DNA of 64,000 bases from Yuukianura sp. NJ FZ-2021 (taxonomy: Eukaryota): assembly GCA_046563655.1 (NCBI GenBank), contig CM102286.1, positions 9,114,001 to 9,178,000 on the forward strand, in the 5' to 3' direction. Below are positions 1 through 64,000 of this stretch, in pieces. The notes beneath the pieces are model-generated. The model was not told the origin of the DNA and did not search any database. It saw only the letters and a program-made list of their open reading frames with translations. The first letter of the stretch is position 1, and each line of letters opens with the position of its first letter. The position numbers and the translations under genes are program-made.

Positions 1-3000
1 AGTGTCCCAAGCTCAATTTTTCTCCGAAAATCCATTTTTTTTTTCATTTAAAACTCACAAAAAAGTCATTCAGGGCTATCTGAGGAGTGAAAATTGCAAA
101 CCAAAATTATGCTTGTGAAAGCCAATCTGAAGTGTTCCAAGCTAAATTTTTCTCTGAAAAATCCATTTTTTTTCATTTAAAACTCACCAAAAAGTCATTC
201 TGGGCTATCTGAGGAGTTAAAATTGCAAACCGAAATTATGCTTGTGAAAGCCCATCTGAAGTGTTCCAAGCTCAATTTTTCTCCGAAAAATCCATTTTTT
301 TTTCATTTAAAACTCACCAAAAGGTCATTCTGGGCTATCTGAGGAGTCAAAATTGCAAACCGAAATTATGCTTGTGAAAGCCCATCTGAAGTGTTCCAAG
401 CTCAATTTTTCTCCGAAAAATCCATTTTTTTTTCATTTAAAACTCACCAAAAAGTCATTCTGGGCTATCTGAGTCAAAATTGCAAACCGAAATTATGCTT
501 GTGAAAGAAAATCTGAAGTGTTCCAAGCTAAATTTTTCTCCGAAAAATCCATTCTTTTTCATTTATAACTCACCAAAAAGTCATTCAGGGCTATCTGAGG
601 AGTGAAAATTGCAAACCAAAATTATGCTTGTGAAAGCCAATCTGAAGTGTTCCAAGCTAAATTTTTCTCTGAAAAATCCATTTTTTTTCATTTAAAACTC
701 ACCAAAAAGTCATTCTGGGCTATCTGAGGAGTTAAAATTGCAAACCGAAATTATGCTTGTGAAAGCCCATCTGAAGTGTTCCAAGCTCAATTTTTCTCCG
801 AAAAATCCATTTTTTTCATTTAAAACTCATCAAAAAGTCATTCTGGGCTATGTGAGATGTCAAAATTGCAAACTGAAATTATGCTTGTGAACGCCCATCT
901 GAAGTGTTCCAAGCTCAATTTTTCTCCGAAAAATCCATTTTTTTCATTTAAAACTCACCAAAAAGTCATTCTGGGCTATCTGACGAGTCAAAATTGCAAA
1001 CCGAAATTATGCTTCTGAAAGCCCATCTGAAGTGTTCCAAGCTCACTTTTTCTCCGAAAAATCCATTTTTTTCATTTAAAACTCACCAAAAAGTCATTCT
1101 GGGCTATCTGAGGAGTCAAAACTGCAAACCGAAATTATGCTTGTGAAAGCCCATCTGAAGTGTTCCAAGCTCAATTTTCTCCGAAAAATCCATTTTTTTT
1201 CATTTAAAACTCACCAAAAAGTCATTCTGGGCTATCTGAGGAGTCAAAACTGCAAACCGAAATTATGCTTGTGAAAGCCCATCTGAAGTGTTCCAAGCTC
1301 AATTTTTCTCCGAAAAATCCATTTTTTTTTCATTTAAAACTCACCAAAAGGTCATTCTGGGCTATCTGAGGAGTCAAAATTGCAAACCGAAATTATGCTT
1401 GTGAAAGCCCATCTGAAGTGTTCCAAGCTCAATTTTTCTCCGAAAAATCCATTTTTTTTTCATTTAAAACTCACCAAAAAGTCATTCTGGGCTATCTGAG
1501 ATGTCAAAATTGCAAAACGAAATTATGCTTGTGAAAGAGAATCTGAAGTGTTCCAAGCTAAATTTTTCTCCGAAAAATCCATTTTTTTTCATTTAAAACT
1601 CACAAAAAAGTCATTCAGGGCTATCTGAGGAGTGAAAATTGCAAACCAAAATTATGCTTGTGAAAGCCAATCTGAAGTGTTCCAAGCTAAATTTTTCTCT
1701 GAAAAATCCATTTTTTTCATTTAAAACTCACCAAAAAGTCATTCTGGGCTATCTGAGGAGTTAAAATTGCAAACCGAAATTATGCTTGTGAAAGCCCATC
1801 TGAAGTGTTCCAAGCTCAATTTTTCTCCGAAAAATCCATTTTTTTCATTTAAAACTCACCAAAAGGTCATTCTGGGCTATCTGAGGAGTCAAAATTGCAA
1901 ACCGAAATTATGCTTGTGAAAGCCCATCTGAAGTGTTCCAAGCTCAATTTTTCTCCGAAAAATCCATTTTTTTCATTTAAAACTCACCAAAAAGTCATTC
2001 TGGGCTATCTGAGATGTCAAAATTGCAAAACGAAATTATGCTTGTGAAAGAAAATCTGAAGTGTTCCAAGCTAAATTTTTCTCCGAAAAATCCATTCTTT
2101 TTTCATTTAAAACTCACAAAAAAGTCATTCAGGGCTATCTGAGGAGTGAAAATTGCAAACCAAAATTATGCTTGTGAAAGCCAATCTGAAGTGTTCCAAG
2201 CTAAATTTTTCTCTGAAAAATCCATTTTTTTTCATTTAAAACTCACCAAAAAGTCATTCTGGGCTATCTGAGGAGTTAAAATTGCAAACCGAAATTATGC
2301 TTGTGAAAGCCCATCTGAAGTGTTCCAAGCTCAATTTTTCTCCGAAAAATCCATTTTTTTCATTTAAAACTCATCAAAAAGTCATTCTGGGCTATGTGAG
2401 ATGTCAAAATTGCAAACTGAAATTATGCTTGTGAACGCCCATCTGAAGTGTTCCAAGCTCAATTTTTCTCCGAAAAATCCATTTTTTTCATTTAAAACTC
2501 ACCAAAAAGTCATTCTGGGCTATCTGACGAGTCAAAATTGCAAACCGAAATTATGCTTCTGAAAGCCCATCTGAAGTGTTCCAAGCTCACTTTTTCTCCG
2601 AAAAATCCATTTTTTTTTCATTTAAAACTCACCAAAAAGTCATTCTGGGCTATCTGAGGAGTCAAAACTGCAAACCGAAATTATGCTTGTGAAAGCCCAT
2701 CTGAAGTGTTCCAAGCTCAATTTTTCTCCGAAAAATCCATTTTTTTTTCATTTAAAACTCACCAAAAAGTCATTCTGGGCTATCTGAGGAGTCAAAACTG
2801 CAAACCGAAATTATGCTTGTGAAAGCCCATCTGAAGTGTTCCAAGCTCAATTTTTCTCCGAAAAATCCATTTTTTTTTCATTTAAAACTCACCAAAAGGT
2901 CATTCTGGGCTATCTGAGGAGTCAAAATTGCAAACCGAAATTATGCTTGTGAAAGCCCATCTGAAGTGTTCCAAGCTCAATTTTTCTCCGAAAAATCCAT

Positions 3001-6000
3001 TTTTTTTTCATTTAAAACTCACCAAAAAGTCATTCTGGGCTATCTGAGATGTCAAAATTGCAAAACGAAATTATGCTTGTGAAAGAGAATCTGAAGTGTT
3101 CCAAGCTAAATTTTTCTCCGAAAAATCCATTTTTTTCATTTAAAACTCACCAAAAGGTCATTCTGGGCTATCTGAGGAGTCAAAACTGCAAACCGAAATT
3201 ATGCTTGTGAAAGCCCATCTGAAGTGTTCCAAGCTCAATTTTCTCCAAAAAATCCATTCTTTGTTCATTTAAAACTCACAAAAAAGTCATTCAGGGCTAT
3301 CTGAGGAGTGAAAATTGCAAACCAAAATTATGCTTGTGAAAGCCAATCTGAAGTGTTCCAAGCTAAATTTTTCTCTGAAAAATCCATTTTTTTTTCATTT
3401 AAAACTCACCAAAAAGTCATTCTGGGCTATCTGAGGAGTTAAAATTGCAAACCGAAATTATGCTTGTGAAAGCCCATCTGAAGTGTTCCAAGCTCAATTT
3501 TTCTCCGAAAAATCCATTTTTTTCATTTAAAACTCATCAAAAAGTCATTCTGGGCTATGTGAGATGTCAAAATTGCAAACTGAAATTATGCTTGTGAACG
3601 CCCATCTGAAGTGTTCCAAGCTCAATTTTTCTCCGAAAAATCCATTTTTTTCATTTAAAACTCACCAAAAAGTCATTCTGGGCTATCTGACGAGTCAAAA
3701 TTGCAAACCGAAATTATGCTTCTGAAAGCCCATCTGAAGTGTTCCAAGCTCACTTTTTCTCCGAAAAATCCATTTTTTTCATTTAAAACTCACCAAAAAG
3801 TCATTCTGGGCTATCTGAGGAGTCAAAACTGCAAACCGAAATTATGCTTGTGAAAGCCCATCTGAAGTGTTCCAAGCTCAATTTTCTCCGAAAAATCCAT
3901 TTTTTTTCATTTAAAACTCACCAAAAAGTCATTCTGGGCTATCTGAGGAGTCAAAACTGCAAACCGAAATTATGCTTGTGAAAGCCCATCTGAAGTGTTC
4001 CAAGCTCAATTTTTCTCCGAAAAATCCATTTTTTTTTCATTTAAAACTCACCAAAAGGTCATTCTGGGCTATCTGAGGAGTCAAAATTGCAAACCGAAAT
4101 TATGCTTGTGAAAGCCCATCTGAAGTGTTCCAAGCTCAATTTTTCTCCGAAAAATCCATTTTTTTTTCATTTAAAACTCACCAAAAAGTCATTCTGGGCT
4201 ATCTGAGATGTCAAAATTGCAAAACGAAATTATGCTTGTGAAAGAGAATCTGAAGTGTTCCAAGCTAAATTTTTCTCCGAAAAATCCATTTTTTTCATTT
4301 AAAACTCACCAAAAGGTCATTCTGGGCTATCTGAGGAGTCAAAACTGCAAACCGAAATTATGCTTGTGAAAGCCCATCTGAAGTGTTCCAAGCTCAATTT
4401 TTCTCCGAAAAATCCATTTTTTTTTCATTTAAAACTCACAAAAAAGTCATTCAGGGCTATCTGAGGAGTCAAAATTGCAAACCGAAATTATGCTTGTGAA
4501 AGCCAATCTGAAGTGTTCCAAGCTCAATTTTTCTCCGAAAAATCCAGTTTTTTTTCATTTAAAACTCACCAAAAAGTCATTCTGGGCTATCTGAGATGTC
4601 AAAATTGCAAAACGAAATTATGCTTGTGAAAGCCAATCTGAAGTGTTCCAAGCTAAATTTTTCTCCGAAAAATCCATTTTTTTTCATTTAAAACTCACCA
4701 AAAGGTCATTCTGGGCTATCTGAGGAGTCAAAACTGCAAACCGAAATTATGCTTGTGAAAGCCCATCTGAAGTGTTCCAAGCTCAATTTTCTCCGAAAAA
4801 TCCATTTTTTTTCATTTAAAACTCACAAAAAAGTCATTCAGGGCTATCTGAGGAGTCAAAATTGCAAACCGAAATTATGCTTGTGAAAGCCCATCTGAAG
4901 TGTTCCAAGCTCAATTTTCTCCGAAAAATCCAGTTTTTTTCATTTAAAACTCACCAAAAAGTCATTCTGGGCTATCTGAGATGTCAAAATTGCAAACCGA
5001 AATTATGCTTGTGAAAGAAAATCTGAAGTGTTCCAAGCTAAATTTTTCTCCGAAAAATCCATTTTTTTTCATTTAAAACTCACCAAAAGGTCATTCTGGG
5101 CTATCTGAGGAGTCAAAACTGCAAACCGAAATTATGCTTGTGAAAGCCCATCTGAAGTGTTCCAAGCTCAATTTTTCTCCGAAAAATCCATTCTTTTTTC
5201 ATTTAAAACTCACAAAAAAGTCATTCAGGGCTATCTGAGGAGTGAAAATTGCAAACCAAAATTATGCTTGTGAAAGCCAATCTGAAGTGTTCCAAGCTAA
5301 ATTTTTCTCTGAAAAATCCATTTTTTTCATTTAAAACTCACCAAAAAGTCATTCTGAGCTATCTGAGGAGTCAAAATTGCAAACCGAAATTATGCTTGTG
5401 AAAGCCCATCTGAAGTGTTCCAAGCTCAATTTTTCTCCGAAAAATCCATTTTTTTCATTTAAAACTCATCAAAAAGTCATTCTGGGCTATGTGAGATGTC
5501 AAAATTGCAAACTGAAATTATGCTTGTGAACGCCCATCTGAAGTGTTCCAAGCTCAATTTTTCTCCGAAAAATCCATTTTTTTCATTTAAAACTCACCAA
5601 AAAGTCATTCTGGGCTATCTGACGAGTCAAAATTGCAAACCGAAATTATGCTTCTGAAAGCCCATCTGAACTGTTCCAAGCTCAATTTTTCTCGGAAAAA
5701 TCCATTTTTTTTCATTTAAAACTCACAAAAAAGTCATTCTGGGCTATCTGAGGAGTCAAAACTGCAAACCGAAATTATGCTTGTGAAAGCCCATCTGAAG
5801 TGTTCCAAGCTCAATTTTCTCCGAGAAATCCATTTTTTTTCATTTAAAACTCACCAAAAAGTCATTCTGGGCTATCTGAGGAGTCAAAACTGCAAACCGA
5901 AATTATGCTTGTGAAAGCCCATCTGAAGTGTTCCAAGCTCAATTTTTCTCCGAAAAATCCATTTTTTTCATTTAAAACTCACCAAAAGGTCATTCTGGGC

Positions 6001-9000
6001 TATCTGAGGAGTCAAAATTGCAAACCGAAATTATGCTTGTGAAAGCCCATCTGAAGTGTTCCAAGCTCAATTTTTCTCCGAAAAATCCATTTTTTTTCAT
6101 TTAAAACTCACCAAAAAGTCATTCTGGGCTATCTGAGATGTCAAAATTGCAAAACGAAATTATGCTTGTGAAAGAGAATCTGAAGTGTTCCAAGCTAAAT
6201 TTTTCTCCGAAAAATCCATTATTTTTCATTTAAAACTCACCAAAAGGTCATTCTGGGCTATCTGAGGAGTCAAAACTGCAAACCGAAATTATGCTTGTGA
6301 AAGCCCATCTGAAGTGTTCCAAGCTCAATTTTTCTCCGAAAAATCCATTCTTTTTTCATTTAAAACTCACAAAAAAGTCATTCAGGGCTATCTGAGGAGT
6401 GAAAATTGCAAACCAAAATTATGCTTGTGAAAGCCAATCTGAAGTGTTCCAAGCTAAATTTTTCTCTGAAAAATCCATTTTTTTCATCTACAACTCACCA
6501 AAAAGTCATTCTGGGCTATCTGAGGAGTCAAAATTGCAAACCGAAATTATGCTTGTGAAAGCCCATCTGAAGTGTTCCAAGCTCAATTTTTCTCCGAAAA
6601 ATCCATTTTTTTTCATTTAAAACTCACCAAAAAGTCATTCTGGGCTATGTGAGATGTCAAAATTGCAAACTGAAATTATGCTTGTGAACGCCCATCTGAA
6701 GTGTTCCAAGCTCAATTTTTCTCCGAAAAATCCATTTTTTTCATTTAAAACTCACCAAAAAGTCATTCTGGGCTATCTGACGAGTCAAAATTGCAAACCG
6801 AAATTATGCTTCTGAAAGCCCATCTGAAGTGTTCCAAGCTCAATTTTTCTCCGAAAAATCCATTTTTTTCATTTAAAACTCACCAAAAAGTCATTCTGGG
6901 CTATCTGAGGAGTCAAAACTGCAAACCGAAATTATGCTTGTGAAAGCCCATCTGAAGTGTTCCAAGCTCAATTTTTCTCCGAAAAATCCATTCTTTTTTC
7001 ATTTAAAACTCACAAAAAAGTCATTCAGGGCTATCTGAGGAGTGAAAATTGCAAACCAAAATTATGCTTGTGAAAGCCAATCTGAAGTGTTCCAAGCTAA
7101 ATTTTTCTCTGAAAAATCCATTTTTTTTTCATTTAAAACTCACCAAAAAGTCATTCTGGGCTATCTGAGATGTCAAAATTGCAAAACGAAATTATGCTTG
7201 TGAAAGAGAATCTGAAGTGTTCCAAGCTAAATTTTTCTCCGAAAAATCCATTTTTTTTCATTTAAAACTCACCAAAAGGTCATTCTGGGCTATCTGAGAT
7301 GTCAAAATTGCAAAACGAAATTATGCTTCTGAAAGCCCATCTGAAGTGTTCCAAGCTCACTTTTTCTCCGAAAAATCCATTTTCTTCATTAAAAACTCCC
7401 CAAAAAGTCATTCTGGGCTATCTGAAGAGTCAAAATTGCAATCCGATATTTTGCTTCTGAAAGCCCATCTGAAGTGTACCAAGCTCAATTTTTCTCAAAA
7501 AAATCCATTTTTTCATTAAAAACTCCCCAAAAAGTCATTCTGGGCTATCTGAGGAGTCAAAACTGCAAACCGAAATTATGCTTGTGAAAGCCCATCTGAA
7601 GTGTTCCAAGCTCAATTTTTATCCGAAAAATCCATTTTTTTTTTCATTTAAAACTCACCAAAAGGTCATTCTGGGCTATCTGAGGAGTCAAAATTGCAAA
7701 CCGAAATTATGCTTGTGAAAGCCCATCTGAAGTGTTCCAAGCTCAATTTTTCTCCGAAAAATCCATTTTTTTTTTCATTTAAAACTCACCAAAAAGTCAT
7801 TCTGGGCTATCTGAGATGTCAAAATTGCAAAACGAAATTATGCTTGTGAAAGAGAATCTGAAGTGTTCCAAGCTAAATTTTTCTCCGAAAAATCCATTTT
7901 TTTCATTTAAAACTCACCAAAATGTCATTCTGGGCTATCTGAGGAGTCAAAACTGCAAACCGAAATTATGCTTGTGAAAGCCCATCTGAAGTGTTCCAAG
8001 CTCAATTTTCTCCGAAAAATCCATTTTTTTTCATTTAAAACTCACAAAAAAGTCATTCAGGGCTATCTGAGGAGTGAAAATTGCAAACCAAAATTATGCT
8101 TGTGAAAGCCAATCTGAAGTGTTCCAAGCTAAATTTTTCTCTGAAAAATCCATTTTTTTCATCTACAACTCACCAAAAAGTCATTCTGGGCTATCTGAGG
8201 AGTCAAAATTGCAAACCGAAATTATGCTTGTGAAAGCCCATCTGAAGTGTTCCAAGCTCAATTTTTCTCCGAAAAATCCATTTTTTTCATTTAAAACTCA
8301 TCAAAAAGTCATTCTGGGCTATGTGAGATGTCAAAATTGCAAACTGAAATTATGCTTGTGAACGCCCATCTGAAGTGTTCCAAGCTCAATTTTTTTCCGA
8401 AAAATCCATTTTTTTCATTTAAAACTCACCAAAAAGTCATTCTGGGCTATCTGAGGAGTCAAAATTGCAAACCGAAATTATGCTTCTGAAAGCCCATCTG
8501 AAGTGTTCCAAGCTCAATTTTTCTTCGAAAAATCCATTTTTTCATTTAAAACTCACCAAAAAGTCATTCTGGGCTATCTGAGATGTCAAAATTGCAAAAC
8601 GAAATTATGCTTGTGAAAGAGAATCTGAAGTGTTCCAAGCTAAATTTTTCTCCGAAAAATCCATTTTTTTTTCATTTAAAACTCACCAAAAGGTCATTCT
8701 GGGCTATCTGAGGAGTCAAAACTGCAAACCGAAATTATGCTTGTGAAAGCCCATCTGAAGTGTTCCAAGCTCAATTTTTCTCCGAAAAATCCATTCTTTT
8801 TCATTTAAAACTCACAAAAAAGTCATTCAGGGCTATCTGAGGAGTGAAAATTGCAAACCAAAATTATGCTTGTGAAAGCCAATCTGAAGTGTTCCAAGCT
8901 AAATTTTTCTCTGAAAAATCCATTTTTTTCATCTACAACTCACCAAAAAGTCATTCTGGGCTATCTGAGGAGTCAAAATTGCAAACCGAAATTATGCTTG

Positions 9001-9440
9001 TGAAAGCCCATCTGAAGTGTTCCAAGCTCAATTTTTCTCCGAAAAATCCATTTTTTTCATTTAAAACTCATCAAAAAGTCATTCTGGGCTATGTGAGATG
9101 TCAAAATTGCAAACTGAAATTATGCTTGTGAACGCCCATCTGAAGTGTTCCAAGCTCAATTTTTCTCCGAAAAATCCATTTTTTTCATTTAAAACTCACC
9201 AAAAAGTCATTCTGGGCTATCTGAGGAGTCAAAATTGCAAACCGAAATTATGCTTCTGAAAGCCCATCTGAAGTGTTCCAAACTCACTTTTTCTCCGAAA
9301 AATCCATTTTTTTCATTTAAAACTCACCAAAAAGTCATTCTGGGCTATCTGAGGAGTCAAAATTGCAAACCGAAATTATGCTTGTGAAAGAAAATCTGAA
9401 GTGTTCCAAGCTAAATTTTTCTCCGAAAAATCCATTTTTT
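1..9440. repeat. Tandem satellite array, ~129-bp monomer, about 73 copies, open at the window start
   Basis: The unit AGTGTTCCAAGCTCAATTTTTCTCCGAAAAATCCA(T)nCATTTAAAACTCACCAAAAAGTCATTCTGGGCTATCTGAGGAGTCAAAATTGCAAACCGAAATTATGCTTGTGAAAGCCCATCTGA recurs at 1, 131, 260, 390 and onward. Length variation is mostly in the T-run. Confidence 0.98.
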
Positions 9441-10490
9441 AGTCTTCTGGAGACGCACGTCTACGACGTGCTGAAGAAGACTATTGATACGACTTTGTCT
9501 GTCCGTCCGTCCGTCACACTTTTTAGGACTTTTTGCACTGAAACATTAGCCCCATTATTGACCGGGGGTTCTGTATCGCTCAAGTGTTTTCATTATGTCT
9601 ACATTCCACTCAAAGTGTTATCTTAACAACGTAGAAATGGGCGACCACTTTACGCACACGCGGTGTAGTCGTTTCCCGGAAACGTTTTGGTTTCGATTAC
9701 ACTCAAAATATATTTAAACAACGAAGTTTTGACTCTGTCATTTTCTGATAGTATGTTTATTTGCGTTGTTAAATTAAGACTGATCAGAGGGTAGAAAATC
9801 CGGCTTAAATTCGTAATACGTAAATAGTGGTTGGCAGCGTTCAAATTTTCATTCACAAGAAATTTTTATAATTTTGATCTTAAACAAATCATATTCGACT
9901 CTGTTATTTATGAACATGACTTAACACATGGTGCATGTATTTTGATTTTTAAGAAGCTATAATTGACACCTGCCTCTCAACGTTTAATTTCGTGCACACT
10001 TATAAGTAGATGCACATAAGTGTCACATTGCGCAGATATTTTGACGCTGGGTAATGAACCTTGTTATTTCAACATTTGTGCATACTGGAGAATAACTGCA
10101 CATACATCTTTTAGAATGGTGATTACATCAGAATAATTGTGCATTTATATGAACAGATTTAATGGAATTCTAATTGTGTTCATACTTGAGAACAATTTGA
10201 TGCAAAAATGTTGTGAATCAAAATAATTTTCAGGAGAGTGGAAACTGTTCAGGACTAAAGCTGAACTACATTCTTATGCAAACGGGTTTTTCACATTTTG
10301 GTGCAATTGTGCACAAAAGGGCCCCACATCACATCTGCACTGAAAATTTTGAGCGACGTTTTGGTGCATCAGCTACATGAAAACGGTTTCTCAGTTCTAC
10401 AGTTTTGAGGCAGACCGGTTTAAGTCGCATCAATTGCCAACTCCCTCCAGAAGACCTATGCTCAACCCTTGAGCATTGCCCTACCTTGTT
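9441..10490 (+). mobile_element. Helentron-associated non-autonomous element (HINE/DINE-1-like), family A copy 1
   Basis: 5' AGTCTTCTGGAG with hairpin CACGTC-TAC-GACGTG and short IR GAAGACT, then a (GTCC/GTCT)n microsatellite. 3' subterminal IR CTCCAGAAGAC followed by stem-loop ATGCTCAA-CCC-TTGAGCAT. Inserted in the T-run of a satellite monomer with no distinct TSD. Confidence 0.8.
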
Positions 10491-11394
10491 TTCATTTAAA
10501 ACTCACAAAAAAGTCATTCAGGGCTATCTGAGGAGTCAAAATTGCAAACCGAAATTATGCTTGTGAAAGCCAATCTGAAGTGTTCCAAGCTAAATTTTTC
10601 TCGGAAAAATCCATTTTTTTTCATTTAAAACAAAACTCACCAAAAAGTCATTCTGGGCTATCTGAGGAGTCAAAATTGCAAACCGAAATTATGCTTGTGA
10701 AAGCCCATCTGAAGTGTTCCAAGCTCAATTTTTCTCCGAAAAATCCATTTTTTTTCATTTAAAACTCACCAAAAGGTCATTCTGGGCTATCTGAGGAGTC
10801 AAAATTGCAAACCGAAATTATGCTTCTGAAAGCCCATCTGAAGTGTTCCAAGCTCAATTTTTCTCCGAAAAATCCATTTTTTTTTTCATTTAAAACTCAC
10901 AAAAAAGTCATTCAGGGCTATCTGAGGAGTCAAAATTGCAAACCGAAATTATGCTTGTGAAAGCCAATCTGAAGTGTTCCAAGCTAAATTTTTCTCGGAA
11001 AAATCCATTTTTTTTCATTTAAAACAAAACTCACCAAAAAGTCATTCTGGGCTATCTGAGGAGTCAAAATTGCAAACCGAAATTATACTTGTGAAAGCCC
11101 ATCTGAAGTGTTCCAAGCTCAATTTTTCTCCGAAAAATCCATTTTTTTCATTAAATACTCTTCAAATAGTCATTCTGGGCTATGTGAGATGTCAAAATTG
11201 CAAACTGAAATTATGCTTCTGAAAGCCCAAGTGTTCCAGACTCAATTTTTCACCAAAGAATCATTTTTGTCATTAAATACTCTTCAAAAAGTCATTCTGG
11301 GCTATCTGAGGAGTCGAAATTGCAAACCGTTATAAAACTTGTTAATGCCCACCTGAAGTGCACAAATCTCAATTTTTCTCCAAAAATACATTTT
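10491..11394. repeat. Continuation and degenerate edge of the 129-bp satellite (~7 monomers)
   Basis: Same monomer resumes in register after the HINE; the last 2 monomers are clearly more diverged. Confidence 0.95.
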
Positions 11395-11828
11395 AGTCTC
11401 CTGGAGACGCATGTCTGCGACATGCTGAAGAAGACTATTGATACGACTTTGTCCGTCTGTCCGTCCATCCGTAACCTTTTTTAGGACACTTTGCGCTGAA
11501 ACATAAGTCCTAACGCACTTGGGGGCTATTTATGGCTCTAAGTGTTTTTAGTAGTTCTACATTGCACTCAAGTCGTACATTAACAACGTAGAAGTGTGCG
11601 GTTGCTTTACGTACCCGCAGTATCGTGGCTCAGCAAAACTGTTTTGGTTTCGATTGAACTGAAAGTATTTATAAACAACGGAGTTTTGATCTGTTCATTT
11701 TCTGGCAAGATGTTTAGTTACGTTGTTAAATTAAGACTGATTAGCGGGTAGAAAATCCGGCTTAAATTGTAACACGTAAACAATGCATGACAGGGTTGAA
11801 ATTTGCCTTTGCAAGAAATTTTTATGTT
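11395..11828 (+). mobile_element. HINE family A copy 2, 5' part only
   Basis: Starts AGTCTCCTGGAGACGCATGTCTGCGACATGCTGAAGAAGACT plus GTCC microsatellite; ends where copy 3 begins. Confidence 0.75.
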
Positions 11829-12835
11829 AGTCTTCTGGAGACGCATGTCTACGACATGCTGAAGAAGACTATTGATACGACTTTGTCTGTCTGTCCGTGT
11901 GTCACACTTTTTAGGACTTTTTGCACTGAAACATTAGCCTCAAGGTGGGTAAACAAGCAGATTGTTGATTGCTACAAGAGGTTATTCGTTAACTCGGCGT
12001 TTGACTTCGTTAACTCATTATTGACCGGGGGTTCTGTACCGCTCAAGTGTTTTCATTATGTCTACATTCCACTCAAAGTGTTATATTAACAACGCAGAAG
12101 TGGGCGGCTACTTCCCATTGCCGACTCTTCTTACTTAAATTTTTTTGACACCTCTGCATTGCACTCAAAATATTTTTCAACAACGAAGTTTTGACCTGGT
12201 CATTTTCTGACAGTATGTTTATTTACGTTGTTAATTTGGGAATGATGACAGGGCTCAAACTCCGGTTTAAATTTGTAACATGTAAGCAGCGAATAGGAGG
12301 GTTCAAATTTGCATTCACAAGAAATTTCTTTGATTTTGATTTTAAAGAAACGATATTGGACCCCTACCCCACAACGTACAATGTTGTGCATGATGCACAC
12401 AATTGAAGGTTTGTGCAGTTGTGAGAACTACCTTGAGCATTGCCATGACAACATCGACAATACATTATGTGCATCTTCCTCAAGAAATCAAGAACATCAA
12501 TCAAGAACGATATTCGACCCCTTCTTCTTAACGTTCAATTTTGTGCACACCAAATTAACAACATCAATTCACTGCAAACATTTTGGGCCTCAGAACGTTA
12601 ACATGATTTTGGCTCAATTAAACGGTAAAATTGCCAAGAAAATTTTGGTGCAACTCATGCACAAAATAGGATCTCATATTCCCACTGGAAATTTTCAGTG
12701 ATGTTTTAGAGCACCAATTTCATGAACACGGTTTCTTAGTTCGTCCACAGTTTTGCTGTAGGCCGGTCTCAATGTCGGATCAATTGTCAACTCCCTCCAG
12801 AAGACCTGTGCTCAACCCTTGAGCCCTACCTTGTT
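11829..12835 (+). mobile_element. HINE family A copy 3, full length
   Basis: Same 5' end; 3' CTCCAGAAGACCTGTGCTCAACCCTTGAGC..CCTACCTTGTT. Confidence 0.8.
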
Positions 12836-13509
12836 TTTTACTAAACTGGAAACAAGGTAGGGCGATGCTCAAGGGTTGAGCATAGGTCTTCTGGAGGGAG
12901 TTGACAATTGATACGACATTTAGACCGGCCTACCGCAAAACTGGACGAACTGAGAAACCGTATTCATGTAATTGAAGCTTTAAAACGTCACTGAAAATTT
13001 TTAGTGCGAATGTGAGACACTACTTTGTGCATGAGTTGCACCAAATTTGTCTTGGCAATCTTACCGTTTAATTGAACCAAAATCATGTTAAAGTTTTGAC
13101 TGCACTCACTGCACTGAACTGATGTTGTTAATTTGTTGTGCACCAAATGCACAAAATTGAACGTTTAGGAGAAGGGAGGCCTTACGCCTGCTACGGACTT
13201 ACGCTCGGTACGGACTTACCGTGCTGCTGCCTTGACGATGCTTTGCTGCGCTGTTTTTGTTAAAAAACACTGATCCTAACTTACTTGTGCCTTCCCCGTG
13301 CTGTGCTGCCTCATTTTGGCAAGGCAACGACAGAGCAAGGGAAAGCATCCTAACTTCCCGTTTTGCTTACCGTGCTCCTGCTCTTACCGTGCTCTTTGGA
13401 AAGTAGGGACGGAAGCAACTTTTGAGGAAGCACGAGCAAAGCAAATTTGCTTTTTTGGAAACAATTGTTCGTTTTCTGATCAAAGTTAGTTTTGCTAACA
13501 TCAAGCATC

Positions 13510-14333
13510 ATGGCTGATGGATTTAGCACAGTTTCGGTGGAGCTGGAACAGCAGCTCATTGACGGGGTCAGGGACAGGTTGTGTATCTGGGACAAATCCA
13601 GTGACACGTACAAAAACAAGGTTCTCCGAGAAAATGCATGGAAGGAAGTCGGAGTGTCTCTTGGAATCACTGGTAAAGTTTACGTTTTTGAGAAAAAAGT
13701 AGTACTTCTAAAAAAAATCAACTAATTTTGGAAAAAAAATCAGGAGGAAAGGTGAAGGAACTATGGGGAAGCCTGAGGTCACAGTTCACGAGATTTCGTA
13801 AGAAATTGATGAACCCATCTGGAAGTGGAAATGGACGACGGCCGTATTTTCGTCATGAAGAGGCCATGAAATTTTTGGTGGAGATCATTGAGCCAGAAGA
13901 GAACTCTTTGACGAATTTGGATTCAGAAATCCTTCCAGTTTTTGACTCTCAAGAACTATACGAAGTAGGTGTCGTGGATGAAGTGGATATTATATCAAAT
14001 GAACATGGCACTGAGCCTGCGCAAACTGGATCTTCAACCACGCCAATGCTGCCAAGGTCAAAAGAAAATGACGTGCTTCGATGCCATTCTAAATTTGGAA
14101 AGAAGCGAAAGGTCGATGACCCGAAATCAACCGACTTTGACAAAGAAGTGTTGAAGATCATGGCGGCTGGAATGGCGGCTGGAACAAGTGAAGACGACGA
14201 ATTTGATGCGCTGGGGAAAGTCTTTGCAAAGAAAATGCGACATTTGGGTATGCAAAGCAGACGATCGTTTTTGGAAGTCGAGCTCAAGGTTAATTCAATT
14301 ATTAACCAAGCGGAGATCGAATTACTCAACTAA
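13510..14333 (+). CDS. Harbinger accessory MADF (Myb/SANT-like) DNA-binding protein with BESS-like C-terminus, ~250 aa; exons 13510-13672, 13744-14333
   Basis: Motifs LIDGVRDRLCIWD..YKNK..ENAWKEVG..VKELWGSLRSQF..RPYFRHEEAMKFL. A GT-AG phase-1 intron joins the two ORFs in frame. C-terminal DEFDALGKVFAKKMRHL helix. Confidence 0.88.
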
Positions 14334-14893
14334 TCATTTAATGTACATTATTTTCAGTGCTAATTATTAAAATGTTATTATTTGTTAAGTGTTTGAATAA
14401 AAATAAAATTATAAAATGTGGCATTCAACAAGGCTGAATTTTTAACGCTTTTGTTTCCATTTAATCAACCCAGAGAGCGTTAATTTTCATGAATTTTGAT
14501 ACCTCAGTTCAATTTGTAGGACAACTCTGTGAAAACGAATCCCGTTTTAACAATTTTGAAAATAAAATAAAATTGAAATTAGAAATAAAGTCGACGCCAC
14601 ATAAAAAATTAGATTTCTGACACACGAAAGTTTACATGGATTCCAATAATTTGAAAGGACGAATCTCATTGGTCCAAAAACAAAGCATTGAGCAAGATAG
14701 GGAAAGAGATAGGAAAAATACACAGGGAAAAACTCCATCTCTCCACATGAGAATTCCCGTATCTCAAGAGACTTTAAAAGTTCAACTGGCGTCTTTTCAT
14801 TTTTTAAGTAATTTTATTTTTTAAGTAATTTCATTTTTTAAAGTAATTTTATAATATTGCTAAAATTAATAGCATAACTTTGTAAATTTTTAT

Positions 14894-16270
14894 CTATATT
14901 CTATCGTTTTGCCAAGCTACAGCTCCTTCTGAGTTGAAGTAATCTTTGAAAGCATGACGAATTCCTGCAGCAGTTGTGGAATAATTATTTGACCCCTGTT
15001 GATGAATGCCGTGAAGTCCTGTATCCGATGCTGTGGTTTGTCTCCAATTTCCATTCTTTTCCCCCGATTCGGAATCCGCAGTAATCGTGTTCATGTCGTT
15101 TTTTGTCAGTAGAAAGTTGTGAAGGATGATACATGTCTTCACAATCAACTTTACAAATTCTAGGTCAGCGTGAATTGCAGAAAAGAATATTCGCCACCTG
15201 GCGGCTAGTATACCAAATGCATTCTCCACAACCATTCTTCCTCTTGACAAACGATAATTAAAGATTCTTTCCTCCCGAGGTAGAAACTTCCCTGGATAAG
15301 GCTTCATAATGTACGGTTTAAGAGAAAATGCGTCGTCGCTCAAAATTACATGGGGCAGACGGCGCTGTCCAACCAATTTTGGTGGAGGTATTCCGAGAGA
15401 TTCGTTTTCTAGTTTCTGCCCAAGGGGCGACCGTCCCAAAATTCCTCCGTCCGACTGAGAGCCACTGCGACCAATGTCAACTGCGATAAATTTGTAATTT
15501 GGATCCACAATGCCAAGCAGCACAATTGAAAAGAAGTTTTTGTAGTTGTAGAAACTGGATCCAGAAAATTTTGGACACCGAACACGGATGTGCTTTCCGT
15601 CCATGGACCCAACAGCGTTTGGGTAGTTCCATTTTTCGTTGAATCCTTGTTCACTTTTTTCCCACATTTCTTGTGATGGCGATGGAAGATACTTCGGCCC
15701 CATTTTGTCGCAAATTACGCTCATGACATCTCTAAGTACCGTACTGATGTGCTGCGGCGATATTCGGTAGCTTAAGGCCATAGAGATTTGGCTGTTCCCA
15801 CTAGCTAAAAACCTGGAATTCGTGAAAAATTAAAACTTTTCAATTTTTAGAACTTCTTTTTTTTATAACTTTAAAACTTTGTCCTCAAGTGTCTACTCAC
15901 CTCAGAGTTAAAGCTAGTTTATCAATTAATGAAATCGGAACCCGGTGAGTTTTCTTTGTCTGCAGACACGAAATACTTTCGTAAATCTCGTCAAAGTTCT
16001 CCTTTGTCATTCTGTTTTGAATTTGTAAAAAATATAATAAGGCAAGGTTCCAATTCGAAAAAAAAGTAAAATGGCTCACCGAAAATACTTGAAATGATAA
16101 TAAGGATCCTGCCGAAGTTCTTTCGCCAACAAACTTTCGCCTTTTGACAATCGGTTCAAAAAAATGGGCCGAATGTACTCTGACCTGCTTTTCTTCTTTT
16201 GAATCACTTTGTTTCGAATACGGCGCAGCACAAGCAAACGTACGGCCAATTGTAACTTTGATGGCGCCAT
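14894..16270 (-). CDS. PIF/Harbinger (HARBI1-like) DDE transposase, apparently intact, ~406 aa; exons 16270-16080, 16011-15901, 15812-14894
   Basis: Splicing restores YFRMTKENF and LTLRFLASG. Catalytic-region motifs GSMDGKH, SDGGI, LSDDAF, FNYRLSRGRMVVENAFGILAARWRIF, LHNF. Total 1221 nt in frame. Confidence 0.93.
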
Positions 16271-16472
16271 TTTTTACAGAGTTGTCCTACAAATTGAACT
16301 GAGGTATCAAAATTCATGAAAATTAACGCTCTCTGGGTTGATTAAATGGAAACAAAAGCGTTAAAAATTCAGCCTTGTCGAATGCCACATTTTATAATTT
16401 TATTTTTATTCAAACACTTACCAAATAATAATATTTTAATAATTAGCACTGAAAATAATGTACATTAAATGA

Positions 16473-17744
16473 TTAGTTGAGTAATTCGATCTCCGCTTGG
16501 TTAATAATTGAATTAACCTTGAGCTCGACTTCCAAAAACGATCGTCTGCTTTGCATACCCAAATGTCGCATTTTCTTTGCAAAGACTTTCCCCAGCGCAT
16601 CAAATTCGTCGTCTTCACTTGTTCCAGCCGCCATTCCAGCCGCCATGATCTTCAACACTGTTCAGAAGAAACAAGCTTCTTCAGAACCAAGGAAGACCTA
16701 GCTTTAACCTTGACACTCTGTCTTACTCTTTTTACTTTGTGTCAATTTCCATAATCTTAAATTAGCCTAAGAACATGCATTTTACCTACGCCTAGATTTT
16801 ACTCCACAGTGGAGTTAGATTCGCCCTCGTTTTACTCCACATTGGAGTTAGATTTCTTGTTGTCTTACTCCTCCAGAAAGGTATAAAAGTAAGTCCCCTG
16901 GTCATTCTCCAGGGGTTTTAGTTAGTCATTCTCGTTTTGAGCTTCAACAGCTCCTCCAACCTTTCTTGCCATAACTTTTCCTAACGCCAAATAAAGCTCA
17001 TACAATTCGACTCGGTTGTTTTGTGCTAAAGTTCATTGACTCTCTGACTTCCACTACTCTCATCGGTAGTGCGGCATAACCTTTATGCTGCAGACCGAAC
17101 AAACACTTCTTTGTCAAAGTCGGTTGATTTCGGGTCATCGACCTTTCGCTTCTTTCCAAATTTAGAATGGCATCGAAGCACGTCATTTTCTTTTGACCTT
17201 GGCAGCATTGGCGTGGTTGAAGATCCAGTTTGCGCAGGCTCAGTGCCATGTTCATTTGATATAATATCCACTTCATCCACGACACCTACTTCGTATAGTT
17301 CTTGAGAGTCAAAAACTGGAAGGTTTTCTGAATCCAAATTCGTCAAAGAGTTCTCTTCTGGCTCAATGATCTCCACCAAAAATTTCATGGCCTCTTCATG
17401 ACGAAAATACGGCCGTCGTCCATTTCCACTTCCAGATGGGTTCATCAATTTCTTACGAAATCTCGTGAACTGTGACCTCAGGCTTCCCCATAGTTCCTTC
17501 ACCTTTCCTCCTGATTTTTTTTCCAAAATTAGTTGATTTTTTTTAGAAGTACTACTTTTTTCTCAAAAACGTAAACTTTACCAGTGATTCCAAGAGACAC
17601 TCCGACTTCCTTCCATGCATTTTCTCGGAGAACCTTGTTTTTGTACGTGTCACTGGATTTGTCCCAGATACACAACCTGTCCCTGACTCCGTCAATGAGC
17701 TGCTGTTCCAGCTCCACCGAAACTGTGCTAAATCCATCAGCCAT
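16473..17744 (-). pseudogene. Second copy of the MADF-BESS gene in the right arm, disrupted by a solo LTR
   Basis: Near-identical mirror of 13510-14333 (EILP vs ENLP). The frame is broken after DFDKEV by the 443-bp insert. Confidence 0.88.
16659..17101 (+). mobile_element. Solo LTR, 443 bp (5-bp TSD, BEL/Pao- or Copia-like)
   Basis: TGTTC...GAACA termini; AACAC duplicated at 16654-16658 and 17102-17106 but single in the left arm; TATAAAA at ~16882 and AATAAA at ~16989. Confidence 0.88.
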
Positions 17745-19747
17745 GATGCTTGATGTTAGCAAAACTAACTTCGATCAGAAAACGAACAATTGTTTCCAAA
17801 AAAGCAAGTTTGCTCTGCTCGTGCTTCCTCAAAAGTTGCTTCCGTCCCTACTTTCCAAAGAGCACGGTAAGAGCAGGAGCACGGTAAGCAAAACGGGAAG
17901 TTAGGATGCTTTCCCTTGCTCTGTCGTTGCCTTGCCAAAATGAGGCAGCACAGCACGGGGAAGGCACAAGTAAGTTAGGATCAGTGTTTTTTAACAAAAA
18001 CAGCGCAGCAAAGCATCGTCAAGGCAGCAGCACGGTAAGTCCGTACCGAGCGTTATCGTTCTTGATTGATGTTCTAAATTTTTTGAGGAAGATGCACATA
18101 ATTTATTGTCGATGTTGTCATGGCAATGCTCAACGTAGTTCTCAAACCTGCACAAACCTTCAATTGTGTGCATCATGCACCAAATTGTACGTTGTGGGGT
18201 AGGAGTCGAATATCGTTTCTTTAACATCCAAATCATAAAAATTGACTCGTGAATGCAAATTTAACCCCTTTCATTCCCTATTCACATATTAAGCATTTAA
18301 GCCGGATTTTCTAACCTCTAACTAGGCTTAAATTAACAATGTGAATAGACATACTGTCAGCAAATGACAGGGTCAAAACTTCGTTGTTTAAATATATTTT
18401 GAGTGTAATCGAAACCAAAATGTTTTCGGGAAACGACTACACTGCGTGTGCGTAACGTGGCCGCCCATTTCTACGCTGTTAATTCTACAATTTTAGTGCA
18501 ATGTAGACCTAATGAAAACACTTGAGCCAAACATAACCCCCCGAACAAATTGGGGCTTATGTTTCAGTGCAAAGTATCCTAAAAATGTGACAGACGGACG
18601 GACGGACAAAGTCGTATCAATAGTCTTCTTCAGCACGTCGTAGACGTGCGTCTCCAGAAGACTAAACCTAAAAGTACAAAAGAACATATGGAAAGTTAAC
18701 GGTTCGTGTACCTTCGCAGGAACACTGAAGAATTCTTTTGGGAAATTCAAATGCAATACAATTTTTTCAATTCCATGGAAGTCTTATTTAAAGCACAAAT
18801 TTCCACTTCGAATTCCTTAGACTTCAAAAGAATTCCCTTTGCCTGAAAAAAACAGGCACATCTCAGGATTTCTTTCAAAAACCATTCTTTGGAAGTAGAT
18901 TGTGTTCTCGCAAAAAAAACTCTCCTATTTGCACTTCATGTGAATTCTAACGAATTCCGACATAAGGAATTCCCAACTTGTTCTGTTTTGAGAACATTTG
19001 GGGAATTCCTTAGGAATTCCCTAGGAAATTTCCTAGGAATAGAGCTTGCTGCTGGGGTAGATTGCATCAAGTAAAAATTCTAGATATTGATGGGACTTAG
19101 CAAGATTTCATCAAGTAAAAATTTTAGATATTGATGGGACTTAGCAAGATTTTATCAATTAAAAATATTAGATATTGACGGTAATATGCAAGATTTCATC
19201 AAGTAAAAATTTGAGATATTGATGGGACTTAGCTAGATTTCATCAAGAAGAATTTTAAATATTCATGAGACTTAGTTAGATTTCATCAAAAAGAAATTTT
19301 AGATATTCATAAGACTTAAGCTAGATTGCATCACGAAGAAATTTTAGATATTCATGAGACTTAGCTAGATTTCAGCAATAAGAAATTTGAGATATTGATG
19401 GGACTTAGCTAGATTTATGGCGGGCGAGTAGCTCAGTGGTTAAGGCTCCCATCCTTTTCCACTGTCTACCTGAGATTGTATGCTAAGCCTATGAAAAAGT
19501 CAACGCAGGGAGATGGACTCGATCCGTCGTCCTGCCGCGTCAAGTAATAGAGAGTTATAGCAAACTCAAATATAGAGCGAAATATAGAATATAAATATAG
19601 ATTCTATATTCATATTCTATATTTTGAAATATGGAACAGCTACACTTACAGCACAATTTATACGAAAAAATTATAAATATAAGTTACAGGAATTTCAAAC
19701 GGTTGAGTCCTGTTTAAACCCGCCAAAGTAGACTGCGCTGGCAAAGT

Positions 19748-20676
19748 GGGCAAAATAAATGTCGCGAAGGTATATGTCGCCAAAATTAGTGTCGCCAGGT
19801 AAATTGACATTTGTCGCCAAATGCTAGCGTAAAGTTTAAAGAATTAGAAAACACTTAAGTAACTTGTTGCGGCGGGAGAGTGTCAAAAATTCTGCGACTT
19901 GGCGACATTTGCGACATTCATCCCTTGGCGACATTTGTCGGGCGACATATTTTTTGTAACATTGTATTGACAAAAGTCGACATCTTACGAAATTTCTGAC
20001 GGCGACATTCAAATTTACAACATTTATCTTTCCAATATCCGCACGGCGACAATTCAACTCGAATCGGCGACCTTCCTAAGTTCTTTGCCACAAGCAACAA
20101 CATTCGTTAATTGAAATAAGGGTGATGGCGACATTAAAACAGGCGACATTAGTTTCAGCGACATTGCAATTAACGACATTACATTAAGCGACATTGCCAT
20201 TTGTGGTAGGTTATGGCGACATTGAAACTGGCAACATTTGGCGCGGCGACATTAGTTACGGTGAAAGTATCGTTTTACAATGTCGCCAGTGGCGACATTG
20301 TATTCGTGAGGTTGCAGTTGGCTACATTGCAATTAACAATGTCGCCGCGATTCAACTAATGTTGTACCATTGCAATGGGCGACATTACGTTTGGTGACAT
20401 TACAATTAGTGACATAGGTAATGGCGACATTCGTTTTACGACATTGCGATTGGCGACAGCGCAATTTCAATTAAATTGGCGGGATTTCAGTTGGTGACAT
20501 TTGATAGGTTATGGCGACATTGCAATTGACATTGGGGTGGGCGACATTGAAATTAATGACATAGGTAATGGCGACATTGAAGCTAGCGACACTAATAAAC
20601 TCCAGTGCTTTTGGCAACATAGGTTGCGGCGACGTCGTCGTTACAGCTTGTTTAAATGGCGACATTAAGGAGCACC
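19748..20676. repeat. GGCGACATT/TGTCGCC motif-rich segment, probably a further nested non-autonomous DNA element
   Basis: Dozens of GGCGACAT motifs, with the leftmost cluster in inverted orientation. Termini are not clearly defined. Confidence 0.55.
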
Positions 20677-20792
20677 AAGTTAAGAAACCATCCTATTGTT
20701 CTTAACAATTACGTTTTGCGTCTCAATTTCCCCAACCACCGAGCTTTTCATCCTGTAATTCTATATTTCATAATCGAAATATAGAACTTTTC

Positions 20793-21484
20793 GGTTAGAC
20801 TACGGTTTCTGGGGCAGTGAAAATTTTTTCTAAGTTTTTTGGTCAAAATTTTCGAAAAATTTTTTCTTCGATTTTTCCACTTTTTATCATGTTTCAAACG
20901 TTTTTGGCACGTTTGGAACAAAAAAAAATTTTTGACCCCAAGGGTCCCCCCTTCCCATTTTTTTGAGAATCGGACTCGAAAATTTTCCAAGTACAAAAAC
21001 TGAAGTGGTCACCCCTGACAACCACAAAAATGACCCTTACAAAAGTTGTTCAGAATCTTAAGGGGAGTATTTTTTGTCCTATGGACTATGACCCTACGAC
21101 CACTCCTTCAGGTCAGAGGTCAACGCAAACATTTCCCCAATTCGTCTTTCCGTTGACCTCTGACCTGAACGAGTGGTCGTAGGGTCATAGTCCATAGGAC
21201 AAAAAATACTCCCCTTAAGATTCTGAACAACTTTTGTAAGGGTCATTTTTGTGGTTGTCAGGGGTGACCACTTCAGTTTTTGTACTTGGAAAATTTTCGA
21301 GTCCCGATTCTCAAAAAAATGGGAAGGGGGGACCCTTGGGGTCAAAAATTTTTTTTTGTTCCAAACGTGCCAAAAACGTTTGAAACATGAAAAAAAGTGG
21401 GAAAATCGAAAAAAAAAAATTTCGAAAATTTTGACCAAAAAACTTAGAAAAAATTTTCACTGCCCCAGAAACCGTAGTCTAACC
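20793..21484. mobile_element. Fold-back palindromic MITE, ~333-bp arms, 8-bp TSD (possibly Merlin-like)
   Basis: GGTTAGACTACGG ... CCGTAGTCTAACC; AACTTTTC at 20785-20792 and 21485-21492; ~25-bp spacer. Confidence 0.88.
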
Positions 21485-22112
21485 AACTTTTCTATATTTC
21501 TCATAATCACCAAATATAGATTATGGAGCCTTCCATATTCCATATCTATATTCTATATTCTATATTTTCCATAAAGTGAGTTGCTATAACTCTCTAATAG
21601 TATGCAAGGCAGCAGTCCCTCGCAAGATTATAATATGTTGATGAGCGGAGGCAATTCGTCTGTCTTATGAGAAATAAGATAATTTAAATACGAAAAGCCA
21701 GAAGCTCGAGGTGGAGGAGTTTCTGGGCATATCCTTCCCCTCTCAGACTGCTGAATACCCAGTGAAAGAAATGATAACCGGTTAAAGGCAGCCCGAACTC
21801 AAACAGTATGTCCCTAATGGAGTTACTGAAATAGGCCCGTCTAAGTGCGCCTCATCGGTGCGGGCTAAGCCTCGGCGTAGCCCCCTCCTGAAAAAGATAC
21901 ATACATACATATAGCTAGATTTCATCAAGAAAAAATTTTAGATATTGATGGGACTTGGCAAGATTTCATCAAAAAAACAACAGCAATATCTTGGAAAATT
22001 TCAATTTTTCATGAATAAAGAAAATACATTTTTGAGAATTTGTTAGCCTAATCCTGACCTTTTCCTCCTCTAGGAAGGTAGAAGGTGCGATGTTGTTTTC
22101 AAAAAACAATAT

Positions 22113-23290
22113 TTTGCAAACATCGTCCGTAACCTTCGCGTTTTTCTATATATCCGTCTTTTGCTGGATATATAGTCAATTTAAGGAATTTACAGTGAAA
22201 GCATTTAATTTCGTCGTACTAAAAATCTATTTATAAAATTTAAAATATTAATTAAAAAAAAAACTAAAAAAAACCAACGCTTGATTTTGATAAAATTTGG
22301 CAATAATTTCAACAAAATGGCAACTTAAGCACTGCAAGCTACCTCTGCATGTTCCGCTAGATAGCTACGCTCCGACATACTATAACTACGGTTAGTTCAA
22401 TTTCACCTTGTCAACGTATCTGCTCACTATTTAAACCTATTTTATACATTTTTAAGCACTGCAAGCTACCGCTGCATGTTCCGCTAGATAGCTACGCTTT
22501 GACACTCTTCACCTTTGTTTCTTTGTTGAAGCGTAGCTGGCAAGCGGTGAATGTAGCGGTCGTTAGCATTAGTATAATATGCATAGATTATGTTTGTGTA
22601 ACATCAGAATTGAGAAAATGTCAAAAAAAATTAAATTATTTTACTTTGTTGTTGAAGCGTAGCTGGCAAGCGGTGAATGTAGCGGTCGTTAGCATTAGTA
22701 TAATATGCATAGATTATGTTTGTGTAACTTCAGAATTGAGAAAATGTCAAAAAAATTAAATTATTTTACTTTGTTGTTGAAGCGTAGCTGGCAAGCGGTA
22801 AATGTAGCGGTCGTTAGCATTAGTATAATATGCATAGATTATGTTTGTGTAACATCAGAACTGAGAAAATGTCAAAAAAATTGAATTATTTTACTTTGTT
22901 GTTGAAGCGTAGCTGGCAAGCGGTAAATGTAGCGGTCGTTAGCATTAGTATAATATGCATAGATGATGTTTGTGTAACATCAGAACTGAGAAAATGTCAA
23001 AAAAAATTGAATTATTTTACTTTGTTGTTGAAGCGTAGCTGGCAAGCGGTAGCGGCCTGCGATTTTGTTTTAGGGTATTTTTAAAAAATTCAAATAACAT
23101 TTAAAAATTTAATTTAATTTTTCAAAAAAAATAAAAACAAAAATTTTCAACTTTCAACTTCTTTTATAAATTTTTTTAAAAAAAAAATTTAAATTACAGA
23201 CAAAGCTGTCAGGGATTGTAAAACTAAAACTCTAACTTCATTGTATTTTTTCGATAAAAAAACCCGAAGGTTACGGACGATGTTTGCAAA
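22113..23290. mobile_element. Element with 26-bp inverted repeats enclosing a ~126-bp tandem array (~22522-23050, about 4.2 units)
   Basis: TTTGCAAACATCGTCCGTAACCTTCG ... CGAAGGTTACGGACGATGTTTGCAAA; units recur at 22528, 22654 and onward. Confidence 0.65.
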
Positions 23291-24297
23291 TTTTCAATTT
23301 TTCATGAGTAAGGAAAATACCTATAAGTCTCAGGAATACCTAAAATTTCTTTTTGCTGAAATCTACCTCAGTGTCAGGAATACATAAAATTTCTCCTTAA
23401 CCTATCTTCTTCCTAGGTATTCCTGATTCTTAAGTAGATAGGTTTGTACACAAAATTTCAAAAAATTGATAATTTCTATGTCAACGGTCCATAAGGCAAC
23501 TGGAATTGTTGTCAAATTTGAAAACCGCCTACTAAAAATAAAGACAAATTATAGTATTCTTATCCTAAATTGTGATTAGAACGATTGAACGTGTCTGGGG
23601 CGGAGCCCCAGCAAGCTTTGCGCAGCAAAGCTGGTAAATAATTAATTATAAGTACAATATTATTGTTCCCAAATAAAATACGTGTCCAAGTGAATCCTCG
23701 TAAATTCTCTTCTACTTTGTCGCTTATTACTATAGTTTTAGTCAATCCGAAGCTCGCGGCGGAATTGTACTTTTTCCGATGGGCTTTAGCTCGCTGCCGT
23801 CAGGGAATTCCAAGCGAACCAATATAGTCCATGTCCTTACAAAGGAGCCCCGGGATTTAGCCACGATTGTCTTGGTTCTCCTTCATATAGTTGTGTACGT
23901 TGGCCTGGTTTCATTCCAGAAAATGCAACCCAGGTGCTTTCACCCACATCACTCCACTAAAGGTGCTGAGAAGAAAAGTCCAAGCCATTCGGAACAAAAA
24001 AAAATACAATAGAAATCTGGATATGCAACAGGATTCGATGGAGATAAGCTAAATTGCCAGTCAGTTCTTGGAAGCTAAAGTTTGGAGTCCCGAGCAGTGC
24101 TTCCTTTCTCCAGCCGTTGAAACATAGGAAGCAGAGTTTCCCAGTAGCAATTTCTTCAATGTTTCTTATGAGCATTGAAAACACGGAACCACTGGTCCGG
24201 TCATCGCTTCACTGGTCGTATTTTTGTTTTAGACACCTGGATTTCGGCATAATTTATTTGCGCAGCTTCTATTTTCCAATTTTATCTAGAGTCTAGT

Positions 24298-27200
24298 ATG
24301 GGTTGTGAACAAAGTAATGTTGGTGGTGTGGGTGTTGTGGTTGAAAATACAGTGACTGAAAATGGAAGGGCCGGAATTAAGGGAATACAACTTGAGTCAC
24401 CTACTACTGGTAAGTTTGACAGTCAGTATTTCTCTTACATTTGTTAGGCTTCCAATAATATGATTTTAGACCCTGGGTTTTTTTAACCTTAACCATAGCG
24501 GAAAAACATAAACGGCAGATGACAGAGGTTCCATTTTATATTTTAATTAAAGCATCTCTGATTGAAAATAGGTATTTTCTGAGGTTTCGAGTGTTTCAAC
24601 CCGAACGCTTAATTGAATTTTGACTATTCTACATAAAAGCACATTCATACTCAATGGAGACCCACATTATAGCTTGGTCAACATTGAATTTGAAAAACTA
24701 GCTGAAAAATGAAAGTTAAAGCTAGCTTACAAAGCTACATGATATTATTATACGAGTTTACGCTCGTAGATAGAAAAACTTTTGTGCAGGAATGTAATAA
24801 ATTTATATTCATAATGCCTAGGTAAATGGAATGCACATAGAACCGTACTTTAACAAATTATTTCGGAATTTTACTTGTGCCTGCATCGGCGTTCTAAGGT
24901 ACAAAAGTACAAGAAACAGCTTTTGTGTTGTCGTTCCTTCAAAGAAATGTCAACTTTCACCTTTCCCTAAATGCGCAGATCCAACAACGTCACATCTCAC
25001 AGTCACTTTTGCTTCCTGTGTAAGGTACGAAAATAATTCAAACCTACTATATTCCCAGCAACAGTGCATTATTGGAACGTAGTGCTATGATTCTAATGAT
25101 TCAAAGTGTTGACAACACCATTTGTTTTCTAATGTAGAATCTTAATAACGATTATAAAACTAAAACTTTAGAAAAGAAATTAAACCAATTGACAACGAGA
25201 ACTTTATTCGCAAATTGCTGTTTAGGAAGGCACATTCGAAACTCTTGGGAAAGTTATGCAGTAAAATTGAAACAACTGACGTTTAAGAACAATAGCAAAG
25301 CGTTGCTCGTTACTTCCTTACTAGTCTTATATGGTGTGAGCTTCAACTACGAATTACTTTTTTTAAAAGTTGGTACTAACGTCGCAACAGCATACGTTTC
25401 CAGCTGTAATCTGTCAACTGGGTAATAATGCCGTAGCACTAAATTACTATGGAAGCCCAGGAATAAGCATCCAAATCAGATGAACTACTAAAGTAGAGCA
25501 AAGTAGCTATACAACATGGTTCCAGGTCAATTCGTAAGCTCAATTTCGTAAGCAGTTAATTTGTAAGCATCCCAATTCGTAAGCAGTCAATTCGTAAGCA
25601 ACCCAATTCGTAAGCAAAAGCAATTCCTAAGCAGCAAATTCGTAAGCACAGCAAATTGGTAAGCACAGCAAATTCGCAAGTAGAAAAATCTAAGAATCCA
25701 TTTTCATATTGCGTTAGGTCAGGTTAGGTAGACAACCAAACCTACAGACGTAATCACTATTTCGTGCTTTACCAGACCTAATGCCGCGCCTTCGGCGCGG
25801 AAACTGCAGCGAAATTTCCTCGTGCAATTTCAGCCTGAAACTTCTTGGTACAATTGAGCAACACTACAACGTTGCCGGCTCGAATTCGTTAGGTCGACAC
25901 CAACCGATAGGGGGACTCGTTGTTTAGAGCTGGTGGGTACAGTTGTCCCCCCCCCCCTCACCAACTGGGGACAAATGTATCCACCAGGTGGATACAATTG
26001 GAACGGGTGGGGACCCAATTTAACTTCAACCCGAAAGGTAAAGCATGAATCATAAAATACGAATCACGAAAATGCAGCGGTTACGAAAACGAATGTTACG
26101 AATTGACTATGCTTACGAATTGACAATGCTTACGAATTGACTACGCTTACGAATTAAATATGTTTACGAATTGGATGCTTACGAATTTGGGTGCTTGGGA
26201 ACTGACACTGCTTACGAATTTTCCGAGTTTATGAATTTGGATGCTTATGAATTGGAACGCTTACGATTACGAATTGACTGCTTACGAAATTGAGCTTACG
26301 AATTGACCTGCTTCGGTACAACATGTGAGTTAATGTCGTTTGGCGGCGTCTGTTCCTTCCGTACCATTTGCAACGCCACCGCCATTCAATGTCTCAAATT
26401 GATTCTGCGAAAGGAAGAAATGTTTCAGAAACTAGCATGGAAGTATATTAGCTTTGTCTTTACTCGGAGTTTGGAAGACGTATAAAAAATAACAAAGAAT
26501 AACAGAATTTGGACGTTCTATTTTTGCAGTGAAAATGAAACTAAACCTTGAAAGTAAACTGTGTGACGCTCTTGAGGTTTCCCTTTCCCGTTCGTAGAAT
26601 GAAAATGATGCTGAAAGTGGCACAAATAGCGACATCTACCGAGCCGCCATGGAAGTAAAATTATGAATGGGGGAAATTACTCTGAAAGAAAGCAAATGAA
26701 GTAGAGTGGAAGATGATTTAGAATGGAAGTGAAAGTGGAATGATTTCCTTTGTTTCCACTTTCTGTCAAGCAATTTTCAACATTGTTTTGTTTTCTAGAC
26801 GCAAGATGAACGTTGAGTCAGAATGAACAAACAACATTGGTCAACCTTCTATAATCTTCTCTCATTTTGAAAAGATAGAAGTGAGCTATGAATGATTTCA
26901 ACTTTTCTGCTCTACAATATTTATGATTCGCCATTTTTTCTTTCCTATTCATCCTCTTTATGTTCTTTTCAATTTTCCAAGTTTCCGCCCGGATTTTTAA
27001 AATCCAAAGCCTGCAGAAAAACGTCTTCTTTCGTTCAAAAAAAGTCGCCGATCCATGACCCTTGACAACTCCGGCACGAACAATGTATGGGTGCTCCATT
27101 TCTTATGAACAAAGAGGAGGAAGTGGCAGTTTGGAGTTGACAAGAAAATGTTCCAGAAACAAATGAAAGTCCACAGAGAGGTTTTTCCTTGAACAATTAA

Positions 27201-30200
27201 GTAATGCGCAGCATATTGTTGTCTGATTTATGTGTTCTTTGTTCCATGTGAACATCGTACGAATTTCAATTTTCGAAGATCAATCTTGTTGATCCTGGCA
27301 GATAGAGATGCCTTCGAATAAAAAAAATGGAAAAAAAGAAGTTAAGAATAGTCAAACACCCCTGTGGTATACAATTGTTCCGCCGAAGAAAAGTTAGAGA
27401 AAGAATACAAATATTCTTCAACTTCAAAGGAAATTATTCTCGATTTTGAATTATAGATTCACACTCGCCTCGCCTCCTTTGGCTAAAAAAAAATCAATGA
27501 TAAATAAACTTCTTGCAAAGACGATGTAAATAAGTATCGTCAGATCAATTATAGAGAATTCCCGCGCCGGATATTGTTGACCTAGACCTCTGATATTGTT
27601 AGAGGTAACTTGAGGTCAAAGAGCATTCGGCATTATATTAATATTAATGCTAATATTATATTAATTAATATTATTAATATTAATATGTATATATTAATTA
27701 ATATTAATATATACAATATTAAAATTAATTAATTTTGAGGCCCAGCTAAAAGAGTACACCCCTTTTTCGTTTCCATAGAAACGAGTTAAAACTTTGTTAA
27801 ACACGAGGGGAAAACTAATTCAAATTTTGAAACTTTAGTTCACCATTATGATGGACGCTTCGGAAATCGCGTTATTTCACTCATTTCCCCTCCATGGTTG
27901 CGAAATCAAACAAATTACTGGTTTTTTGGTGTACTCTTTTAGCTGGGCCTCACTGTATATATATAATATTTATATTAATTAATATATTATTATTATTATT
28001 ATTAATATTAATCCTCGCGGCGTCAAAAATCCATCCCCGAATTGTGGAAAAAAAAGATGACCTTGACCTTTGACCCTGCTAGAGGCCACTCAAGCTCATC
28101 AAAATCGGATCCCCGTATTCCCCTTCCGAGTCTGCCCAGCCGTTTCCGTGATGTAAATGGAGCATGACCTTGACCAATGACACCAATAGAGGTCACTTAA
28201 GGTGAATCCAAAAACTGATTTTTAGTCATCTGGTTTGTAGTTACTCATTAAAAAGCTGCAAGGTCACAAAGTTGTTCAGAACCGTAGGTCAAAGGTCAAG
28301 GTCACCTACAGCAAAGTTGTTCCCCTCAATGAAATGAACAACTTTTGTAGAGGCCATTTGTCCAAATTCCGTCGAAAATGTACTTGACCTTGACCTTTGA
28401 CCCGGAAGTTGGCCACTTCCGGTCAAACAGGAAACAACTTGTTCACCCTTGGACCATGTGCAGTTCATCTGTGAAGACAGATTGAAAATCGGTCCAGCGG
28501 TTCCAGAGATGTTGTGGCTAGTATAGTCGGACGGACAGACGGACGGACAGACGGACGGCCATTACGATCCCTATAAGTATCTGACGATACTTAATAATAG
28601 GGTTTTAATATCCTTTTAAAAGCTTTTTAAATGATTTCCCGGAAGCGGGTTTTAACTAAGTTTTAAAAGCATTTTCTGAGGCAGTTTGTATTTTCATAAA
28701 AGAACCCCCCATTTACCATTACCATTATCTTTTTCTAATTTAAAAACAACTCTTAGCCCTTAGTGGGAAAGTTCCTACGTTAATGGCTGTTATTGGTTAA
28801 GTTGTTTTTGGCTGCAATCAAAATTTGCAAGTTTACTTTCCTGCTCCCCAAGAAAGTCGTCACTACTTTGCAATTTTAGGAAGTACTATATTGTGGATGA
28901 CATGCCACGGATTTTTAGGCACATTTACAACCCGGTGCTAATATTAAGTTTACATTTTTATCTTTTCGGTAAGTTTCCAAGAGTTCGAAGATGAATTCTT
29001 TTTGTTTGGAATTCTTTTCGGACTATTCTCCAGTGTTTTGTGTCTAGAATTTATTGCATTTCTTTTCGAATTGTAAACTTTTGTACCTGGTGCTCGCTCT
29101 TTGGTCTATCTATAGTAACTATATAGTAGACATCAACACTGCAACTTACAATTTGTGAGTTACAAAAAGCGACGTGCTGAAACCAAATCCCTGCTGAGTC
29201 AGGTAAAGGCGTTATTTACCCAGAGAGAAATGGCTGACAAAAGTTCCTGTTGCCATTTTCCCACCATTTCCCGTGAAGAAGCGTCCTTTCCGTTTTAAAA
29301 GTTCAGAGCCATTCCTTTTCAGCTCCTTTCAACTATTTAGTTCCTGCGCTCAACTTCCTTCTATCTGTTGTCTCCAAGCTCCCATTTGACTCTTCAAAAA
29401 TGTAGCAGTATGCAGAGACTTGGCTCTGAGAGGGGTTTGTGGGATGCGGGAAGAAAGTTTTGTAAGTTGGTTGGTTCATGGATGAGGCCTGTCAGTCCTC
29501 TTAGGTTAGGTTACGCTACATTGCCGCTGTGCCCGTGGCAGTCCATCCCAAGACGGAAGTTGGCGGGAAGAAAGTGATATCGATCAGTTGAGGTTCATCT
29601 TCCTTTCGTCTTCGCAGTCCCAGTTATTAGGCTGGAGAGGACGGATGGAAGAAAGAAAGTTCCTTGTCCAAACGAAGAAGAAAGTCCCACAGTCGAGATG
29701 CTGTGGGAATTGCTTTCTGCTGAAATTACTTTCTCTTCACTATCTTATAAATGAATGATGATAGAAGGAAAATAGTAGTGCAAGGGACGCTTCACTTCTC
29801 CTCTTCAAAGAAGAACCGAAAGTTTTGGTCCTATTAATAAGTTCAATCATCCTCAAGCATTTCCAAGAACTTTGTCCGTTTTCGAAAATTGTTCGTAACT
29901 TTTTTTTGAAAAGTAATCTAAGTTTGACTTAAAAAGAAACTATAAACCGCATAAGTTTTATTCAAGAATTGGAAATATGCGTAGGCGCTCAACTTGAACT
30001 GCATTGACAGTGACACATCGCCTGTCAAAATCCTGCCCTGAGATGAATAATTAGGCGGTACTTCAGCCAATCTGTAGCGAAAATAGAATCTCGTCAGTTC
30101 CATTTTGATTTTGCAATTTTGGTTTTTCAAAATCTTGGAATTTGTGATTCGTCGGGAGAGACGCACTCTCACGGCTTGCAACATTTCAACATTTGTAAGT

Positions 30201-33200
30201 AAAAAAAAAACAACGAGCCCTCCTTGCAGATATTGCACATTCCAAGACGTACAACGTAAGGTGGACTTAGTATAGTAAAAAAAAACTTATGAAATGCTGC
30301 AGAAGCGCTAGTCTTTTAAAGTTGAGGGATAGGCGGTGGCGAAAGTAAAGTTTTCCGCAGAAACTTATTTTTCCCTTTAAAGTTTAATTGGCTAAAAGCT
30401 ACCAAAGTATTTTCAGCCGTGAGAAATTTTATTCCTTGTGCGAACTCAAAAATCTGTTCTATACTTTGGTTGGTAGTGTGGTAAGGTCCACTATGCTACC
30501 GACAGGAGGACGCAACGACGGTAGAAAGTAAAAAAATATATATAGCAGCGTACCTCCAAGGATTTTGAAACCTTCTTATTTAGCCAAGGGATCACACGTT
30601 TTCCTTGCAAAATTGTTGGAAATGTTCAAACTGGAATTCAACGGAGCAAAATCCAGAAGATGTCCTCTAGGGAAATAGAAACCTGAAAAAGAAAAGACTT
30701 CCCTGCGCCCACTCCGCTTTCCCTGGCTTTCACTGGTGAATCGGCAATATACGTACCCGTAGAGTACTCTCAGGACTTCTCTTGTAAAACTCCAGGTTAG
30801 TTGAGCTGCAAAAGCTAGAATCTAGACCATTCTCGAGCCATCAGGCAGTCGGTGTAGAGTTTAAGTAAAAACTGGTCTCCCAATTTTACACCTTTTGCCA
30901 AGTAGCATTGACAATCCAAGGGCCAACACCACAAATTATCTACGTCTGCCCGGTGAGACAAAGTTCGTGTCGAATTTACCAATAACATAAGTCAGTGGAA
31001 GCCCACAAGTCACTCTACTTCTCCAATTTATTTCATGACGAGGCTCTTTGGCAACAAAACGACTTTCACCTGCTGAGTATTCTCAACGGTAACGATTCAA
31101 TTCTTTACAATCTTAATATTTTTACGCAGTTCTACGCAAATGCTTATTTGTCATACTTTTACAAATCAATGCGCAAAACAAATTCGAAGAGTAACGACGA
31201 CGACGACACTGCAAGTGAACTAAATTAATCTTTTCAGGAAATTTCAAAAGAATCTCACCTAAACCAAAAGGACGCCTTATGTTAACCTTACTTGTTCCAA
31301 GATTTTTTTAAGTGTTCCGATTTTTAACTGGAATGTTGTCAATTTTGTTTTCAAAAGTTTTGCAACGATTGCCAAGAATTTCAGTTCAGGTTAAACTCAC
31401 CAAAATGAAAATTGAAAATCCAAAAACTTTAATTAAAGCTTCCGTCACTATCCGGACAATTATTTTCACAATCTTGTTTTGGGTTCAAACAGACAAAACT
31501 TCTAACGAAATTTCTTTGGTTTGAGTTGAGTAATCTTTTGAAATTAATAGTAATTATGGTTAATGGGAAAAACAAAAGAGAAAAAAGTCATCTTGGTCTC
31601 GGAGGTACTTCAGGATGATACTCGACGGCAAGTTTAGAAAATCCTGTGAAATGTACATGAACATTAAGACGGGGATGCTAAAATACCTCAAGGCTATTGA
31701 AGTTTTACTGTTGGAAGCTAAAGCTTTGTTTCATCGAGGATATTAGAATTTGGCACCGAGCTGTATATATACTTTAAGTCTCACAATTAAATATTTCTTC
31801 GGTAAAGCTTAGAGAAAACTTTATCTTGACACTTACTACGAAATGGCGGTTTCGAGCCAGTGATCTTATGCGAAGTTGATTTTTTTTTTAGTAAAATTCA
31901 AAATTTGGGAACGGCGCGTGAGATATTTTGTGGTTTGGTTAACTTTTCTGGTTCCATGTAATTGCTCCGAGTGAATTGCTTGCTACAAAGCGCATTACTT
32001 CGAATTCGAATGAATTGCCACGAAACGAATTACAGCGAAAAGTAGATTGCTCCGAAAGTCACATTGCGCCGAAAATCCATTGCGCACTTACTAAGCGTAC
32101 TTACTAGCCTAACCTTGTGACATACCTCAAACAAGTCTCATCTCATGATTGTTAGCCTGAAGAAACTTAACCCTATCTGTTATAACCCGGTGAATGAAAT
32201 TGGGTAGAGCCTGTGTACAGTGTTATGTTGAAAGTTCTACCCCCAAACTTGATGCATTTCTGTGTCTACTGGAGTAGACATTCCATGAAAAAAAGAGAAA
32301 AAAAACACTTCACCTGAGACTCGAACTCACTGCCTAGTCCTTTGTAACTTTATCAATTGACCACACTATCCATTTCACCACACACTTGTTTTTAGTTAAC
32401 TGATGTGAAACTCGATCTATTTCTTAACATATGTAGCATTATGTTATAGAATGTAGCGAGTCCTTTTCTAAAATCGTTCAATCGGTAGTAGTATTGAGCA
32501 GTACTTCTGTTTCTTGTGCGTTTTTGTTCATTTCCAGCATAAATGAAGCAAGACTTTTCTTTAAATTTTGCTTTTCGAGATGGTATTGCTTAGTGCCAGG
32601 CTCAGATCCATAAGCATCTTCCAAAAATATTTGTGCTGCCGGATGTTGCTTTCACTGTGAGCAAGAATTCCTTTTTCAGCATAACTCCATTTCCAATATC
32701 CGTCTCGTCATTGCGATTTTGCTTAGATTTTACCTAACCTAAACTCTCGGGAACGTTTCATTTTTGGGTAATTCTAAAATTAGATTCCTTACAACCCCCA
32801 AAAAGAATCGTTACAAAGTGTAGGAATTATAACCAAAACAGTACTGTGTTATAGATCATGTTATGTAAAGGGAAACAAATACACTGTGGAAAAAATAGGT
32901 GAACCAAAGCATTGCGATTTTGTTGTAGAGGTTAACGGAGACATCTTCATTATTAAGGATCTTTTTATAGTTAATTCACTACTCGTAGCATTTGTCAGTA
33001 AAATGAATGTTGTTAATTTCAACACATCATGTTTAATTACAAAAAGTACACGACACCAATTGTGTCGAGATTTTTAGACACAACTCAAGTGGGTTAGGTT
33101 AACCTAACCAACTAATGTTTTAACTTATTAATTAATTGAATATTTAATTTTATTTTTTAATTCTTTAATTTTCTTGAAGGAATGCGCTTCAGAGCAATTC

Positions 33201-36200
33201 ATTCGTAGCAATGGCATGCTTATCCCACTTTTGTTATGTGAATAGATTTAAAGCACTCAGGTTTTATGGTAGCATTGTTAGGCCAATGCCAAACACCAAT
33301 CTAGAAGTTTCTTGCGCAAAACTTTGTCTGGATTTCTAGAATTTTTTGTTGCTCAACATCGGCATACCTTTTCATGGCTTTCGGTATGAAAAGAAGAACA
33401 ATAACGGAAATAAAAAATCCAATCTCCGTGGAAATGGCTGACTATATATTTCTTATTTTCACGTTTTTCAAAAAATTCTTTTTTTAAACAAAAAGCTAAA
33501 GAGTTTTTTGTCTTAAGACTTGCGACACGCAAGTCTTGTTGTTGGCTAGCAACGCTCGGTAAGCCGCAACTCTGAAAATGGTGTGCAATTAAATTTTTAA
33601 ATTCTAGCAGAACCGTGGTTTGCCTACGAAACACGAAAACCAAATTGTGAAATATAAGTTGTAACGTTTATTAGGTAGTAGATTTTAGTAAGGTCTACAG
33701 AACTGATGTTAATAGTACGGATGTTGTGAGCCGGAAATAATTATGGGTGGTAGCTGATACGAAATAAATCAGAGATGTTCCATTAGTTTAAGTTCTTAAA
33801 ACATCCAACTTTAATCAAACTTTGAATTATTTAGACCTTAGTGAACTGAATCTTGAGGATCCGGATCTTCAGGAAGCGGCAACCAAAATCCAAGCGAGTT
33901 TTCGAGGGCATAAAACGCGAAAAAACTTGCAAATGGCACAACCTGAGGAAGTTGTGGATATTGATCTGGAGGACCCAGGCAAGTAATTACGAACTTTCCT
34001 CCCAATTCCCTTCCCACAAACCCCAAAGTTCAACTTCGGTAGCCAGACATAATGAAAAATAGAAGTGTGGCGGGTGAAAACTAATTTGTGCTCAAATCTT
34101 TTGTGTTATTAATAGAATTTCAACTTTGAGGAAAGCATGTTTTGTTTTGATTTTTCCTTTTCAAACAATTTCAGAATTTGAAAAGAATAAATTAAACACT
34201 ATCACGATTTTTTCAAAACAGTTTCTGTTAAGCCTAGAGTTTTGTATTCTCTCACGATAAGACTTCTTCTTTTCACGTTCTCCTGAAAACTCGCTTGAGC
34301 GATTTTTCATAAGAGCGTATTTCAAAAATAATTTGGATCGATCCAGAAGAACTGGCAGAGAAATAATAGAACGCGGAAGACATTTTTGCGCAACCAAAAA
34401 AAGATTCATCACGGTAGTGTTATCGGATAAATAGAAAAATAGGCGCTGCGCGAAAATTGAAGTCGCAGACAAAGATGGACGAGGAAAAAATAGTTCGTAT
34501 AAGGTCTGCACCAGCAGAGCTTTTGTTGCATGTCTTCGACTTCGTCAGATTAAGTCCCTGAATTTTGGTGTCATGTTGTGTGTAATCTTTTGCAGACGTT
34601 GCATTGGCAGCTACTCGAATCCAAGCTTCGTTCAGAGGGCATCAAGCGAAGAGGGCTGCTGAAAAGGCAGAGAAAGCAGAGGCAGAGCTTAGTAAAAAAT
34701 TGGAAACTCTCAACACCAAGGCAGAGGTGAGCCATTTCTCCGTTTGCTATTTCCAAATCTCCTATTTTATTTTACCAACAATTTCTCCAGGGATTTCACA
34801 ACCCTATTTTTTTCGGCGTCCGCCCCTTTCCAATTTTCTGCACATGCAAAAGTGTTCTACTTTCTCAAATGCTCCAAAACTTCCAACTTTGTTTGCCATC
34901 ACTTGTGAAATTTTGAAAATAGGAGTCAAACCTGCCTCGTTGAAGTTTTTTAAACCAGCATACAATGATTATATTAAATAAATTTTTGAAAGTACAGTGA
35001 GGCCCAGCTAAAAGAGTACACCCAAAAATCAGTAATTTGTTTGATTTCACAACTATGGAGGGCAAACGAGTGAAATAACGCAATTTTCGAATTAAGTCCG
35101 TCATATTGGAAACTGAAGTTTCAAAATTTGAGTTAGTTTTCTCCTCGTGTTTAACGGAGTTTTAACTCGTTTCTATGGAAACAAAATAGAGGTGTACTCT
35201 TTTAGCTGGGCCTCACTGTATACTGTTACTGAAGCTAATTTCAAAATTTTATTACAACAATAGGATTCGCTACAGTTGTACAGTCCTTGGAAACTTTTTA
35301 ACGATTTTTGAAAAATGTCAAAGATCATGTTCGCCACTACCTAGACATTTTTTATTCTGCACAGCACGACTTTGGAAATCAAAAAACGCTAGTTTGTGGT
35401 TGAAGATGAATTTGCGTGATAAAGTTTTGTGTAGTTTAACAAACTTGTTTCATGTTTTATTTGGTTGTAGAAAGTACTAAAAGGTAGGAAATGAAAGTGT
35501 GGTTCAAAGCCTATGCAGTAAGTATTTGTGAAATGTGTAAAATAATTAAATAAGTTGTGTTACATGTATTTTTTGATCGTTTCCAAATTTTGGGAGAATG
35601 AAATACCTTTTGAAAGAAAAATTTTGGCGAAAAAAATTTGACCCTAACGCAACCCGTTGCTGAGTTGTGAGAGGTCAAGGTCGCCATTTTGGAAATGTTC
35701 ACCCGCGTGTATCTCCGGAGTTTCTTAACCGATTGAGGTCATCTTGGTGTCAAATGAAAGCCCTTAACATGCTCCAGATGTGGTTTTTTTCAAAAATTTG
35801 GTCAAGGGCCCATGGACCCTTATTTTTTTTAAATCAAGGAACCTTGGGGTTTCCAACTTAGAATTTTAATCTTTTCGGTACGATAACGTGAAAATAGCGA
35901 AACTCGACAAAACGGACCCTTAAGGGCCTCTTTATGATATTAAGGGCCCCCCTGAAATTTTTTCCTATATGCTCCCAAACAACGTTTAAACAAGTTGTAG
36001 TGACGCTGAACCCATTTAATGCCAGTTTTTGTTTAAGGGCACCCTAAGGGACCCACCTTTAGGGTACCCTTAAACAAAAAACTAGCATTAAATGGTTGCT
36101 GCGTCACTACAACTTGTTTAAACGTTGTTTGGGAGCATATAGGAAAAAATTTCAGGGGGGCCCTTAATATCATAAAGAGGCCCTTAAGGGTCCGTTTTGT

Positions 36201-36990
36201 CGAGTTTCGCTATTTTCACGTTATCGTACCGAAAAGATTAAAATTCTAAGTTGGAAACCCCAAGGTTCCTTGATTTAAAAAAAATAAGGGTCCATGGGCC
36301 CTTGACCACATTTTTGAAAAAAACCACATCTGGAGCATGTTAAGGGCTTTCATTTGACACCAAGATGACCTCAATCGGTTAAGAAACTCCGGAGATACAC
36401 GCGGGTGAACATTTCCAAAATGGCGACCTTGACCTCTCACAACTCAGCAACGGGTTGCGTTAGGGTCAAATTTTTTTCGCCAAAATTTTTCTTTCAAAAG
36501 GTATTTCATTCCCCCAAAATTTGGAAACGATCAAAAAATACATGTAACACAACTTATTTAATTATTTTACACATTTCACAAATACTTACTGTATGTATTT
36601 ATTTGAAAACCTAATCCATTTTATTTCGAAAACTCATGGAAATAGAAAAGTTGTCAGTTGTCAGTTCTTTTTGCTTTTGTGTCAAAACTTTATGAGAGAG
36701 GCACTTGAAAAACCAAATTTCAGTGTTTTGTTGTTGAAGGCAGTAGACACTGTCACTTAAATAGAATTGTGGTAAAAGTCAAAGGTTATTTGAATAAATT
36801 TTGTAAATACAACGCAGAGCGACGCGCCAAAAGAATAATTTTTTTCGTACATCTTTTATAGGAAGCAGAGGAAATGCCTGACCTGACTGACCCTGAACTA
36901 AATAAAGCAGCAACTAAAATCCAAGCTCAATTTCGAGGTCACATGGTACGGAAAACTGACGAGAAGGAAAAGCCTACGGAATCCAAGTGA
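24298..36990 (+). CDS. igl: igloo/GAP-43(neuromodulin)-like calmodulin-binding protein with three IQ motifs, ~171 aa; exons 24298-24409, 33835-33978, 34596-34726, 36862-36990
   Basis: AATKIQASFRGH, AATRIQASFRGH and AATKIQAQFRGH, each preceded by an acidic L.DP segment. N-terminal MGC exon ends G/GTAAGT in the matching phase. 516 nt in frame. Linking exon 1 across 9.4 kb is inferred. Confidence 0.8.
25518..26316. mobile_element. Non-autonomous fold-back (Mutator/Phantom-like) element with inverted subterminal tandem motifs
   Basis: CAGGTCAATTCGTAAGC ... GCTTACGAATTGACCTG; AATTCGTAAGC arrays; TACAACAT(G) duplicated at 25510 and 26317 (8-9 bp). Confidence 0.8.
27505..28597 (-). mobile_element. 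HINE/DINE-1-like element, family B
   Basis: Subterminal IR TAAGTATCGTCAGAT (27531) / ATCTGACGATACTTA (~28580-28594), self-complementary 5' end, (GGAC/AGAC)n microsatellite at ~28528-28558. Confidence 0.7.
27736..27956. mobile_element. Tc1/mariner-type MITE, copy 1 (left terminus clipped), nested in HINE B
   Basis: TGAGGCCCAGCTAAAAGAGTACACC ... GGTGTACTCTTTTAGCTGGGCCTCACTG-TA; homologous to 34995-35218 in opposite orientation. Confidence 0.8.
31950..33225. mobile_element. Degenerate fold-back-like element
   Basis: Starts GGTTCC like the 25518 element; AATTGCTCCGAA-type motifs on the left and GAGCAATT/TAGCAAT on the right; imperfect flanks AACTTTTCT/CACTTTTGT. Confidence 0.4.
34995..35218. 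mobile_element. Tc1/mariner-type MITE, copy 2
   Basis: TA-CAGTGAGGCCCAGCTAAAAGAGTACACC ... GGTGTACTCTTTTAGCTGGGCCTCACTG-TA. Confidence 0.88.
35516..36591. mobile_element. 1.08-kb near-perfect palindromic non-autonomous element (Academ-like: CAG terminus, 4-bp TSD)
   Basis: TATG-CAGTAAGTATTTGTG ... CACAAATACTTACTG-TATG; ~530-bp arms meeting near 36053. Confidence 0.85.
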
Positions 36991-39900
36991 AAATTCAAAT
37001 TCCTATGAGGCTTATGCAAGACCACAAATGGAAAGAAATTGTAAAACCAAAATGAAATTTTAACGCTAACTTTAGATATTTAGGTTAACATTTGAGTCTG
37101 CACCTTCAGAAACTTTTGGGCTCCTTTGATACGCTAAGAAAATTATTGATAATGGTTAATTAGTTGGATTTTACGGTAGCTAGTTACATATAATTTCCAT
37201 CGAGGAATAATTTTAAAACCATGCAAACATTGGTGCTCTTTGGAGCATCGACTTGAGATTTGAGAATTAACTTTTAAAAATTATTGAAAATTGCACATGA
37301 AAAAAATTCAGAAAATTGCGCCGTGGCTTCTGCGCAATCCAAATCATGTTCAGAATGGGAAACAAAAGAAATTCACCCAAGTGACTTTAGAAGACATTAT
37401 CATCATCCTTGTTCTACTGAATTCAGTTACTCAACTCGTTTAAGCCTACGTATCTAATTAATCACATGCCATCCCTAGATTTAGAAACCAGACAGGAGTT
37501 TGTTCGTGTCTTTTGGCTTATAGAACGACAAGAGAGAAAGTCCTTCCATTTTGAGCTTAATCCAGGAATAGCTCAATTCCAGAAAGAGTTACAGTTCCAG
37601 GTTGACACTTATGACATTAAAGCAATTGAGTCACGTCAGGATTAATACTGTACTTCCAGACAGTCTTCGAACTAATGGAATTTCATCTCCAGATTAATCT
37701 TACTTTCCCTAGGTTACCTTCCGAAGGATCCCTTCATCCTAGGGTTCATTCAGAGGTCAAGGCCCCATGATACGTCACAGTGTCATTCCTTCTACTCAAT
37801 GCCATGCCAGGACAGTAGGGACTATTTCTTGGCTTGAAACTTTGCACTTGACATGCATTCCAGTTGTTAGTGGTGCAGTACGTTGTCAAGGAGATAAGAC
37901 CAGAATGGATTTAAAATCCATTGTTCAGGAAATTCGATTCTTATTCTAATATTACCGTTCTAAAACCTATTGTCAGGAAAGGCGCATGTTTTAAGGAAAG
38001 AGTTTGATGTTAATAAGTACTAGGTCGTGACAGGTACGGAAGAAATGTCGCTTATCGATGCAATAAAGCATGCTTTCTCTTTTAGTTTCTCCTGATAGCA
38101 TTCTGGAGTTTCGAAAAAGTTAAGTACACCAATTTCCTGTTCCTCGTCATAATGCCTTTAAATATATATAGTTTCGCATTCGTCACTAGAAGTTAATTTG
38201 GTCGTGAGGTCCTTGGACATCGTACTGTTGTTATTTGGCATTTAGGCTTATCATCCTCTGAATCGGAAATCGAAAGACATTAGCAAACGAAGTATGAATA
38301 ATGTGATGTCGAAATGCAGTTTATCTAGGAAGACTCGTCTCTGTAAATTGGTGTCTATTACTAGAAGGATGATGGAGATTGTTTACATAATTTGATGGAG
38401 TTGCGATGTGATAATTACGGCGAAAGTTGCTAAATATTTTCTCTTATGGTTATTATGTAAACTCATTTCAACTACAAATTATCGTCTACCACAAAGCAGG
38501 AATTGAGATCTCAACCTATAGGTTATGATTTTCAAAGCTAGTTTTAAACAAAATCCAAATTTTTACTTCTTTGACATTTTCTTCCAAGAAAAACGACGCA
38601 AAAATCAGTTTCGCGTGTTTGGCGACTCTTTGGGAGAAATGAGAACACTGGCAATTTGTAAATGGAACAGTGTCGTTTTTGGAGTCACTGGAACAAACGA
38701 CACGCCCTACCTTACTATAGTACCTAAACCTAACTTAAATTCCACACAACCACCCTCTCAAAAGTCGACAATCAACAAATACTAATAAACACGCATTTCA
38801 GAGGTGGAATACCTTAACTACGCTGCAAAAGCTTTCCTTGCTCTGTATAAAATATTAAAATTTTCATCAACATCCGATTTCCACGTTTCATGAACAAAAA
38901 GGCGTTCAACCGTGAAGCTATCCCTATGACGTTAGTGTGTGGAAGGTGAGGATGGATAAGCCTATACCTCGTTGGATCCATTAACTGTCCAATTTTTCTT
39001 ACTTAGCTTCCTTAACTGTCTCCTGTTCCATTTGTGAGTGAAAGTTGTGAGATTTTTGAGATTGAGGAGTTTAACATGAAACATGGTGATAGAACATGGG
39101 ATTGATTTCCCCAGGCAGAAACTTTTCCTTCCAAATACATTTTAGACCAAACACATTCCAGAAGATCAGTAAAGTTATAACGTAAGGGGGAAAGGCTAGT
39201 GCCGAAACCTTAAGCCGTCTCTTTTAGTGTAGGTTTTCTAAAAAGGAATACGCTCCGTCGTCGTTCTGTTGAATGTTAGGCCATTTCTTGTACATTCAAG
39301 CGGAATGGGCCATATACTCAGTTTCCTGGAAGATGAAAAGGATCATGTATGGGAATTGGTGCATGTTTTTCCTTGTAAATTCATTTTTCATCTCTGTATA
39401 AGGTTTGGCTTCGTCAGAGAGCGGAGGAAGGGCTGGAATGATGATGATGTATGGTCAGAATCTCCGTTGGAAATCTAAAGGCGGGTGATTTGTCATTCTT
39501 ACAGAATCGCTTTGGCAAACGTTGGAAGGGTCGAGTGAAGCCTTTGCGGTTTTATGTGAAAAAGATATGAAGCATTAATTCTGGCAATGTTAGAAGACGA
39601 CCGGACGTAACAGGGTGAACCCACAAAGAGAAAAGTAAGGCTCATGAAGTGGATTGAGGTGAAAGTTTGACTGCAGAGTGCCGCAATGAGAACGAAACTG
39701 AAAATGGATGTTGAAATGAATTCAATTGGAAGGAATGCCGAAAGTCAGATTCGAGTCATATCGCGCGGAAGTGTGATGTGGGTGGAGATCGATATAAAGA
39801 TTAGATGTACGACTAAGGAGCGTTTGGCGCATAATTTGAAAATGAGTTTTTGAAAAACCTGGACCATTTTCAGGCCTTTGCGTTTCCCTTGTGGCGGTTA

Positions 39901-41143
39901 CTTGCCTGTAAAAGTTGGGAGAACAAAAGTCCTTATTTTCCATTTTCTTCTTACTTTTCTTTCTCTACGTCTCTTGTTTATTTTTAAAATTCTAGCGGTT
40001 AACCTACTTTCTTCCACCAAAATGGAATTCAGGAATGTATCGTATGAAGGAAATTTTTTTAGACTTATTTTTTAGGTTCAAACATGTATGCTATCGTATC
40101 TTTCTTTGTTAATATTTGACTTGTTTCCAGAGGAGCCCATATCCACTTGGGAAATTTGGACGAACAATATTTCATTGTTAGGTTATGTACAACTTTAAGA
40201 GTGGGTCAATTACGAAGACTTTTGTGCAGGCCCTTTGTCTCTTTTGTTCTGTTAGCTTAGTTTTTAAGGGTCTAAACCAATTGAAAACCCAAGAGCGTCT
40301 AATTCAGAACGAAAGTTTTGTTCGTCTTGTCAGCCAATCCGCTGCCTCATGAGATTTCAATAAAACTGTGGATCAGTGGTAGGCAAATGGTGCAGAATAA
40401 TTTAAAATGTGCCTCACTCCATTTTAAAACTTAGTACTAAAAATTCGCATAAAATTGAAATCATTTTGTCCCTCAAGTTCAACTTTCAAAACTCATCCAG
40501 GACAACCTCCAATGTCATTTTGTAGATCTTACAATCGATTTGTTTAGAAAAAGTTGACAAGATGTCCTGAGCAATAGTCTTAAACCTTTTGTCTGAAGCG
40601 AAACTTAATTAAAGGTATTGTCATAGTTTAGTAATTAAAAATAAAATACGTCACGAATTTCCTTTGTTTGTTAGTTAAGTAAAACAAAGTCCTGGAACCT
40701 TTCCTGGACAAAATAACCTGGTACGAGAAGCAAGTAAAGTAATTTCCAGTTTATTCTTTGGAACAAACGTATTTAAAAAAAGTTTTAGATGAAAATGTAT
40801 ACATTTAGAATAAAACAGCATGAATTCACCAAAAAATTAAGCTCACTTATGGAAATGAAAATCCCTATGAAAAAACAAAAATTACCTCACTATTAATAGC
40901 TGTAATGTAACCAGCACGACACTCTTGTGTATCCTTCTTAACGCCTATAGCACTTTGAACTAAATTTAGTCACTGTTAAAATATCAGTGAGTTTGACTCG
41001 TTACACCTTTAAGTATATTAGACATTAAATTATGATTCCTAATGTAATTGTTTTAATTTAAATCATTTTCTGTGAGAATAAACAGAATGTGGCTAATATA
41101 GTCCGCCAAACATCGCACGTTTGCATCTGCGCGTTCTGAACAT

Positions 41144-41378
41144 CCATACGGTTGCCAAATATTAATTGGACTCCTTTTTGGCGCTGGTTCTGAATTGAAA
41201 AAGTTATGACATCGGTCGTTAGGCTTCTGTCCAACGGAAAAACGTAAATTATATAAGATTTTAATTAAAATGGAGCTTCCAGATTCGGGACGTAAAAATA
41301 CGCAATACGGAACTCTGTAACATTTCCTAAATTCAAAAATCTGACTCGCAGAACCTGCCAAAATTGGCTACACGAATG
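41144..41378. mobile_element. Possible small degenerate MITE
   Basis: CATACGGTTGCCAAAT ... AATTGGCTACACGAATG imperfect TIRs; no TSD recognised. Confidence 0.35.
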
Positions 41379-42234
41379 ATAAATGTTGTTTGTTGGCTGT
41401 TCCGTTCAGAAAATCCGTTCTGTTCTTCCATTCTAAAAAGGGGCAGTGCAAAAAAAAATCAATCCCAAGGATACCATACTCTCCTTAGTGCAAGTCCCCG
41501 CAAATATTAGGTCAGAGATGCCTCTGGAAGTTACGATTAGTTCCTTCCATTTGCTAATTAAGTGAGGCATGAGACTCTGGGAAGACGTTGTGGCACATTG
41601 ACCTTAAGTGGGTCCACGAGATTTATTGATCCTGGCCAATCCCAGTAACTTTTTAGGTTAGTATGGCTAGTGTTAGGGTTAGGAGGAAAGGCGGAATAGG
41701 TTGGGTTGAACGGTGAAAGCCTGAGAAAGGTTGTTCCTGTAAAGTGCAAAGGTAACACAGCGTGCGAACCTTTTAGACGTCTTATTCTTACACAATTTCC
41801 AAGGTACGCCATAACACCTCCATTTCAAATGAGAACCCATTTCAGAACGAGTCGGATTTCGAAAAACGGTTCCCAGAATTATCCGGAGGGAGCAGAAACC
41901 CATTTTGTTCAAAAAGCTTCCAGAAAATTGAACTAAAAAGAGGTCTTTCGTGTCATGACTTTTGGTGCTTTTTGTTTATTTGCCCAAATTAATACGACAA
42001 TGCAAAAATTCAAAGACTTTCAGCTACTAAAGTTATACTTCTAAACTGTGCTTTACAAACACTGGAGACTTTTGTGTGATGTGGATTTGAAGACTCGAAT
42101 TTTCGTCGTTAGTATTACTAAAAGACTTGGAATCTGATGTCCATGATCACAAAATAATAAATTATTACGTTTTGGTTCTTTGATTTAACAATGAATCCTC
42201 AGGAAAAGTGCAGAATGAGCAACAAGCCTACAAG

Positions 42235-45200
42235 CTACGACGGTCGAGTAGCAAACTCATGTAAAATATCTCTCGCCATGTCAATATCATTTCTACTTAT
42301 ACCCAATGCTCGAATCACAAGATCCTGCGAGTATCCTTCACTCGTGAGACGAGTAATGTAATCCATATTTAAATTTTCATATGGCGTAATTTCATTATCT
42401 GAATATAATTGGAAGTTCTCATCAGATGACACCGCTCCACTTGGTTCTCTGGTGACTTCTGGCTTATTGCTTCTGCCAGGGCCAGTATTTTCGTAGTTCG
42501 AGGAAGCAGATGCTTCCAACTTGCCGTCGCCAGATTTGTTGTTGCACGGTATGATATTCGTCGGTGTCCTACTTACGATAACGCGAGTGGAGAAGCTCGA
42601 GGACGGGACTTTTTCTTTGACACCCAACTGTGGATGAAGTGAATGCCTGGAAACGGGTTGAAGGAGCAGTGCTTGATTTTTTGTACTTGACGCAGGACCC
42701 TGGCCGCTGCCGCTCTTGGACGCATTGCTGGCGGGCAACAGGAGTTGCTGACTAGAATTTGGAGAGACTGTGGCCGAAGGAGGACATGATATTGGTAGGC
42801 AGTGAGCTCCACTGTTATTGTAAGAGGGAGCATTGTTGAGTGAGGGACATGACTGATGTCGAATTTGACTTTGATGAATTTGTGACACGACAGACTTATT
42901 TGCTGAAGACATCATTCGGAATGGACCCGAAACATTCCTCTCAGGTAATACAACTTTTCTGGATTGAGATCTTGGCTGATGTGGATTTTGTGCGACGGGA
43001 GTTATGCCGCGGGAAACGCGAGCAGGAACATCGTAGCCATTTTCAACTGATGAATGCATAACGAAATATTTATTAAATTGCATATCCAGTGACTCACATC
43101 TAGTATGTTTTTTCTTGTAGTGGATTTAGACTTCCCATAGTAACTTACTATGCTCAGTCGAATCTCTAGATTGTCGAGGACGCTCCTCGATTCCTTCGGT
43201 GCTATTACCTCGGTGACCTCCATTCAGAGCTTGTGAGCTGGAAGTTATTGTGCACGGAGGTCTTGGAGCAACGGCTGGAGGTTCGGATGGCATACTAGAA
43301 AAAGAGAGACAGAGAGTACGTGTCACAGAAATGCAAAATATTAATATTGAGGAGAATCATATTTTTGTGAAGTTCACCTTGGGAAGGAAACGTCAGAAGA
43401 AGTACTAGAAGGAGAGCCACGCGAAGGGGAACCTTTCCTTGGTGGCAGTGGAGGCGGGATTGCGTCTCCTCCAGGAGGACCAGCGCTTGAAGATGAGCCA
43501 CTTTCTGTATGTGCAAGCATCGGAGATGCGGGTCTAGAGGACCGTGTTGTACCGTCCTCTGGTTGGATTAAAGTATTGGATACTTGTGGCACTGGATTAC
43601 TCTGCCGCGTGCTCCTACGATGCTCTTCAGAAAGAAGCATTTCACAGTCTTTTCGTGATATCCGTGGAGAAGTTCTTGGAGTTGTCCCTGGTGTACCCTA
43701 AACAAAAGACACAATGACAACAAACATCATGAAGTAGAAACTAAATGGAAAGCAACGAGATTTTGACCTCGGCCTAGAAACATTAACAGACTAAAAAATT
43801 TCAAGATAGAAAGTAAACTCAGGGGCATTAAATTAATTAAATAGGCTGAAATCCCCGGAGTATACTGTTGACAACATGAAAATCCTCCGAGCTTACCCTA
43901 AATTCCGGAGTTTCGGATCTTGGTGAAAGTGCCAAGGCTTGAAGAGAATTATTCGTCACGTTCCAATTCCCACCGTCCTACATAATTTTGGGTACAAATA
44001 ACGGCCATGTTAATTATAAATTTGAGTTCCATAAATAGAATAAAATCAAGGCAAAGCGCACTTAGATGCTTACAAATTTGAATTATTCCCAGCATTCAAA
44101 TTGACTCAAGACTCAAGATTACATAACAGAAGAAGAACATTTAAAGAAAGTTAATCTGAAGCAAACGATAGGATCTTCGGATCTTTTAAGCATATACCTG
44201 TTCCTTACATCTTCAAAGCACAAGGTGTAAAGTATCAATTTAAACAAAACTAGCTCTACGAGTACTACTTTCCACTTGGAAAAATGTTAAATCCTCACGC
44301 CCTGACTATATTAGCGAACTCAGCGATTCATAAATTGCACTTAAAAATAAACTAAACGAGATCGGGTGCTTGGCGTATTAAGGGCTCCAGGTTGTGCACG
44401 AGGAATGATTAAATAAATGATTTGCAAAAAGCTTAGAGTTGAGTCGTTCGCCACGCTTCGTCGAGACTGGAGCCAAATTGCCCCTACTTAAACTTAAGTA
44501 ACCTACCTACCAATTCAAGCCGAGCCATGCAATAAGCTTAATTATTTTTCCCACTGAGTAAATAATTGTAATAATAAGAAACTTTCTTTACTTGGTATAA
44601 CTACAAGGGAGAAACATTTACGTAATCGCAAAGCAGTTCATTGAGACCAAATTTCACTTTAGCTATAACATATCGTAAAGAAGGATTTACTCATTCAAAT
44701 CAAGATTCAAAACTGTTTCGTATTAAGGGGGACTGGGAGTAATGCATTCGACTATTTGGAACAAGGAACGTCCTTTTGGTTTCTGAATCTTCAGATTAAG
44801 GTACTAAAGAGACTGATTAAACGGAAACGCTACTACTGAATCCGGCACAACGTCAAGCGACTGTAACTGGGAAAGGAATTTTGATATACTCCGAATTCTC
44901 CATTCGACAAATACGACGTCAATTTTAGCTGCCCGAATTGCATGCAGCAGCACTTGCACTATAAAGCCTTGCAAAAATTCGAATGTCTTCGGATGCAGGA
45001 TGCAGTAGCAACAAAGGCAAACAAACACAGGTTACAGGTTAAAGACAGAGTTAACATATCTACGTGGTATAACTATACGGCACACATCAAAAGGACGGAA
45101 TAATGGACGAACGTTGATGTTGATCTACCTCATCATCTTCATCCAATTCAACGAGGTTTCCAGTGGACCCGGCTTTGTGCTGCCGTCTAGGATCAAATGG

Positions 45201-47191
45201 ATCTACAACTATTGACTCCGTTCCTTTGATCTCAGCTCTGCAGAATGGGCATCCCTGTCCCTCTGACTCCTAAAACCAAACGAAAAAGCTTTTTAGGAAA
45301 AGTATCCGGTATTCCATTAAGTAAGAGAGGGAATTATCCAGAAACGTACCTGCCATGATGTTAAACACGGTGTACAAAGCAGATGGCCGCAAGGCTCAAT
45401 TCGAATATCCTTGTCATTTTCAGCGCAAATTTTACATAATTGGAAGGTTGATCCCATTTCGCAGTAAAGTTCATACTGTTCCTGGGTCACAGTGACGTGA
45501 TCTTCGGGAGCAGATTGTACGGCAGATGATAGATCGGGATTTACATTCCTCCCGTCCGGAAACAAATAACTGTGAAATCAAGAAATGAAAGATAACATTA
45601 ATCAAAGCTTTCTGTATTAATGCATGTCCTCGCTGTTGCTCTCGTTCAGCGTACAAATATTTCGCGAAAGCGATTCGATTACTCAATTAAGAAGACTCAT
45701 GAATTAAATGCAAACTAACTGAGAAAATATAAAATTAATATTGTACATGGAAAAACTGTGCACTTACAACCCTTCTCGGTAACCATCTAGCAGTGCTTGG
45801 CACAATGACTTGTTCTGAGGAATTGTTTGTAAAATGTTCCCATCACTTGTGACGTAACCAATAGCCCACTGCCCTAATCGAGTGCAGCTCAGACGAAAGA
45901 CGTAGCTGTTAGATAACAGAAAGAATCGACAAATATTCCACAAATATATTACTTTTAGTGAAAGTGAAACTGTGAAGATTTTACGCTGTAAAGGATTACC
46001 TTCCTGGTTTGTTGATGTATTTTTGCAGTCTTGCTTTGACTTCATCGTACGTGAGAAAGGCAACATATCCTGGGTGCGTGACTGCAAGTATTTGCCAGTT
46101 TCGCAATAACGAAGACCAAGGCTGGAACAATCTGGGACGGAAAGACAATTTTTGTTCAACCAACTTCGGTTTTAGCATTAATTAAGTAAGCATGTAGTAT
46201 TCACTCTTATGGGAAATCGATATCGTACCTCGTAAATACATCAAACTCAAAATTGGAAATGTAATCATTGCAGGTAAGGTCAATTGTTGACTTCAAAGCC
46301 ATCGCTTCCAGTCCAGTACTAATTGAGTGAATAGCACTTAGAGTTTGACGAAAACATTTCCACGAAACCGTGGTTCTGAAAAGTAAGCATTACAACACAT
46401 TATTAAAAATTCCAAGAATATCACTAAAAGTGTCAAAGGAAGAATCACCAGTGACCCTAATAAGAATCATTAAAACGACAATTTCATTGGAATTGCCAAG
46501 CAGAAACACTAACAAAAGAATAGTACCTGTTCCCAAACGAATTTCTCCAAAACTCTGCCGCGTCAGACTTTGTAATTCGAAATTGATCCCCGTTGAAAAT
46601 TCCACTGGGAAAAAGAGCCTGCGAATATTGCGAAGAATTCGATTAACGCTTTTCGTTAGCGGGGTATGGTTTCGATCGCTACGTAATAACAAATACTTCT
46701 TATACCTTAAGTTCACTAAGCATATGACTGAATACTAGACTGAGCTTTGTTAGGTTTCTTCTATAATGTGACGTTTCATCGAACATCTTGTCTTTTCCTT
46801 CTTTGAAGAGCTTGATGGCTTGCTTGCACTTATTCATTTGGTTTTCTATGAATAACCGAAAGTATTCATTGTTGTTGAGTGAAACCAATTTGTCTTCATA
46901 CTTGGAGTATATAATCCGAAGATGTTGATAAGTGTCTGGTAAAATGTCCAAGATGAACGGTGGCGAATTTTTCAAATTCATCTTCGGGTGTTGACACAGT
47001 TTCACTACTTTGTCCATCAACTTCCAAGATTTTTCTAACGTTCTCTTGTCGATTGTTAACTTAGGAGGCGACATCGCCTCGGCGAAGGCCCCATGCAGCT
47101 TCGAAAATAGCGACGTGATGTTGTTTTGAGACATTGGAAGTTTCCCTTGAGGACGACCACTGGCAGATCCGGACATTATTCTCCCTTTCAT
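42235..47191 (-). CDS. Cbl: E3 ubiquitin-protein ligase Cbl, long form, ~904 aa; exons 47191-46706, 46618-46527, 46375-46229, 46131-46000, 45905-45768, 45569-45350, 45269-45129, 43977-43897, 43697-43378, 43294-43149, 43046-42235
   Basis: TKB motifs [19 protein letters not shown] and [16 protein letters not shown]; linker and [42 protein letters not shown]; Pro-rich PPPLPPR; C-terminal UBA. All introns GT-AG, 2715 nt in frame. The start may be the second Met. Confidence 0.96.
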
Positions 47192-49049
47192 TTCCTTCGT
47201 ACCATATCACGCTGTTCAATAAGAACCGAAATAATTGGATAAGGAAAGTTAAATTAAATTACTCGGCCATCGATGCGCTTTAACACCGAAAGGTTCCAAT
47301 GGGTATTGCAGTACTAATTCCAGGTTGTATGGACAAGTGTAGTTTACTGAAACACATAAGCCAATGTTAGAAAACTCATTAGGATATTATATTTAAGCTA
47401 ACCATGGACCAACTGTGTACTACGGAGACAGGCGTGAGAGAATCTACTGCAATCAAATGTAGTAGATTGAGAGCGTCGCGTTTCATTCAAACAGAAAACG
47501 GAACAACTCAAAAACTGGGTTAACGGGTTAAAGACTTTCTGGCCCAACCAACTGCACCATTTTTGCTTTGAGAATACGCCTTTCAAAATTCGGAGAAGGT
47601 CGCAAATTCAATGACTCCCAAACACCTCCCCCAAGGCATAATTAATAGCCTTTAGGAATAAGCTTTAAGGAAAATTATTCTTACAAAATGACGATCAATG
47701 ACCATAGCGACCTTCGCCAATAATTGTGGTTGATCCTCATGCTTGGCAGTTGCCACTTCCGCTACGTCATTCATCGTTCATATTCGACGGAAATGACTTT
47801 TGGTTTAACTCAGAGATTTAATCCAAAGCCTCCCATATTAGGATGAAAATGCTAAGATAACGCTACGCCACGCTAGTTTAGTTTGACTCCCAGATAACGC
47901 TACTCTCTTAATAATTCCTAATAATTCAGTGTGAATATTTCAATCTGATTTGTTTCAGCTGAGACGCGCTAAACTTAATAAGCGTTCCGGGTGTGGACGG
48001 CGTGGGCGGAATCATTGCGGCCCAACCCGACCACCCGAGAGCCGAGACCCGACGGTGTACCAAACACAAAAGCCATTGTGATTGTGGTGTTTGGTACACC
48101 TCTTGAGAAATAATTCTACAAATGCTAACGTTAGACACATATGGCTACCGACTGTACAAATGTTGGCGTAACTCACGTGAAATGGAGTCAAGGCGGATCT
48201 TACTCCGAAGAAACTTCGAGTAATACGAACAACTCCGTGTCGTCAACACTATCTTGAACGTCTCGAAACGATAACTTTTTCTTCAGATTTTGATCCTCTA
48301 ACCTTCATTTCATCTTCATCTTACTGCAACTTCAAAGCTGGAACAATTCAGAATAAAATCCACAGTTAGTTCCCAAATTCAATTATCCCATCCAAAACTC
48401 TTTCAAATACAATACAAAGATCTAAAGATCACTATCACATAATTACCGTCACCGTCAGCCATGTACCGTACCAGCACTCAAAGACCAGAGACACTGATTG
48501 GTTGGCATAATTACTGAGTGATTCATTTACATTCACCATTCACTCGATCCTAAAACCAGTCTTGGAAATTGACTTTTCAAAGGAGAACAATCGGTGTCGG
48601 TAGTGACCCGATTGTCCTGCCTAAGTTAAGTAGACCCGCCCTCCCGCCTGACTCAATTTGTCGTGGCTGAAATAAGTAAATGGCTGAATAGACTAAAAAT
48701 ACTAAATCTCAACTCTACATCAAACAATATTTGCACCATCACATTGTAATTTTGCAATTTAACATAAGAAATTACATTATTTTTATTCTTACTGTGTGGT
48801 GTTTACCGGAACGGCTGACCGGGACTCTCGTGTGGTATAGTTCTTCTGTATGATGATTAAAGTAAGCCAATGAATAATGAAATACCTTTCCAACAAAATT
48901 TACAATGTAGCGAACTACACCCGATTGGCTAGGGACATGGACCGGACAGGAGACCTGTGAGTTTTGTGAATGAATAGTATCAGTGTATCGCTTAATTCAT
49001 TCCTAAATACTAATAATACTAAACAGGTTATTTTCATTCAGTACCAATA

Positions 49050-49882
49050 CGTAAATCTTCAAATAATGCCCCTTCCTCAAATAATGCCCCATGTCCCTAT
49101 TAGTGCCCCTCTCCCGGGAGGGACAGGGAGGTCTCGAAAGAAATAGTGCCCCCTCCCTAATAGTGCCCCCCCCCATTTTCAATTTATCCTCAAAGTCTAA
49201 TTAATTTAATTATATTCAAATACCATTTATACCTATGCTGAGTTTTTAAGTACAGGATGAGTACGTAACTTAGAAACTGGGCAAAATACAAAACAAATGG
49301 CGATTGCACAAACCGGGGTAACAAATTTCGGTTAGGCTTTACTTTCGGTTAGGTTAACCTTACTCTGCGGTACTATTGTCATTGCAAAATCCACCCTTTG
49401 CCATTTTGGTTTCAGTTTGTCGGCCTACCTCGTGTGTAATCCTATAATTTTGTATTTTGAATTGCCATTTGTTTTGTATTTTACCCAGTTTCTAGTAAGT
49501 TACAATCTTCTGTGCGACACAAAATTGATGAAAATACCGATGGAATTTCAGCAGTTCGAGATGTACAAGGCGGTTTATGTTAAATTTTGAGAGTTCAACA
49601 GAGTGAAAACGGATTAAAATTGCCGCAATTGAACGTTCTAATTCTAACAAAGTCACAGAAATATTAAATTTATAGTGAAAACACAGAAATTATACTGGAA
49701 TATATTACAAATTCAAATAAACCAGCGATTTTATGTTGCTAATTGACGACAATCCGGAGCATTCCCGGCCAAAACTACATTTCATCTCTGACTCTAATAG
49801 TGCCCCATGTCCCTATTAGTACCCCTCCCTCTAGGGTCGTCGAAAGAAATAGTGCCCCGGGGGCATTATTTGAAGATTTACG
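49050..49882. mobile_element. pogo/Tigger-like non-autonomous element
   Basis: CGTAAATCTTCAAATAATGCCCC ... GGGGCATTATTTGAAGATTTACG; internal TAGTGCCCC repeats. Confidence 0.7.
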
Positions 49883-49933
49883 GCACATAGAATAACCGAA
49901 CAACTTCGTTCGTAGGTTACGAAGGCAGATGCA

Positions 49934-50410
49934 CAGCTGTGCACGAGCCAAAATAACGATCCAGGCTGGATCGCAGAAGCCAGCCGAGACGAGCCAGCGA
50001 ACCAGGCTCGGATCGGATCGCGGTGTTTGAATGGTTCGGGTCGGCTCGGATCGCGGACTTCATTGTGTGGCTCGGCTCGCATCGCGGATCGAGCCAAAAA
50101 GTTTTTGGATCGGCTCGCCGAGCCAACAAAAGCCAGGCACTGGATCGCTGAAGGAGCGATCCAACTAACTTTCAGCAGTGCGAGGGGCGATAGGTTTGTA
50201 ATTACATCAAATTCTGAATTTTTACAGCATACCCTTTGATAGGGTATGCCTAACCAAATTCACATAATTATTTTATTTATTATTTGTTATGAATCATATT
50301 ATAATTTCACTAACGTTAAACTATAACACTAACAATATATCGTTATTATTGCATTTATATTATTACAGTACAGCTTAATACAACAATAAACAGAATACTA
50401 GCAAACTGAA

Positions 50411-50460
<50 letters not shown>

Positions 50461-51515
50461 GTTGAATTAGTTTAATTAGATACTATCATTAAATTTATTT
50501 AAACAAATAAATTACCTTTCACCACCCCCCCCCCCCTCCCCAGTGTAACCGACACCGTGCTTTCCCCTCCCCAACCACGCGATAATATGTGATTGTAACC
50601 GCCAATTAACTACTCTCGGTAGATACGAAAGTATAACAGCAGCGGTGGTTACATTCCGTGGGTACACCTGATACAAGAGTTAACATTGTCATTCTGTTAT
50701 TGCGCAACGGATTGCCTAATTACTAATTAAACAGTTAAATTCAAATAATTCAAATAATGTTTGCAATGAAAAACGTGTCGATAAAGAAGTTTCGCTCTTT
50801 GCTCAGAGAAGGAGGGAAAAGAGTGGGTCGCTTCTTTGCAATTAGGGATATGGGTAACAACATATGATATCCATCGATCTCATGTTGACTTGAAGAGTCT
50901 TTGCTGTTCTTTATTCGAGCACACCAGTACCAGTATATCGCGTATGATTACAAATTGGATTAATAAATTAATTTACATCAGACACTGTAATGTTAACAAT
51001 ACAATGTTATTTAGGTTAATACACTATTAATTATTCTATTGATTATTGTTTGTATATTTGTAACAATTTATAGTAATAAATAACTAATACTTTGTATGTA
51101 TAATTAATTGTCTATTTATGTTATGTATCTCTCGAGTTGTCGTTTTGTAATGTTTATCGATTGTAAACTGGGATTATAACACAATAGGGCTCCCCTCATG
51201 CTTTTTAGTCATTGGATCGCCGAACCAACAGTGGAGTTTAGCGAGTCAGCGATCCTAGCAGCTGTTTTTTTGGCTATTTCGGCTCGCTAACAAAATTTGC
51301 TTGCTCGGATCGTGGATCGCTGACTTTCCTTCTTGGCTCGGCTCGATTCGGATCACGAAAAAAATTTCTGACTCGGCTCGGATCGCGGATCGCTGACTTT
51401 CCTTTTTGGCTCGGCTCGGTTCGGATCGCGACAAAAATTTACTGACTTGGATCGAATCGCTAAAGTTTCTATACGCTCGGCGCGCTTGGCTCGGCGATCC
51501 AAGCTATGCACAGGT
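49934..51515. mobile_element. Probable hAT-like non-autonomous element with GGCTCGGATCGC subterminal arrays
   Basis: CAGCTGTGCA ... TGCACAGGTG ends, GC-rich motif arrays at both ends, AT-rich core; TSD not seen. Confidence 0.5.
50415..50460. repeat. (ATT)n microsatellite, about 15 units
   Basis: Read directly from the sequence. Confidence 0.95.
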
Positions 51516-51720
51516 GAGCGGTTGTGACATCAAAACTTGTTTACCCATCCAGCTATAGTGTTCAAAGAAGAGGCAAAAGATATGATGATCGTGACATGAT
51601 CATGAATGGATACTTGAAATACCATAGCAAAACAAGTGGCAGTGTGTGCCGTTCAACTCAATTTATGCTTCGGCAAGTTCATAATGCAACAGTGTAATTA
51701 ACAACTCAGGTTCATATATA

Positions 51721-51837
51721 CAGGATGGGCCCTAGAAGAGTTTACCCAAGTGAAAGAAAGAGAAACTCTCACATGAGTTTCTTATGACAATAGTGAGAGG
51801 AAAAGAAAGAGGGTAAACTCTTCTAGGGCCCATCCTG
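51721..51837. mobile_element. 117-bp Tc1/mariner-type MITE
   Basis: TA-CAGGATGGGCCCTAGAAGAGTTTACCC ... GGGTAAACTCTTCTAGGGCCCATCCTG-TA. Confidence 0.88.
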
Positions 51838-53365
51838 TATTATAATCAGAGATCAAATAAGTACGTAAAAACTTTTTCTTTAGCAATTTTAGCACTTTGA
51901 GGACTTTTAAAAACTTTTTCGACCGTTAAAACTTTGTTAGGACTTTTTTCCTGAAATATGTCAAACTATGTCAATTTTTTCATCAAAAATGGCAAAAGTT
52001 ATCAAAAAATTACACAGATTTGTTCAAATTGGGCTGAAGGTTATATTTCCCTCCACAAATGGTCGTCATAAATGAAATTATCATTATTTTCGAGTTCATG
52101 TACTGTGGCAGTGCTCCGAGATGCTTTAAAGAAGTTGCTTTTACAGTAAATATAGAAAACACGGGTTTTCTTTCTTTCTGCTGTTTTTAGTTTTTGGTTG
52201 TGTTTTTTTTAATCATAATTAATGAATACTATAACTAAAACAGACTTCTTTTAAGTAAAACTGAGATTAAAATCAGAATGATTTCGTAATTGAATAATTA
52301 TCCAGGCCCTACCATGTATTTGTACATGTACAGCGCTATTTGCATTCTAAGGAATTCAAGCAAAGAACAAAAAGGTAATTTAAAGCACAAACAGCAAAGC
52401 ACAAGGTTAAAAGTCGCACTTTTTACGGAACACTGCGCACTGGTACTACGCGTGCCTCCCTACACTATCGGTCGCGAACAAAGACTGAGGTTACCAAGTT
52501 TGCAGCGCAGAGGCTTTAAACTTACCAAAAAATTATGGGACTACTACTCACAAAAAATCTATTGTAATTAAAGAGAAAATTTGACACTAATTTCGTCTCT
52601 CAACGCGAAAAAAAAGTTTGACCTAGATAAGATCGAACTCCAGCTTTGCCTGATATGCAAGTTGTTATAAAACATAAAAAATTATTAAAAATTCAAAAGT
52701 CGAAGATAACTAAACCTCATGACAGATCACTAAAATGGCAAAAAAAATTAGCACTTGTGCTCACTGGAAAATTGAGGAAAAAATTTAACTGTAACCTTCA
52801 TCGCCTGGCCGTGGTTCAAATCCACCGCGGTGGCTAACCTAAGACCGCGGGATAATCTTTATTTTTTCGTTGGGAAAGGAAACTCATGTCAATTTTTTTT
52901 AATTATCAAAATTTTTTGGATAATTTATTTTCAGAATCGGTTGAGAGCCTATGCTGGTTGTATATGAACCTCGCGTTCACCTTTGACATCAAAAGTTTGT
53001 CGCGATCCTGCGTCTAATACTATGTGAAAATGATCGTCTGATCCGATATTAATGCCCGGTTCGTCCATTGCAAGTTAAATTTAAACTGAGTTTAAACTCG
53101 GATTTAAACTCCGGTTAAATTTTTTGGGTTCAGCCAACGCCGGTTAAAGTTTAACCGGCGTTTAAATTCCTTAAACGGAGTTTAAATTTAAGTGGACGAA
53201 TTTCCTTGGGTAGTGAGTTAGCAGGAGATTAAAAAAGTGGGTTAAACTGACCAGCTTTAAAATACACAGAAATCGTAAGCAAAGTAAATAATTTATTATT
53301 TGGTAAATAATAACTAACGGTGGAACTTATAATACATGTTTCTCAACTACAGTTATTCCAGTATC

Positions 53366-55668
53366 ATGCTAACCCGGCATGACAGTTCGGATGATGAGCT
53401 GGAATTACTGGACAACATCCAAACACTCCCTCCCTGACCTACTATGTTCTGGCAAAAGAAAACATCTATTCGAACAGTACGATGATGATGAATTTAGGGA
53501 ACGGTTCCGACTTACAAAAGCGACAACTAAAAGTGATTTGTGAGGTCAGCTATTTATAACTTAAGTATTGTTAGTAAGATATCATCAAAATTGATTCATC
53601 AAAAATTGAAGCAAAAACATCCAAAATTGAATCTTAAATTCTTAACAGATTGAACATCTTCTTCAATATGATCTTGATCGCAACAATATAGCGTAACGCA
53701 AATAAACCAACTGCTCATTACTCTTCATTTTCTTGCCACCGGAATATTTCAGCTCGTAATTGGTGACATGTTTGGAGGTGGAAAATCTACCGCATGCTCC
53801 ATAATTAAAATAGTAGTTCCAATATTGGCAAGGCTTTCCAAGAAATACGTCAAATTCCCAGCAACGCTAGACGAACTAAGACAAAACATGAAACGATTTT
53901 ACGCATAGAGTAACCATGACGATTCGATTTTTTTTCTTTTAACTAGAGTGGACATAAGGCATTTTTTCAACAAAATTTTTGAAACATTTTCAAAGCGAAA
54001 AAAAAACCGTTTTCATCTCAAGTTTAAGCCAGGTTCACACAAACGATTAATTGCAGGAAGCATTTAACCATTACCATTAACTACATAAAACTATTTAGAA
54101 TTAAGTGAGATTTTATTTCACAAGAGAGTTTAAATTCGCGAGTCGGAAATACTCTGGATCTAACATTACTGACCTCTGAAAATTAGTATTGTTACAAGTG
54201 TTAGGAATACGTAATGGCCCTATCTTAGAAACCACGTTATCCCTCTTTCTCCCTCCTCTTATACCGCCAGCTTCCAACTAGTGGAGGGAAGGCGAGAAGA
54301 GAAATTGTCAAAACTCAACTCAATGTAAGAGTTTTGCACATTACTCGAAGTTTTACGGTAACCGTGGGGGGAGTGAAATGAGAAGCGCCAATCCGAGCAG
54401 TTTCTAAGGTAAGGCTACTAACTGTAGTAGTTGGGTTTAGCTTAATGGTTTCCTGTTTGGCTATGTAATGAAACCTACTTTTACAGTATTGTCTAATGAC
54501 CAAGCGAAGCAAAGTAAGCGCGTGTGAACACTCAAAAGTGTGTTCATCCATGCTGATCATCCTCAATTCTCCGAAGATGTCCCCTTGCTGAAGAGTTTGT
54601 AGGTTGACAACGTTAAGTATTAGTAATTAGAATTAGGAAATAGTAACTTTAATTTAACTTTTTCGAAAGCAATTTTAGCAGGAGGACGAATTGTTGGGTT
54701 GCTGTCACCCCTTCTGGGCATACTACTAGTCACCAGTTGTATCGTGACAGATATGGGCGGTTTTGTCTCAAAACCCCTGCTTTTCGAAATTTTATTCATA
54801 ATTTTAGAAATTTTGAAGACTGAAAATCTAAATTTCATTTTTGGTGTGAACCTTGCTTAAACTTCGGATGAAAGCGGTTTTTTACCTCTTTTAACCTCTT
54901 TTAATTTGTTTCAAAAATTTTGTTGAAAAAATGCCTTATGTCCACTCTAGTTAAAAGAAAAAAATCGAATCGTCATGGTTACTCTATGATTTAACGAGCA
55001 ATCCGGATTTCCTGGGCTAATTGGCGCAATGGATGGAACTCATGTTCCAATTTTCTCCCGAAGTAATTACGCAGAAGTATACAGAAATCGAAAAGGCTAC
55101 TTCTCGTTCTATGTTCTACTAATTTCGGATCCCAGCGTCTACATTACCGATGTCGTACCTAGCTCGATGGCCTGGATCAACTCACGACGGTATAATCTTC
55201 GACTCTTCTCACAAGTTTGCAATGTTTGAAAATGGCGAAATACTTGAAGGGTCATTGGTTGGAGATAGTGGATATGCTTGTCGGGACTACCTACTGACTC
55301 CACTTTTAGCACCAAAAACGCAAGCAGAATAAAACTACAACAAAAGTCAAAGTCCAAGCACGCAACTGCATTGAAAGGAGAACGGAGTACTTAAAACACG
55401 ATTTGCGATACTAAAATATGGCTTAAGAGTGAAAACGGGGAGCATTTCTAGCATTGTCGTCGCTACAGTTGTTTTACACAACATTGCTACAATGGTTGGT
55501 GAAGATGAGCCTCCAGTAGATCGTGAACTTTCTGATTTTTTGGACCAACAAAAACGTAAGGGGTGTACTGTCGATTTTGAACAGCCCGAAGACTACTTAC
55601 CAGCTGAAAAAGAGGGTACTGCAAATACGACACGACGTTCAGCCTTAATACGAGATCACTTTACTTGA
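53366..55668 (+). pseudogene. Decayed Harbinger (HARBI1-like) transposase
   Basis: Fragments DDEFRERFRL, FPGLIGAMDGTHV, YRNRKGYFS, ARWPGSTHD, LVGDSGY, LHNIA lie in different frames with stops; split by a MITE. Confidence 0.88.
53904..54988. mobile_element. Non-autonomous TIR element, P-element-like (CATAGAG ends, 8-bp TSD)
   Basis: CATAGAGTAACCATGACGATTCG ... CGAATCGTCATGGTTACTCTATG, TIR ~140 bp; flanks ATTTTACG/ATTTAACG. Confidence 0.8.
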
Positions 55669-55717
55669 GCTTGTTAATATTACTTTTTAAAGTACAAATG
55701 AGATTACATAGGAATAC

Positions 55718-56672
55718 TTACAACTTTTTCAAATAAAATTCAGTTTTCGCTTCCAACATACGAAGTTTTGCTTTGTGCTCCACTTCAGCCATTTCAAGTA
55801 GGCGCTCATAATATAGTTTTTTGGTAAGAGCTAGTTCCCCTACGTTAGTTGTGGCATCAACCTTCTTTTCCGTCAGTGTTCCTATTTTAAGGATAGGGCG
55901 ACGTCTACCTTTCCAGCAGTTACTGCATAACATCGTAGCAGCTGAGCTTAGGTTCGGCGTGTTGTTTTGGACCACTGAACTGGATGTAGAAGGATGAGCA
56001 TCAGTACTGTAAAGTACACGTTGATTTGTGGTGAAGTTCGTCTTATCCTCAGCCACTGCAGTAATCGATGTCAGGGGGAAGCTGTCTGCTTGATGAGAGT
56101 CTTGTCCCAATACCTCCACGATTTCGATGTTATCAACTACCGGAGTATCTGCAAATTGAAAGACAAAAATAATGTTTAGAACTAAACTTTTCAAACACAT
56201 TGAATAAGTGATATAATTTAACATTGTAACGTTACAAATTCACTAGTTTACCTGTATCAAGAGCTTCACCGTTGTAAACAGCGTCCGAGTCGAAAGGATT
56301 GTTGAGGGGGGTTACCTTTGGCCCAAGAATCGCCAAAAGTTTTTCATCAATGGAATCTAGTTCAGTTTCAGTTTCATCTGTTCCACCTCCAGTTTTGTAA
56401 CGCTTGACCTGGTCACTGGCAGCAGTTTTCTTGGTTTTCTTTTTCAAATTCTCGTACAAAGTCTTCAAGTTATCCGTTGTACGACTTACACTGGCCACAG
56501 AATTGAATTGAAGGGAGATCTCACTCCATGCTTCGGATTTTTGCTTTGTCGTAACGGAGTCTGTTTTTGTGCACTCGATAATTTCTTTGAACTTTGACAA
56601 AACTATATCAATCAATATCTCCCTGTCTTTAGTTGAAAAGTTAGGCCCTCTCTTTCGTTTCTGAAACTCCAT
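55718..56672 (-). CDS. Harbinger accessory Myb/SANT-like DNA-binding protein, ~283 aa; exons 56672-56252, 56148-55718
   Basis: RKRGPNFS..DREIL..KSEAWSEISLQFN..LKTLYENLKK..KTGGG; phase-1 GT-AG intron; C-terminal coiled-coil-like EHKAKLRMLE; 852 nt open. Confidence 0.85.
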
Positions 56673-58862
56673 TAATTACTAATCAATCAGAAACTAGAAT
56701 AGTTAGTTAGAATCTGCCTATGCAATTTGGTAAAGAGGAGAGAGGAGATCACAAGTTTCGCTCAGTTTAGAATCTAATTTTAGTTTGAAATTTGTAAACA
56801 AACTGTTCAACTTTCGCGGTGCTCTTGTTTCAGCCAATCAGACCACTTGCACAATAATTGTGCAGCTTAATCCAATTTCCTATTCTCACGTTAACCGGAG
56901 TTTTACTAAACGGAGTTTAACTTTTTGAAAAGTTGGTTGGCTGAACCAACAAAAGTTAACCGTCAGTTAAAAAACTAAACTGAGTTTAACTAAACTCAGT
57001 TTAGCCCAATTTTAACCTGCAATGGACGCACTGGGCATGAAAACATTTTGTAGAAGTTATTTTTATGTCATTTGCGGCTTGAACCAACTCTCTACTCTGT
57101 ACTTTGGAAAAAAATTGTTGTTTTCCGATGTCCGTTAATTTTCGGTAAATCTAAAGTTTCACTGTGTTAGAGTAGTCTGAAAAACCTAGTTTTATATTAG
57201 GCTAATGGGATGACTTTGTTCGCTGCATGCTGTATTTCCTCAAGATAACTTGGATTTAATTCATTTCTACATTTATTTCTACAATTTACATAGATTTGAT
57301 GCCGAGTTTACGCTAAAGAGGGAGAGGGAACCTATTTTTCAAATTAGTAATTTATTACTTAAAAAAGTTAAAACGTTTTACTGGGAAAAAAGAAATTCAG
57401 TCTTGTAACGGGTTCTTATTTTCGCCTCACAATATCCTTACCGAAATCTCGATAACGGTCCACCAGATGACAGGAGATTTCCACGCCCAGGCCCAGGACA
57501 GGCCTACGACGATACGAGGTAGGCACGTCCAAATTAAAAATTTTTCAATCAAGATTCTCCAACTTGCAATGCAAACTTTTAGAGATATTATTGGCATCAT
57601 GACATTAACTGACGATGAACGTTTTTACTCATCAAACAAACTTTATTGAAGAAAAAAAGTTAACTTGAACTTTCGCCACAATTGTCGGTTTTGAATCTAC
57701 ACCTAGTTGACCTTGGATTTACTCTGTGAAATTTTTGAAAAGTTGTAATTTGTTGGTTGAATTTTGTTTAGTCGTACTTTCATTGTTGGTTCCCACACCC
57801 GGAAAGTGATAACCTAAAAATATTTCATTGTTACTCCGAGGATACACGTTTCACCGGTTTGATTTCAGGGTGATTTTTTTATGAACCGATTTTGACCCGT
57901 GCGCAGAAGCCGACGGGAAACCGTTTCCCACGAAACTATCCAAAGTGTAGTCACTTCCACGGTTTTACTTCAGAGAGCATGGAACCCCCAACGAATGCAT
58001 TTCTATTTTACCACTGTTGTATAAGTACCATGTTTTCCCCTTCCAAGCCGGCAGTTTACTTTCCATCGCCTCTCTGCAAACGTTCAGTCCTACTCCAACA
58101 ATATCCGAAACTACTCAGGATCAAATCCAGACCCAAAGTTGCTAATAAGCTGCTGACTTTTATCCTCGACCCCATCAGTCCATTTCCAATCAGTTGGGGA
58201 TTCTGTTCTGAACGTTATTGTGCATTTTCTAAACGCACTGAAACGTAATCCCTCGTAGTTCCCCTCCACTTCCGAAGGGAGATCACATCCCCCTTCAGTG
58301 TTTCTGCACAAAAGACTCTAATCAAAACCACTTCCTAACAAAAATTTGAACACCGAAAAAACATTTGAACAGCGTTGATCCAGTATATCGGTCTGCTTTC
58401 CTTATTGTTCCAATCCAGAATATCCAATTATTGTGGGTTCTTCTAGCGCGTGTTCAATATTTTTAAGGGGATGAATTTAAGCATGCCCCAGTTTGAACAA
58501 TTTGAAATCGCAACGTTGAAATGTCTGTAAACATTAAAGATGTTTATTAAAATGGAGGACAAAGAGTTGGAAAGCAAGCGCCTTCTAAAGACGCATAAGT
58601 TTAATAGCTAAACTTAAGTTGAAATGGTGATGGTTATGTGAGCCACTGCAGGATTATTTAGTCATTAAAGTGCTGGCGGTGCTGTCATCGAGACAAGGAC
58701 TATGGAAATTGACAAGCACAACTGCACAAGGAGGCGTCGCAGAATTCCATTACGGTCGACAGTGACATTTGGGTTTTAGCTGTCATCGCTTCCCGCCTAC
58801 GAATACTGCTGAAGGTGACTTCATCTTAAGATTGTCATCATTTTGCATCACAGCACAAAGCA

Positions 58863-58923
58863 ATGAGAACGAAAAGGAGAACAATGGTTTTCGCTGGACT
58901 CCATTGGATGATCCTCATACTTT
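58863..58923 (+). CDS. Possible first coding exon encoding a signal peptide (gene would continue downstream)
   Basis: ATG-RTKRRTMVFAGLHWMILIL followed by a GTAAGT donor; no downstream exon identified. Confidence 0.25.
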
Positions 58924-61900
58924 GTAAGTTTCTAATTAATTTTCGAATTAGTTGATATTATAGCAAATTAAATTCTTGATTTGTGTAACTCCTCCCACTG
59001 GCGAAACAAAATTGTTACTGTTTCATCTTCCTGAATTTTTCGGCATCACTTCGCGAATTCAAATTGAAAAGTTTGTGCTTGCAACGAAATCGATCAAAAT
59101 CAAATGGAACTGAACCGGTTTGAACAAATGCCACTACGAAAACTTAAGAATTTTTTGCGCCTATGAAAATTGAACTCAAGTTTTAAAAGTATCATGGATG
59201 AACCTTGTGCAGCAGTTTGAGAAATCGTGACTATGCGTGTATTGCAGTTTCTAGTTGGCAGCAAAAGTTATTGAAAATAGTCAACAGCATGATAGTATAA
59301 TTTAATATTTATGTTTTCATGTTGGTTAAAGTTTACTCCAATATTTTTGTTACACTCATGCCACGGTTTATTTTGCCCCTACGATACGAAACATACTTCC
59401 ATACATCATCCATACTTGATTGCTTGCCACAAGACATGTTCAAAATTCCATGGTTTTTTAAAGTCGAAACGTGAAAATTGTCGTGTACCAAACGAAATGC
59501 AAGGTCGTATTGCATGAGGTAAATTTAACAGTTTTGGGCTTAATTATGGTTTCCTTTGACAAACGACGAGACTGAAGTTCCCAACTTTCCGGAAGCTTTG
59601 TCTTTGAAGTGTGATACTTTGGCGATTCTATGGCAGCACCTTTCAGGGTAGGTTTAAGTTGGGAGAGAGCATCGTCCGAGTTGAAGGAACTGAAGCACTT
59701 TCACTTCAAAATAGTTGATTAGATTTTCTACCCTGCGAAAAATCAAACCTTATTCCATAGTCCCCCTGCCTGCAATTCATTAAAGATTTAAGCACAAAGT
59801 CCTGAATTTGAACACTGTATTTCTTAAGAAGCCGGGCTTTGCGTCATGGTGTATAAAATTTTGAACTTTCCCACGAAAACATGATGACTGAGACGAATTG
59901 GTTACTTTACTTTTCAAATTATTAACATGTGAACTTTGTTACCCATCCACAATTTCTCATTGAGATCGTAAAAAGTTTCTCGTCTGCCCTGATTTCAAAT
60001 GTGTTTTTTTTTTTTAGAAAATTCCTCAGCGTGATTGCTGGAAGAAAATCGTAAATAAGAAGCAAGGACAAAAAAAACATTCTAGATTGTTCAGAATCGG
60101 GTGGGCTGAAATTTTCAAAAGTATTACAATTTTTAAATTGAACAATGACATTTATGTCGCCAAGTTGAACTGACCTTTCGATGCAAGCATCAAAGCAAAA
60201 TTTTAGTGAAAGACTAAATTTTTTTTTAAAGAATTCTAAGGTGGCGGGTTACAGTTTTCAGAAACTTTGTGCTTTTTCCTCATAGTGAACATAGAGAAAA
60301 GGCGGTGTTAAAGGTAACTTACGAGCGCTGGACGAAAACTTAGGTATTGAGCCATATTGTGTTGCCTATTGATCAAGAATTTAGTTTTAATTTTTTATGT
60401 TTGAAACCGAACAACGTTACGTTTGCTAAAACCGGACATCGGATATCTGAACTTTTGGCTAATTCCGGTATACTGATCACAAACTTTGACTTTAGTTCAA
60501 ACCGTACTTTTCGCTTTTAAAAAACCACCATGACTGTCGAAATTCTCATAATAAAAGAATTGTCTTAGGGCCATTTCAAAACCTGTCATCTTAGTTCCAA
60601 ATGAACAGTTACAAATTCTCATAAAATTTAAGTTTAATGGTACTATTTCGTTTTCGTCGTGTGGAATCCGTGAGTTTTGAAGCATTTGAAAAGGTTTCAA
60701 AGTATGTGCCAGTGATTTCAAGCGATAATTTGTAAAGATTTTGACACGTCAAAAGCCTATGAATGCATGCGTTTTACCAAATAGCTTTCATTACTAAATC
60801 AAGATTAGGCCATTTTGGAACAGACGACTGAAATTATGGATTTCCATTTATGGAGAAACAAAAAAAAAACGGCAAGCGATGTTACATAACATCGCACTCC
60901 ACTCTACGACTTTCTGTTTTTATTCAAATGGAATGAAAGTGTCATAAATTCAAAGTGAACAGAATTGCTGCAGGAAAGGGCCGCGAATTGGTAGAATGAA
61001 TTAGTCTGTTACAATTTATGACTTCAGATTTTTTAAATATTTGAATTTTTTAATGGAAGTTTGAGTGAATGAATGTCATTTCTGTGAAGTGGATATTATA
61101 ATATGCTGCTCTCGCTTCAAAACGTTCAATTGAAAATATGTTAAATTTGAAAAGAAATGCGTAAGTAAAAATAACTCGTTGGAGTGATTTCTTTTCTGTG
61201 TAGACGCGTTGCGATTTTCTTAAAATATTAAAATAAAAATGATCGACAACTGCCAAATGTAATTGAAAAAAGATTGTTTGCTCTTATGCGTAAGTTCATA
61301 GTCTCAAACTAGAACTTGAGGAACTTGCGTGCAAAAAACTTTTACGTCTCTTTAGGAAACACTCCATCAGATGAAACAAAAATAGAAAGTATATGGTTTT
61401 GATAAGGCGTGAAAGTTGGGAAAGTGAAAGCGAGGGTGCGATCTGAGCGCATTCGTGGTGTCGCTAATACTGTAGTATTTGGTTATTTGCGGAAATTTTT
61501 TTTGAATATTTTGAAATCTCACAATTGCACAAATTCGCATCTTAGCAACGTTGTTTCAGAGAATTACATTTCGAAACACTTTTGAATTCAGCAAGATACT
61601 TCTCAATGCTGTTTTTTGTGCGGAAATAATAAAACAGAAATAAGAAAGAATCGAAGTTTACTGAAATTAGTGTTTTAAGCCTTTACTTTTAAAGGTGGAT
61701 TTTCTTGACACATTTTTGGTTAAATATTATTATCTGTGTGTTTCAACCCTTCGGTTAGAATGCAGTTAAAAATGCAGATAAATGTATCAAATCTTTATTA
61801 TCATGTACGTAAAACAGCCTTAGAGTTTCTTTTTCTGTTTTTTTTTTACCTGAAAACCACTTTTGGTTCAGTTTAGAGAATTGGCCAAAACAGAAGTTTC

Positions 61901-64000
61901 ATTTCTGCTTTGCAGTTGGTCTTCGTAGTTTGTAGGAAATGAACTTTGACATGGTCGGAGCCATGTGCTATTTTTCGACTTCTGGAAGTGACACGTTAAT
62001 GGAGCTTCTTTTTTCATATATTAACTCAATTTGAGAATATTTTATGGTAAGTGGTTCCTGGTTTCGTCACTTTCCAGGGAGTCCTTTGCCAGCCATTTGC
62101 TTTATCATTTATTTCAATGAGAAGAGTCAGAAAGTTTGCAGAGATCCTCTATATTTAATTGCGCTCTGCCGCGGGAGCAAAGCACCACCAAATTATTCTT
62201 TGGCACAATATGCATAAATTTTGCCAACTTTTGAAGTTTGGGACTCCACGGCGAATCTAATCTGTAGAAACAGCTTTTCCCGTATGAGTTCAATATTAAA
62301 CTATAATAAGTTTAAAATTTGGACAGTTCTGGCCAAAAGAAATCATAAAATTGTTTTCACTTTTTTTTTAAAACTTTAATAAACATTTTGTCAAAAACCA
62401 ATTTTGGCTTACCTTTTGTTCCTATGTTTTATAATTTTTGCTTTCATATAAGTACCTTAACCCAACAGCAATAATTGTTTAATTACACTATAATTACCCT
62501 TTGAATGTCGAATCAGACAATCTCTTAAAGTATCGAAATTCCAAGCCGGGGGTTGAAATTGGTGTGAGTCATATTTGTGCATTTCCTGACAATAAAATTT
62601 ATAAGAAAAGCTTTCTCTCGAGGCGGATATTTCAGCTGTGCAAACTTTCGAGTTCCTTTTTTCAATAAAATTTTCAAACTCATTTTAAACTGTGGCCTCA
62701 GCTTTTTCTCTTCTAGAAAGAATAAAGTTTTCTTTTCCCGCTCACGCACATGTTAACCGGGAAGAAGCTCCGCGCTCCTGTGCTGCTTTATGCTGATTTT
62801 CAACTTTGATGTTTGAGAAAATCTTGGAAGAAATTGAAGCGGAAGCCCCTCCCACTTCGTTCCGTTTTTTCTATTAATCCACTTCAATTGCTCCGGCTTC
62901 CGCCTTTCGATTGAACATTTGAGCTGAAGGAGAAAGTAAAATAGAAGAGAAAGTGGAAAGAGGTCTGCGTCTTTTCCGTTACAATTTAATTAAGTAAATG
63001 ATCTCTCTCCATATGAAACTGTCTCCGGTTTCATTTGAACCCCTTCCAAATTTATTATTTCCTCTCCATCCTCTCCGCATTGACTGTCTCCCTCTGACTC
63101 CTGTGGTTCTCCAGTCCTTATGAATCTTGATTTGATGCTGGAGAGAAAGTGCGTAATGGTGTTCCTCTGTTCCTTTTTCCATCCACTTGAAACGTAGTCT
63201 GGAATTGAATAATATGTATCCAGAAGAAGAAAGTGAATTGAACAGGGCAGCAGGAGAAAGTGATGATTTGGGTGGATTGAAGACAGGAGCAGGGTATATG
63301 GTTAGGTTATGTTATTCTTATGGTGAGTGTCAGAGTGCGTGCCATCCGGACCAAGGAACAATGACTTTGTCCTAATGGACTAAGAAAATTCGTTTCCTTT
63401 TTCCTTCAGAGTAAGTGAGGATTTATGGTTTGTGTTCTGGAAGGAGAAAAGAGAAAAGAAATGAAGAAGAATCTTTCTGCTTTTCTTTCTATTTATTCAA
63501 AGGAACAGAACTTATACTTGTAGTTTGACTACGTTTGGGGAAAAGTAAATTCACAACTTATGTCTTCTTCCCGCACTTTTTATTTTCTCAGATGCGGTTG
63601 TCCACTAAAAGTTAAATCCAGTTCCAAGTTGAATGCTTAAGTACACATAAGGTCAGTTTCCAAGTGCCAGAAAGTTTTGTCCACTCCTAAACCTGTTAAA
63701 TCTTGCACAACTTTCGATCTTGTTTATCTTTTTGGATTTGTTCAAAAGTTTTGAAATTCGCTCTACGTGGGGTAAATGAACTAACATAAAAATAGCATAT
63801 TATATTTTTTCCCAATTTGTAGCGTCATATTTTGGGATGCAACTTGGCGTAAATCTTGGATCCTCACAAATCCCTGATGGATTGTCTTATTTGTAGCAAA
63901 ATCAGAGCCAAGAATTTTCGGAAAGAGAAAAATTGGTGTCTTAAACTTGATTCTTGAAAATCCTTGAAAATAGCTTCTTTTTTCAAAACACTAAATTTGT

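Follow-up and report, generated by a model that had tools for sequence, protein, structure and literature searches.

A palindromic PIF/Harbinger element: probably one rearranged copy, not a new type of transposon

PIF/Harbinger transposons such as PIF, Ping/Pong and Harbinger3_DR encode a DDE_Tnp_4 transposase together with a separate Myb/SANT/MADF gene and lie between TTA flanks. The element described here, at 13201-18053 of the window (the whole 64-kb stretch of DNA that was analysed), resembles them in each of these respects. The terminal inverted repeats (TIRs) of canonical elements are given as 14-25 bp in the relevant passage of PMC2213677 and called "highly variable" in a portion of PMC13668399. 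Unlike canonical elements, which have short TIRs and one partner gene, this one copy has inverted ends of 1.33 kb (arms of 1330 nt) that include the partner gene. An excerpt of PMC9710019 reports that the Myb-like protein of Harbinger3_DR binds a 9-bp subterminal motif, and that the evolution of MADF partners is too rapid for BLAST to follow. Turmoil1 and Turmoil2 of C. elegans are also PIF/Harbinger elements with a MADF partner, and their TIRs are described in part of PMC13668399 as composite and unusually extended, in text that does not place the MADF gene within them; the Turmoil structures, however, are family consensus structures, whereas the present one is a single copy. A Harbinger with its partner gene inside the TIRs is not described in the literature consulted; the supplements of PMC13668399 might cover the contents of the Turmoil TIRs.

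The original prediction for this locus was a PIF/Harbinger element with kilobase-long inverted arms, about 99% identical and containing the partner gene. Pfam matches to a DDE_Tnp_4 transposase and a MADF partner bear out the identity of the element, and a repeat search and blastn both recover the long inverted repeat, with the partner gene in its arms, at the place claimed. The repeat search pairs 13201-14152 with 17102-18053 (952 nt, 99%) and 14147-14535 with 16271-16659 (389 nt, 99%), and blastn gives 99.475% and 98.972% identity for two segments. The right arm is not the contiguous 1.33 kb that had been claimed, since a 443-bp insertion at 16659-17101 splits it. With this insertion taken out, 9 of 1335 aligned positions differ between the arms; 8 of these lie inside 13201-14530, giving 8 differences over the 1330 positions that pair 13201-14530 with 16276-18053. 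Unbroken arm identity ends at ...CTCTGT (14530/16276), exactly the arm/core boundary that was predicted, and the four A's that follow could be microhomology. By blastn, the window holds no second copy of the element. The features are collected in Table 1.

Table 1. Features of the palindromic element and of the host repeat around it (window coordinates)
Feature	Position	Strand	Basis
Host repeat, left part; holds its own 84% hairpin (12538-13148)	12016..13176	.	repeat search, blastn, host-arm alignment
Outer TTA, candidate left target-site duplication in the length-consistent model	13182..13184	.	host-arm alignment, motif scan
Extra terminal 14-mer CGCCTGCTACGGAC, left end only; with its TTA, a 17-mer	13185..13198	+	motif scan
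Left arm: terminus, subterminal repeats, complete MADF gene, its 3' region	13201..14530	+	repeat search, blastn, arm alignment
Three exact TACCGTGCT motifs (13217, 13368, 13385), mirrored at 17861, 17878, 18029	13217..13393	+	motif scan
Left MADF gene, intact, 250 aa: exon 1 13510-13672, intron 13673-13743, exon 2 13744-14333	13510..14333	+	
Unique core: 560 nt separating both stop codons, and transposase gene	14531..16275	.	repeat search, blastn, sequence
Transposase gene, intact, 406 aa: exons 16270-16080, 16011-15901, 15812-14894; DDE_Tnp_4	14894..16270	-	Pfam, homologue alignment
Inner segment of right arm: end of MADF exon 2 and 3' region, severed from rest of gene	16276..16658	-	repeat search, blastn, reading frame
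Solo-LTR-like insertion, 443 bp	16659..17101	+	sequence; contigs
Right MADF gene, truncated, 196 aa: exon 1 17744-17582, exon 2 from 17510, stop 17085-17083 inside LTR	17083..17744	-	
Right arm, outer part, mirrors 13201-14152	17102..18053	-	repeat search, blastn
Right TTA, candidate target-site duplication	18053..18055	.	sequence, host-arm alignment
Host repeat, right part; resumes exactly where 13176 stopped, against the host's other arm	18054..18666	.	blastn, host-arm alignment

The transposase gene between the arms is indeed intact and has three exons, as had been proposed. Its product covers 158 of the 158 positions of Pfam PF13359 (DDE_Tnp_4) at 2e-29 and is collinear over its full length with proteins of Folsomia candida. 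The columns DGK, D and E(NAFG), which are invariant in an alignment with 12 homologues chosen from 120 listed, are kept. In a tree, the protein falls with springtail Harbinger transposases, within a 43-row clade of Harbinger-type transposases that has a support of 99. Its ATG lies 0-5 nt off the inner edge of the right arm. A metagenome scan with the transposase gave one distant locus, L001 (4.1 kb, 44% identity), which is too short for its ends to show; a scan of viral contigs found no relative. The genes of an unrelated Harbinger at 53-57 kb of the window are likewise arranged tail to tail, and the same order may hold in L001.

A MADF gene provides the second, Myb/SANT/MADF-type gene of the PIF/Harbinger pair. 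Its exons match Pfam PF10545 (MADF_DNA_bdg) at contiguous profile positions, 1-37 and 45-84 (exon 1, 5.6e-8; exon 2, 0.0088), and the left gene is followed by AATAAA signals at 14396 and 14402. Each arm had been thought to hold a complete spliced MADF gene. The left gene is whole, but the right one has been truncated by the LTR insertion: the last 6 of its 196 residues are foreign, and 60 residues at the C-terminus of the 250-aa protein are missing. With only one complete MADF gene, the suggested doubling of partner dosage, or a backup copy, falls away. The label "BESS" finds no support either, as Pfam gives no match to the BESS motif (PF02944), even at E<=10, with the C-terminal 62 aa or with exon 2; the acidic DDEFD...helix pattern of the C-terminus looks BESS-like. 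There is also a weak pairwise match (E 6e-4) to the C-terminus of the L001 ORF that converges on its transposase, an ORF with no Pfam match to MADF or BESS. A homologue search with MADF exon 2 returned 61 candidates and none at E<=0.001, which fits the fast evolution of MADF partners noted in the excerpt of PMC9710019.

The ends of the element are set in a host repeat that is itself an inverted pair. When the locus is aligned to the other arm of this repeat, the inserted DNA is 13177-18053, and the host sequence is uninterrupted across it; beyond the element the repeat goes on at 18054-18666, inverted and about 81-85% identical. The setting is a satellite-rich repeat region in which broken copies persist. 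Six mismatches in a row between the host arms at the insertion point make the exact left boundary uncertain. PIF/Harbinger elements have a 3-bp TWA target-site duplication. The predicted TTA is found outside both arms, but at the single insertion examined the left side offers two candidates 17 nt apart, so which of them is the duplication is ambiguous. Judged by the host alignment, it may be the outer TTA rather than the one taken originally. A start at GGCC is typical of some PIF/Harbinger ends. A terminus at the GGCC at 13178 was not adopted, since the element would then lack both a TWA duplication and a right end to match.

The two ends are not the same. The left end consists of two tandem TTA-17-mers, at 13182-13198 and 13199-13215, which are equal at 14 of 17 positions, and the right end has one. 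The 17-mer pattern matches three times in the window (13182, 13199 and, on the minus strand, 18039-18055) against 0.02 matches expected. Further inside, all six exact matches to TACCGTGCT in the window lie within the arms; with up to one mismatch there are 13 matches in the window against 5.1 expected, a count reached by 0 of 100 shuffles. These repeats are probable binding sites for the MADF protein, comparable to the 9-bp motif of Harbinger3_DR in the part of PMC9710019 cited above. A 25-letter terminal motif had no match in a metagenome scan. Ends set by the transposase are in keeping with TTA at both flanks and with a host repeat that runs on across the insertion.

Whether the palindrome is the architecture of a family was addressed with contigs matched from four public runs (X1, 1163; X2, 1486; X3, 318; X4, 639); what follows refers to the matches listed, that is, 30 of 3709 pieces, 24 of 494 loose ends and 15 of 29 joints. 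Contigs of all four runs contain many variants at 90-99% identity, including copies at least 98.5% identical, and from these sequences the family is multi-copy and recently active. The left junction (14530/14531), where the MADF 3' end faces the transposase 3' end, is common to several variant copies that are up to about 4% diverged. It is bridged by X4 record 26 (13857-14824, with 11 differences and 4 gaps), by X3 record 18, which corresponds to 13406-14774, has diverged by about 4% and lacks the LTR insertion, and by X2 record 11 (14428-14598).

The right junction (16275/16276), in contrast, is found in none of the contigs among the matches listed. X3 record 22 follows the 5' part of the transposase gene at 15946-16273 with one difference in 328 positions (99.7% identity) and then, at the right arm/core junction, leaves the window for 61 further letters, with its orientation checked against record 18; these letters are at most a putative normal right end. 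The depth of X3 in bin 16199-16419, 2.91, is fully accounted for by record 22 alone (8.57 x 75/221), which leaves no X3 contig to span the right junction. The summed depth of the outer ~300 nt is about ten times that of the interior, which, although contig depth is not copy number, hints at relatives of the short, non-coding kind (Tourist-like MITEs) that accompany PIF/Harbinger elements. For the same reason, a comparison of arm and core depth as a test of copy number was dropped.

These junctions weaken the claim that the layout of two MADF-bearing arms around one transposase moved as a unit and is a family trait. Such a transposition-competent composite, with two left ends inserted into TTA and a family of its own, would account for the TTA at both ends, for the exact resumption of the host repeat, and for the presence of every terminal and subterminal motif in each arm, and it would be in keeping with the intact transposase, the one intact MADF gene and the recent activity of the family. 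We nevertheless consider it unlikely, given the absence of the right junction from the listed contigs, the departure of the nearly identical record 22 at precisely that point, a transposase without its native upstream region and the lack of another copy in the window. In addition, the ends differ by a 17-mer, which is unexpected if the same end is present twice, unless the two were cut at different sites. A one-off rearrangement had been named beforehand as the pattern that would speak against a family, and the contigs of the four runs match it, if on thin evidence.

On balance, then, the element is probably a canonical copy, in which a single MADF gene converged on a single transposase gene, that has lost its transposase-side end to an inverted duplicate of its MADF-side end. 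The canonical layout of the family would be a left end, MADF running rightward, the transposase running leftward (tail to tail), and a right end with the transposase upstream region. Beyond the transposase ATG, everything would have been swapped for the inverted left 1.33 kb, that is, terminus, subterminal repeats, MADF gene and 3' region. Most likely this arose by faulty repair of a double-strand break or gap at the site. Synthesis starting from the right flank would first have taken in the short right terminus. The new strand would then have jumped to the near-identical 17-mer that lies just within the left end of the template, continued inward for 1.33 kb, and finally been joined to the second nascent strand immediately upstream of the ATG, with 0-4 nt (AAAA) of homology at the join. 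We infer the template switch and the role of the 17-mer with the canonical right terminus itself unseen in the data. Repair of this kind would keep both TTA flanks and explain why the left end is one 17-mer richer than the right. The flanks cannot separate unit transposition from repair in place, since the duplication survives either way; a transposed composite would equally leave TTA at each side and an unbroken host sequence. It also counts against a one-off event that further copies of the right junction could exist beyond the contigs listed, and that contigs show presence and not absence, so the X3 individual may simply lack this insertion.

A palindrome could also have formed from two copies. 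A second or MADF-only copy might have inserted in inverted orientation alongside the first, or alternative transposition involving two copies or sister chromatids might have produced a composite, which a deletion then fused upstream of the ATG. Precedents exist: composite insertions that contain inverted duplications of transposon sequence arise from Ac/Ds by alternative transposition, as part of bioRxiv 10.1101/2020.01.07.897926 describes, and MADF-only derivatives are known in other Harbinger families according to a section of PMC13668399. A joint in X1, 14383->17870, might represent such a derivative, but one side of it is just 21 letters long and sits in repeated motifs, where it may be due to chance, and it was set aside as too weak. 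A two-copy origin also requires more steps and has left neither a second right end nor a second target duplication, and the host shows a simple insertion instead of the flanking rearrangements usual after alternative transposition. It is decidedly improbable.

The insertion in the right arm bears on a further account, in which the palindrome is an assembly artefact that misjoins reads of different copies. The insertion has TGTTC...GAACA ends (TG..CA), TATAAAA at 16882, AATAAA at 16990, and a 5-bp duplication, AACAC, at 16654-16658 and 17102-17106. Two X4 contigs, records 28 and 29, one of them 15.7 kb long, begin to match at 16659; thus, the sequence is repeated elsewhere in the X4 genome. TG...CA ends, short inverted termini, a target duplication of 4-6 bp, internal TATA and poly(A) signals and other copies are the features of a solo LTR, and an LTR retroelement would have entered the right MADF exon 2 afterwards and then collapsed to a solo LTR. 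The region is highly repetitive, no contig among the matches listed spans the whole stretch, and the best-matching runs may derive from the assembly's own sample and hence not be independent. Yet the arms are unequal, with 8 differences and, in one arm only, the 443-bp insertion with its own duplication; they stand apart across a 1.7-kb unique core, unlike those of fold-back chimeras; and one host repeat fits both outer junctions. An artefact is therefore very improbable.

As a rearranged copy, the element would still code for an intact MADF protein and an intact transposase, one of each. Expression of the transposase is doubtful, since its native upstream region appears to be lost, but the copy might still be mobilised, because TACCGTGCT repeats, the probable MADF-protein sites, are present in both arms. 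If the event was a one-off, the locus is a natural case in which break repair made a long-armed palindrome out of a two-gene transposon with short TIRs. It is also a record, from a springtail-type genome, of a Harbinger family that is young, probably active to this day and equipped with candidate MADF binding motifs.

Among known loci, Mu killer of maize is an inverted duplication of one transposon end and part of a gene, as part of PMC3440606 describes. The present copy resembles Mu killer and the Ac/Ds composites (the same parts of PMC3440606 and of bioRxiv 10.1101/2020.01.07.897926) in being a natural derivative with an inverted duplication of one end. Those loci, however, are shown to silence their family through hairpin RNA and siRNAs and have no intact transposase between their arms, whereas this one is known from its DNA alone. 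It seems quite unlikely that it is a working "compound" Harbinger, in which two 1.33-kb-armed left ends moved as a unit and read-through of the MADF arms gave hairpin RNA for small-RNA silencing of the family. If so, it would be an animal counterpart of Mu killer made by the transposon itself, and a hairpin source silencing its own family would bear on the question of how a newly arrived DNA transposon is first recognised by an animal genome.

Kilobase-scale inverted termini are also found in Galileo (P superfamily), Foldback and Tetris (portions of PMC3688188 and PMC4079207). Their long TIRs, unlike the arms described here, are non-coding repeat or binding-site arrays, a trait of whole families, and belong to other superfamilies. 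Bacterial compound transposons such as Tn10 and Tn5 have inverted arms that each carry a movement gene, with the gene of one arm typically defective, and each of their arms is a complete insertion sequence with the transposase gene itself. In contrast, the arms of the present element carry the DNA-binding partner, and the transposase lies in the middle; if the composite were mobile, it would be a eukaryotic design resembling compound transposons.

The long inverted repeat named in the original prediction is a real structure of the window, far above chance. A repeat search pairs 13201-14152 with 17102-18053 (952 nt, 99%) and 14147-14535 with 16271-16659 (389 nt, 99%), and blastn gives identities of 99.475% and 98.972% for the outer and inner pairs, respectively. 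When the right-arm insertion is taken out, the arms have 9 mismatches over 1335 positions, 8 falling inside 13201-14530. The predicted extent of the arms stands, as unbroken identity runs to 14530/16276 (...CTCTGT; four A's past that point are common to both arms), but the right arm is not contiguous. It is split by a 443-bp insertion flanked on both sides by a 5-bp duplication, AACAC, and its anatomy is that of a putative solo LTR. Among the contigs listed from four public DNA sequencing runs (X1 to X4), two from X4 (records 28 and 29) begin their match to the window exactly at 16659, indicating that this element is repeated elsewhere in the same organism. A fold-back assembly artefact is unlikely, since the arms are 0.6% apart and an LTR element has been gained and collapsed in one of them. 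The same features indicate that the structure is not brand new.

Features of the inverted-arm Harbinger, its surroundings and two Harbinger-related loci (L001 is a distant metagenome locus with a related transposase and has its own coordinates)
Feature	Position	Strand	Description
128-bp satellite	1-9440		73 copies, 93% matches (tandem-repeat scan)
128-bp satellite, second block	10489-11394		7 copies, 87%
Complex repeat adjoining satellite blocks	9438-9901, 11392-11826, 12016-12512 (part of 12016-13176); inverted 18054-18666		
Left MADF gene	exons 13510-13672, 13744-14333	+	250 aa, two exons
Transposase gene	exons 16270-16080, 16011-15901, 15812-14894	-	406 aa, three exons, no stop codons
Solo-LTR-like insertion	16659-17101		443 bp, right arm only; TGTTC...GAACA ends, TATAAAA at 16882, AATAAA at 16990
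Right MADF gene	stop at 17085-17083	-	truncated, 196 aa; frame enters LTR
Second Harbinger	53049-57041		~34-nt TIRs; Myb_DNA-bind_5 1.7e-19 (-), multi-exon transposase with DDE_Tnp_4 C-terminus (+)
L001 features	2975-3237, 3470-3877		ORF with acidic C-terminal stretch, converging on transposase

The core between the arms (14531-16275) carries an intact transposase gene, as predicted. Its uninterrupted product matches DDE_Tnp_4 at 2e-29, and in an alignment with 12 homologues picked from 120 listed, it is collinear end to end with the "ALP1-like/HARBI1" proteins of Folsomia candida and retains the invariant acidic columns. A complete MADF-BESS partner gene had been proposed for each arm. This holds for the left arm, where the two halves of the protein match contiguous stretches of Pfam MADF_DNA_bdg (5.6e-8 and 0.0088), but the BESS assignment does not, as Pfam finds no such motif in this protein even at E<=10. 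In the right arm, the frame reads into the LTR and meets a stop there, so that the C-terminal 60 residues of the protein are lost. The locus thus has two intact genes, the transposase and the left partner, plus a truncated right partner gene. With one of two partner copies broken, the idea of doubled dosage or a backup copy does not hold.

The element sits in highly repetitive DNA. The 128-bp satellite has a strong negative GC skew. In the runs, the complex host repeat reaches 100-400x the summed contig depth of the Harbinger interior; it includes an 84% hairpin of its own (12538-13148) and may represent a foldback-type element carrying or seeding the satellite. Read backwards, the intact host arm aligns on either flank of the Harbinger (12576->12519 to 13110-13176, and 12512->12422 to 18054-18144), indicating that the Harbinger-derived DNA is a simple insertion at 13177-18053 in an older foldback-like repeat. 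The six intervening host letters (GTCGAA in the other arm) match AGGCCT in length, if the duplication is the TTA at 13182-13184 and 18053-18055. Farther along lie tandem arrays at 19058-19416 (44-bp unit, 8.2 copies, 83% matches) and 22523-23051 (125-bp unit, 4.2 copies, 98% matches), and an inverted repeat at 20776-21000 / 21276-21500 (226 nt, 95.6% identity, arms ~275 nt apart).

The two ends of the element are asymmetrical. The left end reads TTA-CGCCTGCTACGGAC-TTA-CGCTCGGTACGGAC-TTA-CCGTGCTGCTGCC, while the right end, read inward, is only TAA-CGCTCGGTACGGAC-TTA-CCGTGC..., so that the left has an extra 17-mer; the 17-mer pattern occurs 3 times in the window versus 0.02 expected. TTA is indeed present on both sides, but the left TTA originally used (13199-13201) is the inner of two candidates, and under a length-consistent model the outer left 17-mer would also be part of the element. 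Within the window, exact TACCGTGCT is confined to the arms, with three per arm less than 200 nt from the tips. These repeats are candidate MADF binding sites; the parallel is a 9-bp subterminal motif to which the Myb-like protein of Harbinger3_DR binds (PMC9710019).

In a homologue search with the transposase, 4982 of 5634 candidate proteins reached E<=0.001; the best are contig-encoded (61-66% identical), followed by Folsomia candida (~60%). A 118-row tree combined the window with 117 of 120 listed matches (P0025, P0041, and P0054, under 250 aa, were left out). The window transposase falls within a 43-row clade (SH-aLRT 99) in which all named rows are springtails (7 Folsomia, 1 Allacma), and there within a 19-row subclade (support 98), so the host is probably a springtail or something closely allied to one.

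Family copies were sought in the four runs, which come from two studies and carry 35-58% of sampled words; X1, X2, and X4 may derive from the assembly's own sample. Contigs were aligned at >=90% likeness; the listing covers 30 of 3709 pieces, 24 of 494 loose ends, and 15 of 29 joints. Contigs can show that a structure is present, not that it is absent. The matching contigs (1163, 1486, 318, and 639 in X1 to X4) span identity classes of 99+, 95-99, and 90-95, indicating that the family is multi-copy and has young as well as older members. The outer ~300 nt of the arms have ~10x the summed depth of the interior, a contig depth that gives no copy number but hints at short non-coding relatives. 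Two variants also recur: 14466-14656 (191 nt) is swapped for 12 letters in X1, X2, and X3, and X2 and X4 have a 248-nt deletion within the transposase gene (15210-15457).

The left junction (14530/14531) is bridged by at least three different contigs: X4 record 26 (13857-14824, 11 differences and 4 gaps), X2 record 11 (14428-14598, 1 difference), and X3 record 18, whose two pieces together cover 13406-14774, ~4% diverged and without the LTR. The tail-to-tail order of MADF and transposase genes is thus ancestral in the family. An unrelated Harbinger in the window (53049-57041) has the same converging order; within it, a ~1.1-kb element with ~150-nt inverted ends (53904-54988) is probably a nested non-autonomous insertion. 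At L001, whose transposase is 44% identical, an ORF converges likewise; it has no MADF or BESS match in Pfam and a weak pairwise C-terminal similarity to the window MADF protein (E 6e-4). A 30-nt inverted repeat lies between this ORF and the transposase gene.

For the right junction (16275/16276), X3 record 22 is the sole informative contig among those listed. Over 15946-16273 it shows 1 difference in 328, and its next 61 letters fail to match the window; its orientation was verified via record 18, since on minus-strand rows the record start is the higher coordinate. Record 22 alone (8.57 x 75/221) accounts for all of the X3 mean depth of 2.91 in bin 16199-16419, and therefore no X3 contig crosses this junction as the window does. 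The original prediction suggested that the composite moved as a unit. The TTA flanks and clean host junctions fit that view equally well, but the asymmetrical ends and record 22 count against it.

The available family evidence instead favors a one-off event: the window copy would be a rearranged member of a young Harbinger family that is otherwise ordinary, most simply a canonical copy in which the MADF-side end, copied in inverted orientation, took the place of the transposase-side end. At 0-5 nt, the inner breakpoint is so close to the transposase ATG that any promoter and right terminus usual for the family there have been lost in the window copy. The preferred, inferred mechanism is faulty gap repair at the insertion site: priming from the right flank, a strand would copy the short right terminus, anneal again to the left end at its nearly identical inner 17-mer, and copy inward through the MADF gene until end-joining beside the ATG. 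Such a process would retain both TTA flanks and account for the 17-nt asymmetry. An origin from two copies or by alternative transposition, of the kind described for Ac/Ds composite insertions (bioRxiv 10.1101/2020.01.07.897926), needs more steps and has left no trace at the locus.

Canonical PIF/Harbinger elements have TIRs of 14-25 bp and TTA/TAA duplications (PMC2213677). A full-text literature search found no description of a partner gene inside Harbinger TIRs. The TIRs of C. elegans Turmoil1/2 are called "unusually extended, composite"; the MADF gene inside the TIRs is a feature of the window copy that the passages on Turmoil do not state (PMC13668399). Among DNA transposons, derivatives with an inverted duplication are known to act as silencers, as with Mu killer (PMC3440606) and Ac composite insertions (bioRxiv 10.1101/2020.01.07.897926), and at the DNA level the window copy resembles both in its inverted duplication.
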